Assembly (NCBI GenBank): GCA_040766655.1
Contig: JAXGQB010000009.1
Location: forward strand, 114,685-178,684
Direction of reading: 5' to 3'
From: Anaerolineae bacterium
GTDB lineage: Bacteria; Chloroflexota; Anaerolineae; CG2-30-64-16
Length of the DNA stretch: 64,000 nucleotides
Each line of letters begins with the position of its first letter. Within the stretch, counting starts at the first letter, position 1. The notes under the pieces were generated by a model that saw only the letters and a list, made by a program, of their open reading frames with translations, did no database searches and was not told the origin of the DNA. The position numbers and the translations under genes are program-made. This document shows positions 1 to 64,000 of this stretch, in pieces.

Positions 1-814
1 CCGCGCCGTCGACGCCCAACGCCCGAGCCCGCTCCCGACATTCGGCAACGTAGCCGGGATGGCTATCCATCTCACCGACGATGTCCAGGGTCGCGTTCTG
101 CCGGACGCGCCGTATCCCGACAAACGCCTCGATCAGCGCCAGGATGCCCTTGCGGGGAATGACCCGCGCCACGCACAACAGCCGGTCGGTCTCCGGTGGC
201 GGCGGTACGTCGGCAAAGAAACGGTCATCCACGGGGTTCTCGATGAGGTGGAACTGCGCGCCGCTCTGAACGCGGACCTGGGTCAGGACGTAGGGGCTGA
301 TGGCGACGATATCGCGGGCCTGCCGCACGACGTTCCGCTCGAGCCGCGCATCGGCGAGCCAGCGCAGGCGCGCCGGCCACGACGAAGTAGCCCAGGCCTG
401 CTGCATCTCCCGATAGATGATCCCGTGCAGCGTCACGACGGCTGCCCGCCCGCTGTCGAGCGCAGCGCGGCCGTAGACGCCGGCGATGTGCGCATGGACG
501 ATGTCGGGCGCCACCGCATCGATCTGTGAGCACAGGTTGCGCACGACCTGCCGTTGGCCTGTGAGCCGCCCGCCGCGCGGCCGGGGAACGCAGTAGACCC
601 TGTAACCCTCGCCCTCCAGGGACTTCGTCTCCTGAAGCCCAGGGACGGCCGTGATGACGCTCAGCGTCAGCCCACCGCGCTGCACGAGCCCGCGCGCCAA
701 CGCGAGGACCACCGCATCGACGCCGCCCGCCGGGCTCGCGGAAGCAAGCACGCCGTCCCCACTCGGAGAACGGGGCGACTGGGCAGGATAGGGACCGACG
801 AGCGCCACCCTCAT
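1..814 (-). CDS. Glycosyltransferase family 4 (GT4), N-terminal 271 aa; 3' end lies beyond the window start
   Basis: Hand translation of the minus strand from ATG (revcomp of cat at 812-814) gives MRVALVGPYPAQSPRSPSGDGV...VHAHIAGVYG...RLLCVARVIPRKGILALIEAF. This is a typical GT4 N-domain followed by the start of the C-domain (PRKG). The start overlaps the stop of the upstream gene (ATGA). It is not in the ORF track because the frame is open to the window edge. Confidence 0.6.
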   Translation of the reverse strand, partial: MRVALVGPYPAQSPRSPSGDGVLASASPAGGVDAVVLALARGLVQRGGLTLSVITAVPGLQETKSLEGEGYRVYCVPRPRGGRLTGQRQVVRNLCSQIDAVAPDIVHAHIAGVYGRAALDSGRAAVVTLHGIIYREMQQAWATSSWPARLRWLADARLERNVVRQARDIVAISPYVLTQVRVQSGAQFHLIENPVDDRFFADVPPPPETDRLLCVARVIPRKGILALIEAFVGIRRVRQNATLDIVGEMDSHPGYVAECRERARALGVDGA

Positions 815-1818
815 GCGCTGGGAACACCGTTGACGTTCAGGATCGTGTGGCTGAGCCCCGACTGGACCATCTTCTCCGCCAGGTAGACCGCACGCATGCC
901 CTCCTCGCCGCTGACCAACGAATCATGGCCGCTCCGCACCGCGACGACGAACTCCTCAAGCTCCTCGACCAATGGCTCGCGCTTGCGAATCTCGTACTTG
1001 GTGATGCGGCCCTCGCTCACCCCCATCAGGGCCACCATGCCCTCCCAGCCATTGGCGTAGTTATTCTCGTAGAAGTAGAGCTCCTGGCTCAGATAGTTGA
1101 CGTGGAACATGCCCCGCTCGCCGATCATGGACAACTCTCGGATCTTCGTGGGCGTCAGCCAATTGATGTCCAGGACGCCGACCGCGCCGTTATCGAACTT
1201 CAGCAGGCCGGAGAGCAGGTCTTCGTGGCTGCCATGGATCTCCTGCTCTGTCTCGGCATAGAGATTCCGGATGGGCGAGCCGATCAGGTACTCCATGATG
1301 TTGAGCTCGTGGGTGGCCAGGTCGAAGACAACGCCGACGTCGGCAATGCGGCTCGGGAAGGGTCCCACCCGTCGCGAGCGTATTTGAAAGACGCGTCCCA
1401 GCTCTCCGGCCACCAGGCGGCGCTTGAGCTCGAGGATCGCGGGATTGAAGCGCTCGATGTGTCCCACACCCAGGCGCACGCCCGCGGCGTGGGCCGCCTC
1501 GATCATGCTGCGACATTCGGGCACCGTGAACGCCAGCGGTTTTTCGATGAACACGTGAGCCCCATGGCCGATGGCGTCGAGCGCCACCTCAGCATGCAGG
1601 CGCGTTGGAACGGCGATGGATATGATATCAAGATGCTCGCGCGCCAACATCTCGCGATAGTCCTGATATGCATTTGCCTTGTACGTACGCGCAACTGCGT
1701 TGCCAGTCTCGTTGTCGGCGTCCGCCACAGCTGCCAGGTTCACATCGGGCAGCTGCGCGAAGACGCGCGAGTGATTGCGGCCCATGGAACCGACTCCGAT
1801 TACCGCAGCATTCAACAT
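811..1818 (-). CDS. Gfo/Idh/MocA family NAD(P)-dependent oxidoreductase (sugar-nucleotide 3-dehydrogenase-like)
   Basis: 335-aa ORF with N-terminal Rossmann motif AVIGVGSMGRNH and conserved EKP...GHIERFNP motifs of the Gfo/Idh/MocA family. It sits in a glycan locus. Confidence 0.85.
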   Translation of the reverse strand: MLNAAVIGVGSMGRNHSRVFAQLPDVNLAAVADADNETGNAVARTYKANAYQDYREMLAREHLDIISIAVPTRLHAEVALDAIGHGAHVFIEKPLAFTVPECRSMIEAAHAAGVRLGVGHIERFNPAILELKRRLVAGELGRVFQIRSRRVGPFPSRIADVGVVFDLATHELNIMEYLIGSPIRNLYAETEQEIHGSHEDLLSGLLKFDNGAVGVLDINWLTPTKIRELSMIGERGMFHVNYLSQELYFYENNYANGWEGMVALMGVSEGRITKYEIRKREPLVEELEEFVVAVRSGHDSLVSGEEGMRAVYLAEKMVQSGLSHTILNVNGVPSA

Positions 1819-3371
1819 TAGTGTTTCTCCTCTTCATGCACGGCCCTCTGCAACGCGTGCCTGGGACCCTGCCTATCGAGCGGTCTCCTGCCGGTCGCCC
1901 CGAAGAGCGCACCCAGGCTCATCCAGAAAAGTATCGTCGCGAATTGCGCCGTGATGGAATCAAACGTGCTGATGACCAGGGCATAGCCGACCAGCATCGC
2001 GATCGCCGCCGCCGCCCAGTCACCGTCGCCCGCCCCCGTCGCGCGGTCAACCGCGCCATCCCTGTGAGATCGTCGCAACGTGCGCCAGCCCCGCCATCCG
2101 GCCGCAACCAGCTGCGCCACAAACGGAACCAGCGCAACGATGCCTGCGGACGTCAGCACGTAGATGAACATGTTGTGCGGCGCGATCGCCAGGGTCGCGT
2201 TCGACCGCCGCGGCTGCCACCCGGCAGCGGCGGCAGCGTCGCTGTAATTATCGAGCCCCAGGCCCCACCATGGCGACTCAGCCGCGATGTCAAGACCGGT
2301 GCTGAGAGCCTGCAGACGATAGATGATCGATCCCTCGGACTGCAGTCTCTCCTCGATGGCCTGCGTATCCGCCAGCCCGCCGGAAAAGATGAGGGCAGCG
2401 AAGAGCACGATAAGCAGCAGCAGCAACCCGGCGGGGCGTGCGCGGCGACTCAGGAGCACGACCACGACGATGCCCGCGACCGCCGCCAGCCAGCCGGCCC
2501 GTACGTAAGTCGCGATCAGGCCGCCCCCGATCGCCAGCAGGGCGGCCAGCCAGCCCAGGCGTGCGCCAAGCCGGCTGCTGCGCGTCGCAGCCACAAAGAC
2601 GATGGGCAGGGTCACGGCCAGCGTCATCGCCATGGCCGCCGGCGCGCCGAACAGGCTGGTCACCTTGATCGAGTGCTGGCCATAGGACATGCGGTAGGGC
2701 AGCGGCGACAGGATGGCCTGATTGGTCAGCTGTTCGCGCACGGTGATGATGCCGAGGGTCGCTCCAAGCACCGCAAGCAGCACTGCCAGCCAAACCAGCT
2801 GGCGGCGGTCGGTGAACAGGTTGCGCGCGAGGTAGAAGCACAAGAGCGGCACCACGACCGCGTCGAAGACGACCTGGATGCCCCAGATCCACCCCAGGCG
2901 CGACGTACCGATCGACACGATCAGCGCCAGGACGAACAGAATGCCCCATCCCTCAACCGCGGTCAGCCGCGCAAGTTTGCGCCTCCCGGAGGCAACCTGC
3001 GCGATCAGTACCCACACCAGGACTGCCGATGCGATGCGGTTCAGGCTCAGATCCGGCAGCCCGCTTCCCTGCGCGAGGTTGAACAGGGTGCCGAACGGCG
3101 CCAGCAACATCCAGAACAGCAGCCCGAGGTCGGGCGCGGCGATGAGCACCAGGACCGCTGCGCCCAGGCCGGCCAGCGCGACCGCGCGTTCCGTCACTTC
3201 GGCGTGCAGTGCGCCGCCCAGGTAGAGCGCGACGAGCCCAACCAGGACCACGCCGAGCAGATTGACCATCGGCGCGATGAGACGATCGCCCCGCCCCGCC
3301 GGCAATCGTCCGGTGGGATGGTTCGAACGTCGCTCTTCCGTCGCGTCGATCGTCGCTGCTACGTCTGGCAT
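1818..3371 (-). CDS. O-antigen ligase/polymerase (WaaL/Wzy-like) family polytopic membrane protein
   Basis: 517 aa with about 10-12 hydrophobic helices and a large loop, a Wzy_C/O-antigen ligase-like architecture. There is a 1-nt stop/start overlap with the downstream gene. Confidence 0.7.
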   Translation of the reverse strand: MPDVAATIDATEERRSNHPTGRLPAGRGDRLIAPMVNLLGVVLVGLVALYLGGALHAEVTERAVALAGLGAAVLVLIAAPDLGLLFWMLLAPFGTLFNLAQGSGLPDLSLNRIASAVLVWVLIAQVASGRRKLARLTAVEGWGILFVLALIVSIGTSRLGWIWGIQVVFDAVVVPLLCFYLARNLFTDRRQLVWLAVLLAVLGATLGIITVREQLTNQAILSPLPYRMSYGQHSIKVTSLFGAPAAMAMTLAVTLPIVFVAATRSSRLGARLGWLAALLAIGGGLIATYVRAGWLAAVAGIVVVVLLSRRARPAGLLLLLIVLFAALIFSGGLADTQAIEERLQSEGSIIYRLQALSTGLDIAAESPWWGLGLDNYSDAAAAAGWQPRRSNATLAIAPHNMFIYVLTSAGIVALVPFVAQLVAAGWRGWRTLRRSHRDGAVDRATGAGDGDWAAAAIAMLVGYALVISTFDSITAQFATILFWMSLGALFGATGRRPLDRQGPRHALQRAVHEEEKH

Positions 3372-3388
3372 CGCTTGCCTCGTCGGAC

Positions 3389-4600
3389 TCAGGCCTCACG
3401 CTCTTGAGCGTGGGGCGCCGCAGCCGGAGGGTGGCGCAGCGCGCGCTCGATGAACTCCAGCAGATAGACCAGAATGATGCCGGCAACGATGCTGAGCAAC
3501 GCTCCCAGGAGCGCCGTGCGCACGGTCTGCGTGGGCAACTGGCTGCCCGGAGTCGTCGGCGCACTGATGGCGGAGAGATACCCGACACTCCGGGTCTGGT
3601 TCTCCTTGAGGCGTGCTTCACGGGCCTTAGCCTGGAGGAAATTTCTCGTATCGAGCTTCTCCTGCACGACCTCCCGCAACGCCTCGTACTGGCCGTTCAG
3701 CGTGATGAGGGATGCCAGGTTCGCCTCTCGCTTCGCAATCAGTGGGAGGACCGCCTCAGCTTCCGCCTGCCGGCTGGCAGCGTCCACCCGGCGAAGGCCG
3801 ATCTGCTGCCGCAGGTCCTGAACGAGCCTGGCCGCGCCCGCGGCAGCCGCGCTATCAGCCTCCGCAGCGACAGCCGCTTCTGCATCTTTGAGCTGCGCCT
3901 CCAGCACGCCGATCACTGCCTGCAGGCGCTTCGACTCGATCTCGCTCGCCTGCTGCGCGCCGTTCAGGTCACGAATCGCCTGCTCCTCAGCCGCCAACGT
4001 GCGATCCAGTGATTCGATCCGGTTCGCCAGCTTGAAGCGGAGGACGGCAGATCGCGCGGCCTCCAGATCCTTCTCGGCCTGGGCCAGCTCCGTCTCAAGG
4101 AACCTGCTCGATGTCTCGGTGGGCAACGCACGCTTGGACCGAAACGCCTCCAGTGCGATGTCGACATGCCGCTGCAGGAGAAGTTCCGCCACCTCGGGAG
4201 ACGCAGCACTCACGGAGACGGACATCAGATCACCGATCGGATCGCGTTCGACGCTGAGGCCGCGCAGAAACTCATCGATGGAGAGCTCGAGGCCCGTGTC
4301 GGCCAGCGTGAGTTGCGCCATGCGCGGGGTCTTCAGCAGCTCCGAGAAGTCGAAGTAGATGTAGCTGATCGTGTCCGAAGATGACACGGTATCCATTCGG
4401 GTGTACAGCGTGACCTCTCCGGGCTCCAGCGGTATGATCTGGAGCCGCATCGATGAACGATACGTTGGCGGGGTGAGCGCAGCCCGAATCAGGACGACCG
4501 CCATCGTCGCAGCGACGAGCAGGAGGATCACCCAAAACCGTCTCTTGAGCACTGACCAGTAAGTTCCGAAAGTTCTTTCCATCTTCACCACCCGTGACAT
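3389..4600 (-). CDS. Polysaccharide chain-length determinant protein (Wzz/PCP family, no kinase domain)
   Basis: 403 aa. N-terminal TM (WVILLLVAATMAVVLI), a long coiled-coil periplasmic region and a C-terminal TM (ALLGALLSIVAGIILVYLL). This is a Wzz-like topology. Confidence 0.75.
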   Translation of the reverse strand: MSRVVKMERTFGTYWSVLKRRFWVILLLVAATMAVVLIRAALTPPTYRSSMRLQIIPLEPGEVTLYTRMDTVSSSDTISYIYFDFSELLKTPRMAQLTLADTGLELSIDEFLRGLSVERDPIGDLMSVSVSAASPEVAELLLQRHVDIALEAFRSKRALPTETSSRFLETELAQAEKDLEAARSAVLRFKLANRIESLDRTLAAEEQAIRDLNGAQQASEIESKRLQAVIGVLEAQLKDAEAAVAAEADSAAAAGAARLVQDLRQQIGLRRVDAASRQAEAEAVLPLIAKREANLASLITLNGQYEALREVVQEKLDTRNFLQAKAREARLKENQTRSVGYLSAISAPTTPGSQLPTQTVRTALLGALLSIVAGIILVYLLEFIERALRHPPAAAPHAQEREA

Positions 4601-4614
4601 CCGGCCATGCTGGC

Positions 4615-5739
4615 TTACCGCGCCTGCAGGATGCTTTCGTACAACGTCAGGTTAACCCTGGCCGCTTCATCCCAGCCGAACCGGGCGAGAAGCATCTCGC
4701 GCAGGCCGGGCGGAACCGGCCTCTCCAGCGCGGACAGGACCGCGGTCCGGATCGATTCCGGATCGTAGGGATCGCAATACGAGGCCTGATCGCCCAGCAT
4801 CTCGGACAGCGGCGAGATCTGCGTCGATACGATCCGCGTCCCGCTCGCGCCGGCCTCGATGCTGACAAGCCCAGGCAGCTCAAACCAACTGGGCAACACA
4901 TGTGCGCCGGCCGCGGCGTAGGCCAGCGGCAGCTCGGCCTTCGGCAGCCATCCCAGGAAGCGAACGCGACCCCGCCTTTGGCCCGCTTCACGGCATCGCT
5001 CGGCGTAATCCGGCTCGAAATGGGGCGACACGGAACCGACGAACACCAGATCAATCGGATCGTGCCACAACGCCTCGATAAGGGCCAACTGGCCCTTCTT
5101 GGATTCGATCCGCGCGACTTCGACAACGTAGGCAGGCGCAAGATCGTACCTGGCCCGGAAGGCGGCGAGTTCTTCCTCCGCATAGTTGCGGCCATAGAGG
5201 CCCGTGTCGACGCCGAAACGGCTCAGGCGCATCTGCGAGCGAACCTGCGCAGGAAGGCGGAAATGGCCGGCCACGAAGCCATTCTCCCACCGGCTGGTCG
5301 TGGCAATCACATCCGCTGACAGGATCGCCGCGCGCATCATGCGCCAGGAAGGCTGCAACGGCAGGCGCGCAGTCTGCCAGGCCCGATAGATCTGCCACGC
5401 ACGCTCGCGACCCAAAGCCCGGACCAGGCTCTTCCACCGCGGCACGCGGGCAATGGCCCGGCTGAACAAGCCCCGGAAGTCGTTGTGATACAGCGGCGAG
5501 TAGACGATGGGAATCCCGCCGGCCCTTGCCCAGGCGGCCATGCGCCGGGCGTGATCCGGCGGCGTGACATCGAAGAGGTGTGCCAGGTCGAATTCGCTCG
5601 CGGGCGGCATCTCGTCTTCCCGGCCGAGCACCACATCGACGCCCAAGGCCCGCAGAGCGGCGCTGAGCTGCGTCATCACCACCGTATCTCCGCCGAACAC
5701 GCGATCCGCATCCGGGCGGAGGATCATCGCGACCTTCAC
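4615..5739 (-). CDS. Glycosyltransferase family 4 (GT4/GT1-like)
   Basis: 374 aa. The C-terminal half carries a GT4 motif region (RFLGWLPKAELPLAYAAAGAHVLPSWFELPGLVSIEAGASGTRIV). Confidence 0.85.
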   Translation of the reverse strand: MKVAMILRPDADRVFGGDTVVMTQLSAALRALGVDVVLGREDEMPPASEFDLAHLFDVTPPDHARRMAAWARAGGIPIVYSPLYHNDFRGLFSRAIARVPRWKSLVRALGRERAWQIYRAWQTARLPLQPSWRMMRAAILSADVIATTSRWENGFVAGHFRLPAQVRSQMRLSRFGVDTGLYGRNYAEEELAAFRARYDLAPAYVVEVARIESKKGQLALIEALWHDPIDLVFVGSVSPHFEPDYAERCREAGQRRGRVRFLGWLPKAELPLAYAAAGAHVLPSWFELPGLVSIEAGASGTRIVSTQISPLSEMLGDQASYCDPYDPESIRTAVLSALERPVPPGLREMLLARFGWDEAARVNLTLYESILQAR

Positions 5740-6920
5740 GACGACTCCAATGCATTCGCCAAATATCCGGACAGGGTCCGGACGCGGGCATCCCAGGTGT
5801 GCGGTGCGACCGCCGCGTGCCTGGTCTCCCGCCGTTCCGGGCCGTCATCCGCAAGCCGGCGCGCGATGACGTCCACCCACTCCTCCGGCGTCCGCGCAAT
5901 GTCGACAACCGCCGCAAACTCCTGCGCACCGGGCACGTCCGCGGCCACCACAGGCAGCCCTGCTCCCAGGTACTCGTACAGCTTGAGCGGGCTGGCGTGC
6001 ACCGTCTCCTGCGTCACGCGGTAGGGCAGCAGGCCCAGGTCAAACGACCGCACGTAATCGGCCACCTGGCTGCCCGGCACGGCAGGCAAGAGATGCACAT
6101 TTGCCCGACCCACGAGCCGGTCGAGTGCATCCCCGCACCCCTGCCGGTAGACCGTGCCCATCAGCACCAGCGTCCACTCGGGATGTGCGGCAGCCAGCGC
6201 ATCGAGCAGCGCGAGGTCCAGCCGCACGCTGATCAGCCCCACGTAGCCCAGGATCGGCCGCGGCAAGGCGGCCAACTCCGGGGGCTGCGCGACGGGGCTG
6301 CCGGCCCCATACGCCGCGTCGTCGTAGCCGTTGGGCAGCAGCCGGAACTTCGCCTCCTGGTCCGCCGCGGCCTTGCTCGCCAGCAGTGCAGGCGAGACCA
6401 CGACCACCAGGTCGGCCCATTCGATCAACTCGCGCTCCCTGCGCGCGTAGCTGTCACGCCGCGCCGCGGCCAGGTCATGGTAGGCCAGGTAGTCGTCCAC
6501 GATGTGGTAGACCCGCAGGCGTGCCGGCAGATCCAGCCGCGCGTCGAACTGGGTCGGTGTCGAAATCCAGACGATGGGCCGCTTGATCCCCAGCACAGCC
6601 AACTCGCGGCGCAGGGCGCCTTTTCGGAGCGCGTGCGTGGTCGCCCGCACGGGCGGCGGGCCGCCCAACGGCGCATAGCGCGGTGGCCGATACACCCACA
6701 GGTTCGGCTGCTCCTGGATCATGCAGCGTTCACGCCACATGTCCAGCAAGCCGGACTCGCGGCGCCGCAGGCTTGCTGCAATCTGGTGCACATATGGCCG
6801 CGGCTCGACGTACACCACCTTGTTCGTCCGCGCCAGGCGCGTCATGAGGTGGTGCCGGTTGCGCCACATGCTGTCCCAAGGCTCCGGGCCAAAATAGACG
6901 AAGCCTTCGCCTGAGATCAC
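5736..6920 (-). CDS. Glycosyltransferase (GT1/GT4-like), paralog of the next gene
   Basis: 394 aa. Motifs WRNRHHLMTRLARTNKVVYVEP, LKLYEYLGAGLPVVAADVP. It has a 4-nt overlap with the flanking genes. Confidence 0.75.
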   Translation of the reverse strand: MISGEGFVYFGPEPWDSMWRNRHHLMTRLARTNKVVYVEPRPYVHQIAASLRRRESGLLDMWRERCMIQEQPNLWVYRPPRYAPLGGPPPVRATTHALRKGALRRELAVLGIKRPIVWISTPTQFDARLDLPARLRVYHIVDDYLAYHDLAAARRDSYARRERELIEWADLVVVVSPALLASKAAADQEAKFRLLPNGYDDAAYGAGSPVAQPPELAALPRPILGYVGLISVRLDLALLDALAAAHPEWTLVLMGTVYRQGCGDALDRLVGRANVHLLPAVPGSQVADYVRSFDLGLLPYRVTQETVHASPLKLYEYLGAGLPVVAADVPGAQEFAAVVDIARTPEEWVDVIARRLADDGPERRETRHAAVAPHTWDARVRTLSGYLANALESS

Positions 6921-8137
6921 TGCGCTCGCCTCGCTGCCATCGGCGGCAGGACACGCGTTCGCTCCAGTGCATCCGATAGGATAGTCTCGATCTGCGCCAC
7001 GCGATTGTCCCAGGTGTTCGCCGCCGCAGCGGCCCGGCGCGCCTCAACCGACTCGGGCGAATCTCCAGCCAGGGCCTCCCCGATCTCGGCCACGAACTCC
7101 CGGGGGTGCTCCGCTATCCGGACCAGTCCGGCGAACTCGCGCGCCGCAGGCACATCGGTCGCGACGATGGGACACCCACACGCCAGGTACTCGTACAGCT
7201 TGAGCGAGTCGATATTGGCCGTCCACGCATTGTTCTCGTAGGGCAGGACGCACACGTCCATCCCGGCGATGGCCAGCGGCACATGGTCGACCGGAACGCG
7301 ACCCAGCCAGTGAACGTTCGGCAATCGCTTCAGCCCGTCGGCGCGGTCCGGATGGACCATCAGGTCCAGCGCGCCGACCAACACGAGATGCCAATCGGGA
7401 TGCGACCGCGCGACCTGCTCAAGCAGCGCGTAATCGACCTTCTCGTTCAGTGCGCCCACGTAGCCGATGCGCGGATGAGGCAGCGCACCGGGCGCATCGG
7501 ACAGCGCGGGCAGCCGCTGCTCGCTGGCCAGCGCTGCGCTGAAGCCCGCATAGTCCACCCCGTTGCGCACCAGGTGCGTCTGCGGGTTGTGCTTGCCCTT
7601 GGCCGCCAGCAGCGCGGGTGACGTCACGATGACCAGGTCGGCCCGGCGCAGCAGTGCCTCCTCCGCGGCCAAGAAGCCGGCTTTGTCCGAGATCATGGGA
7701 AAACCGCTGTACTCGTCGGTGACATGATACACAACCAGTTTCTCGTGGTGCTGGCCAATCAAGTCCGCGTGATAGGGCCGCAGCAGCCACAGGATCGGCC
7801 GCCCAGCGCCGAGCGACTGCAGGGCCCCCCCCAGTGCGCGGCGGCGGATGGCTGAGGTCAGCGGACCGCCGCTCAGCCGGCCCGCATACGGCGCATACGC
7901 CGGATCCCGATAGACATAGAGCCCGTCGCGCTCGTGGCGCAGGGTCGGCGCCCGCAGCTCCCGCCGGCCCAGTGCTCCTGAGCGCGCCTTGCGCACGGCC
8001 TCGCTCAGGTACACCCGCGGCTCCAGGTAGATCACCGTGTTGCGGCGCGCCAGCCGGGTCATGATCTGGTGGCGATTGCGCCACAGGCCCGCCCACGGGT
8101 CAGGTGCGACACACAGAATGGTCTCCCCGGCAAGCAT
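6917..8137 (-). CDS. Glycosyltransferase (GT1/GT4-like), paralog of 5736-6920
   Basis: Same motif set (WRNRHQIMTRLARRNTVIYLEP, LKLYEYLACGCPIVATDVP). The chosen start MLAGETIL is at 8135-8137, overlapping the methyltransferase stop (TGATG). The ORF-track frame extends to 8290, but that extension is Arg/Gly-rich. Confidence 0.75.
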   Translation of the reverse strand: MLAGETILCVAPDPWAGLWRNRHQIMTRLARRNTVIYLEPRVYLSEAVRKARSGALGRRELRAPTLRHERDGLYVYRDPAYAPYAGRLSGGPLTSAIRRRALGGALQSLGAGRPILWLLRPYHADLIGQHHEKLVVYHVTDEYSGFPMISDKAGFLAAEEALLRRADLVIVTSPALLAAKGKHNPQTHLVRNGVDYAGFSAALASEQRLPALSDAPGALPHPRIGYVGALNEKVDYALLEQVARSHPDWHLVLVGALDLMVHPDRADGLKRLPNVHWLGRVPVDHVPLAIAGMDVCVLPYENNAWTANIDSLKLYEYLACGCPIVATDVPAAREFAGLVRIAEHPREFVAEIGEALAGDSPESVEARRAAAAANTWDNRVAQIETILSDALERTRVLPPMAARRAQ

Positions 8138-8898
8138 CAGCCCAGTCCTCGGGCCACAACGCCGACGCCCGAGGCGCCACCGCTGCGGTCTTTCTTGCGC
8201 GCCACCACAATGAAATCGCGCGCGAAGAGCGACGGCCAGCGCCGCGCCAGCCGCGTGTAGAACACACCGGGCAGACCCTGGCGCAGACATGCTGGATAGA
8301 GGCCCTTGACCCGCAGGCTGGCGCTGCCGTCTGTCTCGAGGACGGTCAGGCCACGCGTGGCCAACATACGGGTCACGTCCGGCAGGGTGAAGAATCGCAG
8401 GTGCAGCCAGTCAGTCGGTGTGTTGGGCACGTAAGGAAACCGCCCGCGCAGCACCCACCAACGCACGCGCCAGTGGCCCATGTTGGGCAGCAACAGAAGA
8501 AGCCGGCCGCCGGGCCGCAGCACACGCACCATCTCGTCCAGCGCGTGTTCGGGATCGAAGCGGTGCTCCAGTTGCGAGTCGCTGATGACGACATCAAACT
8601 CGTCATCGGAGAAGGGCAGCGGACCCGCGTCGATCTCGCACTGCCGCGCATCGATGCCGCGTTCGCGCGCCCGCGCCACCGCGACGTTGGAGAGATCGGT
8701 CATGATGATCTGCGCACCTCGGTCGCTGACGAGCCTGGCCAGCCACCCAGGCCCTCCGTCGACCTGGAGGACGCGCTCGCCGGCGCGGACGCGGTCAGCC
8801 AGCAGGCCGAGACGCCTCATATCGACCCGAACCTTGCCCTCTTCCTTCTGCTGCCAGTAGTTGTCGTAGAATCGAACGAAGTCCATACAATCACTCAC
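8137..8898 (-). CDS. Class I SAM-dependent methyltransferase
   Basis: 253 aa. Motif I VLQVDGGPGWLA and the Methyltransf_11-type region LRPGGRLLLLLPN. Confidence 0.8.
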   Translation of the reverse strand: MSDCMDFVRFYDNYWQQKEEGKVRVDMRRLGLLADRVRAGERVLQVDGGPGWLARLVSDRGAQIIMTDLSNVAVARARERGIDARQCEIDAGPLPFSDDEFDVVISDSQLEHRFDPEHALDEMVRVLRPGGRLLLLLPNMGHWRVRWWVLRGRFPYVPNTPTDWLHLRFFTLPDVTRMLATRGLTVLETDGSASLRVKGLYPACLRQGLPGVFYTRLARRWPSLFARDFIVVARKKDRSGGASGVGVVARGLG

Positions 8899-11563
8899 CG
8901 AGAAGAATCAAGGGCAAATAGACGCGACCATGGCCCGTCGGCGTGTAAGTCGCCGTAGGCGACGACGTCGGCGTGTAAGTCGCCGTGGGCGACGACGTCG
9001 GCGTGTAAGTCGCCGTAGGCGACGACGTCGGCGTGGGCGTAGGCTCATCCAACGTATAGATTACGGTCAAGAGCGGGCGCCGGTCGATGGTCCCTCCCTC
9101 CGCGGAGGCAATAGACATTCCTGCCCACGCACGGCCGTAGAGCCCATCCAACATGTCCACCCGCAAGGTCAGGCCGCGGTTGGTCGCTGGATCTACCACC
9201 CAACCCCGGACGATCTCCGTCACGTCGAAACCGTAACGATCGGCGATCTGCGCCGAAGGATAGATCATGCGCAGATCGGCCAGCTGCCCCGCGCGGTCGA
9301 GCGGGACGTTGCCTGCACCGGGCTGGGCCCACAGGGTGCTTGCGTCCGCGTTCCGCCAGGTAGCCTCGCTCACCGTCCACGGTCGCACGATCGCATCGAC
9401 CGCCAGCGGCAGGGCCCTGGTCGGGTAGCCGGTGAAGGCAACGCTCAAGGTGGCAAATCGAATGCTGGCGTCCTCAGGCAGCGAGGACAGGTCATACCGC
9501 AGGAGCCCGACATGGTTCGGAGTGTCGCCGTTTACTCTCAGCGCCAGAGTTGAGGCGGAGGCGAAAGGCGTATCGGGATTCCATTCGCTGAGATACGTGT
9601 CCTCCGCCCCGGTGTAGCCTCCCACGCCCCGGCGCAGGTTCAGGACCTGCGTATTGGGAACCTGTCCCCCGGCGGTCAGCTTGAAGAGATAGCTGCCCTG
9701 CGGCACGATCACTTGGAGCTTGCCGTCGTTCGCGGTCGGGTACGTTTGCAGGAACGTGCCGTCGTCCTTACCGACGCGTTCGACCGCGTAGACACCGGTC
9801 GCCGGCAGGCCGATGCGTGTCAGGTCGAATGTCAGGATGACGTTCATGTTCTGCGGCGCGGGCACACCCAGGTCGGACGGATCGCCGCTCTGCGGCTTCA
9901 TGTTCTCGACCGCGGCCTCGATGGTGCGATCCACGCGGCTGTACCGGGCGCCTGACACACCCAGCCAGTGCGCCTCGCTCAACGCAACCTCCGACATCTG
10001 CGCGCTGATCCAGAAGTGCGACCAGGGTTCCTCACCGGGCTTGGGCGCGCCGGCCCAGTCCACCGCGAAGTTAAGTTCCTCAGGCGCTTCGCCCGACTGC
10101 CGGCTGAACTGCGATAGCCAGGTGAGCTGAGTCTCGGCAAACCCGGCGCCGTCGATGCGGTCGTTGTGGACACCGGGGAAGTAGGTGCGCTCGACGTGAT
10201 CCGGGTTCGTCAGGAGTACACGGCGGTATAGATCCTGCGCGTGCCGCGGCAGCACCGTGACATCGCTCTCCGGATGCAGAATCCACAAGGGCAGGTGCTG
10301 ATAGTTGGCCGCCCACCGCACGGGCGAGCGGCGCTCGTACTCGAAGGGGTAGTCCGCAGGAACGCGCTGCTGAGCAGGCGAGTGATTGGGCTGGCTGTAG
10401 GTTCCGGTCTCGGTGCGGATGGCGTAGTTGACAGAGGTGTTCGGCGTCGCGCCAAGATCCGCAGGATCGGAGTTGGTCTCATCTTCCCAGGCGATCAGGT
10501 CGGTCGGGCTGCTGTCCGCAACGACCGCTGCGAACCTGTCCGTCCATCGCGCTCCGGCCAGCAGGGCGGTCATGCCGCCCATCGAGTGGCCGACCAGGTA
10601 GATGCGCGTGGGATCGACGTTGTAGTTGGCCTGCATGTAGTTCAGAATATCAAGAATATCCCATTGTGACGCACGTGATCCAAACGTGCGCTTGCCGATC
10701 CCCGGCTCCGGCAGGCCTGTGGCATAGTCGGGCACGTAGAAGGGATTCCAGACCTCGCCATGGAAGTCGGCCGACGCCATCAGCCAGCCGCGCGCCGCTG
10801 CCGCATGGTGATAGTCGAACATCACATCGACCCCGTCACTGCCAAAGCCATGCGCTGCAATCAGAAGCGGCGCCGGTGTATCGCCGCGATAGTCCGGCGG
10901 CACCATGATGTGCGTCCACGTCCCCTCGTCCTGATAACTGCTCCAGTTGTTGAAGTAGGTGCTGGGAATGGTTACTTGCGTGTAATGGCGCCCGTCCACC
11001 CCGATGCCGGTCACCTCAATCTGCGCGCGGCTGATGCCCCAACTGCTATCGTCTGTGAGGCTCGGATCGATCTCGATGCGTAGGGTGTTGAAGGCGTGGT
11101 TGCGGAGGATCGATGGATCGCCAATCGGCCAGCTGAACGGTTCCCGCCCTTTGAAGCCACGGCACTGAGTCTCCGTATTGTGCTGTCCTGTCGCATTGCC
11201 GATCAGCACGCCGTTGACTTTGATGAGGTGGCCCTTGATGCTGTTCGCATTGAACTCGTACCCCACCAGGCGGGCCGCTGTGATCGTCCCGGTCCAGGAG
11301 AGGTAGACATCCCGTTCGTAAACATTGGGCGACGTACTCTGGCCGAGGTATGCGCTGCCCACCTGGAGGCAGGGGACTACCGATGAGGTCGCTGAGTTAA
11401 CTGCATACTGCCCAGCCGGCGTGGCGACGGCAGCGCGCGGTGCAAGCGCAAAGAGCCATAGCAACACAAACAGCCAGCCGGCACTGAGGTGGCGGCTGGC
11501 GCGAATGCGATGGGGAGCATGCAGTGGCTTACGCAGCAATCGTGGCGTCGAACCAACGGTCAT
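8891..11563 (-). CDS. Secreted multidomain alpha/beta-hydrolase (GHSMGG nucleophile elbow) with N-terminal beta-sandwich and C-terminal DNRLRE-like domain, PT-rich repeats and hydrophobic tail
   Basis: 890 aa. Signal peptide (WLFVLLWLFALAPRAAVA) and serine-hydrolase motif IYLVGHSMGGMTALLAG. The C-terminal region (LLRYDLSSLPEDASIRFATLSVAF...RPWTVSEATW) resembles the DNRLRE-type carbohydrate-associated domain. The protein ends TPTSSPTATYTP x3 ...GHGRVYLPLILLGE. Confidence 0.75.
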   Translation of the reverse strand: MTVGSTPRLLRKPLHAPHRIRASRHLSAGWLFVLLWLFALAPRAAVATPAGQYAVNSATSSVVPCLQVGSAYLGQSTSPNVYERDVYLSWTGTITAARLVGYEFNANSIKGHLIKVNGVLIGNATGQHNTETQCRGFKGREPFSWPIGDPSILRNHAFNTLRIEIDPSLTDDSSWGISRAQIEVTGIGVDGRHYTQVTIPSTYFNNWSSYQDEGTWTHIMVPPDYRGDTPAPLLIAAHGFGSDGVDVMFDYHHAAAARGWLMASADFHGEVWNPFYVPDYATGLPEPGIGKRTFGSRASQWDILDILNYMQANYNVDPTRIYLVGHSMGGMTALLAGARWTDRFAAVVADSSPTDLIAWEDETNSDPADLGATPNTSVNYAIRTETGTYSQPNHSPAQQRVPADYPFEYERRSPVRWAANYQHLPLWILHPESDVTVLPRHAQDLYRRVLLTNPDHVERTYFPGVHNDRIDGAGFAETQLTWLSQFSRQSGEAPEELNFAVDWAGAPKPGEEPWSHFWISAQMSEVALSEAHWLGVSGARYSRVDRTIEAAVENMKPQSGDPSDLGVPAPQNMNVILTFDLTRIGLPATGVYAVERVGKDDGTFLQTYPTANDGKLQVIVPQGSYLFKLTAGGQVPNTQVLNLRRGVGGYTGAEDTYLSEWNPDTPFASASTLALRVNGDTPNHVGLLRYDLSSLPEDASIRFATLSVAFTGYPTRALPLAVDAIVRPWTVSEATWRNADASTLWAQPGAGNVPLDRAGQLADLRMIYPSAQIADRYGFDVTEIVRGWVVDPATNRGLTLRVDMLDGLYGRAWAGMSIASAEGGTIDRRPLLTVIYTLDEPTPTPTSSPTATYTPTSSPTATYTPTSSPTATYTPTGHGRVYLPLILLGE
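8937..9043. repeat. 30-bp near-perfect tandem repeat x3.5 (gtcggcgtgtaagtcgccgt[a/g]ggcgacgac), encodes TSSPTATYTP x3 of the hydrolase C-terminus
   Basis: Copies at 8937-8966, 8967-8996 and 8997-9026, then a partial copy. A single substitution distinguishes the copies. Confidence 0.85.
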
Positions 11564-11729
11564 ATCGGGTGTCTCAACCGAGCCCTGGTCTCTGAGGCTA
11601 TCGTGAGAGTTGAAATATCAATATACCACAGAGGCATACCGCGACCAAATCAACCCAGTTGTTCAGGGTTTATGGGGGCGGTCAATCCTGGAGAAGGATA
11701 GGTTGCGGGCATGAATGAGGGATGAACAG

Positions 11730-11773
11730 CCGCCGGGGGAGATGTGAAGCTTCTTTCACATCTCCCCCGGCGG
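11730..11773 (-). terminator. GC-rich hairpin (19-bp perfect stem ccgccgggggagatgtgaa/ttcacatctcccccggcgg, 6-nt loop) 50 nt downstream of the BNR gene stop
   Basis: Perfect inverted repeat read directly. There is no clean U-tract, so it is a terminator or RNA-stability element. Confidence 0.4.
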
Positions 11774-11824
11774 ATCATGAACCGAGAGGTTGCCAGCCGC
11801 AGCTGGCTGCCGGCCGACGGCGGC

Positions 11825-13501
11825 TTAGCGCAACAGCAGCGGCAAGAACAGGAATCTTGTCGTCGGAGTCGGCGTCGGCTCCAACTGATACGGCACATCG
11901 AGGGTTACATCCTCGCCGGCAGTGGCCGAGAAGGCGATTTCATCCCCAGCAGGAACATATCCGGCCGGCCCGGCCATGTGGGCCAGCGCGTAAGTGCCGG
12001 GCTCCACCGACGTAAAGGCGTACACGCCATCGTCTCCTGACTCAGTGACGTAGACCGAGACGTCGTTCTGGCGGAGCGCGAGGGAGGCGCCCTTAAGCCC
12101 ATCTTCGCCCGAGTCCCGCACACCATCCTCATCCTCGTCATGGAAGACGACGCCCTGAACCGCGGCCAATGCGGGTGTTGCGCTGGGCGTCGGACTCGGC
12201 GTCTCCGTGGAGGTTGGGGTCGGACTCGGCGTCGCGGTGCCCGTCGGCGTCGGACTCGGCGTCTCCGTCGGTGTTTCCGTGCTGGTCGGCGTCGCAGTCG
12301 GCGACACGGTCCCAGTCGTCGGTGTGCTGGAAGGCGTGGGTGTCACTTCGTCGCCCATCGTACCGTGCCAGATATTGCCTTCCCAGTCGACCGCGTAGAC
12401 ATCGTTCATCGAGAAGACCCACAGATCCGTCAGACCTGGATTCTTGCCGGACTCCAGCACGGGCGCGGGCACAGGGCTCCAGTTGTGTCCATCGGTGGTC
12501 ATGAAGACGATCCCAGGGGTCGTGCACTTCTCATCGTCGAACGCCACCGTGTCACAGCCGACCGCATACCCATGCTCGTTGTCCACCATCTGGACGTCCC
12601 ACAGGTGGCCCTTCTTCGGCATGTCGGGTATCGAGGGGCGAATCCACGTCTTGCCGCCATCCTCTGTGTAGAGCATCGGGTTGAACGGTGACGAGGCTCC
12701 ATCATCCACACGATGGCCCACCATCCAACAGGTGTTAGCATCGGTGCAGCTCATGCCATAGAATCGGCCCGAGTTGGCGGTCCCCACCGGCATCCGGGTC
12801 CAGGTGCGCCCGTAGTTGGTCGACCTGTACATCTGGTTCTTAGCGGCACTGTTGCAGACGCCCCCGGGCAGGCATTCGATGTCCCATTGTACGAGCGTCA
12901 GGCCGACGACGATCTTTGTGAAGCTGGTTCCGTTGATGGAACGCAGGAAGTTGGCATTCAGAGCGGTGTCTACCGCGTAGCCAGTCGTACCCACCAGCAC
13001 GGCCAGTTGGTCCCGGGCCACCTCGGTGGACCAGAAGAAACCGCCGTATCCGGGATTGGGCAGCTGGGTCCACGTCGTGCCGCCATCCGCCGTGGCCCAA
13101 ATCTGGTTCGTGCCGGCCACCCAGCACTGCAGAGCATCCTTGCACGCGATGCCCATCATGTAGTGGCGGGATCCGGGAATCTTCTGCGTGACCCAAGTCA
13201 GGCCGCCGTCGGTCGTCTTGGCAAAACTGGACGGTCCCGTGGCCTTGTCCCAATGATCCCCGCCCACTGCGTAGCCGATCTTATCATCGACGAACGTGAG
13301 CCGGTTCCAGCGAACGCCCTGCGCGCTGTGCACTTTCGTCCATTGCAGCACGTCTTCCGATTGGCTGACAGATGAGGCCACGCTCACGGGGCTGGCTGTC
13401 AGAACCGTCGAAACGGCAAGCAGCACGGCAAGAAGCGCTCCGACGAATAGTAACCGTCGGGGGCCGCCCGCGTGATGAGTCGTTTCATGTCTCATGGTCA
13501 A
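11825..13501 (-). CDS. Secreted BNR/Ycf48-like beta-propeller protein with PT-linker, SdrD-B/Cna-B-like domain and PT + hydrophobic C-terminal tail
   Basis: 558 aa. Signal peptide. Repeated [ST]xDGGxTW motifs (TTDGGLTW, ATADGGTTW, STNYGRTW, YTEDGGKTW). PT-rich linker TPTPSSTPTTGTVSPTATPTSTETPTETPSPTPTGTATPSPTPTSTETPSPTPSATP. SdrD-B-like segment VVFHDEDEDGVRDSGEDGL...GTYAL. Ends EPTPTPTTRFLFLPLLLR. Confidence 0.75.
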   Translation of the reverse strand: MTMRHETTHHAGGPRRLLFVGALLAVLLAVSTVLTASPVSVASSVSQSEDVLQWTKVHSAQGVRWNRLTFVDDKIGYAVGGDHWDKATGPSSFAKTTDGGLTWVTQKIPGSRHYMMGIACKDALQCWVAGTNQIWATADGGTTWTQLPNPGYGGFFWSTEVARDQLAVLVGTTGYAVDTALNANFLRSINGTSFTKIVVGLTLVQWDIECLPGGVCNSAAKNQMYRSTNYGRTWTRMPVGTANSGRFYGMSCTDANTCWMVGHRVDDGASSPFNPMLYTEDGGKTWIRPSIPDMPKKGHLWDVQMVDNEHGYAVGCDTVAFDDEKCTTPGIVFMTTDGHNWSPVPAPVLESGKNPGLTDLWVFSMNDVYAVDWEGNIWHGTMGDEVTPTPSSTPTTGTVSPTATPTSTETPTETPSPTPTGTATPSPTPTSTETPSPTPSATPALAAVQGVVFHDEDEDGVRDSGEDGLKGASLALRQNDVSVYVTESGDDGVYAFTSVEPGTYALAHMAGPAGYVPAGDEIAFSATAGEDVTLDVPYQLEPTPTPTTRFLFLPLLLR

Positions 13502-13551
13502 TTAACTCCTAGGTTGTAGTGTGGTGTTTGCTGAGGCATCGATGCCACATA

Positions 13552-14250
13552 TCAGGCGCGTTGCCCCATCACCTTTGCGGGCACCCCCGCGACGATTGCG
13601 CCCGCAGGGACGCTGTGCGTGACGACCGCACCTGCACCCACGACCGCACCCGCGCCGATGGTCACGCCATCCAGGACGATGACGCCATATCCGAGCCAGG
13701 CGCCATCCCCGATCACGATGTCACCGCTGCTGTGCAGCGGCTGGCGAGTGATCGGCTGGCCAGCCGCGATGCCGTGCTCGTATGGATAGAAGGCACAGGC
13801 CGGCGCGATCTGCACCTCACGGCCGATTCGAATGCTGCCCACCCACGCAACCAACTGGCAGTAGGACTGAATGTGGGTGTGTGCGCCGATCTCGACGCAG
13901 CCGCCCTGGCCTGCCTCCACGATCGTGCCGCGATAGAGGTGAGCGCTGTCGCCCAGGCTGACATGCCGGCCGCCACTGCGGTTGTAGATGACAACGTCGT
14001 CGTCGACGAAGCAGTGCGCGCCCAGGCGCAAGTCGTTGCATACGATGTCGGCCTCGGGCGAGACAAAACCATGCACACTGCGTTGAGCGAGCAGACGCCG
14101 ACCCCTGAACCGCGGCACGGCCCAGGTTGCCAGCCGGGTCGCCAGACGTCCCCCGCGCCCCAGGCCGGCGCGCGCCATCCAGAAGTTGATCCAAAGATCA
14201 CGCGGCGCCCGCATGAAGCACTCCTCCATACCAGGCCACTGCCTCGGCAA
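13552..14250 (-). CDS. Left-handed beta-helix (hexapeptide-repeat) sugar O-acyltransferase
   Basis: C-terminal hexapeptide repeats IVIGDGAWLGYGVIVLDGVTIGAGAVVGAGAVV...VPAGAIVAGVPAKVMG. The real start may be M8/M13 (14229/14214). It overlaps the rSAM::SDR gene end by 17-53 nt. Confidence 0.8.
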   Translation of the reverse strand: MPRQWPGMEECFMRAPRDLWINFWMARAGLGRGGRLATRLATWAVPRFRGRRLLAQRSVHGFVSPEADIVCNDLRLGAHCFVDDDVVIYNRSGGRHVSLGDSAHLYRGTIVEAGQGGCVEIGAHTHIQSYCQLVAWVGSIRIGREVQIAPACAFYPYEHGIAAGQPITRQPLHSSGDIVIGDGAWLGYGVIVLDGVTIGAGAVVGAGAVVTHSVPAGAIVAGVPAKVMGQRA

Positions 14251-16486
14251 ATGCGGCTCGCAGGTCCGATTGGGGCATGCCCAGCTCGGCGATTGCCCGG
14301 CCAGGATCGGCCGTCAACGCCGCGGGCGAACCACTGAACTTCGGAGCATCGCTTGCCCGTAGTACCGGCCTCCCCGCGACGTCGGCTACCAGGGCCAAGA
14401 ATGTCGCCCGGTCCAGATTGCCTTCGCGATGGCCCAGGATGTAGATGGCGCTGGGCCGGCCACGCTCTGCCGCAAGCAAGATGCCCGCTGCGATGTCGCG
14501 CACGGGCGCGAAGTTGATGCCTCCGGGCGGATAAGCCATCACCTCGCCGCTCAGTGCTGCCAGGATGCGCCTGCCAGTCGCGCTCGGCTTTGCATCGCCT
14601 GCGCCCACCGGCGCGGTCGGCTTGACGATCACGACCTCCAGGCCATCTCCCTGCCAGCTTAGTGCTACCAGCTCGCCCAGCAGCTTCGACCGGACGTAGC
14701 CGCTCGCCTGTTCCCATCCCCCGAACGGCGTGTCTTCGTCAGGCAGCGATCTCCCATCGGGAGGCCGCCCCACCGTACCGATCGTGCTGGTATGAACCAC
14801 GCGGCGAACGCTGTAACGAGCACACGCAGCGAGCAGCCGGTCCGTCCCCCGCACGTTCACATCATACAGGGCATCCGGCCCACCGGACGTCGAATATAGC
14901 GCAGCAAGATGAAAACAAGATGTACATCCGTCGAGCGCAGATTGCCAGCCTTCAGACTGGCAAAGGTCACCCCGCAGGATGTCCACGCGCAGTTCACCCA
15001 AGACACCCAGTTCGCTCTCCGGCCGTACGAGTGCTACCACCGAGGCGCCCGCGTCGACCAGCGCGCGGGCAACGTAGCCGCCCAGGAAACCGTTGCCGCC
15101 GGTGACGAAGACACGCTGACCGCGCAGAGGAGCAACCACCGGGAGCGCCGTCGCGCCGGGCGCGGCGGGTGCCGAAGTAGCTAACGGCCGCGCCGCCGGA
15201 CGGATACGGTGCACGAGCGCCGCGACACGTTCACGCCAATGCCAGGCCGGCGGCCGGACGACGTCTTCCAGCTGCCGCAGGATCTGTGGGGTGGCCCGTG
15301 GACCTTGCGGCTCCAGATCGACGCCGGGATGCGCCTCGTAAGTCTTGGCTCGCACGGCCGTCCGCCGCGGCAGGCGCTGCAGGACGCGCCGGGTCAGTTC
15401 CAGTGAGCCGCGGGCCTGCCCGGGCAGGCCTGCCATGACGAAGACCTGGCACGCCATGCCCAGCCGCTCGCACGTCCGGGCCACCCGCACGACCTCGGCC
15501 GTGTATTCCGCTGCACCGGCCTGCGATAGCCTGCCCAGCCGCAGAAGGAGTTCTCCATCGCCACTTTCAAATCCGATCTTGACGGTGGTGCAGCCGGCTG
15601 CAGCCAGCAATCGGAGCAGGTCGTCGGTGAATTGCTCGGGCCGAGACTCGCAGGCAAACCGCGGCCGCAGGCCACGGGCCAGGATGCCCTCGCAGATGGC
15701 GGCAACCCGCGCCGGGTCGTGTGCGAAGACTGGATCGCGGACCTGGATGCGGGCGTTGCCGGTCGTCTCACACGTCCACGCCAGTTCCTCGACCGTGCGC
15801 GCCGCGCTCTGGGCCCGAAATCGCTTCCCCTGCGGCACAACGTAGGCGCACCAGGCGCAGCCGGCCGGACAGCCGCGGGCGCTGAGCAGCGAGGCCGCGC
15901 CGTATGGCCGCCAATCGACCAGCGACCACTGCGGCATGGGGAGTGCGTCGAGATCGCCGACCAGGTTGCCGTCGTCGTAGCGAGCCGGTGCAAGGTCGCG
16001 GGCGAGTAGCACGCCGCGGCGGCCGACCATCACGGCCGAAGCTGCGTCGGCCAGCGCTGCCTCCGGCTCTCCGATCAACGCAGCGTGAGCCAGCCCCTCG
16101 GCCAGCAGGGGCTCGGCCACGAACGCGGCCGAGGGGCCGAGCAACAGGATGGGCCGCTCGCAGCCGGCGTCTCGCAGACGCCGCAGGAAGTGTCCGTCGG
16201 CCAGTCGCGTGCCGTGGCTCACCAGGACCGCCACGAGGCCCGGACTCCGCTCGACGATCCACTGGCTGGCTGCGTGCGGGTTCAGCCTGGCTCCGACCGC
16301 GTCCATCACAGCCACGCGCTGCCCTGACTGTTGCGCGGCTGCGGCACAGAGGGCGACCGTGTGGGGCGCGTACAGGAAGACGTGCTTGCCTGCGGTGAGC
16401 GCGCCCATGCCGGACGTCGCCTCGTGATGCGAGACGATCGTGCCCAGGCTGGGCGGGACCACGAGGCACAGATCAGGAGCCGTCAT
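14198..16486 (-). CDS. Fusion protein: B12-binding-like/radical SAM domain (CxxxCxxC) + NAD(P)-dependent epimerase/dehydratase (SDR) domain
   Basis: 762 aa in a single frame. The N-terminal Rossmann-like domain is followed by the rSAM cluster motif RGCPAGCAWCAY. An Ala/Pro linker (PAARPLATSAPAAPGATALPVVAP) follows. The SDR domain has GxxGxxG (VFVTGGNGFLGGYVARAL) and a YxxxK catalytic dyad (YVRSK). Confidence 0.8.
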   Translation of the reverse strand: MTAPDLCLVVPPSLGTIVSHHEATSGMGALTAGKHVFLYAPHTVALCAAAAQQSGQRVAVMDAVGARLNPHAASQWIVERSPGLVAVLVSHGTRLADGHFLRRLRDAGCERPILLLGPSAAFVAEPLLAEGLAHAALIGEPEAALADAASAVMVGRRGVLLARDLAPARYDDGNLVGDLDALPMPQWSLVDWRPYGAASLLSARGCPAGCAWCAYVVPQGKRFRAQSAARTVEELAWTCETTGNARIQVRDPVFAHDPARVAAICEGILARGLRPRFACESRPEQFTDDLLRLLAAAGCTTVKIGFESGDGELLLRLGRLSQAGAAEYTAEVVRVARTCERLGMACQVFVMAGLPGQARGSLELTRRVLQRLPRRTAVRAKTYEAHPGVDLEPQGPRATPQILRQLEDVVRPPAWHWRERVAALVHRIRPAARPLATSAPAAPGATALPVVAPLRGQRVFVTGGNGFLGGYVARALVDAGASVVALVRPESELGVLGELRVDILRGDLCQSEGWQSALDGCTSCFHLAALYSTSGGPDALYDVNVRGTDRLLAACARYSVRRVVHTSTIGTVGRPPDGRSLPDEDTPFGGWEQASGYVRSKLLGELVALSWQGDGLEVVIVKPTAPVGAGDAKPSATGRRILAALSGEVMAYPPGGINFAPVRDIAAGILLAAERGRPSAIYILGHREGNLDRATFLALVADVAGRPVLRASDAPKFSGSPAALTADPGRAIAELGMPQSDLRAAFAEAVAWYGGVLHAGAA

Positions 16487-16498
16487 GCTACGAAAGCC

Positions 16499-18112
16499 TC
16501 AACCGTTGATCCGGTACACCACTGTCGCGGCGCCATTGGTAAAGGTCCTCAGATAGGTCACCTCGGCAGGAGCCGTCTCGGGTTGCAGCAGAAAACTGAA
16601 TTGGGGGCGGAACCTGGTCACTTCGTTCTCGTCGACCACCAGGTAGCGCGCGCCGTGTGCCCGCCCGTACGCCAGCAGCTCCTCCCAGGTCGCGTTGGGG
16701 CTGGTGACCGACTGACGATGCGCGTACAGTCCGACCTCGGTGCTGCGCGTCATGATGACGTCGTCTGTCGCGCTGATCGATTCGAGCCAGCGGCCGGCCT
16801 CCTTGTGGCTCCACGACATGTGCGCCAGGCCGGCCTGAAGCTGCAACAGCCCCAGCCAGAGGCAGAAGGTGAGCGTCAGCGCGACGGGCAGCGCACCAGC
16901 GGCGGTCCTGAGCCAACCGGCCAACCGCGGCCTGAGCGCTCCCAGCGATTGGGCCACCCATGAGGAAAGATGCACCAGCCCTCCTGCGGCCCAAATCAGC
17001 CCGATGGGCAGCGCGGCGATCAGAAACCGGTCGATGACAAAGTAGACCCAGAAACTGGTCATGGGCAGCAGCGTCGCCACTAGTAACCCTTCCTGCCACC
17101 AGCGGCGCCGATCCCACGGCCGGGCAAAAAGCCCAACGGCGGCCAGGGCCACGATCCACGGCGTGAAGAGCGTCTGGTGGAACAGCGCATCCCAAGTGGC
17201 GGACATGTTCTTGCGCACGTAGAAGAAGAAGCGCCGCGGGTTGTCGAGCACGTAAGCGCTAAACTTCCGCTCAAAGCGCTCCGGCGAAAACCACATCACC
17301 TCGCGGCCCGTGGAATCGAGGCGCGAGACCGCCAGATCGTGCGCGGCCTGGTCGTCTGCAATATACGCAGGTGCGATGTCGAGTATGATTCCCGTCTTGC
17401 CGCTGAGCATCCATGCACCGCTGGTGCGGTGGAGGAAGAGCACGTAGGGGCTCATCACTGCGAGGCAGACTACAACCGCAAGGGAGAGCCGCACGAAGGT
17501 GGTCAGGCGCCAGAAGCTGCGATGCGCCAGGTGCCACACCACCATGAAGAGGCCCAGCGCGGCGAAGGAGACCAGGCCCTCCGGCCGGGTCAGGTAAGCC
17601 AGGCCGAGACACAGGCCGACCGCGGCGTACCACATGACCCTGCCGCTCTGCAGCGACCGGTGAACCGCCCACACGCCCGCAAAAACGGCCAGCAGGAACG
17701 GCGACTCGGTCATCGTGCCCCAAAGGAACGGCTGCGCCGCAAGCGCCGGATACACCGCCACGAGCAAAGCTGCCACGAGGCCTGCACGGCTGCCGTAGAG
17801 CGCCCGCGCCAGCAGGTACACGGGGATGCACAGCAACGCACCGGTGACGATGTGGATCGTGGACGTCGCCCATTCGGGGGTGAAGCCCACCTTAATCAAC
17901 GCCGCAGAGAGGAGCGGCAGGACGGGCGGCAGATGCATGTCGGTCATGCCCGCGCGCGAGGTATAGCCCAGTCCCTCGACCAGGTTGCGCGCGATCAACA
18001 GGTGTCCCGCCTCGTCCCAGCGCACCAGGCGGGGCAAGGTAGCGTAGATCAGGCGAAGTACCGCCGCCATCAGCACCGTCACCGCAAGAGCCAGTCGTTC
18101 ATGCCGCCCCAT
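16499..18112 (-). CDS. Glycosyltransferase family 39 / ArnT-PMT-like GT-C membrane glycosyltransferase
   Basis: 537 aa, polytopic. It has the first-loop DE motif (RWDEAGHLLIARN) typical of GT39/GT83 enzymes that use polyprenyl-phosphate-sugar donors. Confidence 0.8.
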   Translation of the reverse strand: MGRHERLALAVTVLMAAVLRLIYATLPRLVRWDEAGHLLIARNLVEGLGYTSRAGMTDMHLPPVLPLLSAALIKVGFTPEWATSTIHIVTGALLCIPVYLLARALYGSRAGLVAALLVAVYPALAAQPFLWGTMTESPFLLAVFAGVWAVHRSLQSGRVMWYAAVGLCLGLAYLTRPEGLVSFAALGLFMVVWHLAHRSFWRLTTFVRLSLAVVVCLAVMSPYVLFLHRTSGAWMLSGKTGIILDIAPAYIADDQAAHDLAVSRLDSTGREVMWFSPERFERKFSAYVLDNPRRFFFYVRKNMSATWDALFHQTLFTPWIVALAAVGLFARPWDRRRWWQEGLLVATLLPMTSFWVYFVIDRFLIAALPIGLIWAAGGLVHLSSWVAQSLGALRPRLAGWLRTAAGALPVALTLTFCLWLGLLQLQAGLAHMSWSHKEAGRWLESISATDDVIMTRSTEVGLYAHRQSVTSPNATWEELLAYGRAHGARYLVVDENEVTRFRPQFSFLLQPETAPAEVTYLRTFTNGAATVVYRING

Positions 18113-19235
18113 GCTGCGAAACCCCCGGATCCTCCGGCCCCTCGGGCCGGCGAAGATACCTTCTCAACGAGAAGCCTTCCCGCCATGCGAAGAACATGCC
18201 TGCAACGGTCACCGGCACGATCTGAAGCAGGTGAATCACCATGATCGCACTGAGGGCTACGCCGGGTGCAATGCCCGCTGGTCCGCCCACCAGGCCCAGC
18301 GACGCCACACCGACGAACTCGAAGGACCCGACGTAGCCTGGCGCTGCCGGGATCGCGCTGCTCAGTCCGACCGCGCTGACTGCGAAAAAGGCTTCTGCGA
18401 TGCCCAGCGGCAGGTCGAATGCCCTGAAGATCCAGAAGTACTGCAGCGCGCTGCACGACCAGGCCAGCAACCCGATGAGAATGGCACGGACCAGGAGCTT
18501 AGGGCTGCGGAGGGCGCCCGCACCCGTGGTGAATTGGACCAACACAGCCCGGACCCTGTCCATCAGTGGCGCCTGACGGCCGTGCGCCGCCAGCCACGCA
18601 TCCACCCGGCCGCCGCCGACCAACAGGGCGATCAGCGCCACCAGCACGCCGACGAACAGCGCGGTGAGGCTCACCAGGCCGGCGACCAGCCAATCGGGGA
18701 GCACTAAGAAGCGGGAGGCCACCAGGAGGATCGCGACCGTAGTCAGGCCATCCAGCACGCGTTCGGTGGCGATGCTGCCCAGCGCCGCACTCCCGGTGAT
18801 ACCACGCCGGGCAAGCAGTGCAGCGCGTACGAGCTCCCCCATGCGGGCCGGCAGCAGCATGTTGCTCATGTAGCCGGTGGTCGTGACCGGGTAAAGCTCC
18901 CGCCACCTGACCGTCCGCACGGGGCTCAGCAACACGCGCCACCGCCACGTCCGCACGCCGAGGTCGACGAAGTACGTGACAACCGCCGGAACCAGGTACC
19001 AGAGGTTCGCCTGGCGCAGGGCTGCCACAACGTCGGCCACGTGGATCTGGCGCACGGTCAGCCACAGCAGGAATCCACTCACCAGCACGCCGACCAACAC
19101 CTGGACGACGCGTGGTCCCGCGGCTCGCCGTCCGACCGGCCGATCTACCGTAGCGGGATGTGGAATCATGCGGTGACGCCGTGCGGGCAAGAGTGAACGA
19201 TATCGGGGGACCCGGCGCAGATGTAACGCATTCAC
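18099..19235 (-). CDS. Flippase-like / lysyl-phosphatidylglycerol-synthase-TM-region-like (UPF0104) membrane protein
   Basis: 378 aa with about 8 TM helices. This architecture is commonly paired with DPM-like GT2 and GT39 genes. The N-terminal 20-40 aa of the ORF may be read-through, and an alternative start lies near 19169. Confidence 0.6.
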   Translation of the reverse strand: MNALHLRRVPRYRSLLPARRHRMIPHPATVDRPVGRRAAGPRVVQVLVGVLVSGFLLWLTVRQIHVADVVAALRQANLWYLVPAVVTYFVDLGVRTWRWRVLLSPVRTVRWRELYPVTTTGYMSNMLLPARMGELVRAALLARRGITGSAALGSIATERVLDGLTTVAILLVASRFLVLPDWLVAGLVSLTALFVGVLVALIALLVGGGRVDAWLAAHGRQAPLMDRVRAVLVQFTTGAGALRSPKLLVRAILIGLLAWSCSALQYFWIFRAFDLPLGIAEAFFAVSAVGLSSAIPAAPGYVGSFEFVGVASLGLVGGPAGIAPGVALSAIMVIHLLQIVPVTVAGMFFAWREGFSLRRYLRRPEGPEDPGVSQHGAA

Positions 19236-19366
19236 GGACTCGACAGGAATTGCGCGAGCACGTCACGAAGGCGGGCGCTCGTCACATAGATAGTTAGAAT
19301 AACATATGGCATCTACAACCAGCAAATTGAATCAGAATTGGCCTGGACGGGCGACAGGCGCCGTCT

Positions 19367-20893
19367 TTGGCCCAGTTGGTGTACAATGCGGACCGAATGG
19401 AGACGCGAGAGAGCCAAATGCCCGACAGCCACCTGTTGTTTCGCCGGCAGTTCCTCATGACACCTGAACCCTGCCCCGAGCTGGACCACTGGCAGCAGGC
19501 ACGCGTGGGCGGTCACATCGTTTACGCCCACCCCGACGTACAACTCACCAGTGCGACGGCGGCCGCGGGAGGCGTGACTGCCGTCGCCGTGGGCTTCATG
19601 CTCGATCCGGAGTTCCCCGCACGCTCGAATGCGGAAGTGCTGCAGGCGATCGCGGACATGGATGGCTCAGTCGAGCGCATCAGCCGCTACCTTGACGCTG
19701 TGTCCGGGCGCTTCGTCCTGATCGTCGCCACCCCCGACGACGTCGTGATCTTCCACGATCCTTGCGGCTTTCGCACGGTGTGCTACACGACTCACGGGGG
19801 CAGGGTCTTCGCCGGCTCCCAGCCGCTAATCTTCAAGCTGGTTATGCCGCTCGGGGAGGGTGAGCGCTTCGAGTCCTACACCCAATCGGACTACGTCATG
19901 ACGCACCGGGAGCACTGGATCCCCAGTGGGTGCACCCTGTTCGAGGGCGTGTCGCACCTGGTGCCCAATCACTACCTACGTCTCTCCACGCTCGAGCAGA
20001 CGCGCTATTGGCCGCGCCGCCCGCTCGTTCAGCAGCCGGCGGCCCAGGTCGCGACACAGGCCGCCGGCCTCCTGCAGAGGCTCATGCTGGCTGCCGACAC
20101 CCGGTTCCCCCTGGCACTGCCGCTGACAGCCGGCTGGGACTCGCGCACGATCCTGGGCGCGTCGCGGGCCATTGCCGGCGCACTGCACTACTTCACACTG
20201 CAGTACCGCGACCTGCATCCCGGCGCCAACGACATCCGGATCCCGGCCAGGCTCCTGCAGGCGCTCGGGCTCCGGCACCAGGTCATCGATTGTAACCGCC
20301 CCGTGCCGGAGTGGTTCCAGGCGCTCTACGAGCATCACGTGTCGCCCGTGCATATGGATGATTATGGACTGATGGCTTACGCCATGTTCGAGGAGTATCC
20401 TGCCCGAAGGGTATGCATCAAGGGCAACTGCTCGGAGATCGCGAGGTGTTTCTACTACAAGAACGGGACGCATCCGGCCATTACGTCCCCCCACCAGATC
20501 GTGGCGCGGGTCAAGGGCTGGCACAGCGTGCCGCTCGCTCAGGAACAGGTCACGGCGTGGTACGAGCAGGCCCATGGGGTGGCCGCCGAAGCGAACGTGG
20601 AGATCTTGGACCTCTTCTATTGGGAACACCGGATGGGCAGCTGGCAGGCGTTCGCGCAGGTCGAGTGGGATATCGTCCAGGACGCCTTCACGCCCTTCAA
20701 TCACCGCGGCCTGCTTGAGCTTCTGCTGAGCACCTCTGCCGAGCTAAGATGCGCCCCCAACTACCCACTGTACCGGATGATCATCGAATCGCTGTGGCCG
20801 GAGGTGCTGAGCCAGCCGGTCAACCCGCTTACGGCGAGGGAACGCCTGCAGATGTTACTGGGGAAGCGTCATCCGGCGTCATCGCGCGGGTAA
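19367..20893 (+). CDS. Asparagine-synthetase-B-like PP-loop ATP pyrophosphatase homolog lacking the N-terminal Cys nucleophile
   Basis: 508 aa. AsnB N-domain-like segment RFVLIVATPDDVVIFHDPCGFRTVCYTTHGGRVFAGSQPLIF (compare RDRFGIKPLYY...FASE). Degenerate PP-loop LTAGWDSRTILGAS (SGGxDS-like). There is no MCG start. It is the only plus-strand gene inside the glycan locus. Confidence 0.6.
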   Translation: MAQLVYNADRMETRESQMPDSHLLFRRQFLMTPEPCPELDHWQQARVGGHIVYAHPDVQLTSATAAAGGVTAVAVGFMLDPEFPARSNAEVLQAIADMDGSVERISRYLDAVSGRFVLIVATPDDVVIFHDPCGFRTVCYTTHGGRVFAGSQPLIFKLVMPLGEGERFESYTQSDYVMTHREHWIPSGCTLFEGVSHLVPNHYLRLSTLEQTRYWPRRPLVQQPAAQVATQAAGLLQRLMLAADTRFPLALPLTAGWDSRTILGASRAIAGALHYFTLQYRDLHPGANDIRIPARLLQALGLRHQVIDCNRPVPEWFQALYEHHVSPVHMDDYGLMAYAMFEEYPARRVCIKGNCSEIARCFYYKNGTHPAITSPHQIVARVKGWHSVPLAQEQVTAWYEQAHGVAAEANVEILDLFYWEHRMGSWQAFAQVEWDIVQDAFTPFNHRGLLELLLSTSAELRCAPNYPLYRMIIESLWPEVLSQPVNPLTARERLQMLLGKRHPASSRG

Positions 20894-21681
20894 GTGCGAA
20901 TGACTCGAGGCGCGTAGTGCCGGCTCAGGACATCCACCAGTTGAACCTGAAACTGGCGCGCAGGGCGGATGGCCGTCTTGTGGAGGAAGTACCGGAACAT
21001 GACGCGCACGGTGCTGAGACCGTAGATCACGCTGCGCCGGAAGTTGACAGACGAGGCCTCGGCGAAGTAGCGGGTCGGCACCGCAATCTCGCCGATCCGG
21101 AAGCCGAACGCCACCACCTGGGCGATGACTTCGGTGTCGAACACGAAGTCGTCGGAGTTCAGAAGGAAGGGGATCGTCTCGAGGACCTGGCGGCTGTACG
21201 CGCGAAAGCCGGTATGGCATTCCGACAGGCGCTGGCCTAGCACGAGATTCTCGATCGCGGTCAGCGAGCGGTTGGCCACGTACTTCCACTTGGGCATCCC
21301 GCCGGCCAGGGTGCCACCGCTGAGCAGCCGCGAGCCCATCATCATGTCCGCCTCGCCACGCCGGATGGGTGCAATCAAGTCGGGAATCAGCGTCGAATCA
21401 TACTGATAGTCGGGATGGAGCATCACGACGATATCCGCGCCATCCTGCAGCGCCTCGATGTAACACGTCTTCTGGTTGCCGCCATAGCCGCGATTCTGGA
21501 TGTGCACCACGACCTTGAGTCCCAACCGCTGCGCGATCTCCACAGTCGTGTCGTGGCTCACGTCGTCCACCAGGATCACCTTGTCCACGACATCGTGCGG
21601 AATGTCGTTGTACGTCTTCTCCAACGTGCGCGCAGCATTGTACGCCGGCATCACGACGATCACCTTCAGATCATCTGCCAT
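20869..21681 (-). CDS. GT2 polyprenol-phosphate glycosyltransferase (dolichyl-phosphate mannose synthase-like)
   Basis: Start MADDLKVIVVMPAYNAARTL...ILVDDVSHDTT (DxD). DPM1/Ppm1-like. The ORF-track frame extends to 21768. Confidence 0.85.
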   Translation of the reverse strand: MADDLKVIVVMPAYNAARTLEKTYNDIPHDVVDKVILVDDVSHDTTVEIAQRLGLKVVVHIQNRGYGGNQKTCYIEALQDGADIVVMLHPDYQYDSTLIPDLIAPIRRGEADMMMGSRLLSGGTLAGGMPKWKYVANRSLTAIENLVLGQRLSECHTGFRAYSRQVLETIPFLLNSDDFVFDTEVIAQVVAFGFRIGEIAVPTRYFAEASSVNFRRSVIYGLSTVRVMFRYFLHKTAIRPARQFQVQLVDVLSRHYAPRVIRTYPRDDAG

Positions 21682-21782
21682 GCAATCACCCAACTCCTGT
21701 CCGAGATGCACCCGATCGACCGTGGCGCACGCCGGGACTCGTACAGATTCGCCGATAGGCAGCACCACTCAAGGCGCACAAT

Positions 21783-23219
21783 TCACCGCTCCGCCACATA
21801 GTAACGCAGGATCACCCACACGAGGGCCAGCACAAGCCCACAGGGGGGCAGCACGCGTGCGGTCCACGCCAACGCCCTCTCGGGCGGCTGCCATCTGGCC
21901 CGCAGGCTCCGCGGCCACAGGTTCCGTAACAGCAGGAAAGCCAACGGCGCGACAGGGATGAAGTATCGCCCTTGGGCGCGGTTGATGCTCCCGGCCGCCA
22001 TCCTCGTCCACAGGACGAACTGGCTCGTGATGACCATAACCACCGATGCAGTCAGCACCCCAAAAACTATAACCCATTGCCAACGGGTCAGCTTCAACCA
22101 CGGGCCATCGAACACCGCCAAAGCCGCGAGCGCGAGCACCTCGATCGCCACCCATGCAAGCGGCAGCGGCGTGTCCAGCCATCCCAGTATACCCACAAAG
22201 CTGTGGACATAGAAGAACCCATAGTAGTACAGATTGCCGGCCAGCTTGCGGACGAACAGGAGCGGGTGATCCAGGATAAACTGGAATGCCGCATCAAATG
22301 AAGGATACCCGCCCCGATAGAACGGCACAAAGACCTCGGACGAGATCCGAGTCCAGAGCGCAAAGCTGGCGAGTCCGGCTGCGATGACCAGGAGGGCTGC
22401 GACCAGATAGGCGCGCCGGCTTCTGGCTTTGCCGGCCGGCACGAGAAAGATGAGAAAAGCCAGGGGAAAGTAGGCGCTCTTGCTGGCCGCAACCAGTGCA
22501 GCGAGCAGCGCCAGCAGCCCTACACGCGGAGGTGTCAGGCAACGTCGATCGTCGAAGGCGAGCGCGAGGACCAGGGCGGTGAAGAGCAGCGCCAGGCCGT
22601 TGGTCGCCGCATCGGGCGACAGGGACGCCATCTGGAAGACTGTCATCGGGAGCAGGCCGATAAGAAGGAAACCCTGCCTGAAGATGGGCGTGATGCGGAT
22701 TGCCATACCGATCAGCAGGATCGATACGAACAGGTTGGCCAGGCGCCCGATGTAGAGCAGCCACAGCGGGGAGAGCTCGAATTGCCGGCCAGCCCAGACC
22801 GCCAGGGCCTGGGGCAGGTAGGGGATGAAGCTGTAGATCGCCGTGTTGGGAAAGCTCACGAAAGCCGTGCGGGTTGGGTCCAACGGGACGGGAAGCGCGT
22901 TGCGGATGGCGACAGGATCGGCCTTGTTCTCCGGGTGGAACGGAATGTCGCCGGATAGGGCCTCGACCACATCGACCAGGCTGACGGGCAGGACGCCACC
23001 CGCACTGCCGTCCCGCCTTTCGGCGAAGAGCCGGCCCTGTGCAATTTGGTAAGTGCGATAGAAGTGAACTGGTTCGTCCGGCACCTGGAAGGGCGGCGTG
23101 ATGAACACGAACAGGATTCCGAACGCGAGACCCACTGCTGCGAACCATCGTAGCAGCGCGGCGCCAGCGCGCCCGGTCGCGGCCGTTCCGTCCTTGCCCA
23201 TCATATCGCTGCGTACCAT
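21783..23219 (-). CDS. DUF2142-like polytopic membrane protein (putative GT-C-type glycosyltransferase)
   Basis: About 12 TM helices. First-loop PDEP motif (FQVPDEPVHFYRTYQIAQG). Start MVRSD at 23217-23219, preceded by a GAGGGAAG RBS. The ORF-track frame extends to 23396. Confidence 0.5.
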   Translation of the reverse strand: MVRSDMMGKDGTAATGRAGAALLRWFAAVGLAFGILFVFITPPFQVPDEPVHFYRTYQIAQGRLFAERRDGSAGGVLPVSLVDVVEALSGDIPFHPENKADPVAIRNALPVPLDPTRTAFVSFPNTAIYSFIPYLPQALAVWAGRQFELSPLWLLYIGRLANLFVSILLIGMAIRITPIFRQGFLLIGLLPMTVFQMASLSPDAATNGLALLFTALVLALAFDDRRCLTPPRVGLLALLAALVAASKSAYFPLAFLIFLVPAGKARSRRAYLVAALLVIAAGLASFALWTRISSEVFVPFYRGGYPSFDAAFQFILDHPLLFVRKLAGNLYYYGFFYVHSFVGILGWLDTPLPLAWVAIEVLALAALAVFDGPWLKLTRWQWVIVFGVLTASVVMVITSQFVLWTRMAAGSINRAQGRYFIPVAPLAFLLLRNLWPRSLRARWQPPERALAWTARVLPPCGLVLALVWVILRYYVAER

Positions 23220-23289
23220 ATGGCTTCCCTCGCCGCATGTGTGCTCTGCGGACGTCGCGTTTGGAGCCATCCGCATGACCTCCGCCCAG

Positions 23290-25026
23290 TCAGTCCGCGG
23301 GTATGTAGAACAGCCAGATCGACCTGCCGACCTGCTCGATAGGCTCGTATTCTGCGAGCCAGGCGAACTGATCGTAGGGCACCCGGGCCGTGCCAAGCTT
23401 CAGGCTGTGGGCACTGACGGCAATCCAGCCCGTCTGTTTCTGATAGGGCTTCAACGGCCGGAATTCGGGAAAACCGAACTGCCGAAGATCGATGTCTACG
23501 CTCCCAAAGTAGTCGATGCTCAATTCCTGGATGCCGCGACGCTCGACTGCGAGAGCAAGCCGCTTGAGATCCTGCCCCCAATCCAGGTCACTATCTACGA
23601 CGACTTCTGCAGGCTGGCTCCCCGCCAGGGCGTTGAAATAGGCCAGGTAGTCCGGATGAGCAGCGAAAGAGGACACCAGTTGCCAGCAACACAGTCCCGT
23701 CGCGAGCCCCAATCCTGCCCACCGCGCCACTCTGCCCCAAGACACCAGCCTGGCCGCACCATAACCTGCCACGATCGCGAGGAAGGGATAGATGCTGAGA
23801 AGCTGGCGGAGTCCGTTGTCGACGCTTCCGACCATGCCGATCAGCAGGACGCCCATGGCGGCGATGGGCGGAACTGCTGATGGGAACCAAAGGCGAGTGC
23901 ACACAACCTCCCTGGCGAGAAAGAGGAGCCCGATGGCGAAGAGCAGGATGAAGGGCAAAGGCGTCTTCAACAGGAGAATGAACGGGTAGTAGTACCACCA
24001 ACCGCTCCGGCTGATGTCACCAAGCAGATACGCCAGATGCCCGCGCCTGTCCCTGCCATAGACGGACCGGAGACCCTCCACAAACTCCGGCGCGGGAACG
24101 GGCGTGTTTTCGACGATGGCATATGACACATCGTGAAGACGTCCCTCGGTACCCACGAAGCGGTCGATGAGCCCATGCGGCCTGTCGTCCGGTCCTCTCA
24201 GCGGCGCGGTGGAGAACCGGTATCCGGCCCAGATGGTCAGCCCGAACAGCAGCAGGACAAGGGCAGATCCGACAACCCGCTGCCTCGATGGGGACGCTCC
24301 TGCAGCTTCGCTGCCACGGCTTCGCCGGGCGTCAAGAAGCCATAGCGCCAGCGTACAGCCACCGGCTGCCATCAGGAAGCCTACAGCCGAGAACTTCGAT
24401 AGGACCGCCAGACCGGCGCTGACGCCCAGAAACGCGCTGCGAAGTGGCGTCATGCCGCGCAACCACAACACAAACGCAAACACCGCGGTCGCGACGGACG
24501 CGGCACACGCCATGTCCAGCGTGGCGACCCCCGCGTGGCCCAGGGTGGGTGGCAGGGTTGTGAACAGCAGGGTCGCCAGGAGGGCAGCGAGCCATCCGGC
24601 TGCGTACTTGGCCCAGAACGCTACGGCCAGAGACCCTTGAATGAAAAAGAAGAGGATGCCCAATCGAGCGGCCGCCAGGTTCTGCTCATAGGCGCCGCCG
24701 GTGTGGAGGAGGGCATTGCCTTCGATCCAGGGCGTGCCCATCCCCGCAAGGCCCCTCACCCCACGCAGATAGGGTCCGAGAGCCGCTACAACCCGCGCCA
24801 GGGGTGGATGCAGCGGTTCATAGGTGTATTGCCCTCTGGCGAGCCACTCCATGCCCGCCGCGATATGGAAAGGCTCATCCCAGGTCTGCCAGAAGACGCG
24901 ATAAGTCGAGATGACTCTCAGACACCCCAACACGATCATCAGGACAACCAGCAATGCCGGCCAAGCGTTGTGCCCCGGTGCACGAAGGGTTCTGGCCAGG
25001 GTAGATGTCCAGCGAGGGCGAACCAT
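23290..25026 (-). CDS. GT-C fold membrane glycosyltransferase (GT39/ArnT-like, DE-motif WDEPFHIAAG)
   Basis: 578 aa from MVRPRW (cat at 25024-25026). The upstream 193 aa of the track ORF are Arg/Gly-rich and overlap the next gene, so they were rejected. The protein is polytopic. Confidence 0.7.
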   Translation of the reverse strand: MVRPRWTSTLARTLRAPGHNAWPALLVVLMIVLGCLRVISTYRVFWQTWDEPFHIAAGMEWLARGQYTYEPLHPPLARVVAALGPYLRGVRGLAGMGTPWIEGNALLHTGGAYEQNLAAARLGILFFFIQGSLAVAFWAKYAAGWLAALLATLLFTTLPPTLGHAGVATLDMACAASVATAVFAFVLWLRGMTPLRSAFLGVSAGLAVLSKFSAVGFLMAAGGCTLALWLLDARRSRGSEAAGASPSRQRVVGSALVLLLFGLTIWAGYRFSTAPLRGPDDRPHGLIDRFVGTEGRLHDVSYAIVENTPVPAPEFVEGLRSVYGRDRRGHLAYLLGDISRSGWWYYYPFILLLKTPLPFILLFAIGLLFLAREVVCTRLWFPSAVPPIAAMGVLLIGMVGSVDNGLRQLLSIYPFLAIVAGYGAARLVSWGRVARWAGLGLATGLCCWQLVSSFAAHPDYLAYFNALAGSQPAEVVVDSDLDWGQDLKRLALAVERRGIQELSIDYFGSVDIDLRQFGFPEFRPLKPYQKQTGWIAVSAHSLKLGTARVPYDQFAWLAEYEPIEQVGRSIWLFYIPAD

Positions 25027-25037
25027 CAAAACGTCCC

Positions 25038-26042
25038 TCAGTACTGCAGCCCGAATACGAGCTTGACCCCTTTGCCATCCACGGCGGCCAGCCACCGAGC
25101 CCCATCGATCTGATGTGGATCCACGTGGTGCATGCCCCGGCGATTCCAGCGCGTGTCGCCGGGATCCAGGACCGACTCCTCGCTGACCAATCTCTCCGCG
25201 TACGTCGTAGTCGTCAGCTCGGTGATCTCGAAGGCCAGAACCCGGTTCCCGTATCCGGGTTCGTCGTCCTGGGCGTACCTGATGATCCTGCCATCCTGAA
25301 GGATGAACCTGCCGGCCGGCCGCGCGATGTTGGCGTCGCCCGCAACGATAGGACTCTGCGGATGCTCGACCCATGGCCCCAATAGCCCGTCTGCATAGAA
25401 GAGGCGCAACATGTCGTTGTCGTGCGTGGGCGTCGTGAAGAGCCACCAACGGTCTTCGAACCGCACCACCACCGAATCCAGGTAGGGGCTTCCCTCCATC
25501 AGGGTGCCCACGAACGTCCACCGCGTCGGGAACTCGGTCGCCCGGTAGAGCCGGACAGCGTTCGCCCCAGACGTCTCCGGGATCATGTAGTACGCGCCAT
25601 CCCACTCGAACACGAAGGGATAGGACAGATGGAACGACTCATCCAGCACGACCTGATCGTACCGCCATCTCAGCCCGTCGGCACTTGTGGCCAGGGCAAT
25701 GTCGCCCTGATCGGTCTGTTCGTTCATGACCTCGAAGAACATGTACCACGTATCCTGCTCCCGAACCAGGAAGGGATCGGCGACGAGCTGCGCCGGGATG
25801 TCGGATACGTCTGCAGCCGTGATGACCGGATTGCGGAGGCTGCGGGGCGCGGACAGGCTGTAGGGCTTATCTCCCGTGTAGATGCCGATCGCCCAGTCTG
25901 ACCGCGTCTCGCCGACGAAGGGGATGCCGCGGGCGATGCCGGCATACACGCCGAGCGCGAAGCCGAACGCCAGGCATCCCAGCAGCATGCCGGCCAGGAT
26001 CTTCCGGCTCACGACGCGCGTCCCACCTGCCCACTCAGCCAT
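25038..26042 (-). CDS. Membrane-anchored five-bladed beta-propeller glycoside-hydrolase-like protein (GH43/GH32-clan-like)
   Basis: N-terminal TM (ILAGMLLGCLAFGFALGVYAGIA). Motifs WYMFFEVMN, YPFVFEWDGAYYMIPE, DRWWLFTT, GRIIRYAQDD. Internal start MAEWAGG. Confidence 0.5.
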   Translation of the reverse strand: MAEWAGGTRVVSRKILAGMLLGCLAFGFALGVYAGIARGIPFVGETRSDWAIGIYTGDKPYSLSAPRSLRNPVITAADVSDIPAQLVADPFLVREQDTWYMFFEVMNEQTDQGDIALATSADGLRWRYDQVVLDESFHLSYPFVFEWDGAYYMIPETSGANAVRLYRATEFPTRWTFVGTLMEGSPYLDSVVVRFEDRWWLFTTPTHDNDMLRLFYADGLLGPWVEHPQSPIVAGDANIARPAGRFILQDGRIIRYAQDDEPGYGNRVLAFEITELTTTTYAERLVSEESVLDPGDTRWNRRGMHHVDPHQIDGARWLAAVDGKGVKLVFGLQY

Positions 26043-27249
26043 TCGCACACCGCTCAGAGGTCCGGCCGCGCTCGGCCATGATCGAGCAAACAGCCGCCTT
26101 GAAGTTCGCCGCAAACAACTCGCGGGTGTAACCCGCACGGGCCACCTCCCACGCCGTGTGAGCCATCGCCCTCAGCGTCTCCGCAGGCAGCGCGGCAACG
26201 CGTTCCACTGCCTCTCGTATCTCCCCCAGGGAGCTGGTCTTCAGGAGCACGCCGAAGTCGTCACGCACGTCAACGCCCGACTCGACGCTGATGATGGGAA
26301 TCAGCCCGGCATGCAGGCAAGTGATGACGCCGCCACTCTGCCCTTCGGAACATGACGGATAGACGAGTCCGGCGCACCGCCTGGCGATCTCCGTGAACTC
26401 AGGGCCATCGACATCGACCCAGCCGTGCGTGTGAATGTTCGGCGTCTCGTAGAGCTCCCGGCGGAAGGCGTCCTCGAAGCCCTTCTCCCGATCCACCGGC
26501 CCGCACACCGTCAGGTGATAGTCCGGCAGCGCCGCGAAGACTTCCAGCACCAGGTCCAGTCCCTTGTGGACCATCCCGCCGCTGCTCAGGAAAAGAAAGT
26601 CACGACGGCACGCGTCGAAGTCCTTGTCCTCCGGCCAGGGATAATGCGCCACCGGCGTCCCCCAGATGGGATAGAGCGGCTTGCCCGCGTAGCGATAGGT
26701 GCTGAGGGTGAACTCGTTGCCCTTGATGATGGCGTAGTCCGCGTGCTCGATAGCGAGATTCGGCATCTCGAACCGGCGCGGCTGCAGGGTGACCCCCCGC
26801 CTCTGCTGAAGCGCCAGAAGCCTCCGGCTCTCTGCCGCGTTCTGAAACAACATGTGAGCCGTGTCGCTGTGAAAGATCCTCACACAATCCGGGTTGAGCA
26901 GCGGCCCAATCCGTTCGAGGTTATGCCGCACATCCACGAAGAAGGCATAGTCCTTGCGGGGGACGAACTCCGTGTTCCGCCAGCTGATGACGTCCACCGC
27001 ATATCCCAGGTCCAGGAAGGTCCGTGCGATCTGCCACGACTCCCAATAGTGAGTGTGTCGGCTCGGCAGCGGCTCATCCGGCCCCAGGAGGAACGGATCG
27101 ATGATGTAGGAGAGGAGCACTGAGCCGGCGGGCGGTGCATCCGGTGCCAGGGATACGACGATCGTGTCGCCGGCCGGCGGGGCCGGCGCCCGGCCGCGCG
27201 ACAGCCGGCCCGCCGGCCAGGCGGTTCCTGGCTCTGCGCACCAGTGCAT
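26035..27249 (-). CDS. Glycosyltransferase family 4
   Basis: 404 aa. The C-domain carries GT4 motifs (LFLSSGGMVHKGLDLVLEVF...VYPSCSEGQSGGVITCLHAGLIPI). Confidence 0.8.
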   Translation of the reverse strand: MHWCAEPGTAWPAGRLSRGRAPAPPAGDTIVVSLAPDAPPAGSVLLSYIIDPFLLGPDEPLPSRHTHYWESWQIARTFLDLGYAVDVISWRNTEFVPRKDYAFFVDVRHNLERIGPLLNPDCVRIFHSDTAHMLFQNAAESRRLLALQQRRGVTLQPRRFEMPNLAIEHADYAIIKGNEFTLSTYRYAGKPLYPIWGTPVAHYPWPEDKDFDACRRDFLFLSSGGMVHKGLDLVLEVFAALPDYHLTVCGPVDREKGFEDAFRRELYETPNIHTHGWVDVDGPEFTEIARRCAGLVYPSCSEGQSGGVITCLHAGLIPIISVESGVDVRDDFGVLLKTSSLGEIREAVERVAALPAETLRAMAHTAWEVARAGYTRELFAANFKAAVCSIMAERGRTSERCANG

Positions 27250-27305
27250 CCAGACCCAGCGTGCGCAGGCGTCCCTTCACGCGCTCCAGCACCCTGCCAG
27301 CCATG

Positions 27306-28631
27306 TCACTTTCCTCGCGTGCCGGCAAGGTCGTCCGGCTCAAATTCGGTGCCCCACGTCAACAGCGGTCGCACCACCCCGCGCATGTGGCCGCCCCAAT
27401 CGCCGCGCGCCGAATCACCGTCGATGCTGTCCACGACCTGGAAGACCACCGCATCGCGCACGTCGAAGTGCAGTTGCTGCGGTTCGACGGTGCGCATGGC
27501 CACGCCGACGATCATCGCGCCCTCGGCCAACAGGTTGCCGGGAATCCAGCCGGTGCTCGCATAACGGCCGGTGGGTCGGGGGCGACCGCGCCAATTCGGA
27601 TCCTGGTCCACCGCAACGAAGACGAGCTGGCCCTCCTGGTTGTAAAGGACGAAGTGGGGCATCAGCTTGTAGTCCGGCTTCAAGACCTCGTAGACCATCT
27701 CGATCCCGACCGGCCGGCGGATATCCAAGGCCTCGGAAATGGCCCCGTCTTCGTTTCTGACGTGCACCGCGCGCAGGCGGATCGCCTCGCTGGCCGGCGC
27801 CTTGGCAGGATCGGGCCACTCGCGCGCGGCCGTCGTGCCCAGTCCCGAGCTCAGGTACGCGCCCACCACCTGGTGCGAAGGCCCATCGTGCAGCACTCGG
27901 CCCTCGTCGAACAGGATGGCGCGCTCGCACAGCCGCGTGACCGCCGGCATGTTGTGGGAGACGAAGAAGACCGTCCGCCCCTGCTGCCCCACGTCCTGCA
28001 TCTTGTTCAGGCATTTCCTCTGGAAGCTCGAGTCGCCGACGGCCAGCACCTCGTCGACCAACAGGATCTCGGGCTCCAGGTGCGCGGCGACCGCGAACGC
28101 GAGCCGCACATACATGCCGCTCGAATAGCGCTTCACCGGCGTATCGAGAAAACGGTCGACCTCACTGAATGCGACGATCTCGTCGAACTTGCGCTCGATC
28201 TCGGTGCGTCGCATGCCCAGGATCGCGCCGTTGAGATAGATGTTCTCGCGGCCGGTGAGCTCCGGGTGGAACCCGGTGCCCACCTCGAGCAGGCTGCCGA
28301 CGCGGCCGCGAATCTCGGCGCGGCCGCTGGTCGGCTCGGTGATGCGCGAGAGGACCTTGAGCAAGGTGGATTTGCCCGCGCCGTTGCGGCCGATGATGCC
28401 CACCACCTCCCCGCGCTTCACGTCGAAGGAGACGTCCCTGAGGGCCCACAAGTCCCTATCGGATTGAAGATCAAAGATTGAAGATTCAAGATTGGCCCGC
28501 CTGCGAAGCGAATCTGTCATCTTCAATCTGAAATCTGTAATCGCATCGCGCAGCGTGTCGTGACGCTGCTGCGCGCGGCCGATATGGTAGAGCTTGCTCA
28601 GATTCTCGATTCGGATTGCGATGTCATCCAT
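27306..28631 (-). CDS. ABC transporter ATP-binding protein, Wzt/TagH type (O-antigen/teichoic-acid exporter ATPase with C-terminal carbohydrate-binding domain)
   Basis: N-terminus [31 protein letters not shown]. Walker [10 protein letters not shown], signature [12 protein letters not shown], Walker B ILLVDEVL. The about 180-aa C-terminal extension is typical of Wzt. Confidence 0.9.
28462..28528. repeat. Low-GC (about 40%) patch inside the wzt 5' coding region: two 14-bp direct repeats (gattgaagat[c/t]caa) plus an inverted copy atcttcaatc
   Basis: Read directly at 28462-28489 (direct repeats) and 28519-28528 (inverted copy). GC content drops sharply against the 70% background. Confidence 0.35.
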
Positions 28632-28682
28632 CAGGGTACTGCCTCATCACCGCGCGAAGAACGGCGGACGCCTGGCGCCGTC

Positions 28683-31040
28683 TCATCGCGAGGGTGTCGA
28701 AAAATCGATGGTCGGTGCTTCGGCCAGCTTGAGCTCGACCGGCAGCTCGACGAAGAACGTGCTGCCGTGCCCGTCCACGCCGTCGCTCTCGACCCAGATT
28801 CGGCCGTGATGCCGTTCGACGATATGCCTGCAGATGCTAAGCCCCAGGCCCGTCCCCCTGTATGCGCGGCGCTCGCTGCTGTCCACCTGGTAGAAGCGAT
28901 CGAAGACCTTCTCCTGCTCCGCGGGCGGGATGCCGATGCCGGTGTCGTGAACCGTCAGGCACACCTTCGCGCCGTTGCGCCAGCCGCCGATCGTGATCTC
29001 CCCCCGGTCGGGCGTGAACTTGATGGCATTTTCGACCAGGTTGGTGAGCACCTGCTCCAGCCTCACCCGATCCCCGTCGATGGCCGGCAGCTCCTCGGGG
29101 AAATCGAGGTAGAGCGAGTGCCCACCCTCCTCCGCCAGCGGCGACAGCTTGGTCGCGACGCCCTGCGCGAGGGCCGCCAAAGACACTTCCTCCAGGTTGA
29201 GCCTGATCCGACCGGCCTCCATGCGCGAGAACTCCAGCAGGTCATCGATCATGCGCTGCAGCACGGTGGTCTGCGAGCGCACCGTCTTGAGGAAGTCCTC
29301 CTGGATGTCGGTGACCGGGCCGGTCTTGCCCATCAGGATGATCTCGACGAAGCCCTTGATCGAATGCAGCGGCGTGCGCAGCTCGTGGCTGACCACAGAC
29401 AGGAAGTTGGATTTCATGCGCTCCACTTCCTTCTGCGCGGTGACGTCCCGCAGCACGGCGACCACACCGCTGACCTCGCCCGCCGCATCGAGCACGGGCG
29501 AAGCCAGGACGCCGTACGTGCGCGACTCCCCCTCGATCGATTCCGCGACCGCAGCCCGATCACCCGTCGCGCCGTGCGGCTGTCTGACAACAGGCAGCTC
29601 CAGCTCGCGGATCTGTTCGACGCTGCTTTCCAGCGTCCGGCCCAACAACTCAGCGAAGGCCGGCACAGAGAGGTAGGGGCGCAGCGGCGCGCCGCCCGGC
29701 GGCTCGGCTTCCAGGCCAAGGATATCGCGCGCCACCGGGTTCATCAACACCAGCGCAAGCTCGGTGTCCGCCACGACGACCCCGTCGCCGATGCCGGACA
29801 GCACGGCCTCCAGCTCGCGCCGCTTCTCGTACGCATCATCGTACAGCCGGGCATTCTCCATCGCGGTCGCGGCGAAGTAGCCGAAGCTGGTCAGGAACTG
29901 CTCGGAGGTGTCGAGCGACGCCGCGGCCGTGGGCCGGGCGCCGGTGCCCGGGTGTTGCGCCACGTACAGCGCGCCGATCGGATGGCCGCGCGAGAGAAGC
30001 GGCGTCACGAAGTAGGGATGTCCTCCCAGGCGTTCGCCCATGCTCCCGCCCGGTCCGCCTGCCACCAACAGCGGCCTGCTGCTGGCACATGCCTCGGCCG
30101 TTGACGGCTCGTGGCTCAACGGCAGGCGAAAGGCCTCGGGCTCGGCCAGATCATCGCTGAGCAACGCACCTTCGAGCGCCTCCCCCTCGCGCGCGGCGGC
30201 CGCGCTGTCGCGGTCGATAAGCGCGACCGCGCAATGGCTGCTGCCCGTCATGCGCGCGAGCGTCTCGACCACCACGGGCAGCGTCTCCTCCGTCCGCAGG
30301 GTCGTGGCAAGAGCGCGCGCCACCTCCTGCAGGGCGCGCAGTTCGAGCAGGCGATCGCCGAGGTCCGTCGCGGTGCGCTGCAGCACCTCCGTCTTCTGGG
30401 CCAGCGCGGCCTGTTGTTGCACCAGCACCGCATCCAACGCCACTGACTGCCGCGTGCGCTTCGCCAGCTCGTAACCCAGCACGACGACGCCGACCAGCCA
30501 GGCCCACAAGAGGATGTAACGACTGGTGAAGCCCGCATCGGTCAGAAACCCCAGGTTGCCGGACGCGAGCCAGAGTGCGGCGACGTAGAGGGGGCCCGAC
30601 GCGAACGGCAGCCAGATCATCAGCGGCAACGCGCCGCTCACCCCGACCGCCCGGACTGCCAGGAGCACCAGCAGAATGTACAGCGGGCTGCCGAGGCCGC
30701 CGTCGCGCCAGATCAGTGCGCAGACGAACAGCACGTCGGCGAGGTAAGAGACGTAGGCGATTCGCCGGAGGAGCCGTCCTCCTGCCGCTGCACCGCTCCG
30801 GCTCAACCAGAAGGCCGTCAGGCCGATCGTGAGCAGTGCATAGGCAGCCGTGATGGTCACCGCGAGGACGAGGTCGCCCTGGTCGCGCGTCCGGAAGAGC
30901 ACCCACAGCCCGAGCGCGAGCAGGGTCCACCGCGTCGGCAGATCCACCAGGCGCTGCAGGCGGATCAGCGACGGGGGGCGCACCCGGCCCGGACTGACCG
31001 GCGAAACTGAGGGTGACTCGCTGAGTGACATGCTGTTCAA
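28683..31040 (-). CDS. Sensor histidine kinase (multi-TM sensor + GAF + PAS + HisKA + HATPase_c)
   Basis: 785 aa. H-box FLSVVSHELRTPLHSIKGF. ATPase motifs NLVENAIKFT, DTGIGIP, GTGLGLSI. About 6 N-terminal TM helices. Confidence 0.85.
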   Translation of the reverse strand: MNSMSLSESPSVSPVSPGRVRPPSLIRLQRLVDLPTRWTLLALGLWVLFRTRDQGDLVLAVTITAAYALLTIGLTAFWLSRSGAAAGGRLLRRIAYVSYLADVLFVCALIWRDGGLGSPLYILLVLLAVRAVGVSGALPLMIWLPFASGPLYVAALWLASGNLGFLTDAGFTSRYILLWAWLVGVVVLGYELAKRTRQSVALDAVLVQQQAALAQKTEVLQRTATDLGDRLLELRALQEVARALATTLRTEETLPVVVETLARMTGSSHCAVALIDRDSAAAAREGEALEGALLSDDLAEPEAFRLPLSHEPSTAEACASSRPLLVAGGPGGSMGERLGGHPYFVTPLLSRGHPIGALYVAQHPGTGARPTAAASLDTSEQFLTSFGYFAATAMENARLYDDAYEKRRELEAVLSGIGDGVVVADTELALVLMNPVARDILGLEAEPPGGAPLRPYLSVPAFAELLGRTLESSVEQIRELELPVVRQPHGATGDRAAVAESIEGESRTYGVLASPVLDAAGEVSGVVAVLRDVTAQKEVERMKSNFLSVVSHELRTPLHSIKGFVEIILMGKTGPVTDIQEDFLKTVRSQTTVLQRMIDDLLEFSRMEAGRIRLNLEEVSLAALAQGVATKLSPLAEEGGHSLYLDFPEELPAIDGDRVRLEQVLTNLVENAIKFTPDRGEITIGGWRNGAKVCLTVHDTGIGIPPAEQEKVFDRFYQVDSSERRAYRGTGLGLSICRHIVERHHGRIWVESDGVDGHGSTFFVELPVELKLAEAPTIDFSTPSR

Positions 31041-32500
31041 TTTCGAAACCAGGCTGTCGCTGTCGCATCCGGCGGCGGCGCAGTAGGCGCCGCCGGATCG
31101 GTTGGGCCCGACGGCGGCGCGGTGGGCGGCCCGATGGGCGGCGCGACCGGCGACGCGACCGGCGATGCCCCGGCAGGTTGCGGGCTGGCCGACGGCGTCG
31201 CGCTCGGGCGCCGCGTCGGCCGCACGGTCGCGGTGGGCGTCGGCGATGGCGTCGCAGTGGGCGCGTCAGTCGCGGTGGCAGTGGCCGTCGGAGGCGGGGT
31301 TGCCGACGGCGTCGCGGTGGCCGTGGCCGTCCGCGTGCGCGTGGGCACCGGAGTCGCAGTGGCGGCCGGCACAGGCGTGGCGGTGGCAGCCAGCGCTGGC
31401 TCAGGCGTCGGCTGCAGCGGCACGACGCGCCGCACCCAGACTCCGTCCTCCGTTGCAGCAAATAGCAGATCGCGGCCGTCCGGTTCCACGTGAAGCCCAG
31501 TCACGCGTGTGGACCCCGGCACGCCCAATGACACCCAGGTGGCGCCACCGTCATCGGTGCGATAGACCGCACCGCCCGCCAGCGCGGCATACACCGTGCC
31601 GGACACGCGGGGATCGACGCGCAAGGCCACGGCCGGCCCACCCAGCTCTCCCCAGGGTGCGGCCGCATCGCTCGGGCCGTCATAACGCATCCACGTGGCC
31701 GCGCTGTCTCCGCTATACGCGAGCAGATCATGGCCCGCGGCCCAGACACGCAGCCCGAAGTAGGGTGCGAGCGCGACCGCGCTAACGTCGAAGCCGGTCT
31801 CTGCAGCGTGCCATGAGAGCCCGCCGCTGTCGCTGATCCACAGCGCACCGGAGTGCGCGAGGGCCAGGAGCTGGTCAGGGGCGCTGGCCTCTGCGAAGAG
31901 CGCCTGCACCGGCTCGCCGTCGACAGCGCCACTGGCGTCGCCGTCCGGCCATGCGCCGCCGGGCGTCCAGGTTGCCCCGCCGTCGGTGCTGCGCTGGAGG
32001 CGCGTCTGCGTCGCAATGAGGATGGTATCGTGAGCGCCGCCGACCCCGGGCACGATCGCCATCACCGGCGACCGGCCCTGTCCCGGCGCAGGCCCGACAG
32101 CCATCCAGGATGCGCCGCCGTCATCGGTCCGGTAGAGCTGCCGCTCGTCGTTGGGTCCTGCCAACACGTAGAGCTGGAGCGGGCGGCCATACACCAGGCG
32201 CCATGCGGCGACCTGGGGCGCACCGAGGGACGAACGGGGGAGACCTGCATCGATCTGCTGCCAGGCGCCCGCGCCGGACGCGCCCGTGCGGCGCCACAGC
32301 CCCGACGCGGTGTGCGCATAGAGGATCGTCTCACCCTCGCTGCTCGTCACTTCCATCTGCAGCACGGTCTGCCCGCGCAGCCCGGTCGGCTGCCACGCGT
32401 CGCCGTTGGCCACACGTTGGCTCGCGCCCACCAGGGGAACAAAGAGAAGGGGGGCCAGGAACAGGGCGGATGCCGCTGCCAGCCCCCACCAAAGACGCAC
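31037..32500 (-). CDS. Secreted BNR/Ycf48-like beta-propeller protein with long PT/AT-rich C-terminal tail (paralog of 11825-13501)
   Basis: Signal peptide. Motifs YRTDDGGASW, RSTDGGATW, SDSGGLSW, YRTDDGGATW. 120-aa Pro/Thr/Ala-rich tail. Likely GTG start. 4-nt overlap with the kinase gene. Confidence 0.7.
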   Translation of the reverse strand: MRLWWGLAAASALFLAPLLFVPLVGASQRVANGDAWQPTGLRGQTVLQMEVTSSEGETILYAHTASGLWRRTGASGAGAWQQIDAGLPRSSLGAPQVAAWRLVYGRPLQLYVLAGPNDERQLYRTDDGGASWMAVGPAPGQGRSPVMAIVPGVGGAHDTILIATQTRLQRSTDGGATWTPGGAWPDGDASGAVDGEPVQALFAEASAPDQLLALAHSGALWISDSGGLSWHAAETGFDVSAVALAPYFGLRVWAAGHDLLAYSGDSAATWMRYDGPSDAAAPWGELGGPAVALRVDPRVSGTVYAALAGGAVYRTDDGGATWVSLGVPGSTRVTGLHVEPDGRDLLFAATEDGVWVRRVVPLQPTPEPALAATATPVPAATATPVPTRTRTATATATPSATPPPTATATATDAPTATPSPTPTATVRPTRRPSATPSASPQPAGASPVASPVAPPIGPPTAPPSGPTDPAAPTAPPPDATATAWFRN

Positions 32501-32607
32501 CTTAATGGTTGATCACTCCCCGATAAAGCTCCGGGACGCACTTCCTGCCGTCTGTCAGAAGGCTGGAGATTACTGCCCGCAACTGCGCCCTCTTCGGCAG
32601 CCTCCGG

Positions 32608-34554
32608 CTAGCGGACCGGCGTTGGCTCGGCCGCCGCGACCTGCTCGTTCCAGAAATCGACCGTGACGCACGAGGCGGACGGCACGAGCGTAACCGTGCT
32701 GCTCGCCGGACTCACCGCGCGCCAGCCGCCCAGCAACTCCTCGGTGACCGTGTACACGCCTGGCGCCAGGTCATTGAAGCGATACTCGCCCAGCCAGTTG
32801 CTGCGCGTGTTGACGATCGTGCCCGCGGCATCCTGCAGCACGACCGTCCACCTCTGCAGCGGCGTCGCACCGGCCGTGTCCCTGATCGCGCCCGCGACGC
32901 AGCTGACGAGCCGCGGCGTGGCGGTGGGCGCCACACGCGTGGCCGCCGGTGTCGGCGCCACCACCGGAAACGTCTCCACCATCGAGAGCGTGCCGGTGAC
33001 CTGCAGCGATGACGCGGCCACCCAGCCCTCCTGGCCGTCGACCGTGCAGCACACCCGCAGCCACAGGCCATCCTCGCGCCGCCCCGTCACGGTCACCGTC
33101 GCAGCCTGCGCGAGCTGGCCGATCTCGGGATACAACCGGTGCGGACCGGATCGCAGCGCGATCGGGCCGGCAGGCACGGCGGCCCACGCCGTCGGAACCG
33201 GGGTCAGGGAGGGCGTCACGGTCGGCGTGCGGGTGGGAGTGGGCGTGGCGGCCAGTGCGAGCGCCTCGCCCCGCCGCGCCGCGCTGTCATCCGAGACGGG
33301 CATCTCCTGGCCGGCGCGGAAGAAGGCCAGTGCCTGGGGGATGTCGCCCGCGGAGAGCGCCGCCTGTCCATCCGCCACAGCCAGGCCGTACAACTGCTCC
33401 ATCGCTGCGCCGCCTGCATAGGCCGGCTGCTCGTCGAGAAGTGCCTGCAGCTGGCTGCGCGCCCGGTCCCGCTCCCCTTCCAGCAGGGACTCGAGGGCAT
33501 CCAGGTAGAGGCCGCCCAGTCGCCGCGCATCCGAAGCCGCTCGATTGCGCGGATGGATGGTCAGCGCGGAGCCAAAGTAGGTCACCGCAGCCCGCACGGC
33601 CTGCACATCGCTGCCGCGCGCTTCGAGCAGTTCCTCCGCCCCATTGAGATAGCACACAAAGAGAAACTCGTTGACGGCCTCGGTCCGGTATGTGGGGTCA
33701 AGGTTGCGCACCTTCTCGAACTGGGCGAGCGCTTCCTCCCACTCGCCGAGGTCGTACAGCCGGCTGCCGTCCTGATAAAGCGCTGCGAGGCGGCTGCGCT
33801 GCGCCACGAAATCGGCTTTCGCCCGTGCATCGGCGAAGTTCGGATCTACCTCGAGAATGCCCGCCAACTCCCGGCCCGCGCGATCCCAGTCTTCCTCTGC
33901 GATCGCAGCCTCGGCCTCAGCGTATTTCTGGGCGAGCGTCTGCTGCCGCTGAGCGCGGCTCAGCCCCAGCTGGGCCTCCGGATCGCCCGGCGAGATGTCG
34001 AGCATCTTCTGGAAGGCAGCCTGCGCGCCCTCGTAATCGCCCACTGCCAGCCGGGCCTGGCCGCGCTCGTAGAGCTCCTGCCATTCCGGAGATGTGTTCG
34101 CCTGCCAGGGAAATCTAATCGGTGAGGCTACCAGCACCACGCCGACGATGCTCAGCACAGCGAGGACGATCAGCCCCCAGCGCTGCCAGCGAGCCAACGC
34201 GTGCGTCTCACCCAACTGCGCCGGGCGCGCGAACGACGCCTCTCCCTGAGACTCAGCGGGCGCCGCGGCCTGCAGCTGGAGAAACCAGCGCGTCTCATCC
34301 AGCAGCGCATCGAGGCCTGGCCGCGTGGGCTGCAGCTCCTTGAGCCGGCTGAACTTCTCGAGCGCCTCGTTCCAGTGGCGATGCTGATAGGCCGCCAGGC
34401 CTTCGTAATAAAGCGCCTCCGCCGGATCGGGCGGCGGCGCGGCAAAGCTGCGCGGCCGGATGATCTTGCTGCCATCCGTTTCCGGCCTGCGCGGCGCCTC
34501 CGATTCGTCGCCCCCTTCACCGCGTGGCTGCGACGTCATCTTTCTACCTTCCAA
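32608..34554 (-). CDS. Single-pass membrane TPR-repeat protein with PT linker, SH3b-like and SdrD-B-like C-terminal domains
   Basis: TM WGLIVLAVLSIVGVVLVASPI. Multiple TPR-like helical repeats. PT linker ATPTPTRTPTVTPSLTPVPT. C-terminal GVYTVTEELLGGW (Cna-B/SdrD-B-like). Confidence 0.7.
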   Translation of the reverse strand: MEGRKMTSQPRGEGGDESEAPRRPETDGSKIIRPRSFAAPPPDPAEALYYEGLAAYQHRHWNEALEKFSRLKELQPTRPGLDALLDETRWFLQLQAAAPAESQGEASFARPAQLGETHALARWQRWGLIVLAVLSIVGVVLVASPIRFPWQANTSPEWQELYERGQARLAVGDYEGAQAAFQKMLDISPGDPEAQLGLSRAQRQQTLAQKYAEAEAAIAEEDWDRAGRELAGILEVDPNFADARAKADFVAQRSRLAALYQDGSRLYDLGEWEEALAQFEKVRNLDPTYRTEAVNEFLFVCYLNGAEELLEARGSDVQAVRAAVTYFGSALTIHPRNRAASDARRLGGLYLDALESLLEGERDRARSQLQALLDEQPAYAGGAAMEQLYGLAVADGQAALSAGDIPQALAFFRAGQEMPVSDDSAARRGEALALAATPTPTRTPTVTPSLTPVPTAWAAVPAGPIALRSGPHRLYPEIGQLAQAATVTVTGRREDGLWLRVCCTVDGQEGWVAASSLQVTGTLSMVETFPVVAPTPAATRVAPTATPRLVSCVAGAIRDTAGATPLQRWTVVLQDAAGTIVNTRSNWLGEYRFNDLAPGVYTVTEELLGGWRAVSPASSTVTLVPSASCVTVDFWNEQVAAAEPTPVR

Positions 34555-34581
34555 TCCACCGTCCTGATAGTCTGCTGCGGC

Positions 34582-37500
34582 CTAGCGAAGCGACCCTTCG
34601 TCGCTCGCCGGCGCCACAGCCTCCTCGCGTGTGTCCGCCGCGCTTGCAGCAGACACCGAAGCTCCCGAACCATCCGCATCCCGCAGGATGGAGGGGATGT
34701 AAGTATCAACGCGATCGCGAATCTGGATCCCGTCGACGAAACTCCACGTGTTGAAGAGGTTATCGTGACGATTCCAACTCGCGAAGGAAATCTGCACGGT
34801 CTGGCCGGCATAAGGGCTGAGATCGATGCTCGCCAGGTGCCAGCCCGTGTCGTACCGCGTGCCGTACGCGTTCGTCGGATTGCCTGCCCGCAGCAGCAAC
34901 GCGATCTCGTTCCCCTGCGCGTCGTATAGCGTGACGTCGAGCGTGTCGACGTAGCGCTCCAGGCGCTGGCTGTACATCACATCGTACGTCAAAACCCGGT
35001 ACCAGAACCGTAGATGCGGCCTGCGCACCTGGTCGAGCGCCGGGATGCTCACCGTCTGGCTGATGGTCGCGCTGCCCACCGGCACGGTGCCCGGCGCCTG
35101 CAGGCTGGGTCCGTAATCCTCGCTGCCCAGGCGTGCGGCCAGGATCGACGTGTTGCCCGGCCCGGCAGTGGGCGCCACGGCCATGAAGAGCGAGCCGCCG
35201 GTCATCCAGTCGCTTAAGGTGCCGGTGTCGAACCCGCCGTTCTGAATCGGTTCCACCAGGACCGCTGCCGTCGCACCGTTTGGCTGGCGGTTTCCGGCCC
35301 GATCTGTCGCGAACACACGGAAGAAGTAGGTATGGCTGCGCTGACCGTCGAACTGCGCCGATACCTGTTTGGTCTTCCGCAGCCAGTCCATCCAAGCGCC
35401 GTCGTACCCGTCCCGCACCTGCACATCATAGGTTTCGACGCCGGACCCCGCCCCGTCGGTCGCCGACCAGCTCACGTCGAAACGCGTGCGCGTCTGATAC
35501 CCGCTCAGCCCCGAGAAGCTGGCCAGCGGGGGCGTCCGATCGATGGAAAGGTCGTAAACGTGCGTCGCCTCGACATTGCCCGCGACATCCACCGCCCAGA
35601 TACGCACGGTATGCTGGCCATCCTCGCCGTACGTGAACGCCGTGCCCGTTTCGACCGGACCATCATCGATCTGATATCGAATCGCGGCCACGCCGCTGCC
35701 CGAGTCTGTGGCGGACATGCTGAACGCGACCGGTCCGATGTACCAGCCGTTCAACCCTGAAGCGGCGGTGAGCGTGATGACGGTGACGGGAGAAGAGCTA
35801 TCATACCAGATGGCATCGGTTATGGCAACTGCCGTGTGCTCATCGGCGTTACCCGCCCCATCCACCAGCCACACATACGCAGTGAACCGCCCCTCGCCCG
35901 GCGCCCTGACCCCCGTGATCTCGGTGGCCCCAACGTAGAACTCGCCATCCAGATCGTTCGCGGGCGGCGCGCCGAACTTGACGTACGCACCGGCAATGCC
36001 CGATTGATCGAGGACCGGTGGCCACTCCAGGCGGAAGTTGTTAAAGGCGGACCAGCCCTGCGGATAGGAGCGAACGCCGTCAGGTGGCGGCGGCGCGTCG
36101 AGGTCGATCCTCACTGTCAGCGCCTGCACCGCCTCCGAATTGCCCGCCACATCGGACGCGAAGTATTCCACCGCGTGCTTGTCGGACTGCGAAAGCGCCA
36201 ACGTTGCCGTGGCCCTGCTCACCCACTGCCACTCCCCGCCGTTGATACGGTAGTAGAGCGACGCGACGCCGGACGCCGTGTCGCCCGCGGTCAGGGTTAC
36301 GGTCACGGGCGAGCGATACCAGCCGTTCGTCCCGGCGAGCCCTTCCACCTCGGCCACGGTGACGGGCGGCGTCGCGTCGTAGCGCAGGGTGGGCCCGGCC
36401 ACCGCCGTGGTATGGTCCGCATTGCCCGCTGCATCCCGCAGCCACAGATACAAACGCTGGGCACCCTCGATCGGAACGGCCAACGCATCGATTCGATCGG
36501 TCGCGGTGATCACCGTGCCATCGCCAGGGCCCGCCGGCGGCTCGCCGAACTTGTAGTACGCGGCCGATACGCCGCTCAAGTCTTCCGGTGCGCTCCATGC
36601 CACGGTGAACGCATTCGTGCTGCTCCACCCGCTGGGGCTGGCCTGGAGTCCGATCGGCGCGCCGGGCGCGACCGCGTCCAGCTTGATCTGCTCCTCGACC
36701 GGCGCTTCCTCGTTGCCCGCGACATCGGTAGACGCATAGGCGATCTCGTGGATCGCGTTGGCGGGCAGCGGGAACTGGATGCCCGACTCCCACGAGGCCG
36801 CGCCGATGCGGAACCGTGTCGACAGGACGCCCGACACGGGGTCGACGGGCTGCAGGGTGACGGTCACCGGCGATCGATACCAGCCATTGTCGCCCGCCAC
36901 GCCGTCGATCAGCGTGCTGGTCAGCGGCGCGGTGCCGTCCAGGTGCGCCTCGATCGTGTTGACCGCGGACCGCAGCCCAGCCGCGTCCACGGCGTAGCTC
37001 TCGATGCGGTAGGAACCATCGGCGGCCAACGTGAAGCCGGCGCCCTGCTGCCAGGGGCCATCGTTCAGCCGGTAGTAGCCGGTCGCTCCGCCGGAGACAG
37101 CATCCGTGACGGCCAGGGTGTAGGTCACTGGGGCCGTATACCAACCCGTCGCAGCCGGCAATCGATCCGCCGTGAGCGTCGCCACCGGCGGCGTCAGGTC
37201 GATCCCGAAGCGAAGCTCCTTCGCGGCCTCGAGGTTGCCTGCCTTGTCGCGCGCCTGGTAGAGCAGCCTGTGAGTCCCCTCGGCGCCCACCGTGAGGCCG
37301 GTGCTCACCGCCCAGGCCGCGCCATCCAACTGGGTCCACACGGCCGGTGGGAGCGTCTCATCCACGGGCAGATCCGTCGCAGTGAAATCCAACCGGACGC
37401 TATTCGTATACCAACCCGTAGCGGGAAGGGGCGGCGTCACCTGCACGCTGCTCACCGGCAAGGTGCCGTCGTACCAGAAGACCCCCGGATCTCCCGTCCT

Positions 37501-38256
37501 CAGGGTGTGATCGACGTTGCCGGCGCCGTCCACCAGCCAGACCCAGATGTCGTGTGTCCCGTCGCGCGGGACCGAGATGTTCGAGATGGTGTTGGTGGTG
37601 GCGACGTAGATGCCGTCATCCACCGTGGCCGGGAGTGCGTTGAGCTTGTAGTAGGCGCCGGCAATGCCCGACAGGTCCTCGGGATTGCGCCAGCTCTCCG
37701 AGAAGCTGTTGACGTTGCTCCACCGCCGGGCCGGCGTGCCAGTGAGCAGCGTTGGCGGATCGGGCGGCGTGGTGTCGACCTTGATCGTGTAGGCGGGGCT
37801 GATCGCCTCTTCGCCTGACGCCTCGGCCGTCCGGTAGCGGATCAGGTTTTGGGTCGCTGAGTCAGGGAACGCCAGGCCGATCACGACCAGCTCGCGCACG
37901 GACGTCTGCGGCGAGCTCACGGAGAGGCCTGCGGTGGACCAGTCGGACCACGTCGCGCCGCCATCGACGCTCGTGGCGTACGCGTCGCGGCCATCGATGA
38001 ATCCGTCCGGCGCAGTAGCCGTGACGAGGCTCGTGGCCGGCACGTCTGCCACCCAGCCGGCAGGCGCAAACCCGCTCCACGTCACCGCCTGCGGGCGCTG
38101 CACGGCCGCCACATCGGCGGGCGTCCAGGCGGCTGCGCGCGGCGCGGCCACGCCCAACACGGCGATAAAAAGCACCAGAAGGAGGACAGGACGATGCAAT
38201 GCTGCACAGCGCAGGCCGCCACGAGCGGCAGCATCAGGTCTGGAGAACGGGGACAT
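34582..38256 (-). CDS. Large secreted repeat-rich surface protein (about 1224 aa) built from alternating about 95-aa modules (AYYKF...WLxDxAGNxDH type and GWY...SGV...YRxNDGxW OmpL47/Big-like type)
   Basis: Start MSPFSRP (cat at 38254-38256, GAGGTGA RBS) with a signal peptide. Three A-type and five B-type modules were counted by eye. Then an FN3-like module and a about 300-aa C-terminal domain. Confidence 0.7.
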   Translation of the reverse strand: MSPFSRPDAAARGGLRCAALHRPVLLLVLFIAVLGVAAPRAAAWTPADVAAVQRPQAVTWSGFAPAGWVADVPATSLVTATAPDGFIDGRDAYATSVDGGATWSDWSTAGLSVSSPQTSVRELVVIGLAFPDSATQNLIRYRTAEASGEEAISPAYTIKVDTTPPDPPTLLTGTPARRWSNVNSFSESWRNPEDLSGIAGAYYKLNALPATVDDGIYVATTNTISNISVPRDGTHDIWVWLVDGAGNVDHTLRTGDPGVFWYDGTLPVSSVQVTPPLPATGWYTNSVRLDFTATDLPVDETLPPAVWTQLDGAAWAVSTGLTVGAEGTHRLLYQARDKAGNLEAAKELRFGIDLTPPVATLTADRLPAATGWYTAPVTYTLAVTDAVSGGATGYYRLNDGPWQQGAGFTLAADGSYRIESYAVDAAGLRSAVNTIEAHLDGTAPLTSTLIDGVAGDNGWYRSPVTVTLQPVDPVSGVLSTRFRIGAASWESGIQFPLPANAIHEIAYASTDVAGNEEAPVEEQIKLDAVAPGAPIGLQASPSGWSSTNAFTVAWSAPEDLSGVSAAYYKFGEPPAGPGDGTVITATDRIDALAVPIEGAQRLYLWLRDAAGNADHTTAVAGPTLRYDATPPVTVAEVEGLAGTNGWYRSPVTVTLTAGDTASGVASLYYRINGGEWQWVSRATATLALSQSDKHAVEYFASDVAGNSEAVQALTVRIDLDAPPPPDGVRSYPQGWSAFNNFRLEWPPVLDQSGIAGAYVKFGAPPANDLDGEFYVGATEITGVRAPGEGRFTAYVWLVDGAGNADEHTAVAITDAIWYDSSSPVTVITLTAASGLNGWYIGPVAFSMSATDSGSGVAAIRYQIDDGPVETGTAFTYGEDGQHTVRIWAVDVAGNVEATHVYDLSIDRTPPLASFSGLSGYQTRTRFDVSWSATDGAGSGVETYDVQVRDGYDGAWMDWLRKTKQVSAQFDGQRSHTYFFRVFATDRAGNRQPNGATAAVLVEPIQNGGFDTGTLSDWMTGGSLFMAVAPTAGPGNTSILAARLGSEDYGPSLQAPGTVPVGSATISQTVSIPALDQVRRPHLRFWYRVLTYDVMYSQRLERYVDTLDVTLYDAQGNEIALLLRAGNPTNAYGTRYDTGWHLASIDLSPYAGQTVQISFASWNRHDNLFNTWSFVDGIQIRDRVDTYIPSILRDADGSGASVSAASAADTREEAVAPASDEGSLR

Positions 38257-38358
38257 ACGTTTCGTCACCTCAGGAGCAACGGCTGGGGATGGGCAGGCAC
38301 TCCAGCTTGCAGACGCCGCACAGGCAGCCTCCGAAGCGCCCTCCATGGCTGCGCCCGG

Positions 38359-39048
38359 CTATCCGCCAGCTTCAAACTTGTAGCCGAGCCCGCGCGCGGT
38401 CACGATGTAACGGGGGGCGTCAGGGTCGGGCTCCAGCTTCGAGCGCAGTCGCCGCACGTAGACGGCCACCTGGTTGGAGTATCCTTCGTAATCGTAACCC
38501 CAAACGGTGCTGAGAAGCTGTTCGTGCGTCAGGACGCGGCCGTTGTTCCGCACCAGGGTATGGAGCAATCGGAACTCGATGGGCGTCAGTTCCACCGTGC
38601 GGGCAGTGGGCAGGGTGACGGTATTGTTGACGGGGTCCAGGCGGAATCCCTCGACGCTCAGCTGGCTCTGCGGCTCACCGAAAGTGAAGGCCTCTGCGCG
38701 GCGAAGCACGGCGCGCACCCGCGCCAACAGTTCCGAAGGCTCGAACGGCTTCGCAAGGTAATCATCTGCACCGAGATCGAGGCCGTGGACCCGGTCGCTC
38801 GTCTCGCCCTTGGCTGAGAGAATCAGGATGGGCAGATTGGTCGTCCGCCGCAGCGTACGGGTGACCTCCCAACCGTCCATCCCCGGCATCATCACGTCGA
38901 GCACCAGCAGGTCCGGCGTCTTCTCGTCGATCATGCGCAATGCCTCCTGCCCGTTATCGGCCGTGAATACCGTGTAGCCCTCCTCCCGCAGGAGAAAGGC
39001 GGTCATCTTCAGGCTTGGGCGGTCGTCGTCGACGATCAGGATGCGCAT
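38359..39048 (-). CDS. OmpR-family response regulator (REC + winged-helix)
   Basis: MRILIVDDDRPSL...DLLVLDVMMPGMDGWEV...wHTH YIVTARGLGYKF. Start at the cat at 39046-39048. The track ORF extends to 39231. Confidence 0.9.
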   Translation of the reverse strand: MRILIVDDDRPSLKMTAFLLREEGYTVFTADNGQEALRMIDEKTPDLLVLDVMMPGMDGWEVTRTLRRTTNLPILILSAKGETSDRVHGLDLGADDYLAKPFEPSELLARVRAVLRRAEAFTFGEPQSQLSVEGFRLDPVNNTVTLPTARTVELTPIEFRLLHTLVRNNGRVLTHEQLLSTVWGYDYEGYSNQVAVYVRRLRSKLEPDPDAPRYIVTARGLGYKFEAGG

Positions 39049-39105
39049 TGCGCCGGGCTTCTCCTCGGCCGCGTGCTGCTGCGGCCGGTGTGATTTCAGC
39101 GTTTC

Positions 39106-39150
39106 AGTATACCATGATGTGGAGGCAGGAACAAACGGCTTGCGCGTTTG
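39106..39150 (-). promoter_or_regulatory. Candidate promoter of the response-regulator operon: -35 TTGTTC / 17 nt / extended -10 TGgTATACT (minus strand), overlapped by palindrome CAAACG-n7-CGTTTG
   Basis: Plus-strand text agtatacca (39106-39114), gaacaa (39129-39134) and caaacggcttgcgcgtttg (39132-39150). Confidence 0.35.
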
Positions 39151-39219
39151 ACTGCGGCTCGCAACCGGAATTTCGGACATGAACGGATAGTGATTCCTTT
39201 CGAGGCGTCGCGAGCAGCT

Positions 39220-39247
39220 TACGAACGCCACATGAAAGGACCATGAA
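39220..39247. promoter_or_regulatory. Three direct repeats TACGAA/CATGAA/CATGAA phased at exactly 11 bp (candidate OmpR-family binding array) upstream of the regulator promoter
   Basis: Hexamers at 39220, 39231 and 39242, with a fourth CATGAA at 39178. The 11-bp helical phasing is typical of winged-helix regulator sites. Confidence 0.3.
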
Positions 39248-39318
39248 CAGCCCTCCGCCCGGTGCTGTCATTATGTTCACACGATCGATCTATAGGCCGG
39301 CCGTGCTCCCGGTTTACA

Positions 39319-40536
39319 TCACAGCGCCTGGTCCAGATCCGCGATGATGTCCGCAGGGTCCTCGATCCCGATCGAGAGACGGATCAGCCCGTCCCCGATG
39401 CCGATCTGCCGGCGCGTCTCGGGCTCCAGCGCGCGGTGCGACGACATGGCCGGATAGAGCGCCAGCGAGTACACGTCGCCCAGCGTGGTGGCCGGCCGGA
39501 CCAGGCGCAGCCGGTCCATGAAACGAAAGACCTCGGGCTGGCCGCCGTCGCGCAGATCGAAGCTGGCCATGCCGCCGAACAAGGCGCCGCCGAACTGCTG
39601 GCGGGCGAGGTCATGCTGCGGATGAGCGGGCAGGCCGGGATAGTTGACCTTGGCGACCCTGTCGTCCGCGGCCAGCCATGCGGCCACCTCCGCCGCGTTG
39701 CGGCAATGCCGCTCCATGCGCAGGGGGAAGGTCTTGAGTCCCCGGTGCGCCAGCCACGCCTCATCGGGCGCGAGGTTGGCCCCCAGCAGCTTGTTCACCT
39801 CGTACAAGGCGGTGCGGTGCGCGCGATCGCGCACCACCACCACCCCGCCCAACACGTCGCCGTGGCCGCCCAGGTACTTGGTGGCGCTGTGCACCACGTA
39901 ATCGGCGCCGAGGTCCAGCGGCCGGCAGAGCATGGGCGTGGCGAACGTGTTGTCCACGACCAGGGCCGCGCCGGCGCCATGGGCCAGGTCGGCCAGGTGT
40001 GCGAGGTCCGCCACCTTGAGCAGCGGATTCGACATCGTCTCGACCAGCAGGGCCGCGGGCCGCGCCTGCTGGAGCGCGGCCTCAACCGCGGGCAGGTCGG
40101 CCACGTCGACGAACGTGGCGGACACGCCCTGGGTCGCCAGCAGCTGTCGCAGCAGCGCGTAGGTCGCGCCGTAGATGTCGTGGGCGCAGACCACCGCTGA
40201 GCCCGCGCGGCAGCCCGCGGCCAACAGCGCGCCGTGGATGGCCGCCATGCCCGAGCTGTAGGCCAGCGCCGCGCTGCCGCCCTCCAGTGCCGCGACCGCG
40301 GCCTCGAACGCGGTGACCGTGGGGTTCCCGTACCGCGCATAGACCGGGTTCTGCGACGCGCCCGCGAAGACCGCGTCCAGGTCGGCGGTGTCCGCGTACG
40401 TGTATGCCACGCTGTGATGGACCGGCGTCACCACCGGCTGGTACGCACGCCCCGCATCCGGGCCGGCCACGGGAACGATCTGCGCTGCCTGTTCGCCCGC
40501 ATGCACCGCCACGGTGAAGATGGATTGCTCTGCCAT
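39319..40536 (-). CDS. Cys/Met-metabolism PLP-dependent enzyme (cystathionine gamma-synthase/beta-lyase/methionine gamma-lyase family)
   Basis: Start MAEQSIF. PLP-lysine region VVHSATKYLGGHGDVLGGVVV. Trans-sulfuration family fold. Confidence 0.85.
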   Translation of the reverse strand: MAEQSIFTVAVHAGEQAAQIVPVAGPDAGRAYQPVVTPVHHSVAYTYADTADLDAVFAGASQNPVYARYGNPTVTAFEAAVAALEGGSAALAYSSGMAAIHGALLAAGCRAGSAVVCAHDIYGATYALLRQLLATQGVSATFVDVADLPAVEAALQQARPAALLVETMSNPLLKVADLAHLADLAHGAGAALVVDNTFATPMLCRPLDLGADYVVHSATKYLGGHGDVLGGVVVVRDRAHRTALYEVNKLLGANLAPDEAWLAHRGLKTFPLRMERHCRNAAEVAAWLAADDRVAKVNYPGLPAHPQHDLARQQFGGALFGGMASFDLRDGGQPEVFRFMDRLRLVRPATTLGDVYSLALYPAMSSHRALEPETRRQIGIGDGLIRLSIGIEDPADIIADLDQAL

Positions 40537-40612
40537 TCGCTGCTCCTGTCGACGAAACTTCCGGTATTTTACCGCATCTCGGGCAAAGGATACGAGAAAC
40601 GCGCGAAATCGC

Positions 40613-40641
40613 TTGACACCAGGAATCACATATCGTACAAT
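40613..40641 (+). promoter_or_regulatory. Perfect-consensus sigma70-type promoter TTGACA-17-TACAAT, followed by SD AAGGAGG (40671-40677)
   Basis: Read directly: TTGACA 40613-18, 17-nt spacer, TACAAT 40636-41, AAGGAGG 6 nt before the ATG at 40683. It is AT-rich in a 70% GC background. Confidence 0.6.
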
Positions 40642-40682
40642 TATCATGCTAGCAATACTCAATCGACATCAAGGAGGCATCA

Positions 40683-41354
40683 ATGCGCACATGGCGAGCT
40701 GCATCGCTACTAGCGGTGATTCTGCTCCTGGTTTCGGCCGGCCTCGTGGTCGCTGCAACCACGACCACCCTGCTGGGCTACCAGATCGACTTTCTCGGCT
40801 TCACGGATAATGGCAATAACACCAGCACCTGGACATACGCTGTCACGTCTGACGGCGATGAAGAGAAAGGACTGAGCCATTGGTCCCTGGACATCAATGC
40901 GTGCTTCGGGCCCATTGTCGCCCCGGCGAACAGCACCCATTTCACCACGAAGACCGGTGCGGAGTTCGGCTGCGGCACGACCTACAACTGTGAAGTGGCG
41001 CAGTGCACCGTCGTGCAAGGCATCGATCCGACCACGGGCGTCAACGGCATCAAGTTCGAGAACTGCAGCCCGCAGCTCAGCAAGGACGGCCCGGAGCCCC
41101 GCACGCAGATCTTCCAGTTCACCGTCGAGGGTGTGCCGAGCCAGGGTGGTCCCGTGACCGTCGCCGTCAAGCCCGGCCAGGGGACAGCCTCCGGCACGCT
41201 CATCGGTCCGGCATGCACCCCCAACTCGGTCGCCCTGCGCGACTTCGAGGCCAGCAGCGATGCGGCCACACCGAAGCCCTACACGCTGCTCGCCGGCGCC
41301 CTGGTGTTCGGACTGGCAGGCATCGTCCTGAGCTGGCGCTCGGCTCGCGGATAG
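40683..41354 (+). CDS. Secreted Cys-rich protein (6 Cys) with PEP-CTERM-like tripartite C-terminal sorting signal (PKP - TM - RSAR)
   Basis: Signal peptide MRTWRAASLLAVILLLVSAGLVVAA. C-terminus ...ATPKPYTLLAGALVFGLAGIVLSWRSARG (compare PEP-CTERM PEPxTLxLLGxGLAGL...RRR). Confidence 0.7.
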   Translation: MRTWRAASLLAVILLLVSAGLVVAATTTTLLGYQIDFLGFTDNGNNTSTWTYAVTSDGDEEKGLSHWSLDINACFGPIVAPANSTHFTTKTGAEFGCGTTYNCEVAQCTVVQGIDPTTGVNGIKFENCSPQLSKDGPEPRTQIFQFTVEGVPSQGGPVTVAVKPGQGTASGTLIGPACTPNSVALRDFEASSDAATPKPYTLLAGALVFGLAGIVLSWRSARG

Positions 41355-41363
41355 GGAGTCATC

Positions 41364-41510
41364 ATGCAAACACAGACTGATGAACAGAGGCAGATTAGCA
41401 GCAGACCCTACGAGGCTCCGGCCATCATCTACGAGAGCGACCTCGAGGTACGGGCGGGCAGTCCGTTCGGCCTTCCGGACCCACTCGACCTGACCGGTAC
41501 AGGGGAGTAG
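41364..41510 (+). CDS. Translationally coupled 48-aa small ORF with lasso-leader-like YEAPxII motif (MQTQTDEQRQISSRPYEAPAIIYESDLEVRAGSPFGLPDPLDLTGTGE)
   Basis: GGGAG RBS 5 nt before ATG 41364, which is 10 nt after the upstream stop. Followed by a terminator at 41544-41580. Below the 60-aa cutoff of the ORF track. Confidence 0.4.
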   Translation: MQTQTDEQRQISSRPYEAPAIIYESDLEVRAGSPFGLPDPLDLTGTGE

Positions 41511-41543
41511 CCCGGCACTGCGCCGCCATCCGGCACCAGATTG

Positions 41544-41580
41544 AAGAGCTTCGGGATTTGCAGGCCCGAAGCTCTTTCTT
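41544..41580 (+). terminator. Rho-independent terminator (12-bp stem aagagcttcggg/cccgaagctctt, 9-nt loop, TCTT tail)
   Basis: Read directly. It closes the bicistronic unit 40683-41510. Confidence 0.55.
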
Positions 41581-41610
41581 ATGCCCCACCCACGCGCCCC
41601 AGCTCCCTGC

Positions 41611-41663
41611 GCTAACGCAACGCTAACGTCCGATTTGCGTCATGCTAACGCTTCGGGTATAGA
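41611..41663 (+). promoter_or_regulatory. htpG upstream region: three GCTAACG direct repeats (41611, 41622, 41644) and candidate promoter TTGCGT-17-TATAGA
   Basis: Repeats read directly. Neither CIRCE (TTAGCACTC-N9-GAGTGCTAA) nor HAIR consensus is present. Confidence 0.3.
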
Positions 41664-41779
41664 CTTTATCGAAACGACCAGTACGTCAAACCCAGGCCAC
41701 CGCGGGTTGGGGCGGCATGCGATCGCGCGCCAGCGCCCTGCGCTCCGCTGCGGTGGCCAGCTACCAGGAGGCAATCACC

Positions 41780-43645
41780 ATGACCGACCAGGCGCCTGCG
41801 GCCGAGACCCTCGAGTTTCGGGCCGAAGTCCAACAGCTGCTCCACATCCTGGCCCATTCGCTGTACACCGAACGCGAGATCTTCCTGCGCGAGCTCATCT
41901 CGAACGCATCGGACGCGCTGCATCGTGTGCAGTTCGAGTTGCTCACCAACCGCGACGTCGTCGACCCCGACGCCGAGCTGGCCGTACGCATCGAATCGGA
42001 CCCCGACGCACACACGCTGACGATCACGGACACCGGGATCGGCATGACGCGCGACGAGCTGATCGAGAACCTGGGCACGATCGCACACTCGGGTGCGCTC
42101 GCGTTCCTGCAGAAGATCGGCGAGAGGCAGAAGCCGGTGGACCTCATCGGGCAGTTCGGCGTGGGGTTCTACTCGGTCTTCATGGTGGCCGACGAGGTGG
42201 CGGTCACCTCGCGCTCGTATCAGCCCGACGCCGCCGCATGGCGCTGGACCTCGCGCGGGGACAGCCGGTTCGACCTGGCGCCGGCCGAGAAGACGTCGCG
42301 CGGCACAGAGATCCTGATCCGACTAAAGGAAGATGCGTACGACTTCACCGCGGGGTGGCGCCTCAGCGGCATCGTGCGCAAGCACTCGGATTACGTGTCG
42401 TTCCCCGTGTACGTCGAGGGCGAGGTGGCGAACCGGCAGACCGCATTGTGGCGCAAGCCCCCGCGCGAGGTAGAGGACGAGGAATACGCCGCTTTCTACC
42501 GGCAGCTGACGCTCGACCCCGAGCCGCCCCTGTTGCACACGCACCTGGTCACGGACGCGCCGGTCGATATCCGCAGCATCCTCTACGTGCCGCGCAGGCT
42601 GGATCGCGGCGTCTTGAGCCTGCGGTCCGATTACGGCATCCAACTCTACTCGCGCAAGGTGCTCATCCAGGCGCACAACAAGGAGCTGCTGCCCGAGCAT
42701 CTCCGCTTCGTCGAGGGCGTGGTCGACTCCGAGGACATCCCCCTGAACGTGTCGCGCGAGACGGTGCAGAGCAACCGGACGCTGCGCGCGATCCAGAAGG
42801 TGCTCGCGGGCCGGGTCACCAAGGTGCTTGCGGAGTTCGCAACGGAGAAGCCGGAAGAGTACGCCGGGTTCTGGAAAGACATGGGCGTATTCATCAAGCA
42901 GGGCGTCGCCTCGGGCGAGCAGGAGGACCTGCCCGAGCTGCTGCGCTTCCCCTCCACCCGGTCGGACGGCCAGCTCGTCTCCCTGGCCGAGTACGTGGCG
43001 CGCATGGTGGACGGGCAGGGCGAGATCTACTACCTGCTCGGCAGCGATCCCGCCTCCATCGCAGCCAGCCCACACCTCGATGCATTCAAGTCGCGCGGCA
43101 TCGAGGTGCTGCTCATGGGCGATCCGTTCGACGGGTACATGGTGCAGGCGCTGCCAGAGTACAAGGACAAGCCGCTGAAGAACGTCGACGACCCCGGGCT
43201 GGCGCTGCCAGGGCAGCCGCAGGAGGAGCCGGCCGCGGCGCCCAGCCTGCCCGACGACGAGTGGGCCGCGGTGGCCGCGCGCTTCAAGACCGTGTTGGGC
43301 GACCGGGTCACCGAGGTGCGCGAGTCGCAGCTGCTCACCGGCAGCCCGGCGCGGCTGGTGTCGCCGCAGGCCGGCTTCGAGCGGGAGATGCAGCGCCTGC
43401 GCCACCTGCTGGAGCAGGACTATCACATCCCGCCAAAGATCCTGGAGCTCAACCGCCGCCACCCGCTGACGCGCAACCTGGCGTCGCTCATCGCAGATCG
43501 ACCCGCGGATGCCGTCATCGACGCGTCGATCGAGCTGCTGTTCGAGAACCTGCTGCTGCTGGAGGGGCTGCACCCGAACCCCGCGACCCTGGCCCCGCGC
43601 ATCCAGGCCCTGCTGGAGCAGGCGACACGGGGACCGCGAGGATAG
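41780..43645 (+). CDS. htpG: Molecular chaperone HtpG (Hsp90 family)
   Basis: Start MTDQAPAAETLEF with an AGGAGG RBS. Hsp90 N-domain signature IFLRELISNASDALHRV plus the full-length middle and C domains. Confidence 0.95.
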   Translation: MTDQAPAAETLEFRAEVQQLLHILAHSLYTEREIFLRELISNASDALHRVQFELLTNRDVVDPDAELAVRIESDPDAHTLTITDTGIGMTRDELIENLGTIAHSGALAFLQKIGERQKPVDLIGQFGVGFYSVFMVADEVAVTSRSYQPDAAAWRWTSRGDSRFDLAPAEKTSRGTEILIRLKEDAYDFTAGWRLSGIVRKHSDYVSFPVYVEGEVANRQTALWRKPPREVEDEEYAAFYRQLTLDPEPPLLHTHLVTDAPVDIRSILYVPRRLDRGVLSLRSDYGIQLYSRKVLIQAHNKELLPEHLRFVEGVVDSEDIPLNVSRETVQSNRTLRAIQKVLAGRVTKVLAEFATEKPEEYAGFWKDMGVFIKQGVASGEQEDLPELLRFPSTRSDGQLVSLAEYVARMVDGQGEIYYLLGSDPASIAASPHLDAFKSRGIEVLLMGDPFDGYMVQALPEYKDKPLKNVDDPGLALPGQPQEEPAAAPSLPDDEWAAVAARFKTVLGDRVTEVRESQLLTGSPARLVSPQAGFEREMQRLRHLLEQDYHIPPKILELNRRHPLTRNLASLIADRPADAVIDASIELLFENLLLLEGLHPNPATLAPRIQALLEQATRGPRG

Positions 43646-43721
43646 GCGTCATCCGCGGGGCGCCGAGACCAGGCATCCTGAGCGGAGGCCCGTAGGGCCG
43701 TAGTCGAAGGACGGCGGCCGT

Positions 43722-43758
43722 GCAGTCGAAGGCCAACCTGCTGTTAGCCTTCGACTGC
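43722..43758. terminator. Hairpin between convergent genes (12-bp perfect arms gcagtcgaaggc/gccttcgactgc, 13-nt loop), no U-tract
   Basis: Read directly. Lies between the htpG stop (43645) and the oxidoreductase stop (43781). Confidence 0.3.
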
Positions 43759-43780
43759 GGCGACGTGGTGCGCGCCTGCG

Positions 43781-44779
43781 CTAGGCCAGCATCACGACGC
43801 CGCGTGTCTCCGCAGAGCGCCGCGCGGCCAGCGCCAGGTCGAGCGACAGGGCCCCCTCGCGAATGGGGGTGCGCGCGGCGCGGCCCTCCTCGATCGCGCG
43901 GTGCAGGTCGAGCAGTTCCCGGAGGTGGTACCCCTCATCCGAAGCGACCACCTCCGTCCGCAGCTCGGCGCCGCCGGTGAAGGTGAAGGTCGCGTGGTTC
44001 GCATCGGAGAAGTCCACCGTCACCCCCCGCGCCACCGCACGGTAATCGTTGATCCACCTGCCCGGGATGGCGCCGTTGGTCGCGTAGACCACGCCGATCG
44101 CGCCGTCCTCGAAACCGATCACGGTCCCCGAAACATCCTCGATCGTGTAGTCCGGCATGTCCCGGTGGAACAGGTTGCTCTGCAGGCTGTAGACCGACGC
44201 CGGCCTGCCGACCAGGTGGCGCATCAGGTCCAGCATGTGGATGACCTGCTCCACCAGCTGGCCGCCCGACCGGTCCCGATCCCGCCACCACGGCGCGTGC
44301 AGCGCGTTGCAGAAGTAGCGCGCGCTCATCAGGCCGACGGGACCGGCCTCCCCGGAATCGACCAGCTCCCTGAGCCGCTCCACCGCAGCGCCGAAGCGAA
44401 ACATGAAGCCCACCTGGGTCACGATCCCCGCGCGTTCAGCCGCCGCGACCATGCGCCACGCATGTTCGGAGGTGAGGGCGATGGGCTTCTCCAGCAGCAG
44501 GTGCACCCCGTGTGCGGCCGCCACTTCGACCTCATCCGAATGGCCGTAGGGCGGCAGGCAGATCACACACAGATCGAGGTTCGCCTTGTCGAACAAGTCG
44601 TGATGGTCGGTGACCACCGCTGCCCGGCCGCCGGTGTAGCGATCCGAAAATGCCTGGCCGCGCTCGGGGTGCCGGTCGCACACGGCCACCAACTCGAACT
44701 TGTCGGGCTGGCCGACCAGGTTCGCGGCGTGCCGGTGCGCGAACCCGCCGCAGCCGAGGATGGCGGTCCGGAGCTTCAT
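43781..44779 (-). CDS. Gfo/Idh/MocA family oxidoreductase
   Basis: Start MKLRTAILGCGGFAHRH (cat at 44777-79, ATGA overlap with the upstream gene), 332 aa. The 579-aa track ORF N-terminus is Arg/Gly-rich read-through. Confidence 0.85.
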   Translation of the reverse strand: MKLRTAILGCGGFAHRHAANLVGQPDKFELVAVCDRHPERGQAFSDRYTGGRAAVVTDHHDLFDKANLDLCVICLPPYGHSDEVEVAAAHGVHLLLEKPIALTSEHAWRMVAAAERAGIVTQVGFMFRFGAAVERLRELVDSGEAGPVGLMSARYFCNALHAPWWRDRDRSGGQLVEQVIHMLDLMRHLVGRPASVYSLQSNLFHRDMPDYTIEDVSGTVIGFEDGAIGVVYATNGAIPGRWINDYRAVARGVTVDFSDANHATFTFTGGAELRTEVVASDEGYHLRELLDLHRAIEEGRAARTPIREGALSLDLALAARRSAETRGVVMLA

Positions 44780-45828
44780 CGCGGCACCTCGAAGTCCAGC
44801 ACGACCTGCAGCGCGGCGCCGGGGTCCTCGTCCAGCATGCGGAACGCGTCGGGCGCCTCGCGCCACGGCACGACGTGGGTGATCAGCGGCTTCAGCTGTA
44901 GCGTCCCCTCGGCCTGCAGCCGGATGCCGGTCCGTACGAGCCGATCCCGATTCCACCGGTAGCTCAGCTCGGGCCCCACGCCGGAGATCTGGGAGCAGAC
45001 CACGGTGACCCGGTTGTGGTGGAACTCCTCTCCGAGATCTAGCCCTAGACCCGGCCCCTGGAAGAAGCCCAGCGCGACCACCTTGCCTGAGTACGTGGCC
45101 GAACGCACCGCTTCGTGCAGCGCAGGGTAGGCGCCGGATGCCTCGATGCAGACGTCCGCGCCGCGGCCATCGGTCAACGCCTTGATCTGCTCCGCGATCC
45201 GCCCCGCGCGGGCGTCGAGGGGCACGTCCACCGCGCCCAGATCGACCGCCGTGGCCCGCCGCGATTCGATCAGGTCGACCCCGATCACGCGCGCGCCGGA
45301 GCGCTTTGCCATCTGAGCGACGATCTGGCCGGGGACGCCCAGGCCGAACACGGCCACGGTCTCGCCCAACCGGATCGCGGCGTCGAGGATGCCGTTCAGC
45401 GCGATGGCCGCCATGTGCGAGTAGATGCCCACGATGGGGTCCAGCCCGGGCGGCAGGATGCGGCCGGCCGCGTAGTCCTCGGCCGCGATGTGCGTCGTGC
45501 GGTGCCCCCAGGTGCCACACACGATGTCGCCGACCTTCACGCGACGGACCTCGCTGCCCACCTCGATCACCTCGCCCGACTCCTCGTAGCCCAGGTCGCG
45601 CACGGGGTACTGCTTCGACGGCGCCTCCCCCGGCACAAACAGGCGCTGCTCGCCGTCCCAGCGCTTATGGAGATACACATTGCTGCCGCGGTACGCGGTC
45701 AGCTCGGTGCCGGCGCTGATGCCGGAATAGAGGGTGCGGACCCGCACTTCACGCGGCTCCAGTGCGCGATCTGGAATCTCCTCGAAGCCCAGGGTGCGCA
45801 GCCCTTCCAGAATCAATGCTTCGCTCAT
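44776..45828 (-). CDS. MDR-superfamily (Zn-type) alcohol/polyol dehydrogenase-like
   Basis: Start MSEALILEG (GGAGAG RBS). GYEESGEV (GHE-like), Rossmann GLGVPGQIVAQMA. Confidence 0.8.
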   Translation of the reverse strand: MSEALILEGLRTLGFEEIPDRALEPREVRVRTLYSGISAGTELTAYRGSNVYLHKRWDGEQRLFVPGEAPSKQYPVRDLGYEESGEVIEVGSEVRRVKVGDIVCGTWGHRTTHIAAEDYAAGRILPPGLDPIVGIYSHMAAIALNGILDAAIRLGETVAVFGLGVPGQIVAQMAKRSGARVIGVDLIESRRATAVDLGAVDVPLDARAGRIAEQIKALTDGRGADVCIEASGAYPALHEAVRSATYSGKVVALGFFQGPGLGLDLGEEFHHNRVTVVCSQISGVGPELSYRWNRDRLVRTGIRLQAEGTLQLKPLITHVVPWREAPDAFRMLDEDPGAALQVVLDFEVPR

Positions 45829-45979
45829 ATCTCTCCTCACCTGTCAGGGGGGAATCACCGCAGACGCCAACATCATACCGAGTGCCCCATGATCTGTCCA
45901 GCGTCTTCGAGCTGGCGTGGCCAACGCCGGGCCGAGTCATGCAAATTGCGCATTCGCACCGCGACTTTTCCGAAATCCA

Positions 45980-46031
45980 TTGACAGCCAAAACGTTTCGG
46001 TGTATGATGACGGTCGTCCGAAACGTTTCGG
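45980..46031 (+). promoter_or_regulatory. Promoter TTGACA-17-TATGAT with two palindromic LacI-type operators: CCAAAACGTTTCGG (45987-46000, in the spacer) and CCGAAACGTTTCGG (46018-46031, just downstream)
   Basis: CGAAACGTTTCG is a perfect 12-bp palindrome with the central CG typical of LacI/GalR-family operators. The region lies between divergent dehydrogenase genes and lacI-family gene. Confidence 0.6.
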
Positions 46032-46081
46032 CTTGGCTCCCAGGCCGAAGGTGGGGTTCAGGTTCTCGAGGGAGAGGCCGG

Positions 46082-47113
46082 ATGACCGCGACGCTCAAAC
46101 AGATCGCACGCCGGACCGGCAAGTCCATTACCACGGTGTCGCGCGCGCTGGCCGATTACGACGATGTCAGCCCCGAGACCAAGGCGCTCGTGCGCCGCGT
46201 CGCCGACGAGCTCGGCTACACCCCCAACCTGCTGGCCCAACGTCTTCAGAAGCGCCGATCCGACACGATCGGCCTCATCCTCCCGACTTTCGGCCCGCGT
46301 TTCTCGGATCCCTTCTTCAGCGAATTCCTGGCCGGCGTCGGCAACGCCGCCACGGAGCACGGCTACGACCTGTTGGTCTCCACCCAGGCGCCGGGTGACG
46401 GCGAGCTGCAGGTCTACCGGCAGAAAGTGCAAAGCCACCAGGTCGACGGCTTCGTCATCGTCCGCACCCGGCGGCAGGATGCCCGTATCCAATACCTGCA
46501 GGATGCCGCCTTCCCCTTCACGGCCTTCGGCCGGATGGAGGGCGACCTGGATTTTCCCTTCGTCGACGTCGACGGCGTGGAAGGAATGCGGGCCATCGGC
46601 AAGCACCTGGTCGGGCTGGGACACCGGCGCATCGCCTGCCTGGCCCCGCCCGCCGACCTGCTCTTCACCGATCATCGCCTGGCCGGGCTGCGCGAGGCGC
46701 TCGCCCCGCACGGTTTGGCGCTGCCGGACGACCAGATCATCAACGGCGATCTCACCCAGAAAAGCGGTTTCGACGCGGTGGAGCATCTCCTCAGTCGTTC
46801 TCAGGCGCCGACCGCCATTGCCGCGTGTAACGACCTGATGGCGCTGGGGGCCATGAGCGCGATCCAGGGACGTGGCCTGGCAGTCGGCAAGGACATCGCG
46901 GTCACCGGCTTCGACGACATCCCGATGGCCGAACACTCTCATCCGCCGCTGACGACTGTCCATCAACCCATCTACCAGATCGGCAAGCTTGTGTGCGACA
47001 TGCTCATCCACCTCCTCCGGGGAGAGGCCCTGTCCTCCCGCCAGGTGATCCTGGCGCCGAAGCTGGTGGTGCGGCATTCCTGCGGCAGCGCGCCCCAACC
47101 GGCCGTGGCCTGA
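46082..47113 (+). CDS. LacI-family transcriptional regulator
   Basis: Start MTATLKQIARRTGKSITTVSRAL (HTH) with a GGGAGAGG RBS. Periplasmic-binding-protein-like effector domain. Confidence 0.9.
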   Translation: MTATLKQIARRTGKSITTVSRALADYDDVSPETKALVRRVADELGYTPNLLAQRLQKRRSDTIGLILPTFGPRFSDPFFSEFLAGVGNAATEHGYDLLVSTQAPGDGELQVYRQKVQSHQVDGFVIVRTRRQDARIQYLQDAAFPFTAFGRMEGDLDFPFVDVDGVEGMRAIGKHLVGLGHRRIACLAPPADLLFTDHRLAGLREALAPHGLALPDDQIINGDLTQKSGFDAVEHLLSRSQAPTAIAACNDLMALGAMSAIQGRGLAVGKDIAVTGFDDIPMAEHSHPPLTTVHQPIYQIGKLVCDMLIHLLRGEALSSRQVILAPKLVVRHSCGSAPQPAVA

Positions 47114-47258
47114 GCGAGCCGATGGAGGCGCGCGAGGAGGTGAAGTATCGCCAGAGACCGCCAAAGATCATACCTGCGAGGCGAGAGCGTGATGCAGCTG
47201 TCGCCCGGAAACCGAATGGCATCACAATTCCAAATTTCCCAAATGTAGGAGAAGATCG

Positions 47259-48674
<1,416 letters not shown>

Positions 48675-48794
48675 TCCACGGTTTCGCTCGCGGCGGGTCA
48701 GGAGACCCGTCGCGAGCCTGACAGGATGCTGTCCCCGCGTAGGGCAGTTTGCAGACCCCCCATGTGGGGCAGCGTCCTTCACAGGAGCAGGCCT

Positions 48795-50213
48795 ATGACA
48801 AGCGAAGTAGTCACGCGGACAACCGAACCTGCCGCGCCGGCAAAGCAGCGCCGGCAGAAAATCAATTGGGCGCCCTACATACTGATCCTACCCTCGCTGC
48901 TCTACCTGGCCATCTTCTTCGCGCTGCCGATGGTGCGCGCGGTCCGGCTGGCGGTGTGGGATGACGGGGCGCTGCTGACCCTGCGCGACGAAGCCGCTGC
49001 GGGCAGCCGCTCGGCCGGAGCCCTGCCGCAGGGCACTCAAGTCGCCTTGCTCGACCGGCAGGGGATCGTTGTCGCGCCCGACGAAGTAGCTGGCGGAACC
49101 GCCCTGACGGAGACATGGCTGCGCGTGGCGGCGGCCGATCCCAACGGACAACAGGTCACGGGCTGGGTGTCCGACAGTCGCATACGCGTGCGCGCCACCG
49201 ATGCACAGGGCGCTCCCTCGGAGGGCACCGTGCGGCCCAAACTGGGCGCCACTGCGGATCCGCTGACCAGCGTCTATGCCGAACCGAACGAGAGGAGCGC
49301 AGTGACGGGCAGCCTGGCCAACAGCGCCGTGGTGGGCATCACGGAACAAGCGGTGCTGGAGGTGTGGTTCAGAATCGAGGGCCAGAGCGATGGACAGACC
49401 GTCGCCGGCTGGGTGCCGTCACGGACGCTGCAGGTCTATGACGAAACCAGCGGCCGGGTCGACACGGGCGACACCGGCCAGTTCACGACCGCCTATATTG
49501 AAAAGATGCTCAACGACCGGTTCTTCAAGCCCGCGCTCGGAACCACGTTACTGCTGATGGTGCTCATCATCCCGGTGCAGTTCATCCTCGCCATCATCAT
49601 GGCGCTGGTGATCCAGGCCCGGCTGAAGTTCAGCACGGTCTTCCTGGCCATCTTCGCGATCCCGCTGGCCGCGTCCGATCTGGCCGTGGGCATCGTCTTC
49701 TCCTCCATCTTCACGCAAAACGGCTATCTCAACAGCATCCTGCAGGCGCTGGGCCTGATCAGCAGTGCACAACCCTATCTCACTGCGGACACCCGCCATT
49801 GGATCATCATCGCCATCTGGCTGGCCGAGGTGTGGCGCGCCACGGCGATCGTGATGATCATCGTGGTCTCAGGGCTGCAAGCCATCTCGCAGGAGGTGCT
49901 CGAAGCGGCTGAGGTGTTCGGCGCCTCGCTCTGGCAGCGCGTGCGTCACGTCATCCTGCCGATGCTGAAGCCCAGCCTCCAGGTGGCCCTGATCCTGCGC
50001 ACCATCCTCGCCCTACAGGTATTCGCGGTGGTGATCGCGCTCTCCGGCGGTGAAGTGGTCACGGTGTTGGCCAATGAGACATACCGCCAGTACTACGACC
50101 TGCGCAACATGAACCTGGCCGCCGCATATGCCGGCTTCATCCTGGTGATCTCCATGATCACCGCGGTCATCTACCTGCGCATGGTCCGCACACAAGAGGA
50201 GGCCGGCCAATGA
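48795..50213 (+). CDS. Sugar ABC transporter permease (MalF-like) with about 200-aa periplasmic insert containing two SH3b-like repeats
   Basis: Start MTSEVV. TM1, then QQVTGWVSDSRIRV and QTVAGWVPSRTLQV repeats, then the EAA-loop permease core. Confidence 0.85.
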   Translation: MTSEVVTRTTEPAAPAKQRRQKINWAPYILILPSLLYLAIFFALPMVRAVRLAVWDDGALLTLRDEAAAGSRSAGALPQGTQVALLDRQGIVVAPDEVAGGTALTETWLRVAAADPNGQQVTGWVSDSRIRVRATDAQGAPSEGTVRPKLGATADPLTSVYAEPNERSAVTGSLANSAVVGITEQAVLEVWFRIEGQSDGQTVAGWVPSRTLQVYDETSGRVDTGDTGQFTTAYIEKMLNDRFFKPALGTTLLLMVLIIPVQFILAIIMALVIQARLKFSTVFLAIFAIPLAASDLAVGIVFSSIFTQNGYLNSILQALGLISSAQPYLTADTRHWIIIAIWLAEVWRATAIVMIIVVSGLQAISQEVLEAAEVFGASLWQRVRHVILPMLKPSLQVALILRTILALQVFAVVIALSGGEVVTVLANETYRQYYDLRNMNLAAAYAGFILVISMITAVIYLRMVRTQEEAGQ

Positions 50214-51091
50214 CAACTGCTGACAACTCCGGCGCCCTGATCTCTGCCGAGATGGCGGCCGTCCGCGCGAAAGCACGCCGCCGCATGATGATGGGCCGCG
50301 CGTTCACTTACCTGGTGGGCATCGTGCTCTGCTTGTGGGTGTTGGTGCCCATCTGGTTCATCGCCTCGATGGCGCTGACCACGCCCGAAGTGGTGCGCTC
50401 CTATCCCAAGGGCGTGTTGCCCTTCATCCCCTTCTCGTTCGAAACGATGAAGTTCTTCCTGGGTTCGTTCGGCATCGTGCCCGGCCTGATCAACAGCGTC
50501 ATCGTCGCGGTGATCACCTTGACGCTCTCGACGCTGATCGCCGCGCCGGCAGGCTATGCCATCTCGCGCTACATCTTCCGGGGCCGCGATGCCTTCCGCC
50601 TCTCGATCCTGGCCGTGCGCGCCTTCCCGGTGGTGATCCTCTCCATCCCACTGGCCGTGACCTTCATCAGCCTGGGCATCTTCGACAAGGTTTACAGCCT
50701 GGCGTTGATGCACACCGCGCTGACGCTGCCCACCACCATCCTGGTGATCGGCAGCGTGTTCGCCAGCATCCCCTACGAACTGGAGGAGGCCGCCCAGGTG
50801 TTTGGCTGCACGCCCGTGCAGGCGTTCCGCCGCGTGGTGCTGCCGCTCGTGCTGCCGGGCATCGCCGCGGCCGCGGTCTTCACCTTCGTCATGTCGTGGA
50901 ACGAGGTCTTTGCGGCCACCGTGCTGACTGTGCAGAATCGCACGCTGCCCGCCCAGGTGCTGGTCTCGCTGCAGCTATCGGGGGAGCCTTACAGGTTCGC
51001 CGGCGGGTTCTTCATGCTGGTGCCCTCGGTGATCTTCATCTTCGCGATCCGCAAGTACCTGTTCAACATGTGGGGACAGATCAGCAAGTAG
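50210..51091 (+). CDS. Sugar ABC transporter permease (MalG-like)
   Basis: 293 aa, 6 TM helices, EAA motif region LEEAAQVFGCTP. ATGA overlap with the upstream gene. Confidence 0.9.
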   Translation: MTTADNSGALISAEMAAVRAKARRRMMMGRAFTYLVGIVLCLWVLVPIWFIASMALTTPEVVRSYPKGVLPFIPFSFETMKFFLGSFGIVPGLINSVIVAVITLTLSTLIAAPAGYAISRYIFRGRDAFRLSILAVRAFPVVILSIPLAVTFISLGIFDKVYSLALMHTALTLPTTILVIGSVFASIPYELEEAAQVFGCTPVQAFRRVVLPLVLPGIAAAAVFTFVMSWNEVFAATVLTVQNRTLPAQVLVSLQLSGEPYRFAGGFFMLVPSVIFIFAIRKYLFNMWGQISK

Positions 51092-51109
51092 TCTAACAGG
51101 AGTTCGAGC

Positions 51110-52207
51110 ATGGCTGAGATCAAAATCGAAAACGTGACTAAGCGATTCGGCAACTTCATCGCCGTTAACGATGCCAACCTGACGATCCACGACCGCGAGT
51201 TCATGGTGTTGCTTGGCCCCAGCGGCTGCGGCAAGACCACTCTCCTGCGCGCGATCGCCGGGCTGGGCGTGGCCGACGAGGGCCGAATCAGCATCGGCGG
51301 CAAGGAAGTCACCTTCCTGCCCCCGCGCGAGCGGGGCATCTCGATGGTGTTCCAGAGCTACGCCATCTTCCCGCACATGACGGTGTACGACAACGTCGCG
51401 TTCGGCCTTGCGATGCAGAAGCTGGACAAGGCGGAGATCGACCGCCGCGTGAAGCGGGCCGCTGAACTGCTCCACATCGAGAAGATGCTGGACAGATACC
51501 CCTCCAAGATGAGCGGCGGCCAACGCCAACGCGTCGCCGTCGCGCGCGCCATCGCCATGCAGTCGCAGGTGCTGCTGATGGACGAGCCGCTGAGCAATCT
51601 CGACGCGCTGCTGCGGCTCGAGATGCGTGCGGAACTCAAACGGCTGCTGGCCGAGCTGGGCGCCACGACCATCTACGTGACCCATGACCAGATCGAGGCG
51701 ATGAGCATGGGCGACCGCATCGCGGTCATGAAGGATGGCATCATCGAGCAGGTCGACCATCCCACCACCATCTACGACTTCCCGGCGAACCAGTTCATCG
51801 GCGGATTCATCGGCAACCCGCCCATGAACTTCCTGGATGGCCAGGTGCAGCGGGAGAACGGCCACACCATCGTGAAGCTCGGCGAGGACTTCAGCCTGAC
51901 GCCGCAACCGGCCCTGCAGCCGCTGTTGACCCCTTACGACGGCAAGCCGATCATGGTGGGCATCCGGGCGGAGAACATGGAGACGCTCGCCGCACCCGCC
52001 GACGACGCGCTCAAGGCCAGCGTGCTGGTGGTGGAACCGTTAGGCTCGCAGAACCTGCTGACCGTTGCCTTCGGCAGGCACCGGATCAAGGTCTCGACCC
52101 ATCCGACCTTCGAGACCAGGGCCGACGCGAACGTGTGGCTGCGCTTCCCGGAGGACAGCATCCGCTGGATCGATCCGGACACAAAACGCGCGCTGTACCC
52201 GGGCTGA
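51110..52207 (+). CDS. Sugar ABC transporter ATP-binding protein (MalK/UgpC-like)
   Basis: Walker A GPSGCGKTT, signature MSGGQRQRVAVARA, Walker B LLMDEPLSNLD. C-terminal TOBE domain. Confidence 0.9.
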   Translation: MAEIKIENVTKRFGNFIAVNDANLTIHDREFMVLLGPSGCGKTTLLRAIAGLGVADEGRISIGGKEVTFLPPRERGISMVFQSYAIFPHMTVYDNVAFGLAMQKLDKAEIDRRVKRAAELLHIEKMLDRYPSKMSGGQRQRVAVARAIAMQSQVLLMDEPLSNLDALLRLEMRAELKRLLAELGATTIYVTHDQIEAMSMGDRIAVMKDGIIEQVDHPTTIYDFPANQFIGGFIGNPPMNFLDGQVQRENGHTIVKLGEDFSLTPQPALQPLLTPYDGKPIMVGIRAENMETLAAPADDALKASVLVVEPLGSQNLLTVAFGRHRIKVSTHPTFETRADANVWLRFPEDSIRWIDPDTKRALYPG

Positions 52208-52223
52208 TGTGAGGCCCAAGGCC

Positions 52224-53639
52224 ATGAACATCGGATTCGTCTCTACGCGCATTGCGGGCACCGACGGCGTCTCGCTGGAGATCGCCAAGCTCGCCGAAAT
52301 CCTGACCCGCCTGGGCCATCGTTGCTGCTACTGCGCCGGCGAGTTGGACGACGCGCGCACGCCGGGCCAACTCGTGCCGGAGATGCACTTCACACACCCC
52401 GAAGCGCGCTGGATCCACGATCACAGCTTCGGGACGACCGAGCCTGCGCCCGATCTGCATGAGCGCATCGCGGCGATGGCCGCCCGCCTGCGCGCGGCCA
52501 TCGCCCGCTTCGTGGACGAGCAGCACGTCGACGTGCTCTTCGCACAGAATGCCCTGGCCATCCCCATGCACGTGCCGCTGGGCGTGGCGCTCACCGATTT
52601 CATCGCCGGCACGGGCATGCGCACCCTGTCCCATAATCACGACCTGGCCTGGGAGCGCGAGCGCTTCGCGGTCAACTGCATCCCCCAGATCCTGGAGCGC
52701 TGCTTCCCGCCGGCCCTGCCGTCCGTCAGGCACCTGGCCATCAACTCGCTGGCCCAGGCGGCCATGGCGCAACGCAAGGACATCCGGGCAGTCGTCCTGC
52801 CCAATATCTTCGACTTCAACACCGCGGCCCCGGCCATGTCCCCGGCCAATGCCGGCCTGCGGGCCGCGTTGGGGCTGAGCGATGACCAACTGATGATCCT
52901 GCAGCCGACGCGCGTGATCGCCCGCAAGGGGATCGAGCTCGCCATCGAGCTGGTGCGCCGGCTGCGGGAGCCCGCGGTCGGCCACCGGCTGTTGGGCAAG
53001 GAGCCGGTCCTGGTTATCACCCATCCCGCGGGCGACGAAGGGCTGGCCTACCTCGAGAAGATCCAGGAACGCGCCGCGCAGGATCGCGTGCCGTTGCTCT
53101 ACGCGGCCGATCGTTTCACCGCGCAGGCGTTGGCGCCCGCTGCGGCTGTAGGGGCGGGGTTACCCCGCCCCTACACGTCACCCCGCCCCGATACGTTACC
53201 CCGCCCCGATACGTTACCCCGCCCCGATACGTCACCCCGCATCGATACATCACCCCGCCCCGCCGCAGCGCCCTACGCCCTGTGGGACGCCTACGTGCAT
53301 GCGGACTTCGTGACGTACCCCAGCGTGATCGAAGGCTTCGGCAACGCGCTGCTGGAGGCGCTCTACTTCCGCGTGCCGACGCTGGTCAACCGCTACGACG
53401 TCTACGCGTCCGACATCGGGCCGCTCGGCTTCGACCTGGTGGAAATCGACGCGGGGGGTGACCCGGAAAACCTGGCAGCTATCACCCATGAGACCGTCGA
53501 CGCAGTGATCGAGGCCACCATCGACCCGGTCCGGCGCCGGCGCATGGTGGAGTGGAACTATCACCTGGCCCGCCAGCACTATTCGCTCGAGGCTGTGACG
53601 CCCCTGCTGGCCGGGCTCCTGGAGGACAAGTGGCCGTGA
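52224..53639 (+). CDS. GT4-fold (GT-B) glycosyltransferase-like enzyme inside a catabolic operon, with (L/S)PRPDT tandem-repeat insertion
   Basis: Start MNIGFVSTRIAG. GT4 EX7E region VIEGFGNALLEALYFRVP. 55-aa low-complexity insert PRPYTSPRPDTLPRPDTLPRPDTSPRIDTSPRP. Confidence 0.65.
   Translation: MNIGFVSTRIAGTDGVSLEIAKLAEILTRLGHRCCYCAGELDDARTPGQLVPEMHFTHPEARWIHDHSFGTTEPAPDLHERIAAMAARLRAAIARFVDEQHVDVLFAQNALAIPMHVPLGVALTDFIAGTGMRTLSHNHDLAWERERFAVNCIPQILERCFPPALPSVRHLAINSLAQAAMAQRKDIRAVVLPNIFDFNTAAPAMSPANAGLRAALGLSDDQLMILQPTRVIARKGIELAIELVRRLREPAVGHRLLGKEPVLVITHPAGDEGLAYLEKIQERAAQDRVPLLYAADRFTAQALAPAAAVGAGLPRPYTSPRPDTLPRPDTLPRPDTSPRIDTSPRPAAAPYALWDAYVHADFVTYPSVIEGFGNALLEALYFRVPTLVNRYDVYASDIGPLGFDLVEIDAGGDPENLAAITHETVDAVIEATIDPVRRRRMVEWNYHLARQHYSLEAVTPLLAGLLEDKWP
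53160..53267. repeat. 18-bp tandem repeat x6 (ttaccccgccccgatacg and variants), preceded by an inverted copy forming a 13-bp palindrome gtaggggcggggt/taccccgcccctac
   Basis: Units at 53160, 53178, 53196, 53214, 53232 and 53250. Palindrome at about 53148-53174. Confidence 0.85.
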
Positions 53640-54979
53640 CCGAGCTCCCTGATGATCGTTCGGACCTGTTGCGCCGCGCACGTGAGGTGCTGGACGCCAA
53701 CTGGCGCGGCAGCTTCAGCGTGCCCGCGCTGCGCCAATACCCGTACCAGTGGTCGTGGGATTCAGCCTTTATCGCGATAGGCTACGCACACTTCGATCAG
53801 CACCGGGCGGAGGAGGAGCTTCGCGCCCTCTTCGCGGCCCAATGGGCCGATGGCCGCGTGCCGCACATCGTATTTCACGAGGCGGATCCGGCCGCGCCCT
53901 ACTTCCCCGGTCCGGCCTTCTGGCAGATCGAGCGCAGCCCGCATGCCCCGTCCACCCACTACACCACCGGCATCGTGCAGCCGCCGGTCCATGCGACCGC
54001 CGTGCTGCACATCCATGACCACGCGGCCGACCCGCAGCGGGCGCTGGCGTATGTGGCGGAGATGTTCCCGAAGCTGTGCGCCTGGCACGACTTCCTCTAC
54101 CGCGAACGGGACCCGCTCGACGAGGGACTGGTCTACATCGTGCACCCGTGGGAGTCGGGCCAGGACAACTCGCCGCTGTGGGACCCGGTCCTGGCGCGCA
54201 TGGCGCTGCGCCCGGAGCAGATCCCGCCTTACCAGCGGGCCGACACCAGGGCGGTGGACCCGTCCGAGCGGCCCCTGAACGCGGACTACGACTGCTACAT
54301 CTACCTGGTGGATTTCTTCCGCCAGCGCGGCTACGATGAAGGGCGGATCTACCGCGAGGGCTGTCCCTTCCTGGTGCAGGATGTCCTGTTCAATACGCTG
54401 CTGTGCCGCGCGGAGCAGGACATGGCGGAACTGGCCGAGCTGATCGGCGCAGATCCGGCGCCGTTCAGGGCGCGCGCCGCGCGCACCGCGGCCGCGATCG
54501 ACGCGAAGCTGTGGGACGAGGATCGCGGCTACTACGCAGACTACGATCTCGGGGCAGGCGCAGCCATCCCGGTGCCTGCCTTGGCGGGCTTTAGTCCCAT
54601 GTTTGCCGGCGTCCCGGACGCCGAACGCGCGGCGCGCATGGTCGGCTACCTGGGCAGCGATGCCTTCTGGCTGGGGCCCGACCCGGCGGGCGGCTTCCCG
54701 GCGTCCAGCTACGACCGCTTCGCGCCCGGCTACTCGCCGCGACGCTACTGGCGCGGCCCTGTGTGGATACACATGAACTGGCTGATGATGCACGGCCTCA
54801 GCGCGTACGGCTACGCCGAACAGGCCGGCCGGCTGCGGTCGGCCATCATCGACCTGCCCCGCGTGGGCGACTTCCGCGAGTACTTCAACCCCGAGACGGG
54901 GACGGGCCACGGCGCCGAGGTCTTCTCATGGACCGCCGCGCTGCTGATCGACGTCCTGAGCAGCGACCAGGTCACATGA
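53636..54979 (+). CDS. GH63-like (alpha/alpha)6-barrel glycoside hydrolase (mannosyl/glucosyl-glycerate hydrolase-like)
   Basis: GTG start overlapping the upstream stop (GTGA). Motifs PYQWSWDSAFIAIG, HPWESGQDNSPLWD, YWRGPVWIHMNWL. Confidence 0.75.
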   Translation: MTELPDDRSDLLRRAREVLDANWRGSFSVPALRQYPYQWSWDSAFIAIGYAHFDQHRAEEELRALFAAQWADGRVPHIVFHEADPAAPYFPGPAFWQIERSPHAPSTHYTTGIVQPPVHATAVLHIHDHAADPQRALAYVAEMFPKLCAWHDFLYRERDPLDEGLVYIVHPWESGQDNSPLWDPVLARMALRPEQIPPYQRADTRAVDPSERPLNADYDCYIYLVDFFRQRGYDEGRIYREGCPFLVQDVLFNTLLCRAEQDMAELAELIGADPAPFRARAARTAAAIDAKLWDEDRGYYADYDLGAGAAIPVPALAGFSPMFAGVPDAERAARMVGYLGSDAFWLGPDPAGGFPASSYDRFAPGYSPRRYWRGPVWIHMNWLMMHGLSAYGYAEQAGRLRSAIIDLPRVGDFREYFNPETGTGHGAEVFSWTAALLIDVLSSDQVT

Positions 54980-55004
54980 GAGTACAAATCCAGCGAGCAG
55001 ACAG

Positions 55005-56828
55005 ATGAATGATCCCAACACCCGAATGATCCGGCTGCTGTCCGCCATCTACGATGCCGGGGATGCAGCCCAGGCATGGCAGGCCCTGGCCGCTCGGCTG
55101 GAAGCCTTTCGCGCGGACCATCCGCACCTGGCCGGGCCCTCGACGCTGCCTGCCACGGACCGGCTCACCGAACGCGACGCGATCGTGATCACCTATGGAG
55201 ACCAGATCTCCGAGCCCTTAAGGCCGCCGCTCCGGACGCTGGCCGCGTTCCTGGACCGCCATCTGCAGGGAACGATCAGCGGGGTCCACATCCTGCCCTG
55301 CTTCCCATACTCCTCCGACGATGGCTTCTCGGTCATCGACTACGGGCAGGTCGATCCGGCCCTGGGGGATTGGGACGACGTGCGCGCTTTGGGCGAACAC
55401 TATCGCCTGATGTTCGATTTCGTCGCCAATCACGTATCGCAGCATAGCACGTGGTTCCAGGGCTTTCTCAAGGGCGAGGCGCCCTACCGGGACTACTTCA
55501 TCACCGTCGATCCCGGCGCCGATCTCTCGCAGGTGGTGCGGCCGCGCGCGCTGCCCCTGTTGACGCCGGTCGAGACGCCCGAGGGCCTCCGCCACGTGTG
55601 GACGACCTTCAGCACGGACCAGATCGACCTCAACTACGCCAACCCGCAGGTGCTCCTCGAGATGACCGACGTGCTGCTGCATTACGTCGCGCACGACGCA
55701 GAGATCATCCGCCTGGACGCGATCGCCTATCTCTGGAAGACGATCGGCACGTCATGCATCCACCTGCCCCAGGCGCACGCAGTCGTCAAGCTGTGGCGGG
55801 CCGTGCTCGATGCGGTTGCGCCGGGCGTCCTCCTGATCACCGAGACGAACGTGCCGCACGCGGACAACATCAGCTACTTCGGCGAGCCCCTCCCCGAGAC
55901 GGGCAGCACCGACGAGGCGCAGCTGGTCTACAACTTCTCGCTCGCGCCGCTGACACTGCACGCGCTGAAGGAAGGGGACGCATCTCACCTTTCCCGGTGG
56001 GCCGCGACGCTCAAGCCGCCCTCGAAGGCGGCCACCTTCTTCAACTTCATCGCATCGCACGACGGCATCGGCGTGCTGCCTGCGCGCGGCATCCTGGACG
56101 AGGCGGAGGTGCAAGGGCTGGTGGACCGCACCCTGGCGCACGGCGGCCAGGTGTCCTACAAGGCCAACCCGGATGGCTCGGCCAGCGTCTACGAGCTGAA
56201 CATCACGCTCTATGACTTCCTCAACGACCCGGCCGCGCCCCAGATCGAGACCGACGTGAGGCGCTTCCTCGCGTCGCAGGCCATCCTGCTCGCGCTGGCC
56301 GGCGTCCCGGGCATCTACGTGCACAGCCTCTTCGGCTCGCGCAACTGCCACCGCTGCTACGCCGAAACCGGCCGGGCGCGCTCCCTCAACCGCGAGAAGT
56401 TTGACTTTGCCGGGCTGGAGGCGTTGCTGGCCGATCCGCACGGGCACGCAGGCCGCGTGTTCGACGGCTACCGCACCCTGCTGCGCGTGCGACAGGGGGA
56501 GCGGGCGTTCCATCCCCTGGGCGGCCAGAAGGTGCTCGACCTGGGACCGGCGATCATGGCGGTGCTGCGGCTCCCGCCGGGAGAACGCGGGCCGGCGGGC
56601 GGGCCGGCGGGCGGGCGGGCGGGCGGGCCGGTGGGCCGGCCGGTGCTCTGCCTGGTGAACGTCGCGCCCGATGCCCGGACGGTGCGTCTCGACGGCAGCG
56701 TCCTGGCGGCCCTCCCGGGCGAAACGCTCGTCGACCTGGTCGGAGGCGGCACCTATCCCAAGGGGGACGGCGCGATGGAGATCACATTGTCGGGCTACCA
56801 GGTCATGTGGCTGGCGCCTTCCGAGTAA
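55005..56828 (+). CDS. GH13 subfamily-18-type sucrose-phosphorylase-family enzyme (sucrose/glucosylglycerate phosphorylase-like)
   Basis: Motifs ILPCFPYSSDDGFSVIDY, FDFVANHVS, IIRLDAIAYLWK (catalytic Asp region), FFNFIASHDGIG. Odd PAGG-repeat segment GPAGGPAGGRAGGPVGRP near the C-terminus. Confidence 0.85.
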   Translation: MNDPNTRMIRLLSAIYDAGDAAQAWQALAARLEAFRADHPHLAGPSTLPATDRLTERDAIVITYGDQISEPLRPPLRTLAAFLDRHLQGTISGVHILPCFPYSSDDGFSVIDYGQVDPALGDWDDVRALGEHYRLMFDFVANHVSQHSTWFQGFLKGEAPYRDYFITVDPGADLSQVVRPRALPLLTPVETPEGLRHVWTTFSTDQIDLNYANPQVLLEMTDVLLHYVAHDAEIIRLDAIAYLWKTIGTSCIHLPQAHAVVKLWRAVLDAVAPGVLLITETNVPHADNISYFGEPLPETGSTDEAQLVYNFSLAPLTLHALKEGDASHLSRWAATLKPPSKAATFFNFIASHDGIGVLPARGILDEAEVQGLVDRTLAHGGQVSYKANPDGSASVYELNITLYDFLNDPAAPQIETDVRRFLASQAILLALAGVPGIYVHSLFGSRNCHRCYAETGRARSLNREKFDFAGLEALLADPHGHAGRVFDGYRTLLRVRQGERAFHPLGGQKVLDLGPAIMAVLRLPPGERGPAGGPAGGRAGGPVGRPVLCLVNVAPDARTVRLDGSVLAALPGETLVDLVGGGTYPKGDGAMEITLSGYQVMWLAPSE

Positions 56829-56913
56829 GCGCGGCGCGTGATTGACAGTGTGCTCCCGGCACACTACAATCGGGTCCAGAAGAACCGACCAAAGACGTGC
56901 AAAGGACGGCCGT

Positions 56914-57774
56914 ATGGACCAAACCACACCACCCTGCTTCACCCTTGCTCCGGGCGAGGGCGACCTGCCCAAGATTACGCTCGTTGCCCCCGACGGCTCA
57001 CAGGCCGAGATCTATCTGCACGGCGCCCACGTCGCATCGTGGGCGCCCGCCAACGACGCCGAGCGCCTTTTCATGAGCGAGGCGTCCGCGTTCAGCGCGG
57101 GTGCACCGATCCGCGGCGGCATTCCGTTGGTGTTCCCGCAGTTCGGCGCGAACGGACCGCTGCCCAACCACGGGTTTGCGCGCATCCTGCCGTGGGAGTT
57201 CCTTGGTGCGCAGGTGGCCGGCAACACCGCCACCGCCATCTTCCACCTCGTCGACTCACCTGAGACGCGGGCGCTGTGGGACCACGCGTTTGCGGCTGAG
57301 CTGTCCGTCGCGGTGGGGGGCAATGGGTTGAGCGTCACGCTCGAGATCGACAACACGGGCCACGAGCCGTTCAGCTTCACGACCGCGCTGCACACGTATC
57401 TCCGAGTGGCCGATCTGGCTGAAACCTACGTCCAGGGGTTGGGCGATCGAACGTATCGCGACCTTCCCGCGGGCGGGATCGAGGCGGTGCAGGCCGAGCC
57501 GCTGCTGCGATTCGAGGGCGAGTTGGGCCGGCTCTACCTCGGTGCTCCGGCCGAGCTGCAGCTATTCGACGGCGAGCGCACGGTCCTCATCCGGCACGCG
57601 GGCTTCACCGACACGGTCGTATGGAACCCCGGCGCGCAGAAGTCGCTGACGTTCCCGGACCTCAAGCCGGACGATTACCTGCACTACGTCTGTGTGGAGG
57701 GTGCAACCGTCGGCACGCCGGTGGTGCTGGCGCCCGGCGAGCGCTGGCTGGGCAGCCAATCGCTGTTGGTCTGA
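56914..57774 (+). CDS. D-hexose-6-phosphate mutarotase (YeaD/glucose-6-phosphate 1-epimerase family)
   Basis: GIPLVFPQFGANGPLPNHGFARILPWEF, an aldose-1-epimerase superfamily fold. Confidence 0.85.
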   Translation: MDQTTPPCFTLAPGEGDLPKITLVAPDGSQAEIYLHGAHVASWAPANDAERLFMSEASAFSAGAPIRGGIPLVFPQFGANGPLPNHGFARILPWEFLGAQVAGNTATAIFHLVDSPETRALWDHAFAAELSVAVGGNGLSVTLEIDNTGHEPFSFTTALHTYLRVADLAETYVQGLGDRTYRDLPAGGIEAVQAEPLLRFEGELGRLYLGAPAELQLFDGERTVLIRHAGFTDTVVWNPGAQKSLTFPDLKPDDYLHYVCVEGATVGTPVVLAPGERWLGSQSLLV

Positions 57775-57796
57775 GCCTCCACCACCGCGCAATCAC

Positions 57797-57836
57797 GGGC
57801 CCGTGGCGGCTGAGAGCTGCCACGGGCCCTTTTTCT
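57797..57836 (+). terminator. Rho-independent terminator (11-bp stem gggcccgtggc/gccacgggccc, loop ggctgagagct, TTTTTCT tail)
   Basis: Read directly, 23 nt after the operon's last stop. Confidence 0.65.
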
Positions 57837-57904
57837 GCTCACGGCCTTATCCCTCGCGCGGGGCCGGGTTGAGCAGGCGCTCGAGATCCACGCCCACCCC
57901 AACG

Positions 57905-59212
57905 TCAGCGGCGCAGGCCCTCCATCATCTCCAGGTATTGTGTCTTGGTCAGCAACGGCCGGAAACTGGCGCTGATCTCCTGCGCGGCGGCTGCGCCGTC
58001 GGCCAGCAGGTCGATCGCGGTCATGGCCATCAGCTTGGCCGGCGCCACGGCCGAAGCCTCGTAGTCCAGCACCTTGAAGTCCGCTGCGTGCAGCGCGCCC
58101 TGCGCGCCGCCGACGAACGGGTGGAGCACCGGCATCAGGTGCGACAGGTCGCCCACGTCGAGCGATCCGCCCAGGAAGGGCGCCTCGAGCACGCCCCGCT
58201 CGCCGAGGAGCGCGCGACCGTTGGCCTCCGCCAGGCGGGTGAGGTTCTCGTCCTGGTAGATGGGCAGGTAGCCGGGCACGTTCTGGATGATCGTCTCCGC
58301 GCCCACTGCGTCGCCGCCGCCCCGAAACGCGCGGTCCACCTTCTTGGAGGCGTCCAGGATGGCATCGACGGTCCGGCCACGCACGAAGGTCTCGATGCGC
58401 ACGTCCGCAGGGACCACGTTGACCACGTCGCCGCCCTTCGTGATGATCGGGTGCACCCGGATCGCATCCTGGTCGCGGAAGGTCTCGCGCTGCGCGTGGA
58501 CGGCGAGGATGCCGAGACACGCCGCGTTGAGCGCGTTGATGCCGTCCTGCGGCGATGCGCCCGCGTGGGATGCGCGGCCGACGTAGCGCACGAACTTCGC
58601 CAGGAAGCCGTTCGCCTGGCCGCTGAAGTAGAAGCCCGGCTCCGGCGAGTTCGCGGCCGAGTGCACCATCATCGCCATCGCGATGTCGTCGAAGTAGCCC
58701 AGCTTGACGAGCTCCTGCTTGCCGCTGAGGTACGTCACCTTCCCCTCGTTCGCCAGGCCCAGCCGGTACTCGATCTCGAGGAACTCCTCCGCGGGCGCGC
58801 CGAGGAAGTGGATGCGGCCGGCCAGGGACGGCGCGACGCCGGAGCCCGCCAGCCCGATCGCGGCGCCGAGCATGCTGGCCACCTGGATGTGGTGGCCGCA
58901 CTGGTGGGCTGCGCCGGTCTCCGGGTCGCACACCTCCGCGTCCCGGCCCGTCACGGAGTCCAGCTCGCCCATGATGCAGATGGCCGGGCCCGGCTGCCCG
59001 CCCGCCAGCACCCCGTCCACCCCGGTGATGGCAAGCCCCTCGCGCACCGGCAGGCCGAGGCCGGCCAGGGTGTCGCGCACCAGGGCTGCGGTCTTAACCT
59101 CCTTGTAGCCCAGCTCGGGGTGTCCGCGCATCGTGTGCGCGATGCCGATGATGTCGTCGCGTCGCCGGTCGATCTCGGCGCAGACAGCCTGCTTCAGCTC
59201 GTCGCGGTTCAT
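57905..59212 (-). CDS. M20-family amidohydrolase (M20D/AbgB-hippurate hydrolase-like)
   Basis: Start MNRDELKQAV. Metal-binding motif region CGHHIQ. 435 aa. Confidence 0.85.
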   Translation of the reverse strand: MNRDELKQAVCAEIDRRRDDIIGIAHTMRGHPELGYKEVKTAALVRDTLAGLGLPVREGLAITGVDGVLAGGQPGPAICIMGELDSVTGRDAEVCDPETGAAHQCGHHIQVASMLGAAIGLAGSGVAPSLAGRIHFLGAPAEEFLEIEYRLGLANEGKVTYLSGKQELVKLGYFDDIAMAMMVHSAANSPEPGFYFSGQANGFLAKFVRYVGRASHAGASPQDGINALNAACLGILAVHAQRETFRDQDAIRVHPIITKGGDVVNVVPADVRIETFVRGRTVDAILDASKKVDRAFRGGGDAVGAETIIQNVPGYLPIYQDENLTRLAEANGRALLGERGVLEAPFLGGSLDVGDLSHLMPVLHPFVGGAQGALHAADFKVLDYEASAVAPAKLMAMTAIDLLADGAAAAQEISASFRPLLTKTQYLEMMEGLRR

Positions 59213-59312
59213 GAGGTCGCTCCTTCGGTAAAGATCTCCGTGTGGCAACCATCATGGTAATCGTAAACCCGCCGCGCTCCAAGGCAGATACTCGCGCACA
59301 GCGTTAGACCCG

Positions 59313-59363
59313 TTGACACGCGCGGCCGGCAGTACTACAATGTGACCACATGAGGTGGTCACA
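59313..59363 (+). promoter_or_regulatory. TA cassette 1 promoter TTGACA-17-TACAAT immediately followed by operator palindrome TGTGACCAC-atgag-GTGGTCACA; SD GAGGTG
   Basis: TTGACA 59313-18, TACAAT 59336-41, palindrome 59341-63. Confidence 0.6.
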
Positions 59364-59380
59364 AAGAAACGAGGTGTATC

Positions 59381-59650
59381 ATGCCGGAAATTGGCATTCG
59401 CGAACTGAAGAGCCAGGCATCTGAAATAGTGCGTGCGGTGCGCGAGGAGCGCGCAGAATACGTGATTACGCTGCGCGGCCGGCCAGTGGCGATGATCGTG
59501 CCATTCGAGGAAACACCCGGACCCCGCAAACTGACGGATGAGGAATTCTGGGCGGAGATGGATGCCCTGATCCAGGAGATGGAAGAGGCAACACCTCCCG
59601 GAGCCAAAAGCCCGTTGCAGCAGCTCTTCGAAGATCGCGAGGCGTCATGA
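59381..59650 (+). CDS. Type II antitoxin, Phd/YefM family
   Basis: 89 aa. IRELKSQASEIVRAV...EYVITLRGRPVAMIVP. ATGA overlap with the toxin gene. Confidence 0.85.
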   Translation: MPEIGIRELKSQASEIVRAVREERAEYVITLRGRPVAMIVPFEETPGPRKLTDEEFWAEMDALIQEMEEATPPGAKSPLQQLFEDREAS

Positions 59651-60093
59651 TTCCGAAGAGTGTGGTGGTGGATGCCAGTGTGCTGATCGCGTCCGTGACG
59701 GCGAGAGAAGCAGGTCATCTCCTGGCCAGACGGTTCGTGGGCGCCTGCACAGCGCTCGGCCTGTCGATCTTCGTGCCTGTCATTGCCCTGGCCGAATTCA
59801 GCGGGGGCCTCAGCCGTACCGGGCGCTCTGCCGAGCAGATCAAAGCCTTTCTGGCGATCTATCGCAGCCAGGCTGAGTTTACCGTGGTTCCCATCGGGAT
59901 TGAACTTGGCGACGAGGCGGTTTCGATCGCCACCGTGCAGCGCGTCAAGGGCTGCGATGCCATCTATCTGGCACTCGCCCGCGATCTCACACTCCCCCTC
60001 GTCACCCTTGACAGGGAGCAGCAGGGCCGCGCGCCCGCGGACGTGGCGGCGCTCACGCCCGAACAGGCCTTGGCGGAGTGGTGGCCTTCCTGA
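59647..60093 (+). CDS. PIN-domain toxin (VapC-like ribonuclease)
   Basis: 148 aa. N-terminal VVVDASVLIA (the first catalytic Asp), with conserved acidic residues downstream. Confidence 0.85.
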   Translation: MIPKSVVVDASVLIASVTAREAGHLLARRFVGACTALGLSIFVPVIALAEFSGGLSRTGRSAEQIKAFLAIYRSQAEFTVVPIGIELGDEAVSIATVQRVKGCDAIYLALARDLTLPLVTLDREQQGRAPADVAALTPEQALAEWWPS

Positions 60094-60115
60094 ACCGCCA
60101 TCGCCTGGTTACCCC

Positions 60116-61351
60116 ATGCCCATCAACGGAACCCGTCTCAACGACCGGATCGCGCGGCTCGCCGAGTTCGGCCAGACACCCGACGGCGGGGTCACGCGAC
60201 CCACCTTCACCCCCGCGTACCTGCAGGCCGCGCAGGCCGTGGCCGACTGGATGTCGGAAGCGGGTTTAGCGGTCCGCCGCGATGCGGTGGGCAATCTGAT
60301 CGGGCGCCGGGAAGGAGACCCGGCCGGGCTGCCCGCGGTCGCGCTGGGCTCGCACATCGACACGGTGCTCGGCGGCGGCCGATACGACGGCGCGCTGGGC
60401 GTGCTGAGCGCGCTCGAGGTCGCGCAGGCGCTGCACGAGGACGGCGTATCGCTCCGGCATCCCCTGGAGGTCATCTCGTTCATCGAGGAAGAGGGCACGC
60501 GCTGGGCGACCGGCATGCTGGGCAGCCGCTTCATGGTCGGCCATATCTCGGAGGAGTTCGTGCGCGAACGGGCCGACCGCCAGGGCGTGACCATCAGGGA
60601 GGCGCTGGCCGGCGCAGGGCTGGATCCGGCCCGATTCCGTGAGGCGGCGCGCACGTCGGACGAGTTTCACGCGTACGTGGAGCTGCACATCGAGCAGAGC
60701 ACGGTGCTGGAGAGCCTGGGGCTGCCGGTGGGCGCGGTGACGGGCATCGCCGGCCCCCTGTTCCTGGCGCTGCGTCTGCACGGCCGCGCGGATCATGCGG
60801 GCGCCACCCCCATGCATCTGCGTCGAGATGCGCTGGTCGCGGCCAGCCAAATCGTGCTGGTCGCGCAGGAGGCGGCTGCGACTGCCTCCTCGACCGCGGT
60901 GGCCACGGTCGGCCGGCTGGAGGTGAGCCCCGGCGCCATCAACGTCATTCCGGGCGAAGTCTTCATGACCTTCGACCTGCGGGACATCGTCGAGGCACAG
61001 CGCGACCGCCTGGAACACACCGTGCGCGCCGCCAGCGAGCGGATCGCGACCGCGGCTGGGCTCCGCTACGAGCTGGAGGAGCTCACGCGGCACGTGCCCG
61101 TGCCGTTGCCGGAGCATATGGTCGACACGGTGAGCCGCTCCATCGAGGCGGCGGGGTTGCCCGTCCACCGGCTGCCCAGCGGCGCGGGCCACGACGCGCA
61201 GATCATGGCCGAGGTCACCGACACCGCGATGATCTTCGTGCGCAGCCGGGAGGGCATCAGCCACAACCCACGCGAGTACAGCTCGCCGGAGGACATCGTC
61301 GCGGGCGCGGAGGTGCTGTACCACACGGTGGTCGCGCTGGATCGCTTGTGA
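60116..61351 (+). CDS. Zn-dependent hydrolase of the allantoate amidohydrolase / N-carbamoyl-L-amino-acid hydrolase family (M20F)
   Basis: Start MPINGTRLNDRIARLAEFG. GSHIDTVLGGGRYDGALGVLSALEV signature. Confidence 0.85.
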   Translation: MPINGTRLNDRIARLAEFGQTPDGGVTRPTFTPAYLQAAQAVADWMSEAGLAVRRDAVGNLIGRREGDPAGLPAVALGSHIDTVLGGGRYDGALGVLSALEVAQALHEDGVSLRHPLEVISFIEEEGTRWATGMLGSRFMVGHISEEFVRERADRQGVTIREALAGAGLDPARFREAARTSDEFHAYVELHIEQSTVLESLGLPVGAVTGIAGPLFLALRLHGRADHAGATPMHLRRDALVAASQIVLVAQEAAATASSTAVATVGRLEVSPGAINVIPGEVFMTFDLRDIVEAQRDRLEHTVRAASERIATAAGLRYELEELTRHVPVPLPEHMVDTVSRSIEAAGLPVHRLPSGAGHDAQIMAEVTDTAMIFVRSREGISHNPREYSSPEDIVAGAEVLYHTVVALDRL

Positions 61352-61394
61352 ACATGAAGGGGCGCGCTGCGGGGACTTAAATCCGCGTGGCCAG

Positions 61395-61445
61395 TTGACG
61401 CGCGTGCCGAGCAGTGCTAAAATGTAGCCACATGAAGTGGCCACA
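61395..61445 (+). promoter_or_regulatory. TA cassette 2 promoter TTGACG-17-TAAAAT followed by operator TGTAGCCAC-atgaa-GTGGCCACA (1 mismatch from the cassette-1 palindrome)
   Basis: TTGACG 61395-400, TAAAAT 61418-23, operator 61423-45, SD GGAGGG. Confidence 0.55.
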
Positions 61446-61467
61446 TGATCTGGTCGCCGGAGGGTAG

Positions 61468-61788
61468 ATGATGGTAGAGACCAAAAACGCTTACGGCGAG
61501 CCGCAGACCCGTCGCCGCGCCCGCGGCATCGGGATCCGGGAGCTGAAGAACCAGGCATCTGAGATCGTACGCGCAGTGTGCGAGGGGCACGCGGAGTACG
61601 TCATCACCCATCGCGGCCGTCCCGTTGCGATGATCGTGCCGTTCCACGAGCACGCTGCAGAAGAGGAGCCGACACCCGAGGCGTGGTGGGCCAGGATCGA
61701 GGCCATCGGGCGCCAGATGGAAGAAGAGACGCCTGCCGGTGCAAAAAGCGCGCTGCAGCAACTGTTCGAAGATCGCGAGGCCTCATGA
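61468..61788 (+). CDS. Type II antitoxin, Phd/YefM family (paralog of 59381-59650)
   Basis: IRELKNQASEIVRAV...EYVITHRGRPVAMIVP. The 3' 30 nt are nearly identical to cassette 1. Confidence 0.85.
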   Translation: MMVETKNAYGEPQTRRRARGIGIRELKNQASEIVRAVCEGHAEYVITHRGRPVAMIVPFHEHAAEEEPTPEAWWARIEAIGRQMEEETPAGAKSALQQLFEDREAS

Positions 61789-62252
61789 CGCCATCCAGAG
61801 TCGTCGTGGATACGAGCGTGTTGGTGTCGGCCAGCCTGCATCGGGAGGCAGGCCATCGGGAAGCAGCCGGCGTGGTCTCGGAGCTCGGCCGGCAGCGCAT
61901 CGAGATCGTAGTCCCGGCGCTGTTGATCGTCGAGCTGATGAGTGCACTCAGCCGCAACGGTTTCCGTGCGGAGCGCGTGCGCGAGCTCGTGGCCGCGTAT
62001 CGCGCCGGCCGCTTCACCCTTACACCCGTCGACCTGGCACTGGCTGAACTGGCCGGCGACATCGCACTCCTGCACCATGTGAGAGGAGCGGACTGTATCT
62101 ACCTTGCCCTCGCCCGTGAACTCCGCCTGCCACTCGTCACGCTGGACCGTGAGCAGCGCGAGCGCGCGCCCGCCGATGTCGAGGTCCTGACCCCGGAACA
62201 AGCCCTGGCGGCGTGGTTCGCCAAGGAGGGCGACAGGCCCTCGCGCACGTGA
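61785..62252 (+). CDS. PIN-domain toxin (VapC-like), paralog of 59647-60093
   Basis: MTPSRVVVDTSVLVSA...LPLVTLDREQRERAPADVEVLTPEQALAAW, collinear with toxin 1. Confidence 0.8.
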   Translation: MTPSRVVVDTSVLVSASLHREAGHREAAGVVSELGRQRIEIVVPALLIVELMSALSRNGFRAERVRELVAAYRAGRFTLTPVDLALAELAGDIALLHHVRGADCIYLALARELRLPLVTLDREQRERAPADVEVLTPEQALAAWFAKEGDRPSRT

Positions 62253-62336
62253 CCCAGATCCAGCAGATCGCCAAGGAAATCGCTTGTCGCGCCCGGCATG
62301 CCGGCACAGGAGCGTCTGGCCGCCATGCCCCGTGGG

Positions 62337-63455
62337 TTACTCCGGACCCCCACCCGCCGTGTGTGCCGGCGCGCGGTGCCGCCGGCGCATCGCGTCCAGC
62401 ACGCGGGGCATGGCGCGGGTGTAGGCCCAGTACAACCCCTTGTTCACCGGGTAGTCGTACGCGCCGATGTGCGGCACAAACTCGCCGCCGAACCCCTGCT
62501 TGAACCGGTACACGCCCCACAAGGGATCGCTCTCGTCCAGCACGTCGGGCGCGCCCCACCAGTCGTAGCGCGTGCACCCGTGCGCCTTCGCCCAGCGCAT
62601 CGCGGCCCACTGCAGCGCGTGGTTGGGCATCAGGTCGCGGTCCTGCGCGGTGGACGCGCCGTAGAAATACCAGGCGGTCGGGCCGTAGCGGAAGAGGATC
62701 AGGCCGGCCACCGCGCGCCCCGCCACCTCGGCCAGCAGGATGTGCGCCAGGTGATCGGCCAGAAACGGCTCCCAGATCGCGCGGTAGTACTCGAACGGCC
62801 GCACCAGAAACCCGTCGCGCGCGCCCGTCTCCTCGTACATGGCGTGGAAGCGGGCCAGGTCGGCCGGCCCGCCGTCGCGCACGACGACTCCCTTGCGCTC
62901 GGCCAGGCGGATGTTGTAGCGCCACTTCGGCTTCATCGCGGCCAGCAGCTCGTCTTCGCCGGGCGCCAGGTCGGACACCATCGTATTGCGATATTGGATC
63001 TGCTCGGGCGAGAGGACCCACCCTCGGTGCGAGAGCAGCTCGGCGACCGCCGCGCCCTCGGGCCGGTCGCTACGGACATCGGGATCGATCTTGACGAAGA
63101 TCGCGCCGGCCCGCCGCGCGGCGGACTCGATGTCGCGCAGCACCGCCGCGGCCAGCGCCTGATCCGACCAGTCCAGCAGCGGGCCCTTGGGGACGTAGGC
63201 GACCGCGACGGGAAGCCGCGCCTGGATCCGTCGGACGAGCATCGCAGCCGCGGCCCAGGCAGTGAAGCGATCGCCCTCGCCCGGCGTGACGCCCTCCTCG
63301 CCCCAGGCCAGCCGCCTGGCCGACCAGCCCGTCTGCCGCTTGCTCAGGCCCCAGGCCCAGCTTTGCAGAATGTGCGGCTCGGGCATGGCCTGCGCGTACG
63401 ACCGCCAGCTCTTGGGGTCCGTCACCTCGATCTGCTGCAGCGGAGCGACGTTCAT
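62337..63455 (-). CDS. FemAB-family peptidyl/aminoacyl transferase (Lipid II / glycan-peptide branching-type acyltransferase fold)
   Basis: Start MNVAPLQQIEVTD. YRFKQGFGG and WGAPD motifs of the FemABX/Acetyltransf_6 family. Confidence 0.7.
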   Translation of the reverse strand: MNVAPLQQIEVTDPKSWRSYAQAMPEPHILQSWAWGLSKRQTGWSARRLAWGEEGVTPGEGDRFTAWAAAAMLVRRIQARLPVAVAYVPKGPLLDWSDQALAAAVLRDIESAARRAGAIFVKIDPDVRSDRPEGAAVAELLSHRGWVLSPEQIQYRNTMVSDLAPGEDELLAAMKPKWRYNIRLAERKGVVVRDGGPADLARFHAMYEETGARDGFLVRPFEYYRAIWEPFLADHLAHILLAEVAGRAVAGLILFRYGPTAWYFYGASTAQDRDLMPNHALQWAAMRWAKAHGCTRYDWWGAPDVLDESDPLWGVYRFKQGFGGEFVPHIGAYDYPVNKGLYWAYTRAMPRVLDAMRRRHRAPAHTAGGGPE

Positions 63456-64000
63456 CGTAGCGCCTGTGCTTTCCGCACACGAAGTGCGAGCCCGTACAAT
63501 GCGTGGCCGAGCGGGGAGATGGGCAGGTCCCACGCGCCGGTGTAGCGCACCACCGCGCCCCCGAAGCCCTGCTTGAAGCGGTAGACGCCCCACAGGCCGC
63601 CCTGGCCCCAGCTGTCGGGCTCCGCGTAGGACTCAGGCGCCGCGCCCACCTCGTCCGGGATGCCCCACAGGTCGTAGACCGTGCAGCCGCGGCTGCGCGC
63701 CCAACGCATCGCGTCCCACTGCACCGCGTGGTTCGGCATGAGGTTGCGGTCCTCGTCCGAGGACGCACCCCACATGTAGATGGCGGTGACGCCCAGGGCG
63801 AACACCGCGATGGCGGCCAGGAGCCGGCCCTCGTGCTCTGCCAGGCGCCAGGCCAGCAGCCCGGACGGTGCGAAGAGGTCCGTTGCCTGGCGGTGGTAGT
63901 CCGCGTTGTGCACGCCGAAGCCATCCCGCGCGCCGGTGGCATCCATCAGGCGCTGGATCGCGGGCAGATCGTCCACGCCACCCTCGCGCACGGTGACGCC
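63452..64000 (-). CDS. FemAB-family protein, C-terminal part (gene continues beyond the window end); tandem paralog
   Basis: LMPNHAVQWDAMRWARSRGCTVYDLWGIP...YRFKQGFGG, parallel to 62337-63455. ATGA overlap. Confidence 0.6.
   Translation of the reverse strand, partial: GVTVREGGVDDLPAIQRLMDATGARDGFGVHNADYHRQATDLFAPSGLLAWRLAEHEGRLLAAIAVFALGVTAIYMWGASSDEDRNLMPNHAVQWDAMRWARSRGCTVYDLWGIPDEVGAAPESYAEPDSWGQGGLWGVYRFKQGFGGAVVRYTGAWDLPISPLGHALYGLALRVRKAQALR

Follow-up and report, generated by a model that had tools for sequence, protein, structure and literature searches.

AprD4, a radical diol dehydratase, forms a keto product that a second protein, the NADPH reductase AprD3, then reduces; AprD4 was described in 2017 as the only radical-SAM (rSAM) dehydratase (PMC5461906). 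It binds no cobalamin (PMC12931638). Two hopanoid-associated proteins are also related to the enzyme described here: HpnJ, whose substrate is lipid-linked glucosamine (PMC13459092, PMC9204698), and HpnA, for which no function is known (PMC12583986). Auxiliary SDRs that modify the sugar have precedent in GT2/flippase/GT-C glycosylation systems (PMC11127046). Our literature search found no characterised homologue or fused form of AprD4. In this part of the rSAM superfamily the reaction type is notoriously plastic.

We analysed a window of 64 kb (the whole stretch of DNA examined), in which a single complete open reading frame joins an rSAM enzyme to an SDR (14198..16486, minus strand, as are all features below; 762 aa plus a TGA stop). 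The frame had been reported in the initial annotation with its strand unstated; it is real, being supported by Pfam, NCBIfam, homologue search, and a 99% identical copy in another locus (L081), and it starts at an ATG with a GAGG Shine-Dalgarno sequence 5' of it. Every motif quoted for it earlier was found (RGCPAGCAWCAY, CX3CX2C, TGGNGFLGG, and YVRSK), and the Ala/Pro linker between the halves (aa ~427-457) was confirmed, Ala accounting for 11 and Pro for 6 of 37 residues. In alignments of the fusions this linker (there aa ~426-456; 15119..15211) was variable, with a mean identity of 32% versus 60-68% in the domains, and it was predicted to be disordered. The AF2 model was confident for both domains (pLDDT 86, pTM 0.86). 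No transmembrane segment was predicted in the fusion (maximum Kyte-Doolittle 19-residue window 1.43), and membrane anchoring was rejected for want of a hydrophobic segment. Of the three HMM assignments proposed for it, Radical_SAM and Epimerase scored above their Pfam gathering thresholds and B12-binding PF02310 did not. Neither NCBIfam nor the literature yielded a characterised enzyme or curated family with the rSAM-SDR domain order, in agreement with what had been supposed.

The rSAM core (aa 191-400; 15287..15916), placed by Pfam and alignment, matched Pfam Radical_SAM PF04055 at aa 203-363 with 34.0 bits against a gathering cutoff of 29.5, and the motifs RDPVF (250-254), CESRPE (279-284), and IGFESGD (304-310) are common to it and AprD4. 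Residues 204-215 hold the CX3CX2C [4Fe-4S]/SAM motif C206-C210-C213 (15848..15871), whose cysteines never varied among 20 fusions, 18 homologues with the rSAM part alone, and 62 wider relatives. Of the relatives of this half that are characterised and structurally solved, AprD4 was by a wide margin the closest, with homology of sequence and fold over its full length, including the non-cobalamin Rossmann-like N-domain. The cysteine motif differed, being CX3CX2C (GCPAGCAWCAY) in the fusion family versus CX3CX3C (GCPYPCRFYCPY) in AprD4, one residue shorter between the second and third Cys. The AprD4-family diol-dehydratase model NF033070 scored 78-80 bits (E ~1e-22) against a cutoff of 500, and the identity to AprD4 was 23-28%, so the rSAM half is not a member of that family and 'dehydratase' is a name that we infer rather than assign. 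The analogy to AprD4/AprD3 drawn in the initial annotation was upheld as to the closest relative, the NADPH-type reductase partner, and the occurrence of the halves as separate proteins elsewhere, but not as an assignment of dehydratase activity. TIGR04072 ('lipid biosynthesis B12-binding/radical SAM protein', for ladderane-type lipid) tied with the AprD4 model at about 80 bits (77.7-80.5 bits; cutoff 360), and HpnJ (TIGR03471) was among the top NCBIfam matches with 64-66 bits (cutoff 577.6). Uncharacterised representatives at 50% identity numbered more than 6,000 at E<=1e-30, many of them closer to the rSAM half than AprD4 is, and relatives of this half were themselves found fused to GT2 glycosyltransferases.

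The C-terminal half (aa 457-762; 14198..15118; Pfam, NCBIfam, alignment) is an extended SDR, matching Pfam Epimerase PF01370 at aa 459-685 with 95.6 bits (cutoff 20.9). It contains the TGxxGxxG motif (TGGNGFLGG, 462-470), the cofactor loop LVR488PES, and the Ser/Thr-Tyr-Lys residues (T566-S567-T568 and Y597xxxK601, the latter within YVRSK 597-601). The earlier assignment to the SDRs was therefore right in its broad class, but the domain is an HpnA/Gox2253/CCR/DFR-type reductase rather than a classical nucleotide-sugar epimerase/dehydratase: in NCBIfam, HpnA (TIGR03466) scored 197.8 bits, SdmB 168, and OleD 85, versus 45.2 for GalE (TIGR01179, cutoff 262) and 26.7 for RmlB (TIGR01181, cutoff 365). 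Among PDB sequence neighbours, the NADPH reductases Gox2253, CCR, and DFR ranked ahead of epimerases. The invariant R488 of LVRPES aligned with LVRPTS in Gox2253 and TVRNPED/TVRNPDD in the CCRs; in the loop after beta-2, NADPH-preferring reductases are marked by such a basic residue where others have an acidic one, and the SDR half is predicted to share this preference. The HpnA score lies below the cutoff of 367.65, which genuine HpnA proteins exceed (440-498 bits in L027, L075, and L078), and the hopanoid context is lacking. Equivalog membership in the AprD4, HpnJ, TIGR04072, HpnA, and GalE/RmlB families was rejected, as all scores fell far below cutoffs. Among the loci with genuine hpnA, L075 has it beside hpnJ-hpnI, and in L027 an unassigned B12-type rSAM gene lies directly upstream of hpnA-hpnH.

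The same architecture recurred in more than 15 independent Anaerolineae MAGs and in about 50 protein clusters from NCBI, ENA, JGI, and Logan data (48-99% identity), with a linker that was variable yet always in frame, and its gene neighbourhood was conserved. The two halves were fused in the window, L001-L012, L015, and L017; adjacent and unfused, divided by one in-frame stop or overlapping by 4 nt, in L014, L016, L018-21, and L029; and dispersed within one cluster in L022, L025, and L026. More distant Chloroflexota carried the halves as separate genes, adjacent or dispersed in the cluster. This passage from dispersed to adjacent to fused is a textbook Rosetta-stone series. Moreover, rSAM and SDR co-occurred in every Chloroflexota locus with a long enough contig, and such strict co-occurrence, with repeated juxtaposition and fusion, argues that they act in consecutive steps. 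The fusion is thus a conserved single gene of Anaerolineae (Chloroflexota), in which an AprD4-like rSAM enzyme is joined to an NADPH-type reductase.

As had been noted from the window alone, the fusion lies between a glycosyltransferase, there called GT39, and a hexapeptide acyltransferase; for the former, the analysis established PMT_2/GT-C membership. This PMT_2 gene (16499..18112; Pfam) is directly upstream in nearly all loci, with its stop 12 nt before the fusion ATG. Directly downstream in nearly all loci is a hexapeptide-repeat (WbbJ/WcaF-like) acetyltransferase (13552..14214; Pfam, NCBIfam), whose start overlaps the last 17 nt of the fusion, which is translational coupling. An LPG_synthase_TM/flippase-like membrane protein (18099..19235; Pfam, NCBIfam) overlaps the PMT_2 start by 14 nt, giving a tightly coupled operon in the order LPG_synthase_TM, PMT_2, fusion, acetyltransferase, with a GT2 and further GT-C genes nearby. 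The GT2 (20869..21768; Pfam, NCBIfam) is of the polyprenyl-phosphate-hexose synthase type (AglJ/PpgS/DPM-like) and is the likely maker of a lipid-linked donor. The same gene string holds a DUF2142 membrane protein (21783..23396; Pfam; syntenic in L003), a family which we take to belong to the GT-C clan. A 771-aa frame without a Pfam match (23290..25605) is 33-37% identical to the PMT_2 GT-C paralogue separating rSAM from SDR in L022 and L025. On the other side, a BNR/sortilin-like and SdrD_B-domain protein (11825..13501; Pfam), possibly an acceptor or processing protein, follows the core in conserved synteny in many loci; an alpha/beta-hydrolase with a DNRLRE/CBM96 domain (8891..11563; Pfam, NCBIfam) was also syntenic in many. 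The GT2, flippase, and GT-C genes of a three-component system were hence all co-located, and the order of GT2, LPG_synthase_TM, and PMT_2 was kept in L001, L003, L008, L010, and L011. Across loci, the conserved core consisted of the PMT_2 GT-C, rSAM, SDR, and hexapeptide acetyltransferase, usually with the GT2 and the flippase-like protein. Sister loci also carried SAM-methyltransferases, CE4 deacetylase, and DUF2304; the last two, present in 9-10 sister loci, were absent from the 64-kb window and are therefore placed outside the invariant core. Greedy longest-ORF clustering of neighbours was noisy in this GC-rich DNA, where the run-on frame of L011 made it lump rSAM, SDR, and acetyltransferase together, and it served only to choose Pfam candidates.

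On this architecture, with its catalytic motifs, its homology with AprD4 and NADPH reductases, its fusion series, and its conserved operon, we base the tentative but quite plausible reading that a deoxy-sugar donor for extracytoplasmic glycosylation is made in two stages, radical dehydration and then ketoreduction. The fusion would work in the cytoplasm of Anaerolineales as a soluble enzyme with two functions, tailoring a sugar in a pathway that glycosylates the cell envelope. In the first step, the AprD4-like module would cleave SAM with the [4Fe-4S] cluster of C206/C210/C213, and the 5'-deoxyadenosyl radical would abstract hydrogen at a carbinol carbon in a hexose or hexosamine. The sugar radical would then lose the neighbouring hydroxyl (or amino) group to give a deoxy-keto sugar, in a radical 1,2-diol-dehydratase/lyase reaction that is probably cobalamin-independent. 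The fused partner reductase fits such an AprD4-like scheme for the rSAM half: the HpnA/CCR-type SDR would reduce the ketone with NADPH, for a net deoxygenation. Judging from gene context, the translationally coupled acetyltransferase may acetylate the product, the sugar may be carried, before or after tailoring, on polyprenyl phosphate made by the cluster GT2, the LPG_synthase_TM-like protein would flip it, and on the outer side of the membrane the PMT_2 GT-C would transfer it.

Another radical sugar chemistry within the same pathway is possible, if rather unlikely. The rSAM half could contract the sugar ring to a carbocyclic cyclitol in the manner of HpnJ/calditol synthase, or could catalyse dehydrogenation in the manner of BtrN, which with the reductase would amount to anaerobic epimerisation, analogous to DprE1/DprE2, with the SDR acting before or after. 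HpnJ is among the top matches as given above, values down to 1e-81 are obtained when relatives of the rSAM half are compared with HpnJ, and the closest named family of the SDR half is HpnA, a true member of which lies beside HpnJ-HpnI in L075. The lipid-linked glucosamine substrate of HpnJ and the CE4 deacetylases of sister loci, which recall HpnK before HpnJ, point the same way. However, the family profile placed HpnJ clearly under AprD4 (112 versus 165 bits), and HpnJ keeps the B12-binding signature that the fusion family lacks. Glycoside-to-cyclitol contraction is redox-neutral by our own bookkeeping, leaving an obligatory fused NADPH reductase unexplained, and a SAM-consuming epimerisation would be wasteful where a single SDR could suffice.

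Distinctly improbable is a cobalamin-dependent class B C-methyltransferase that would make a branched-chain or C-methyl sugar, with the SDR as an independent 4-keto-reductase or epimerase fused for co-expression only. A Rossmann domain with an rSAM barrel is indeed the overall class B fold, the superfamily includes sugar C-methylases such as GenK (PMC9204698), and TsrM, MgmA, and CysS were the next structural or sequence matches. The N-terminal module (aa 1-190; 15917..16486), which the initial annotation had called B12-binding-like, is Rossmann-like and homologous to the non-cobalamin N-domain of AprD4; the alignment to AprD4 begins at residue 8 and covers it, and a conserved HHEATSGMGAL segment lies at aa 20-30. 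The recognisable B12-binding domain expected of class B enzymes was not found: PF02310 gave no match in the fusion even at E<=10, and a cobalamin-binding domain was rejected on that result, although a missing PF02310 match is not proof of missing cobalamin. AprD4 was likewise without a match at E<=10 in the same run, which gave 30.7 bits for HpnJ, 57.5 for P0135, and 73.6 for P0072. Weak PF02310 matches did occur in some family members (P0014, P0015, P0050, P0070, and L014, the last with 21.6 bits). The C-methylation alternative raised earlier is weakened because the fusion, like the cobalamin-independent AprD4 (PMC12931638), has no detectable cobalamin signature in its N-domain. In addition, every methylase scored more than 100 bits under AprD4, ordinary SAM methyltransferases are already encoded in sister loci, and the strict pairing of rSAM and SDR argues for consecutive steps rather than mere co-expression.

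It is very unlikely that the substrate is a lipid (the polyprenol carrier, another isoprenoid, or an alkyl chain) and that the pair remodels a membrane lipid. The top SDR matches all belong to lipid-acting families (HpnA 198, the sterol demethylase SdmB 168, OleD 85 bits), TIGR04072 ties for the top rSAM match, and P0072, the nearest B12-positive relative found, sits in a lipid-type cluster with multiple rSAM and amine-oxidase genes. Yet no SHC, HpnH, HpnI, or other hopanoid or sterol gene was found, either in the window or across the Chloroflexota loci examined, whereas SHC was present in 40 non-Chloroflexota HpnA loci; a hopanoid cluster was rejected on this basis. The pair is invariably accompanied by a GT-C glycosyltransferase and a sugar-type acetyltransferase, GT2 glycosyltransferases occur as fusion partners of closer rSAM relatives, and the fusion has no membrane-embedded segment. 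Finally, despite related genomes with unfused pairs one stop apart and frame errors nearby in long-read MAGs (the frame is broken in two in L013, and in L011/P0048 it continues into the acetyltransferase), the chance that a frameshift or an assembly or sequencing merger of two adjacent genes produced the frame is practically nil, given its recurrence in frame in about 50 clusters from four data sources, the 99% identical 762-aa frame from an independent assembly and run (L081), and the confident AF2 model of both domains.

If radical dehydration and ketoreduction are indeed the chemistry, radical sugar deoxygenation would not be confined to antibiotic pathways, and an abundant, mostly uncultured anaerobic lineage would use a fused dehydratase and reductase in primary cell-envelope glycan synthesis. 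The enzyme would be a new kind of auxiliary to GT2/flippase/GT-C glycosylation systems and, with its whole catalysis on one polypeptide, would lend itself to glyco-engineering of deoxy sugars. A more specific version is doubtful: that the fusion is a cobalamin-independent radical deoxygenase of polyprenyl-phosphate-linked hexosamine at the cytoplasmic membrane face, the first rSAM enzyme in a lipid-linked GT-C donor pathway, and that HpnA, the nearest paralogue of its reductase half and tied to it by the Rosetta-stone link, would by extension reduce a sugar-derived carbonyl made or exposed by an rSAM enzyme in hopanoid side-chain biosynthesis. The fusion series is one of few functional clues to the HpnA family, and our search draws attention to a very large rSAM clade, unannotated so far, in which fusions to glycosyltransferases recur.

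Compared with AprD4/AprD3, which carry out apramycin C3'-deoxygenation in Streptoalloteichus tenebrarius (PDB 6FD2) as two separate proteins from the antibiotic cluster of an actinomycete, with a free pseudodisaccharide as substrate, the fusion is a single polypeptide (elsewhere a pair of adjacent genes) and belongs to an operon for GT-C glycosylation of the cell envelope in Chloroflexota, and it differs from AprD4 in identity, model score, and cysteine spacing as given above. Relative to HpnA ('hopanoid-associated sugar epimerase') and Gox2253 (PDB 3WJ7), its SDR half falls well short of the HpnA cutoff (198 versus 368 bits), has no squalene-hopene cyclase or HpnH nearby, and is linked to rSAM and GT-C/acetyltransferase genes; the HpnA name carries no mechanism, since the function of HpnA itself is unknown (PMC12583986). 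HpnJ, the rSAM enzyme of the hopanoid cyclitol ether, falls with the fusion in one broad 'B12-binding-domain' neighbourhood of rSAM enzymes, takes glucosamine linked to a lipid as its substrate, and has its gene beside those of HpnA and the GT2 HpnI in L075, but it is farther from the fusion than AprD4 and retains PF02310. The class B enzymes TsrM, TokK, CysS, MgmA, and GenK are set apart by the absence of a B12-binding Pfam signal in the fusion and by scores more than 100 bits under AprD4. Three-component glycosylation systems with auxiliary enzymes (ArnA-D/ArnT, PpgS/Rv3632/Rv3779, DprE1/E2, and Citrobacter ORF12-15) resemble the operon in its polyprenyl-P-hexose-type GT2, flippase-like protein, and PMT_2 GT-C, with DUF2304 and CE4 added in sister loci, and an SDR that alters donor-sugar identity has precedent among them (PMC11127046). 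The flippase candidate here differs in being of the LPG_synthase_TM type, not GtrA, MATE, or EmrE-like. To our knowledge, no GT2/flippase/GT-C system described so far tailors its donor with a radical-SAM enzyme.

The fusion is encoded by a single ORF of 762 codons on the minus strand (14198..16486); its frame and limits agreed with the initial annotation, to which the strand is added here. Its ATG start codon lies 12 nt after the stop codon of the PMT_2 gene and is preceded by a GAGG ribosome-binding site 10 nt upstream, and its stop codon is a TGA at 14198-14200. The hexapeptide acetyltransferase gene starts at approximately 14214 and shares the final 17 nt of the fusion, an overlap that came out identical when genes were called independently on contig L081. 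All motifs quoted in the initial annotation were recovered from the fusion sequence: the radical-SAM (rSAM) cluster motif RGCPAGCAWCAY (CX3CX2C; aa 204-215, with cysteines C206, C210, and C213), the dinucleotide motif TGGNGFLGG, containing GGNGFLGG (aa 462-470), YVRSK (aa 597-601), and the Ala/Pro-rich linker (aa ~427-457). Alignment A1 and the AF2 model omit the initiator Met, and their residue numbers therefore run one below those given in this text. Both proposed enzyme domains exceeded their Pfam cutoffs, with Radical_SAM at aa 203-363 scoring 34.0 bits (cutoff 29.5) and the NAD-dependent Epimerase family at aa 459-685 scoring 95.6 bits (cutoff 20.9). No transmembrane-like segment was found in the whole 762-aa sequence.

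A search of 5.8 billion proteins returned approximately 50 clusters, drawn from NCBI, ENA, JGI, and Logan data, that share the two-domain architecture at 48-99% identity, and many Chloroflexota loci carried the same rSAM-SDR fusion. The search also returned stand-alone rSAM homologues of ~430 aa from Anaerolineae/Chloroflexi, annotated merely as 'radical SAM protein'. Both domains were well conserved across 20 aligned fusions (mean identity to the query 53-60% for the rSAM half, 68% for the SDR core); linkers, at 32% identity, differed in length and sequence and were in frame every time. When GTDB was scanned with one genome per species, the gene was confined to Anaerolineae/Anaerolineales/Chloroflexota MAGs, with a top match of 83% identity. 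The fusion state at each GTDB-scan locus was determined by stop-to-stop ORF analysis. Two PMT_2 paralogues stand between rSAM and SDR in L022 and L025, and the acetyltransferase and a hydrolase in L026. The two are adjacent, separate genes in L019-21 and L029, overlap by 4 nt in L018, and lie in the same frame with one stop codon between them in L014 and L016, while in the window, L001-L012, L015, and L017 they occupy a single ORF. Together, these loci form a complete evolutionary series from dispersed to adjacent to fused genes, and this is a Rosetta-stone fusion whose partner proteins were already in one cluster beforehand. Two long-read MAGs carried altered genes, one split inside the rSAM half (L013, 9977-12341) and one continuing into the acetyltransferase (L011, 9980-12937; P0048, 984 aa). 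Both are probably homopolymer frame errors and not biology; since the fusion and acetyltransferase genes share 17 nt, read in different frames, a run-on like that of L011 arises easily.

Gene order was compared by tblastn of the window proteins against all fetched loci. The order GT2, LPG_synthase_TM, PMT_2, rSAM, SDR, and acetyltransferase was conserved across Chloroflexota loci, including the two genes that the initial annotation placed beside the fusion, identified here as a PMT_2 GT-C and a hexapeptide acetyltransferase. Genes for a BNR/SdrD_B protein and a DNRLRE-domain alpha/beta-hydrolase often come next. PMT_2, rSAM, SDR, and acetyltransferase made up the invariant core, and rSAM and SDR were found together in every Chloroflexota locus with a sufficiently long contig. 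From LPG_synthase_TM (18099-19235, minus strand) through to the acetyltransferase, neighbouring genes of the window overlap or are almost contiguous, an arrangement suggestive of an operon. The GT2 gene (20869-21768) resembles polyprenyl/dolichyl-phosphate hexose synthases, namely AglJ, PpgS, and the haloarchaeal enzyme, at 70-76 bits. The gene string is lengthened by a minus-strand DUF2142 protein (21783-23396), which we take to be a member of the GT-C clan. It is lengthened further by a 771-aa minus-strand ORF (23290-25605) that had no Pfam or NCBIfam match and was 33-37% identical to a PMT_2 GT-C protein of L022/L024/L025; the family models have likely overlooked a divergent GT-C glycosyltransferase here. 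The minus-strand string is broken by a 508-aa plus-strand ORF (19367-20893) with a weak asparagine synthase match (28.5 bits), which is 61-84% conserved in L001 and L003, reversed in orientation in L003, and may be an amidotransferase-like tailoring enzyme.

A larger polysaccharide locus surrounds the fusion on the minus strand (811-8290 and 26035-28631), encoding a GFO/IDH/MocA oxidoreductase, a Wzy_C-type ligase/polymerase, a Wzz-like protein, four GT4-type glycosyltransferases, and a Wzt-like ABC ATPase with a Wzt_C domain. A methyltransferase may be encoded at ~8137-8898. Sister loci also encode a CE4 polysaccharide deacetylase, a DUF2304 membrane protein, and SAM-dependent methyltransferases, and neither CE4 nor DUF2304 genes were found in the 64-kb window. 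Rv3632, which partners the mycobacterial polyprenyl-P-GalNAc synthase, presumably belongs to DUF2304. In sister loci L004, L008-L013, and L015 a block of CE4 deacetylase, GT2, DUF2304, and MTS-methyltransferase genes lies upstream of the PMT_2-rSAM-SDR core, which hints at a lipid-linked N-acetylhexosamine donor in those genomes, deacetylated ahead of tailoring. The gene content points to a GT2/flippase/GT-C system for extracytoplasmic glycosylation (for the type, see the review PMC11127046) that is equipped with several enzymes to tailor the donor.

The NCBIfam matches of the rSAM half were all below threshold and practically tied, at 78-80 bits for the AprD4 diol-dehydratase family model (cutoff 500), 78-80 bits for TIGR04072 'lipid biosynthesis B12-binding/radical SAM' (cutoff 360), and 64-66 bits for HpnJ (cutoff 578). 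Among solved structures, a profile of the rSAM-only family best matched AprD4, the radical diol dehydratase of the apramycin pathway (6FD2; 166.7 bits, E 7e-48, residues 8-393/457), in an alignment taking in the N-terminal domain and an unusual Gly-rich segment, with TsrM at 51 bits and CysS at 47 bits; Foldseek likewise favoured AprD4 (target-normalised TM-score 0.70). The analogy to AprD4 and its separate reductase AprD3, drawn in the initial annotation, gained support on the AprD4 side, and the score of the rSAM half fell far short of AprD4 family membership. A genuine HpnJ (L075; 753 bits to the HpnJ model) scored only 112 bits with the same profile, against 165 for AprD4. The B12-binding-like N-terminal module that had been proposed showed no Pfam signature: PF02310 had no match at E<=10 in the fusion protein or AprD4, and in the same run matched HpnJ, the L027 rSAM, P0135, and P0072. 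AprD4 does not bind cobalamin (PMC12931638), and the rSAM half is apparently AprD4-like and cobalamin-free as judged from these profiles. The two share RDPVF, W.CE(S/T)R, AGC, and G.ESGD motifs at only 23-28% identity, and the cluster motif is CX3CX3C in AprD4 whereas it is CX3CX2C in the fusion family.

An exhaustive profile search yielded 6,213 rSAM-family representatives (50% identity, E<=1e-30), of which many are uncharacterised and nearer to the rSAM half than AprD4 is. Several of these closer relatives (P0171, P0182, and P0202; 220-240 bits to the family profile, above AprD4) carry one or two GT2 glycosyltransferase domains fused at the C-terminal end, with TPR repeats in some cases, an uncharacterised architecture that independently ties this rSAM branch to glycans. 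Other relatives (P0102, P0113, P0115, P0126, P0127, P0130, and others) are 1,300-2,600 aa long with 2-5 tandem related radical-SAM domains; P0102 has five Radical_SAM stretches, three B12-binding stretches, and a SPASM domain. The nearest B12-positive relative in the first protein search, P0072, is encoded on L082 (ENA ERZ24794676 contig, 1-9413) within a row of four B12-rSAM paralogues, together with two more rSAM genes and an amine-oxidase/phytoene-desaturase-like gene, a cluster resembling the 'ladderane-type' lipid clusters behind TIGR04072.

The SDR half is an extended SDR, as first annotated, with TGxxGxxG and YxxxK intact, and its T566-S567-T568 aligned with CSS of Gox2253 and TSS of cinnamoyl-CoA reductases. 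The accompanying assignment as a sugar epimerase/dehydratase did not hold: NCBIfam scores were 198 bits for HpnA, 168 for the sterol demethylase SdmB, 85 for OleD, 45 for GalE, and 27 for RmlB, and the next-nearest relatives were cinnamoyl-CoA and dihydroflavonol reductases, so that by sequence its kin are reductases instead of nucleotide-sugar epimerases. Arg488, an invariant residue of the post-beta-2 loop (LVRPES), aligned with LVRPTS of Gox2253 and TVRNP of the cinnamoyl-CoA reductases (CCRs); this is the signature of NADPH-using SDR members, and NADPH is the probable cofactor. The closest non-Chloroflexota relatives (~37-46% identity) were genuine HpnA proteins (440-498 bits) within hopanoid clusters, with SHC present in 40 of these loci, while SHC, HpnH, and HpnI were found neither in the window nor in any Chloroflexota locus; this makes the SDR half a paralogue of HpnA that was recruited outside the hopanoid setting.

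The function of HpnA is still unknown (PMC12583986). In L075 (Acidobacteriota MAG, 6687-15623) the order is SHC, a minus-strand ORF, HpnA, a 354-aa ORF without NCBIfam match, HpnJ, and HpnI, so that HpnA adjoins cyclitol-ether genes. In L027 (Methylomirabilota MAG JACRGL010000047) a B12-domain rSAM gene (415-1728) ends 10 nt upstream of a genuine hpnA (1738-2730), which overlaps hpnH (2717-3733); this rSAM best matched BchE (100 bits) and HpnJ (90 bits), both far under cutoff. An rSAM and HpnA gene pair therefore exists in a hopanoid cluster too, in parallel to the Chloroflexota fusion, and may bear on HpnA function.

An oxygen-labile rSAM enzyme would be well placed in Anaerolineae, which as a rule live anaerobically. 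That the fusion couples radical and NADPH chemistry to tailor a sugar for a GT-C glycosylation pathway is, in our judgement, probable; chemistry of the AprD4/AprD3 type is a more tentative proposal, drawn by analogy. AprD4 and AprD3 perform radical 1,2-diol dehydration to a deoxy-keto sugar followed by NADPH reduction, a net deoxygenation (PMC5461906), and we prefer this chemistry because it best explains a pair that is obligatory, repeatedly juxtaposed, and finally fused. The rSAM half would dehydrate a sugar 1,2-diol to a deoxy-keto intermediate, and the SDR half, as an NADPH-type carbonyl reductase, would reduce it; DesII-type radical deamination would also be consistent with this reasoning. 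The coupled acetyltransferase, and likewise methyltransferases in sister loci, could further decorate the sugar, which GT2 would load on polyprenyl phosphate, the flippase-like protein flip, and GT-C transfer outside the cell.

Another radical reaction, either HpnJ-like ring contraction or dehydrogenation-plus-reduction epimerisation, is echoed by the HpnA/HpnJ similarities and the CE4 deacetylases of sister loci; it is unlikely, in that the rSAM half is less similar to HpnJ than to AprD4, the B12 signature is missing, and ring contraction is redox-neutral. A class B C-methylase with an unrelated reductase fused is less plausible still, given the missing PF02310 signal and the lead of AprD4 by more than 100 bits. 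Family names suggest a lipid substrate instead of a sugar, but the invariant GT-C and acetyltransferase partners, the rSAM-GT2 fusions among relatives, and the missing hopanoid genes make this very improbable. The initial worry over a frameshift is dismissed by the recurrence of the in-frame fusion in ~50 clusters, and an artefactual ORF is hardly conceivable.

The fusion architecture had no match in curated families, structures, or literature, as the initial annotation had supposed for characterised enzymes of this domain order. The fusion lends itself well to biochemical work and offers a rare lead on what HpnA does. Compared to AprD4/AprD3, it appears alike in its proposed working, but it fails every family membership threshold, belongs to another phylum and another type of pathway, and consists of one polypeptide. 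It overturns no concept, resembling AprD4/AprD3 in kind and differing in form and setting.

Follow-up and report, generated by a model that had tools for sequence, protein, structure and literature searches.

The Anaerolineae, a group with almost no cultured members, occur in high numbers in sludge, sediments, and bioreactors. Some features of the locus described here have counterparts in better-known systems. A transmembrane (TM) helix followed by a basic tail is generic to many sorting signals, and the type IX secretion system has a C25-family peptidase, PorU, as its sortase. We know of no characterized function for the SynChlorMet (SCM) cassette, and our literature search recovered no paper that mentions it. 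For lasso peptides, HPr-kinase homologs, aided by a PqqD-type B1 protein, add a phosphate to Ser3 or to the C-terminal Ser of precursors that carry a YxxPxL leader and Ile/Val at position -2 (PMC10368454, PMC8498205). Against this background, we analyzed a 64-kb stretch of DNA from an Anaerolineae bacterium (the window), in which a gene for a 223-residue protein (f223) is followed by a gene for a 48-residue peptide. The gene context of the peptide's relatives points to an undescribed modified-peptide system that appears to be tied to a protein-anchoring signal absent from existing catalogs.

The gene pair and its expression signals

The elements of the locus were confirmed as genuine, well beyond chance. 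They are as follows:

40613..40641, + strand: sigma-70-type promoter, TTGACA-17 nt-TACAAT (11 of 12 consensus positions)
40671..40677, + strand: Shine-Dalgarno sequence AAGGAGG, with the ATG at 40683 starting 5 nt downstream
40683..41354, + strand: 223-codon open reading frame (ORF) f223, a putative exported, C-terminally anchored beta-sandwich surface protein (sequence, homologs, AlphaFold2)
40683..40757, + strand: N-terminal signal peptide, residues 1 to ~25, VVA/A (read from the sequence)
41220..41255, + strand: conserved C-terminal signal motif PNSVALRDFEAS, consensus P[NT][AS]VxLxxFxA (homolog alignment)
41271..41279, + strand: PKP, earlier proposed as a PEP-like motif, not conserved (homolog comparison)
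41280..41351, + strand: TM helix YTLLAGALVFGLAGIVLSW with basic tail RSARG (sequence; helix 200-222 in the model)
41354..41358, + strand: ribosome-binding site GGGAG of the 48-codon ORF, overlapping the TAG stop of the 223-codon ORF
41364..41510, + strand: 48-codon gene for a precursor-like peptide, orphan copy (family under purifying selection)
41409..41426, + strand: YEAPAI, putative PqqD/RRE-recognition motif, Y16 and P19 invariant (family alignment)
41451..41465, + strand: R-A-G-[S/T]-P junction, putative leader/core boundary with candidate phospho-acceptor Ser33 (family alignment)
41543..41577, + strand: GC-rich hairpin (13 bp) followed by UCUU, a likely terminator (folding versus shuffles)

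The promoter, with TTGACA at 40613-40618 and TACAAT at 40636-40641 around a 17-nt spacer, is the sole such site between 40300 and 41900, where 0.3 would be expected from shuffled sequences. A sequence-only reading of this DNA had called both hexamers perfect; this is true of TTGACA, but TACAAT has one mismatch to the -10 consensus. The same reading had correctly placed the AAGGAGG and GGGAG sites, and its interval of 10 nt between the first stop and the second gene proved to be 9 nt. As for its closing terminator, the hairpin is strong (stem 41543-41555/41565-41577; -21.6 kcal/mol, z = -3.9), and none of 200 shuffles folded equally well, but a simple terminator scan did not call it because the U-tract is weak. 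A search of the region against Rfam gave no structured-RNA match, and the 5' leader of htpG folded no better than shuffles (z = -0.2).

The proposed two-gene unit is borne out by a relative (L002) in which the promoter, both ribosome-binding sites, both ORFs, and the hairpin stem are all conserved. There, the 223-residue protein has a homolog with 75% identity, the two hexamers are unchanged, AAGGAGG and GGGAG are both kept, and the hairpin has a changed loop and a UUUUUU tract in place of UCUU. In a second relative (L005), the first ribosome-binding site reads GGGAGG. Both ORFs have been called by public gene callers on many contigs. They share a frame in the window and in L002, but in L005 the two genes overlap as ATGA and out of frame, which speaks against a fusion by stop-codon readthrough. 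A single promoter would drive both genes.

A C-terminal signal shared by unrelated surface proteins

The first gene would yield a Sec-exported beta-sandwich surface protein. Its signal peptide has the basic n-region and hydrophobic core that had been reported, forms a helix over residues 3-19 in an AlphaFold2 model, and is probably cleaved at VVA/A. The six cysteines counted earlier are also present, at residues 74, 97, 103, 108, 128, and 178. f223 had no match in Pfam or NCBIfam, and its model, an all-beta fold with pLDDT >90 over residues 27-180, had no significant match among PDB structures. Homologs are numerous, with 17 close relatives; a profile search extended the set to 928 clusters at 50% identity. 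In other taxa, the domain is fused to SdrD_B, SpaA, DUF11, LTD, or C25, with tails of the IPTL-CTERM or T9SS type.

The tail of f223 had been likened to a PEP-CTERM signal with PKP in place of PEP. It does share with such signals the TM helix and the basic cluster at the extreme C terminus. However, the PKP position is occupied by PQP, PAP, G, NGMG, and others in homologs, and TIGR02595 did not match f223 even at E ≤ 10. More broadly, none of the curated C-terminal models matched f223 or reached its cutoff on nine other tails, and Pfam annotations of the 10-kb flanks on either side of the window locus and its relatives contain no exosortase of the EpsH family. The variable PKP and the lack of a curated model at cutoff lead us to reject a PEP-CTERM/exosortase signal.

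What is conserved instead is PNSVALRDFEAS, which stands 17 residues upstream of PKP and forms a low-pLDDT linker in the model. Tails with the consensus P[NT][AS]VxLxxFxA are common to at least 10 protein families that are unrelated when compared with their tails removed. Judging from these alignments, the motif, the TM helix, and the basic tail make up a three-part signal that is typical of Chloroflexota. By this signal, including the spacer after the motif, f223 would be held in the membrane. Our literature search found nothing on the motif or on sorting signals of Chloroflexi. The signal is of interest in its own right, being carried by many unrelated Chloroflexota surface proteins without a curated model or a known sorting enzyme.

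The peptide family and the enzymes beside its relatives

The second gene encodes one of ~90 members of a family found only in Anaerolineae/Chloroflexota. The family accounts for 72 clusters in the databases and for 26 loci in species-representative genomes, where one genome often holds several copies; the closest such genome showed a single copy. Neither Pfam nor NCBIfam matched the peptide, and the literature searched held nothing on its family. Between the window and L002, residues 21-47 differ by three synonymous and no nonsynonymous changes, and all 10 nonsynonymous differences lie at residues 5-20 and 48. This pattern, along with relatives in many contexts, provides the conservation that the sequence-only reading had called for and indicates that the ORF is a real gene under purifying selection. 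Recognizing it restores to the annotation a gene of 48 codons, a length at which gene callers and annotation pipelines can fail.

Across the family, Y16, P19, R30, A31, and G32 are invariant, I/V21 is conserved, and the spacing from Y to R is constant at 14. Among 87 peptides, 78 have S and 9 have T at position 33, and the residue that precedes the invariant Arg is V (71), T (10), A (5), or I (1). The peptide lacks a signal peptide and, in the Anaerolineae family, cysteine. In one distant clade (ITTRAGSP...DPADLFG), the peptide gene is found downstream of a gene for ribonucleotide reductase, and the inspected contigs showed no enzyme genes. The earlier suggestion that YEAPxI is a leader motif is reasonable because family members with the invariant Y-E-x-P-x-[IV] core adjoin PqqD-type chaperones, and the YxxPxL motif itself has precedent (PMC10368454). 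The absence of the canonical Thr at -2, raised as an objection, is a weaker objection than supposed, given the 10 peptides with T and the documented use of Ile/Val at this position (PMC10368454).

At roughly half of the peptide loci, including 12 to 13 in genomes, the peptide gene adjoins genes for a PqqD protein of ~91 residues and a ScmC-like protein of ~275 residues, and the same arrangement occurs on metagenome contigs. The family therefore has the setting of a generic RRE-dependent RiPP precursor, i.e., a peptide beside a PqqD-type RRE and a modifying enzyme, with the window copy as an orphan. The PqqD neighbor belongs to PF05402 (E = 2e-18), and its best NCBIfam match is the lasso chaperone lasso_PqqD_Bac (1.6e-11), at 44 bits against a cutoff of 80. 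The ~275-residue protein has an invariant GxSGxGKxT (G138, S140, G141, G143, K144, T146) with a DD downstream (D160 invariant, D159 nearly so) and gave subthreshold matches to ScmC and HprK-related models. Because a sequence search of the PDB returned only P-loop matches, its fold had to be searched. With an AlphaFold2 model (pLDDT 92.7), the best PDB match in Foldseek was ATP-dependent PEPCK (E = 7e-8), along with HPr kinase/phosphatase (7e-5 to 4e-4). On the strength of this confident model, we assign a PEPCK/HPr-kinase fold and regard the protein as a putative kinase.

In five of six multicopy genomes, exactly one peptide copy is linked to the enzymes and the rest are orphans. C25 peptidases lie within 10 kb of the peptide in ~10 loci and S24/S26-like proteins in 5, and a module of the order C25 - S26-like - PqqD - f174 - C25, in which f174 is a membrane protein, recurs among loci. 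The 64-kb window contains no PqqD, kinase, C25, f174, or radical SAM homologs by tblastn and locus-derived HMMs, which makes its peptide copy an orphan. We found nothing relevant in the literature on PqqD with C25 or on an RRE with a kinase in Chloroflexi.

The best overall explanation, to which we give a probability of about 0.5, is that the locus encodes a tail-anchored surface protein and an orphan copy of an Anaerolineae-specific, precursor-like peptide that is matured in trans by the PqqD protein and the kinase. By analogy with its relatives, residues 1-30 would serve as the leader; the PqqD-type chaperone would bind its Y-E-x-P-x-[IV] strand and present the peptide to the ATP-dependent, ScmC-like enzyme. 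The acceptor would most plausibly be the invariant Ser/Thr33 in R-A-G-[S/T]-P. Cleavage at or next to R30-A31-G32, for which the co-located C25 (gingipain-family) or S26-like peptidases are candidates, would then release a peptide of ~17 residues that is acidic and rich in proline (AGSPFGLPDPLDLTGTGE or a form with one residue less). Since the 64 kb contain none of these enzymes, they would have to act on the window copy in trans. Several observations count against this model. First, C25 and S26-type peptidases are normally extracytoplasmic, but the peptide has no signal peptide and its presumed kinase requires ATP. Second, the putative core shows nearly the conservation of the leader, an unusual trait in precursors of natural products. 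In addition, the window has none of the enzymes, the closest species-representative genome showed one peptide copy, and enzyme genes are missing from the inspected contigs of the distant clade. If the model is true, Anaerolineae carry a widespread ribosomal-peptide system with the chaperone-plus-kinase logic of phosphorylated lasso peptides but without the lasso enzymes, which would constitute a new, linear class of modified peptides that may be phosphorylated. The linkage between peptide and signal would also offer a testable handle on how the poorly understood envelopes of Chloroflexota are built.

Alternative readings and comparison with known systems

It is possible that the peptide is a dedicated partner of the upstream protein's C-terminal signal and not primarily a diffusible modified natural product. 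The earlier proposal of a protein/peptide pair gains from the fact that the peptide gene follows genes with this same signal far above chance. Specifically, P[NT][AS]VxLxxFxA marks the gene immediately before the peptide, or before the kinase-PqqD-peptide block, in 14 of ~24 genome loci (binomial p ~6e-11 against a 7% background) and in ~14 of 35 informative metagenome loci (p ~3e-8), the latter being independent of the loci from which the idea of adjacency was formed. Islands of surface-protein genes inflate the local background, and with 15% instead of 7% the values become ~1e-6 and 3e-4. Compared without their tails, the upstream proteins represent at least 10 unrelated families, and the only signal-bearing gene in the window is the one directly before the peptide. 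As a partner, the peptide could serve protein sorting in Chloroflexota in the role of co-substrate, acceptor, or regulator, within a pathway in which the paired C25 peptidases, the S26-like peptidase, and f174 would run sorting while PqqD and the kinase prepare the peptide. The recurring module fits this, as does the precedent of PorU as a C25 sortase, and conservation of the core is more in keeping with a fixed partner than with a variable antibiotic. However, the argument is one of association, many signal-bearing genes have no peptide after them, three f223 homologs (in L001, L007, and L009) lack it, the peptide has no export signal, and no chemistry is known for such a role. We regard this alternative as unlikely.

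A more specific version, which we hold to be distinctly improbable, would make the pair the minimal visible part of an undescribed system for surface-protein sorting in Chloroflexota. Cargo would end in P[NT][AS]VxLxxFxA-TM-RRR; equally improbable is the accompanying assignment of the C25 pair, the S26-like protein, and f174 as machinery and of the PqqD/kinase-modified peptide as a co-substrate (acceptor or linker) or regulator. A dedicated co-substrate role would explain why the peptide gene directly follows cargo genes of unrelated families.

The peptide could also be a true lasso precursor, with a B2 protease that removes the leader and an Asn-synthetase-like cyclase that joins A31, G32, or S33 to Asp39, both encoded elsewhere. 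Its YxxPx[IV] motif (Y16, P19, I/V21) stands at a fixed distance from the junction, and a core starting at A31, G32, or S33 would place Asp39 at position 9, 8, or 7. The canonical Y(-17) spacing would start the core at Ser/Thr33, and a start at A31 would give Val/Thr(-2), Ser3, and Asp9. Such cores are 16 to 20 residues long, and 74 to 77 of the 87 family members have D/E at ring positions 7-9. The neighboring PqqD proteins match the lasso B1 model best, HPr-kinase homologs serve as lasso tailoring enzymes, and phosphorylated lasso precursors can have Ile/Val(-2) (PMC10368454). However, the PqqD match falls far under the model cutoff; 10 to 13 of the 87 peptides lack an acidic residue at positions 7-9; and Thr, which would be residue 1 in nine peptides, is no known lasso starter. 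Membership itself fails because no lasso cyclase or protease recurs in the inspected loci. A gene-by-gene scan of one locus (L020) found neither a transglutaminase-like protease (B/B2) nor an Asn_synthase-like cyclase (C), and precomputed Pfam annotations show neither in L005, L009, L037, L039, or L040. Among 93 further neighboring ORFs, no family with two or more members is of the Asn_synthase or transglutaminase type; because this comparison lists 25 of 82 families, a lone copy in one locus may be hidden. The PEPCK/HPr-kinase-fold protein and C25 recur instead. Around the window locus (10 kb on either side), precomputed Pfam likewise shows no lasso cyclase or B2 protease, in agreement with the sequence-only reading, which had nonetheless favored a lasso-like identity that did not hold up. 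We thus consider a lasso peptide very unlikely and treat it as the nearest mechanistic analog for the chaperone and kinase steps.

That the small ORF is a chance, nonfunctional frame kept only as conserved nucleic acid of the operon's 3' region might be suggested by its shortness and lack of database matches, but this negligible possibility is refuted by relatives that encode the same peptide from differing DNA in many unrelated contexts, by the synonymous-only change over residues 21-47, by its own ribosome-binding site, and by the absence of an Rfam match.

Returning to the preferred model of an orphan peptide matured in trans, comparison with known systems shows partial likeness to each. 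As in SynChlorMet cassettes (ScmC, TIGR04249; ScmD, TIGR04248; radical SAM enzymes ScmE/F), ScmC-like and PqqD-like proteins adjoin a small peptide. However, scores of 38.8 bits against 125 for ScmC and 40.4 against 100 for ScmD fall far short of equivalog level, and the Anaerolineae loci lack a radical SAM enzyme and their peptide lacks cysteine. The only radical SAM enzyme was found in L009, the locus of a distant f223 homolog, together with PqqD, ScmC, and a Cys-rich YEKP peptide.

The anchoring signal resembles PEP-CTERM/exosortase, LPXTG/sortase, MYXO-CTERM, and IPTL-CTERM in that a short motif, a TM helix, and a basic tail occur on unrelated secreted proteins, and the beta-sandwich domain of f223 itself bears IPTL-CTERM or T9SS tails in other phyla. 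It differs in its motif, which precedes the helix by 8-15 residues and reaches the cutoff of no curated model, and in variants that have an amphipathic FDLAAWLxxLLRR segment in place of the TM helix. As with PorU of the type IX system, C25 peptidases with signal peptides cluster with proteins that share a C-terminal signal, but the Chloroflexota examined here lack T9SS CTD domains, and a sortase role for their C25 proteins is pure conjecture.

The proposed maturation most resembles that of paeninodin (PadeK) and of Bradymonas (BsfK-BsfB1-BsfA), in which a Y-x-x-P-x-[LIV] leader and a PqqD-type chaperone are found beside an HPr-kinase-superfamily enzyme (PMC10368454, PMC8498205). Like BsfA, which is modified at Ser3, the Anaerolineae peptide has a hydroxyl near the leader/core junction, Ser33 being residue 3 if the core starts at A31, and like other phosphorylated lasso precursors it has Val, Ile, or Thr at -2. 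Unlike those modules, its loci have recurring C25 and S26-like peptidases and no cyclase or B2 protease, its kinase-like protein has more in common with ScmC than with the lasso kinases, and its gene is associated with those for tail-anchored surface proteins; in the window, these enzymes are missing.

Organization of the two-gene unit

The 48-codon ORF in the window is a genuine gene. It lies downstream of the ORF for the 223-aa protein, in a unit with the following features:

40613-40618 and 40636-40641, + strand: promoter, TTGACA and TACAAT separated by a 17-nt spacer (11 of 12 consensus positions)
40671-40677, + strand: AAGGAGG ribosome-binding site, 5 nt ahead of the ATG of the 223-codon ORF
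40683-41354, + strand: 223-codon ORF, stop TAG
41354-41358, + strand: GGGAG ribosome-binding site, sharing nucleotides with this TAG
41364-41510, + strand: 48-codon ORF, its ATG 9 nt past the TAG
41543-41577, + strand: GC-rich hairpin of 13 bp (-21.6 kcal/mol, z = -3.9, no shuffle equally stable)

The promoter is the sole such site in 40300-41900, where shuffles predict 0.3. The sequence-only reading had placed promoter and ribosome-binding sites correctly, but its "perfect" promoter departs from consensus at one position and its 10-nt gap after the stop is one too many. The closing terminator that it proposed exists as a hairpin, but the U-tract is weak (UCUU), which is why a simple terminator scan missed it. 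The relative L002 (its 223-aa protein 75% identical) preserves the two promoter hexamers, the two ribosome-binding sites, the two ORFs, and the stem of the hairpin, with a changed loop and a U6 tract. Many public contigs carry the gene pair, and their annotations call both genes.

All 10 nonsynonymous differences between the window and L002 peptides fall at residues 5 to 20 and residue 48; residues 21 to 47 show three synonymous changes and no nonsynonymous one, so the small ORF stands up as a conserved one. In the more distant L005, where the 223-aa homologue is 55% identical, the peptide is 55 aa long and retains YE.P....ESDLEVRAGSP.G.PD.LDL, and its gene overlaps the upstream stop as ATGA. 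In the window and L002, the two ORFs share a frame, with the TAG plus three codons between them, and stop readthrough would fuse them. The shared frame is probably a coincidence, since the L005 ORFs overlap out of frame.

Upstream lie a divergently transcribed Cys/Met-metabolism PLP enzyme, an OmpR-type response regulator (38359-39231, minus strand; another occurs in relative L040), and, two genes upstream of the pair, a secreted 1,254-aa protein of repeated Big_13/PKD-like modules (34582-38346, minus strand) with neither a C-terminal transmembrane (TM) anchor nor a PNAV-type motif. HtpG lies downstream. Three GCTAACG(C) repeats at 41611, 41622, and 41644 (41611-41651), nearly identical in L002, separate the hairpin from a promoter-like TTGCGT-17-TATAGA upstream of htpG. 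The block could serve a heat-shock regulator as its operator, but its arrangement is not that of an inverted repeat of the CIRCE type. Rfam gave no match in the region, and the htpG 5' leader folded no better than shuffles. The longest htpG ORF (642 aa, a mechanical call) opens at 41717. It is 21 codons too long, because public gene calls start at the 41780 equivalent (ATGACCGACCAG), directly after GGAGG.

A C-terminal signal paired with the peptide

The 223-aa protein matched nothing in Pfam or NCBIfam. It has 17 close homologues, and a profile search reached 928 clusters at 50% identity. In other taxa, its domain heads multidomain adhesin-like proteins (SdrD_B, SpaA, DUF11, LTD, CBM, C25) whose C-terminal ends are sorting domains of the IPTL-CTERM or T9SS type. 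The AlphaFold2 model is all-beta, with pLDDT of >90 over residues 27 to 180, and had no significant relatives in the PDB. The six Cys counted earlier are there; across homologues, C74 is invariant and C178 nearly so.

A PKP near the C terminus had been taken for a PEP-like signal. It is not conserved; the conserved element is PNSVALRDFEAS, 17 residues further upstream, followed by a low-confidence linker, a TM helix, and RSARG. The same arrangement, P[NT][AS]VxLxxFxA, then 8 to 15 residues, a TM helix, and a tail rich in Arg, is common to otherwise unrelated proteins, which form at least 10 families once tails are removed. Of 162 sequences matched by the profile of the 223-aa protein, 47 carry the strict pattern and many more a looser one. 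Some tails have an amphipathic FDLAAWLxxLLRR-type segment in place of the helix. No curated C-terminal model reached cutoff on ten such tails; nine had any match, to the generic TM-plus-basic part only, and the window's own had none. Full-text literature searches with the motif strings found nothing.

The peptide is paired with genes carrying this signal, and the pairing is no coincidence. Against a background of about 7% of ORFs taken as genes in the fetched loci (31/448), the signal sits on the gene immediately before the peptide, or before the kinase-PqqD-peptide block, in 14 of about 24 independent genome loci (binomial P of ~6e-11; ~1e-6 at a deliberately high 15% background). Because this pattern was noticed post hoc, metagenome contigs fetched afterwards served as a test set; about 14 of 35 informative new loci had the same arrangement (P of ~3e-8; 3e-4 at 15%). 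In both counts, tails were partly judged by hand and loci from related genomes are not fully independent. The window's only signal-bearing gene is the 223-aa gene. The pairing is one-sided: most peptides follow a signal-bearing gene, and most signal-bearing genes have no peptide after them. Likewise, co-conservation of protein and peptide holds in L002 and L005, but three 223-aa homologues (L001, L007, and L009) lack the peptide.

A signal variant combines P[NT]AVTLxEFRAxP with an amphipathic FDLAAWLxxLLRRL-type segment instead of the helix (L024:6541-9885, L027:469-2781, L035:9154-9825, L068, L099, L100, L102, L104, and L109). These genes tend to precede peptides ending …DLTDPAGLWKK, which hints that tail type and peptide C terminus co-vary.

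The peptide family and its neighbors

A profile search collected 72 protein clusters of 39 to 89 residues. Scanning one genome per species gave 26 loci, every one in an Anaerolineae/Chloroflexota metagenome-assembled genome, and six genomes held two to four copies each; a metagenome scan added 80 loci. Across 87 distinct peptides, Y16, P19, R30, A31, and G32 never vary, position 33 holds Ser (78) or Thr (9), and the Tyr-to-Arg distance is constant. Arg is preceded by Val in 71 peptides, Thr in 10, Ala in 5, and Ile in 1, and the stretch ahead of Tyr16 varies in length and sequence. A divergent clade, …YEAPAIIYE..I[TS]TRAGSP…DPADLFG (L039:5984-10174; also L108, L115, L118, and L124), lies consistently just 3' of a ribonucleotide reductase gene, which in L039 contains an intein; neither PqqD nor any kinase-like or tail-bearing gene was seen next to these peptides.

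We clustered neighboring ORFs across loci and built HMMs from the clusters; ORF calls in high-GC loci were mechanical. In 12 to 13 genome loci, a PqqD protein and a protein of ~275 aa both adjoin the peptide, usually in the order 275-aa protein, PqqD, peptide. L032 and L033 instead have the 275-aa gene after the peptide and PqqD 4.8 kb off, and L040 has the two genes on the opposite strand, no more than 1.5 kb away. The PqqD protein (~91 aa) matches PF05402 (E = 2e-18), and its top NCBIfam match is a lasso PqqD chaperone (1.6e-11, under cutoff). The 275-aa family (194 database homologues, few with a source name and those labeled "hypothetical") has an invariant GxSGxGKxT and a DD pair, with sub-threshold matches to ScmC ("SynChlorMet cassette") and HprK-related kinases. 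The AlphaFold2 model of one member is confident (pLDDT 92.7). In the PDB it came closest to ATP-dependent PEP carboxykinases, at E = 7e-8, and to HPr kinase/phosphatases, at E = 7e-5 to 4e-4, so the protein has a PEPCK/HprK kinase fold.

Other recurrent neighbors are C25 peptidases with signal peptides, often paired around f174 (a membrane protein family); small S24/S26-like signal-peptidase relatives; DUF4012 and TMEM260-like proteins; and many surface proteins with GEVED, SdrD_B, DUF11, LTD, or CBM96 domains. At L026:3111-10381, L032:11088-18841, L037:10355-19614, and L009:1-8769, a long C25 peptidase, an S24/S26-like small protein, sometimes PqqD, f174, and a second C25 peptidase form a module that looks like a processing machine of unassigned function; the C25 members of this module carry signal peptides but no PNAV-type tail. 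Five of the six multicopy genomes have exactly one peptide copy linked with PqqD and the kinase-like protein; their remaining copies are orphans. The window's copy is also an orphan, as none of these enzymes occurs in its 64 kb.

Possible maturation and nearest known systems

The observed facts fit an RRE-dependent precursor. PqqD-type domains bind elements like the Y-x-x-P-x-[IV] strand. A PqqD chaperone would bind the leader, and the PEPCK/HprK-fold enzyme would use ATP to modify the peptide, with the invariant Ser/Thr33 as the most plausible site. Cleavage would fall at the invariant R-A-G junction. Candidate cutters are an Arg-directed C25 peptidase or an S26-like enzyme; the latter is considered because, for a cut after A31, residues -3 (Val/Thr/Ala/Ile) and -1 (Ala) obey the signal-peptidase rule. 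For the window copy, we assume maturation in trans. Bradymonas offers a case studied by experiment: BsfK, an HPr-kinase homologue, works with the PqqD-type BsfB1 to phosphorylate Ser3 in a precursor bearing YxxPxL and Ile(-2), and lasso precursors that are phosphorylated recurrently have Val/Ile(-2) (PMC10368454). Kinases of the paeninodin type act on the C-terminal Ser of the precursor (PMC8498205). With A31 as the first core residue, V29 would be residue -2, Ser33 would be Ser3, and Asp39 would be Asp9.

Alternatively, the peptide may be a partner of the C-terminal signal pathway and not a free natural product, a reading kept alive by the conservation of its "core" and its link to tail-bearing proteins. 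The lasso-like leader motif first proposed survives in Y16 and P19, but the lasso reading fails because the two class-defining enzymes, asparagine-synthetase-like and transglutaminase-like, are missing everywhere examined; neither family recurs among the 25 most frequent of 82 neighboring Pfam families.

We found no Pfam or NCBIfam model for the peptide family, its neighborhood, or the tail motif, and no paper in the searchable literature. In L009 (5480-10735), a distant 223-aa homologue adjoins a full SCM-type cassette of PqqD, a radical SAM enzyme, a Cys-rich peptide of 54 aa (…RYEKPTLTQV…C…C…C…), ScmC, an S24/S26-like protein, and a response regulator of the OmpR type. The nearest known systems are the kinase/B1/precursor sub-module of phosphorylated lasso peptides, the SynChlorMet cassette, itself uncharacterized, and three-part C-terminal sorting signals in general; the unit belongs to none of them. 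We rate the RRE-dependent peptide and the C-terminal anchoring signal as known kinds in a new form, of which the unexplained linkage between peptide and signal is the most interesting part.
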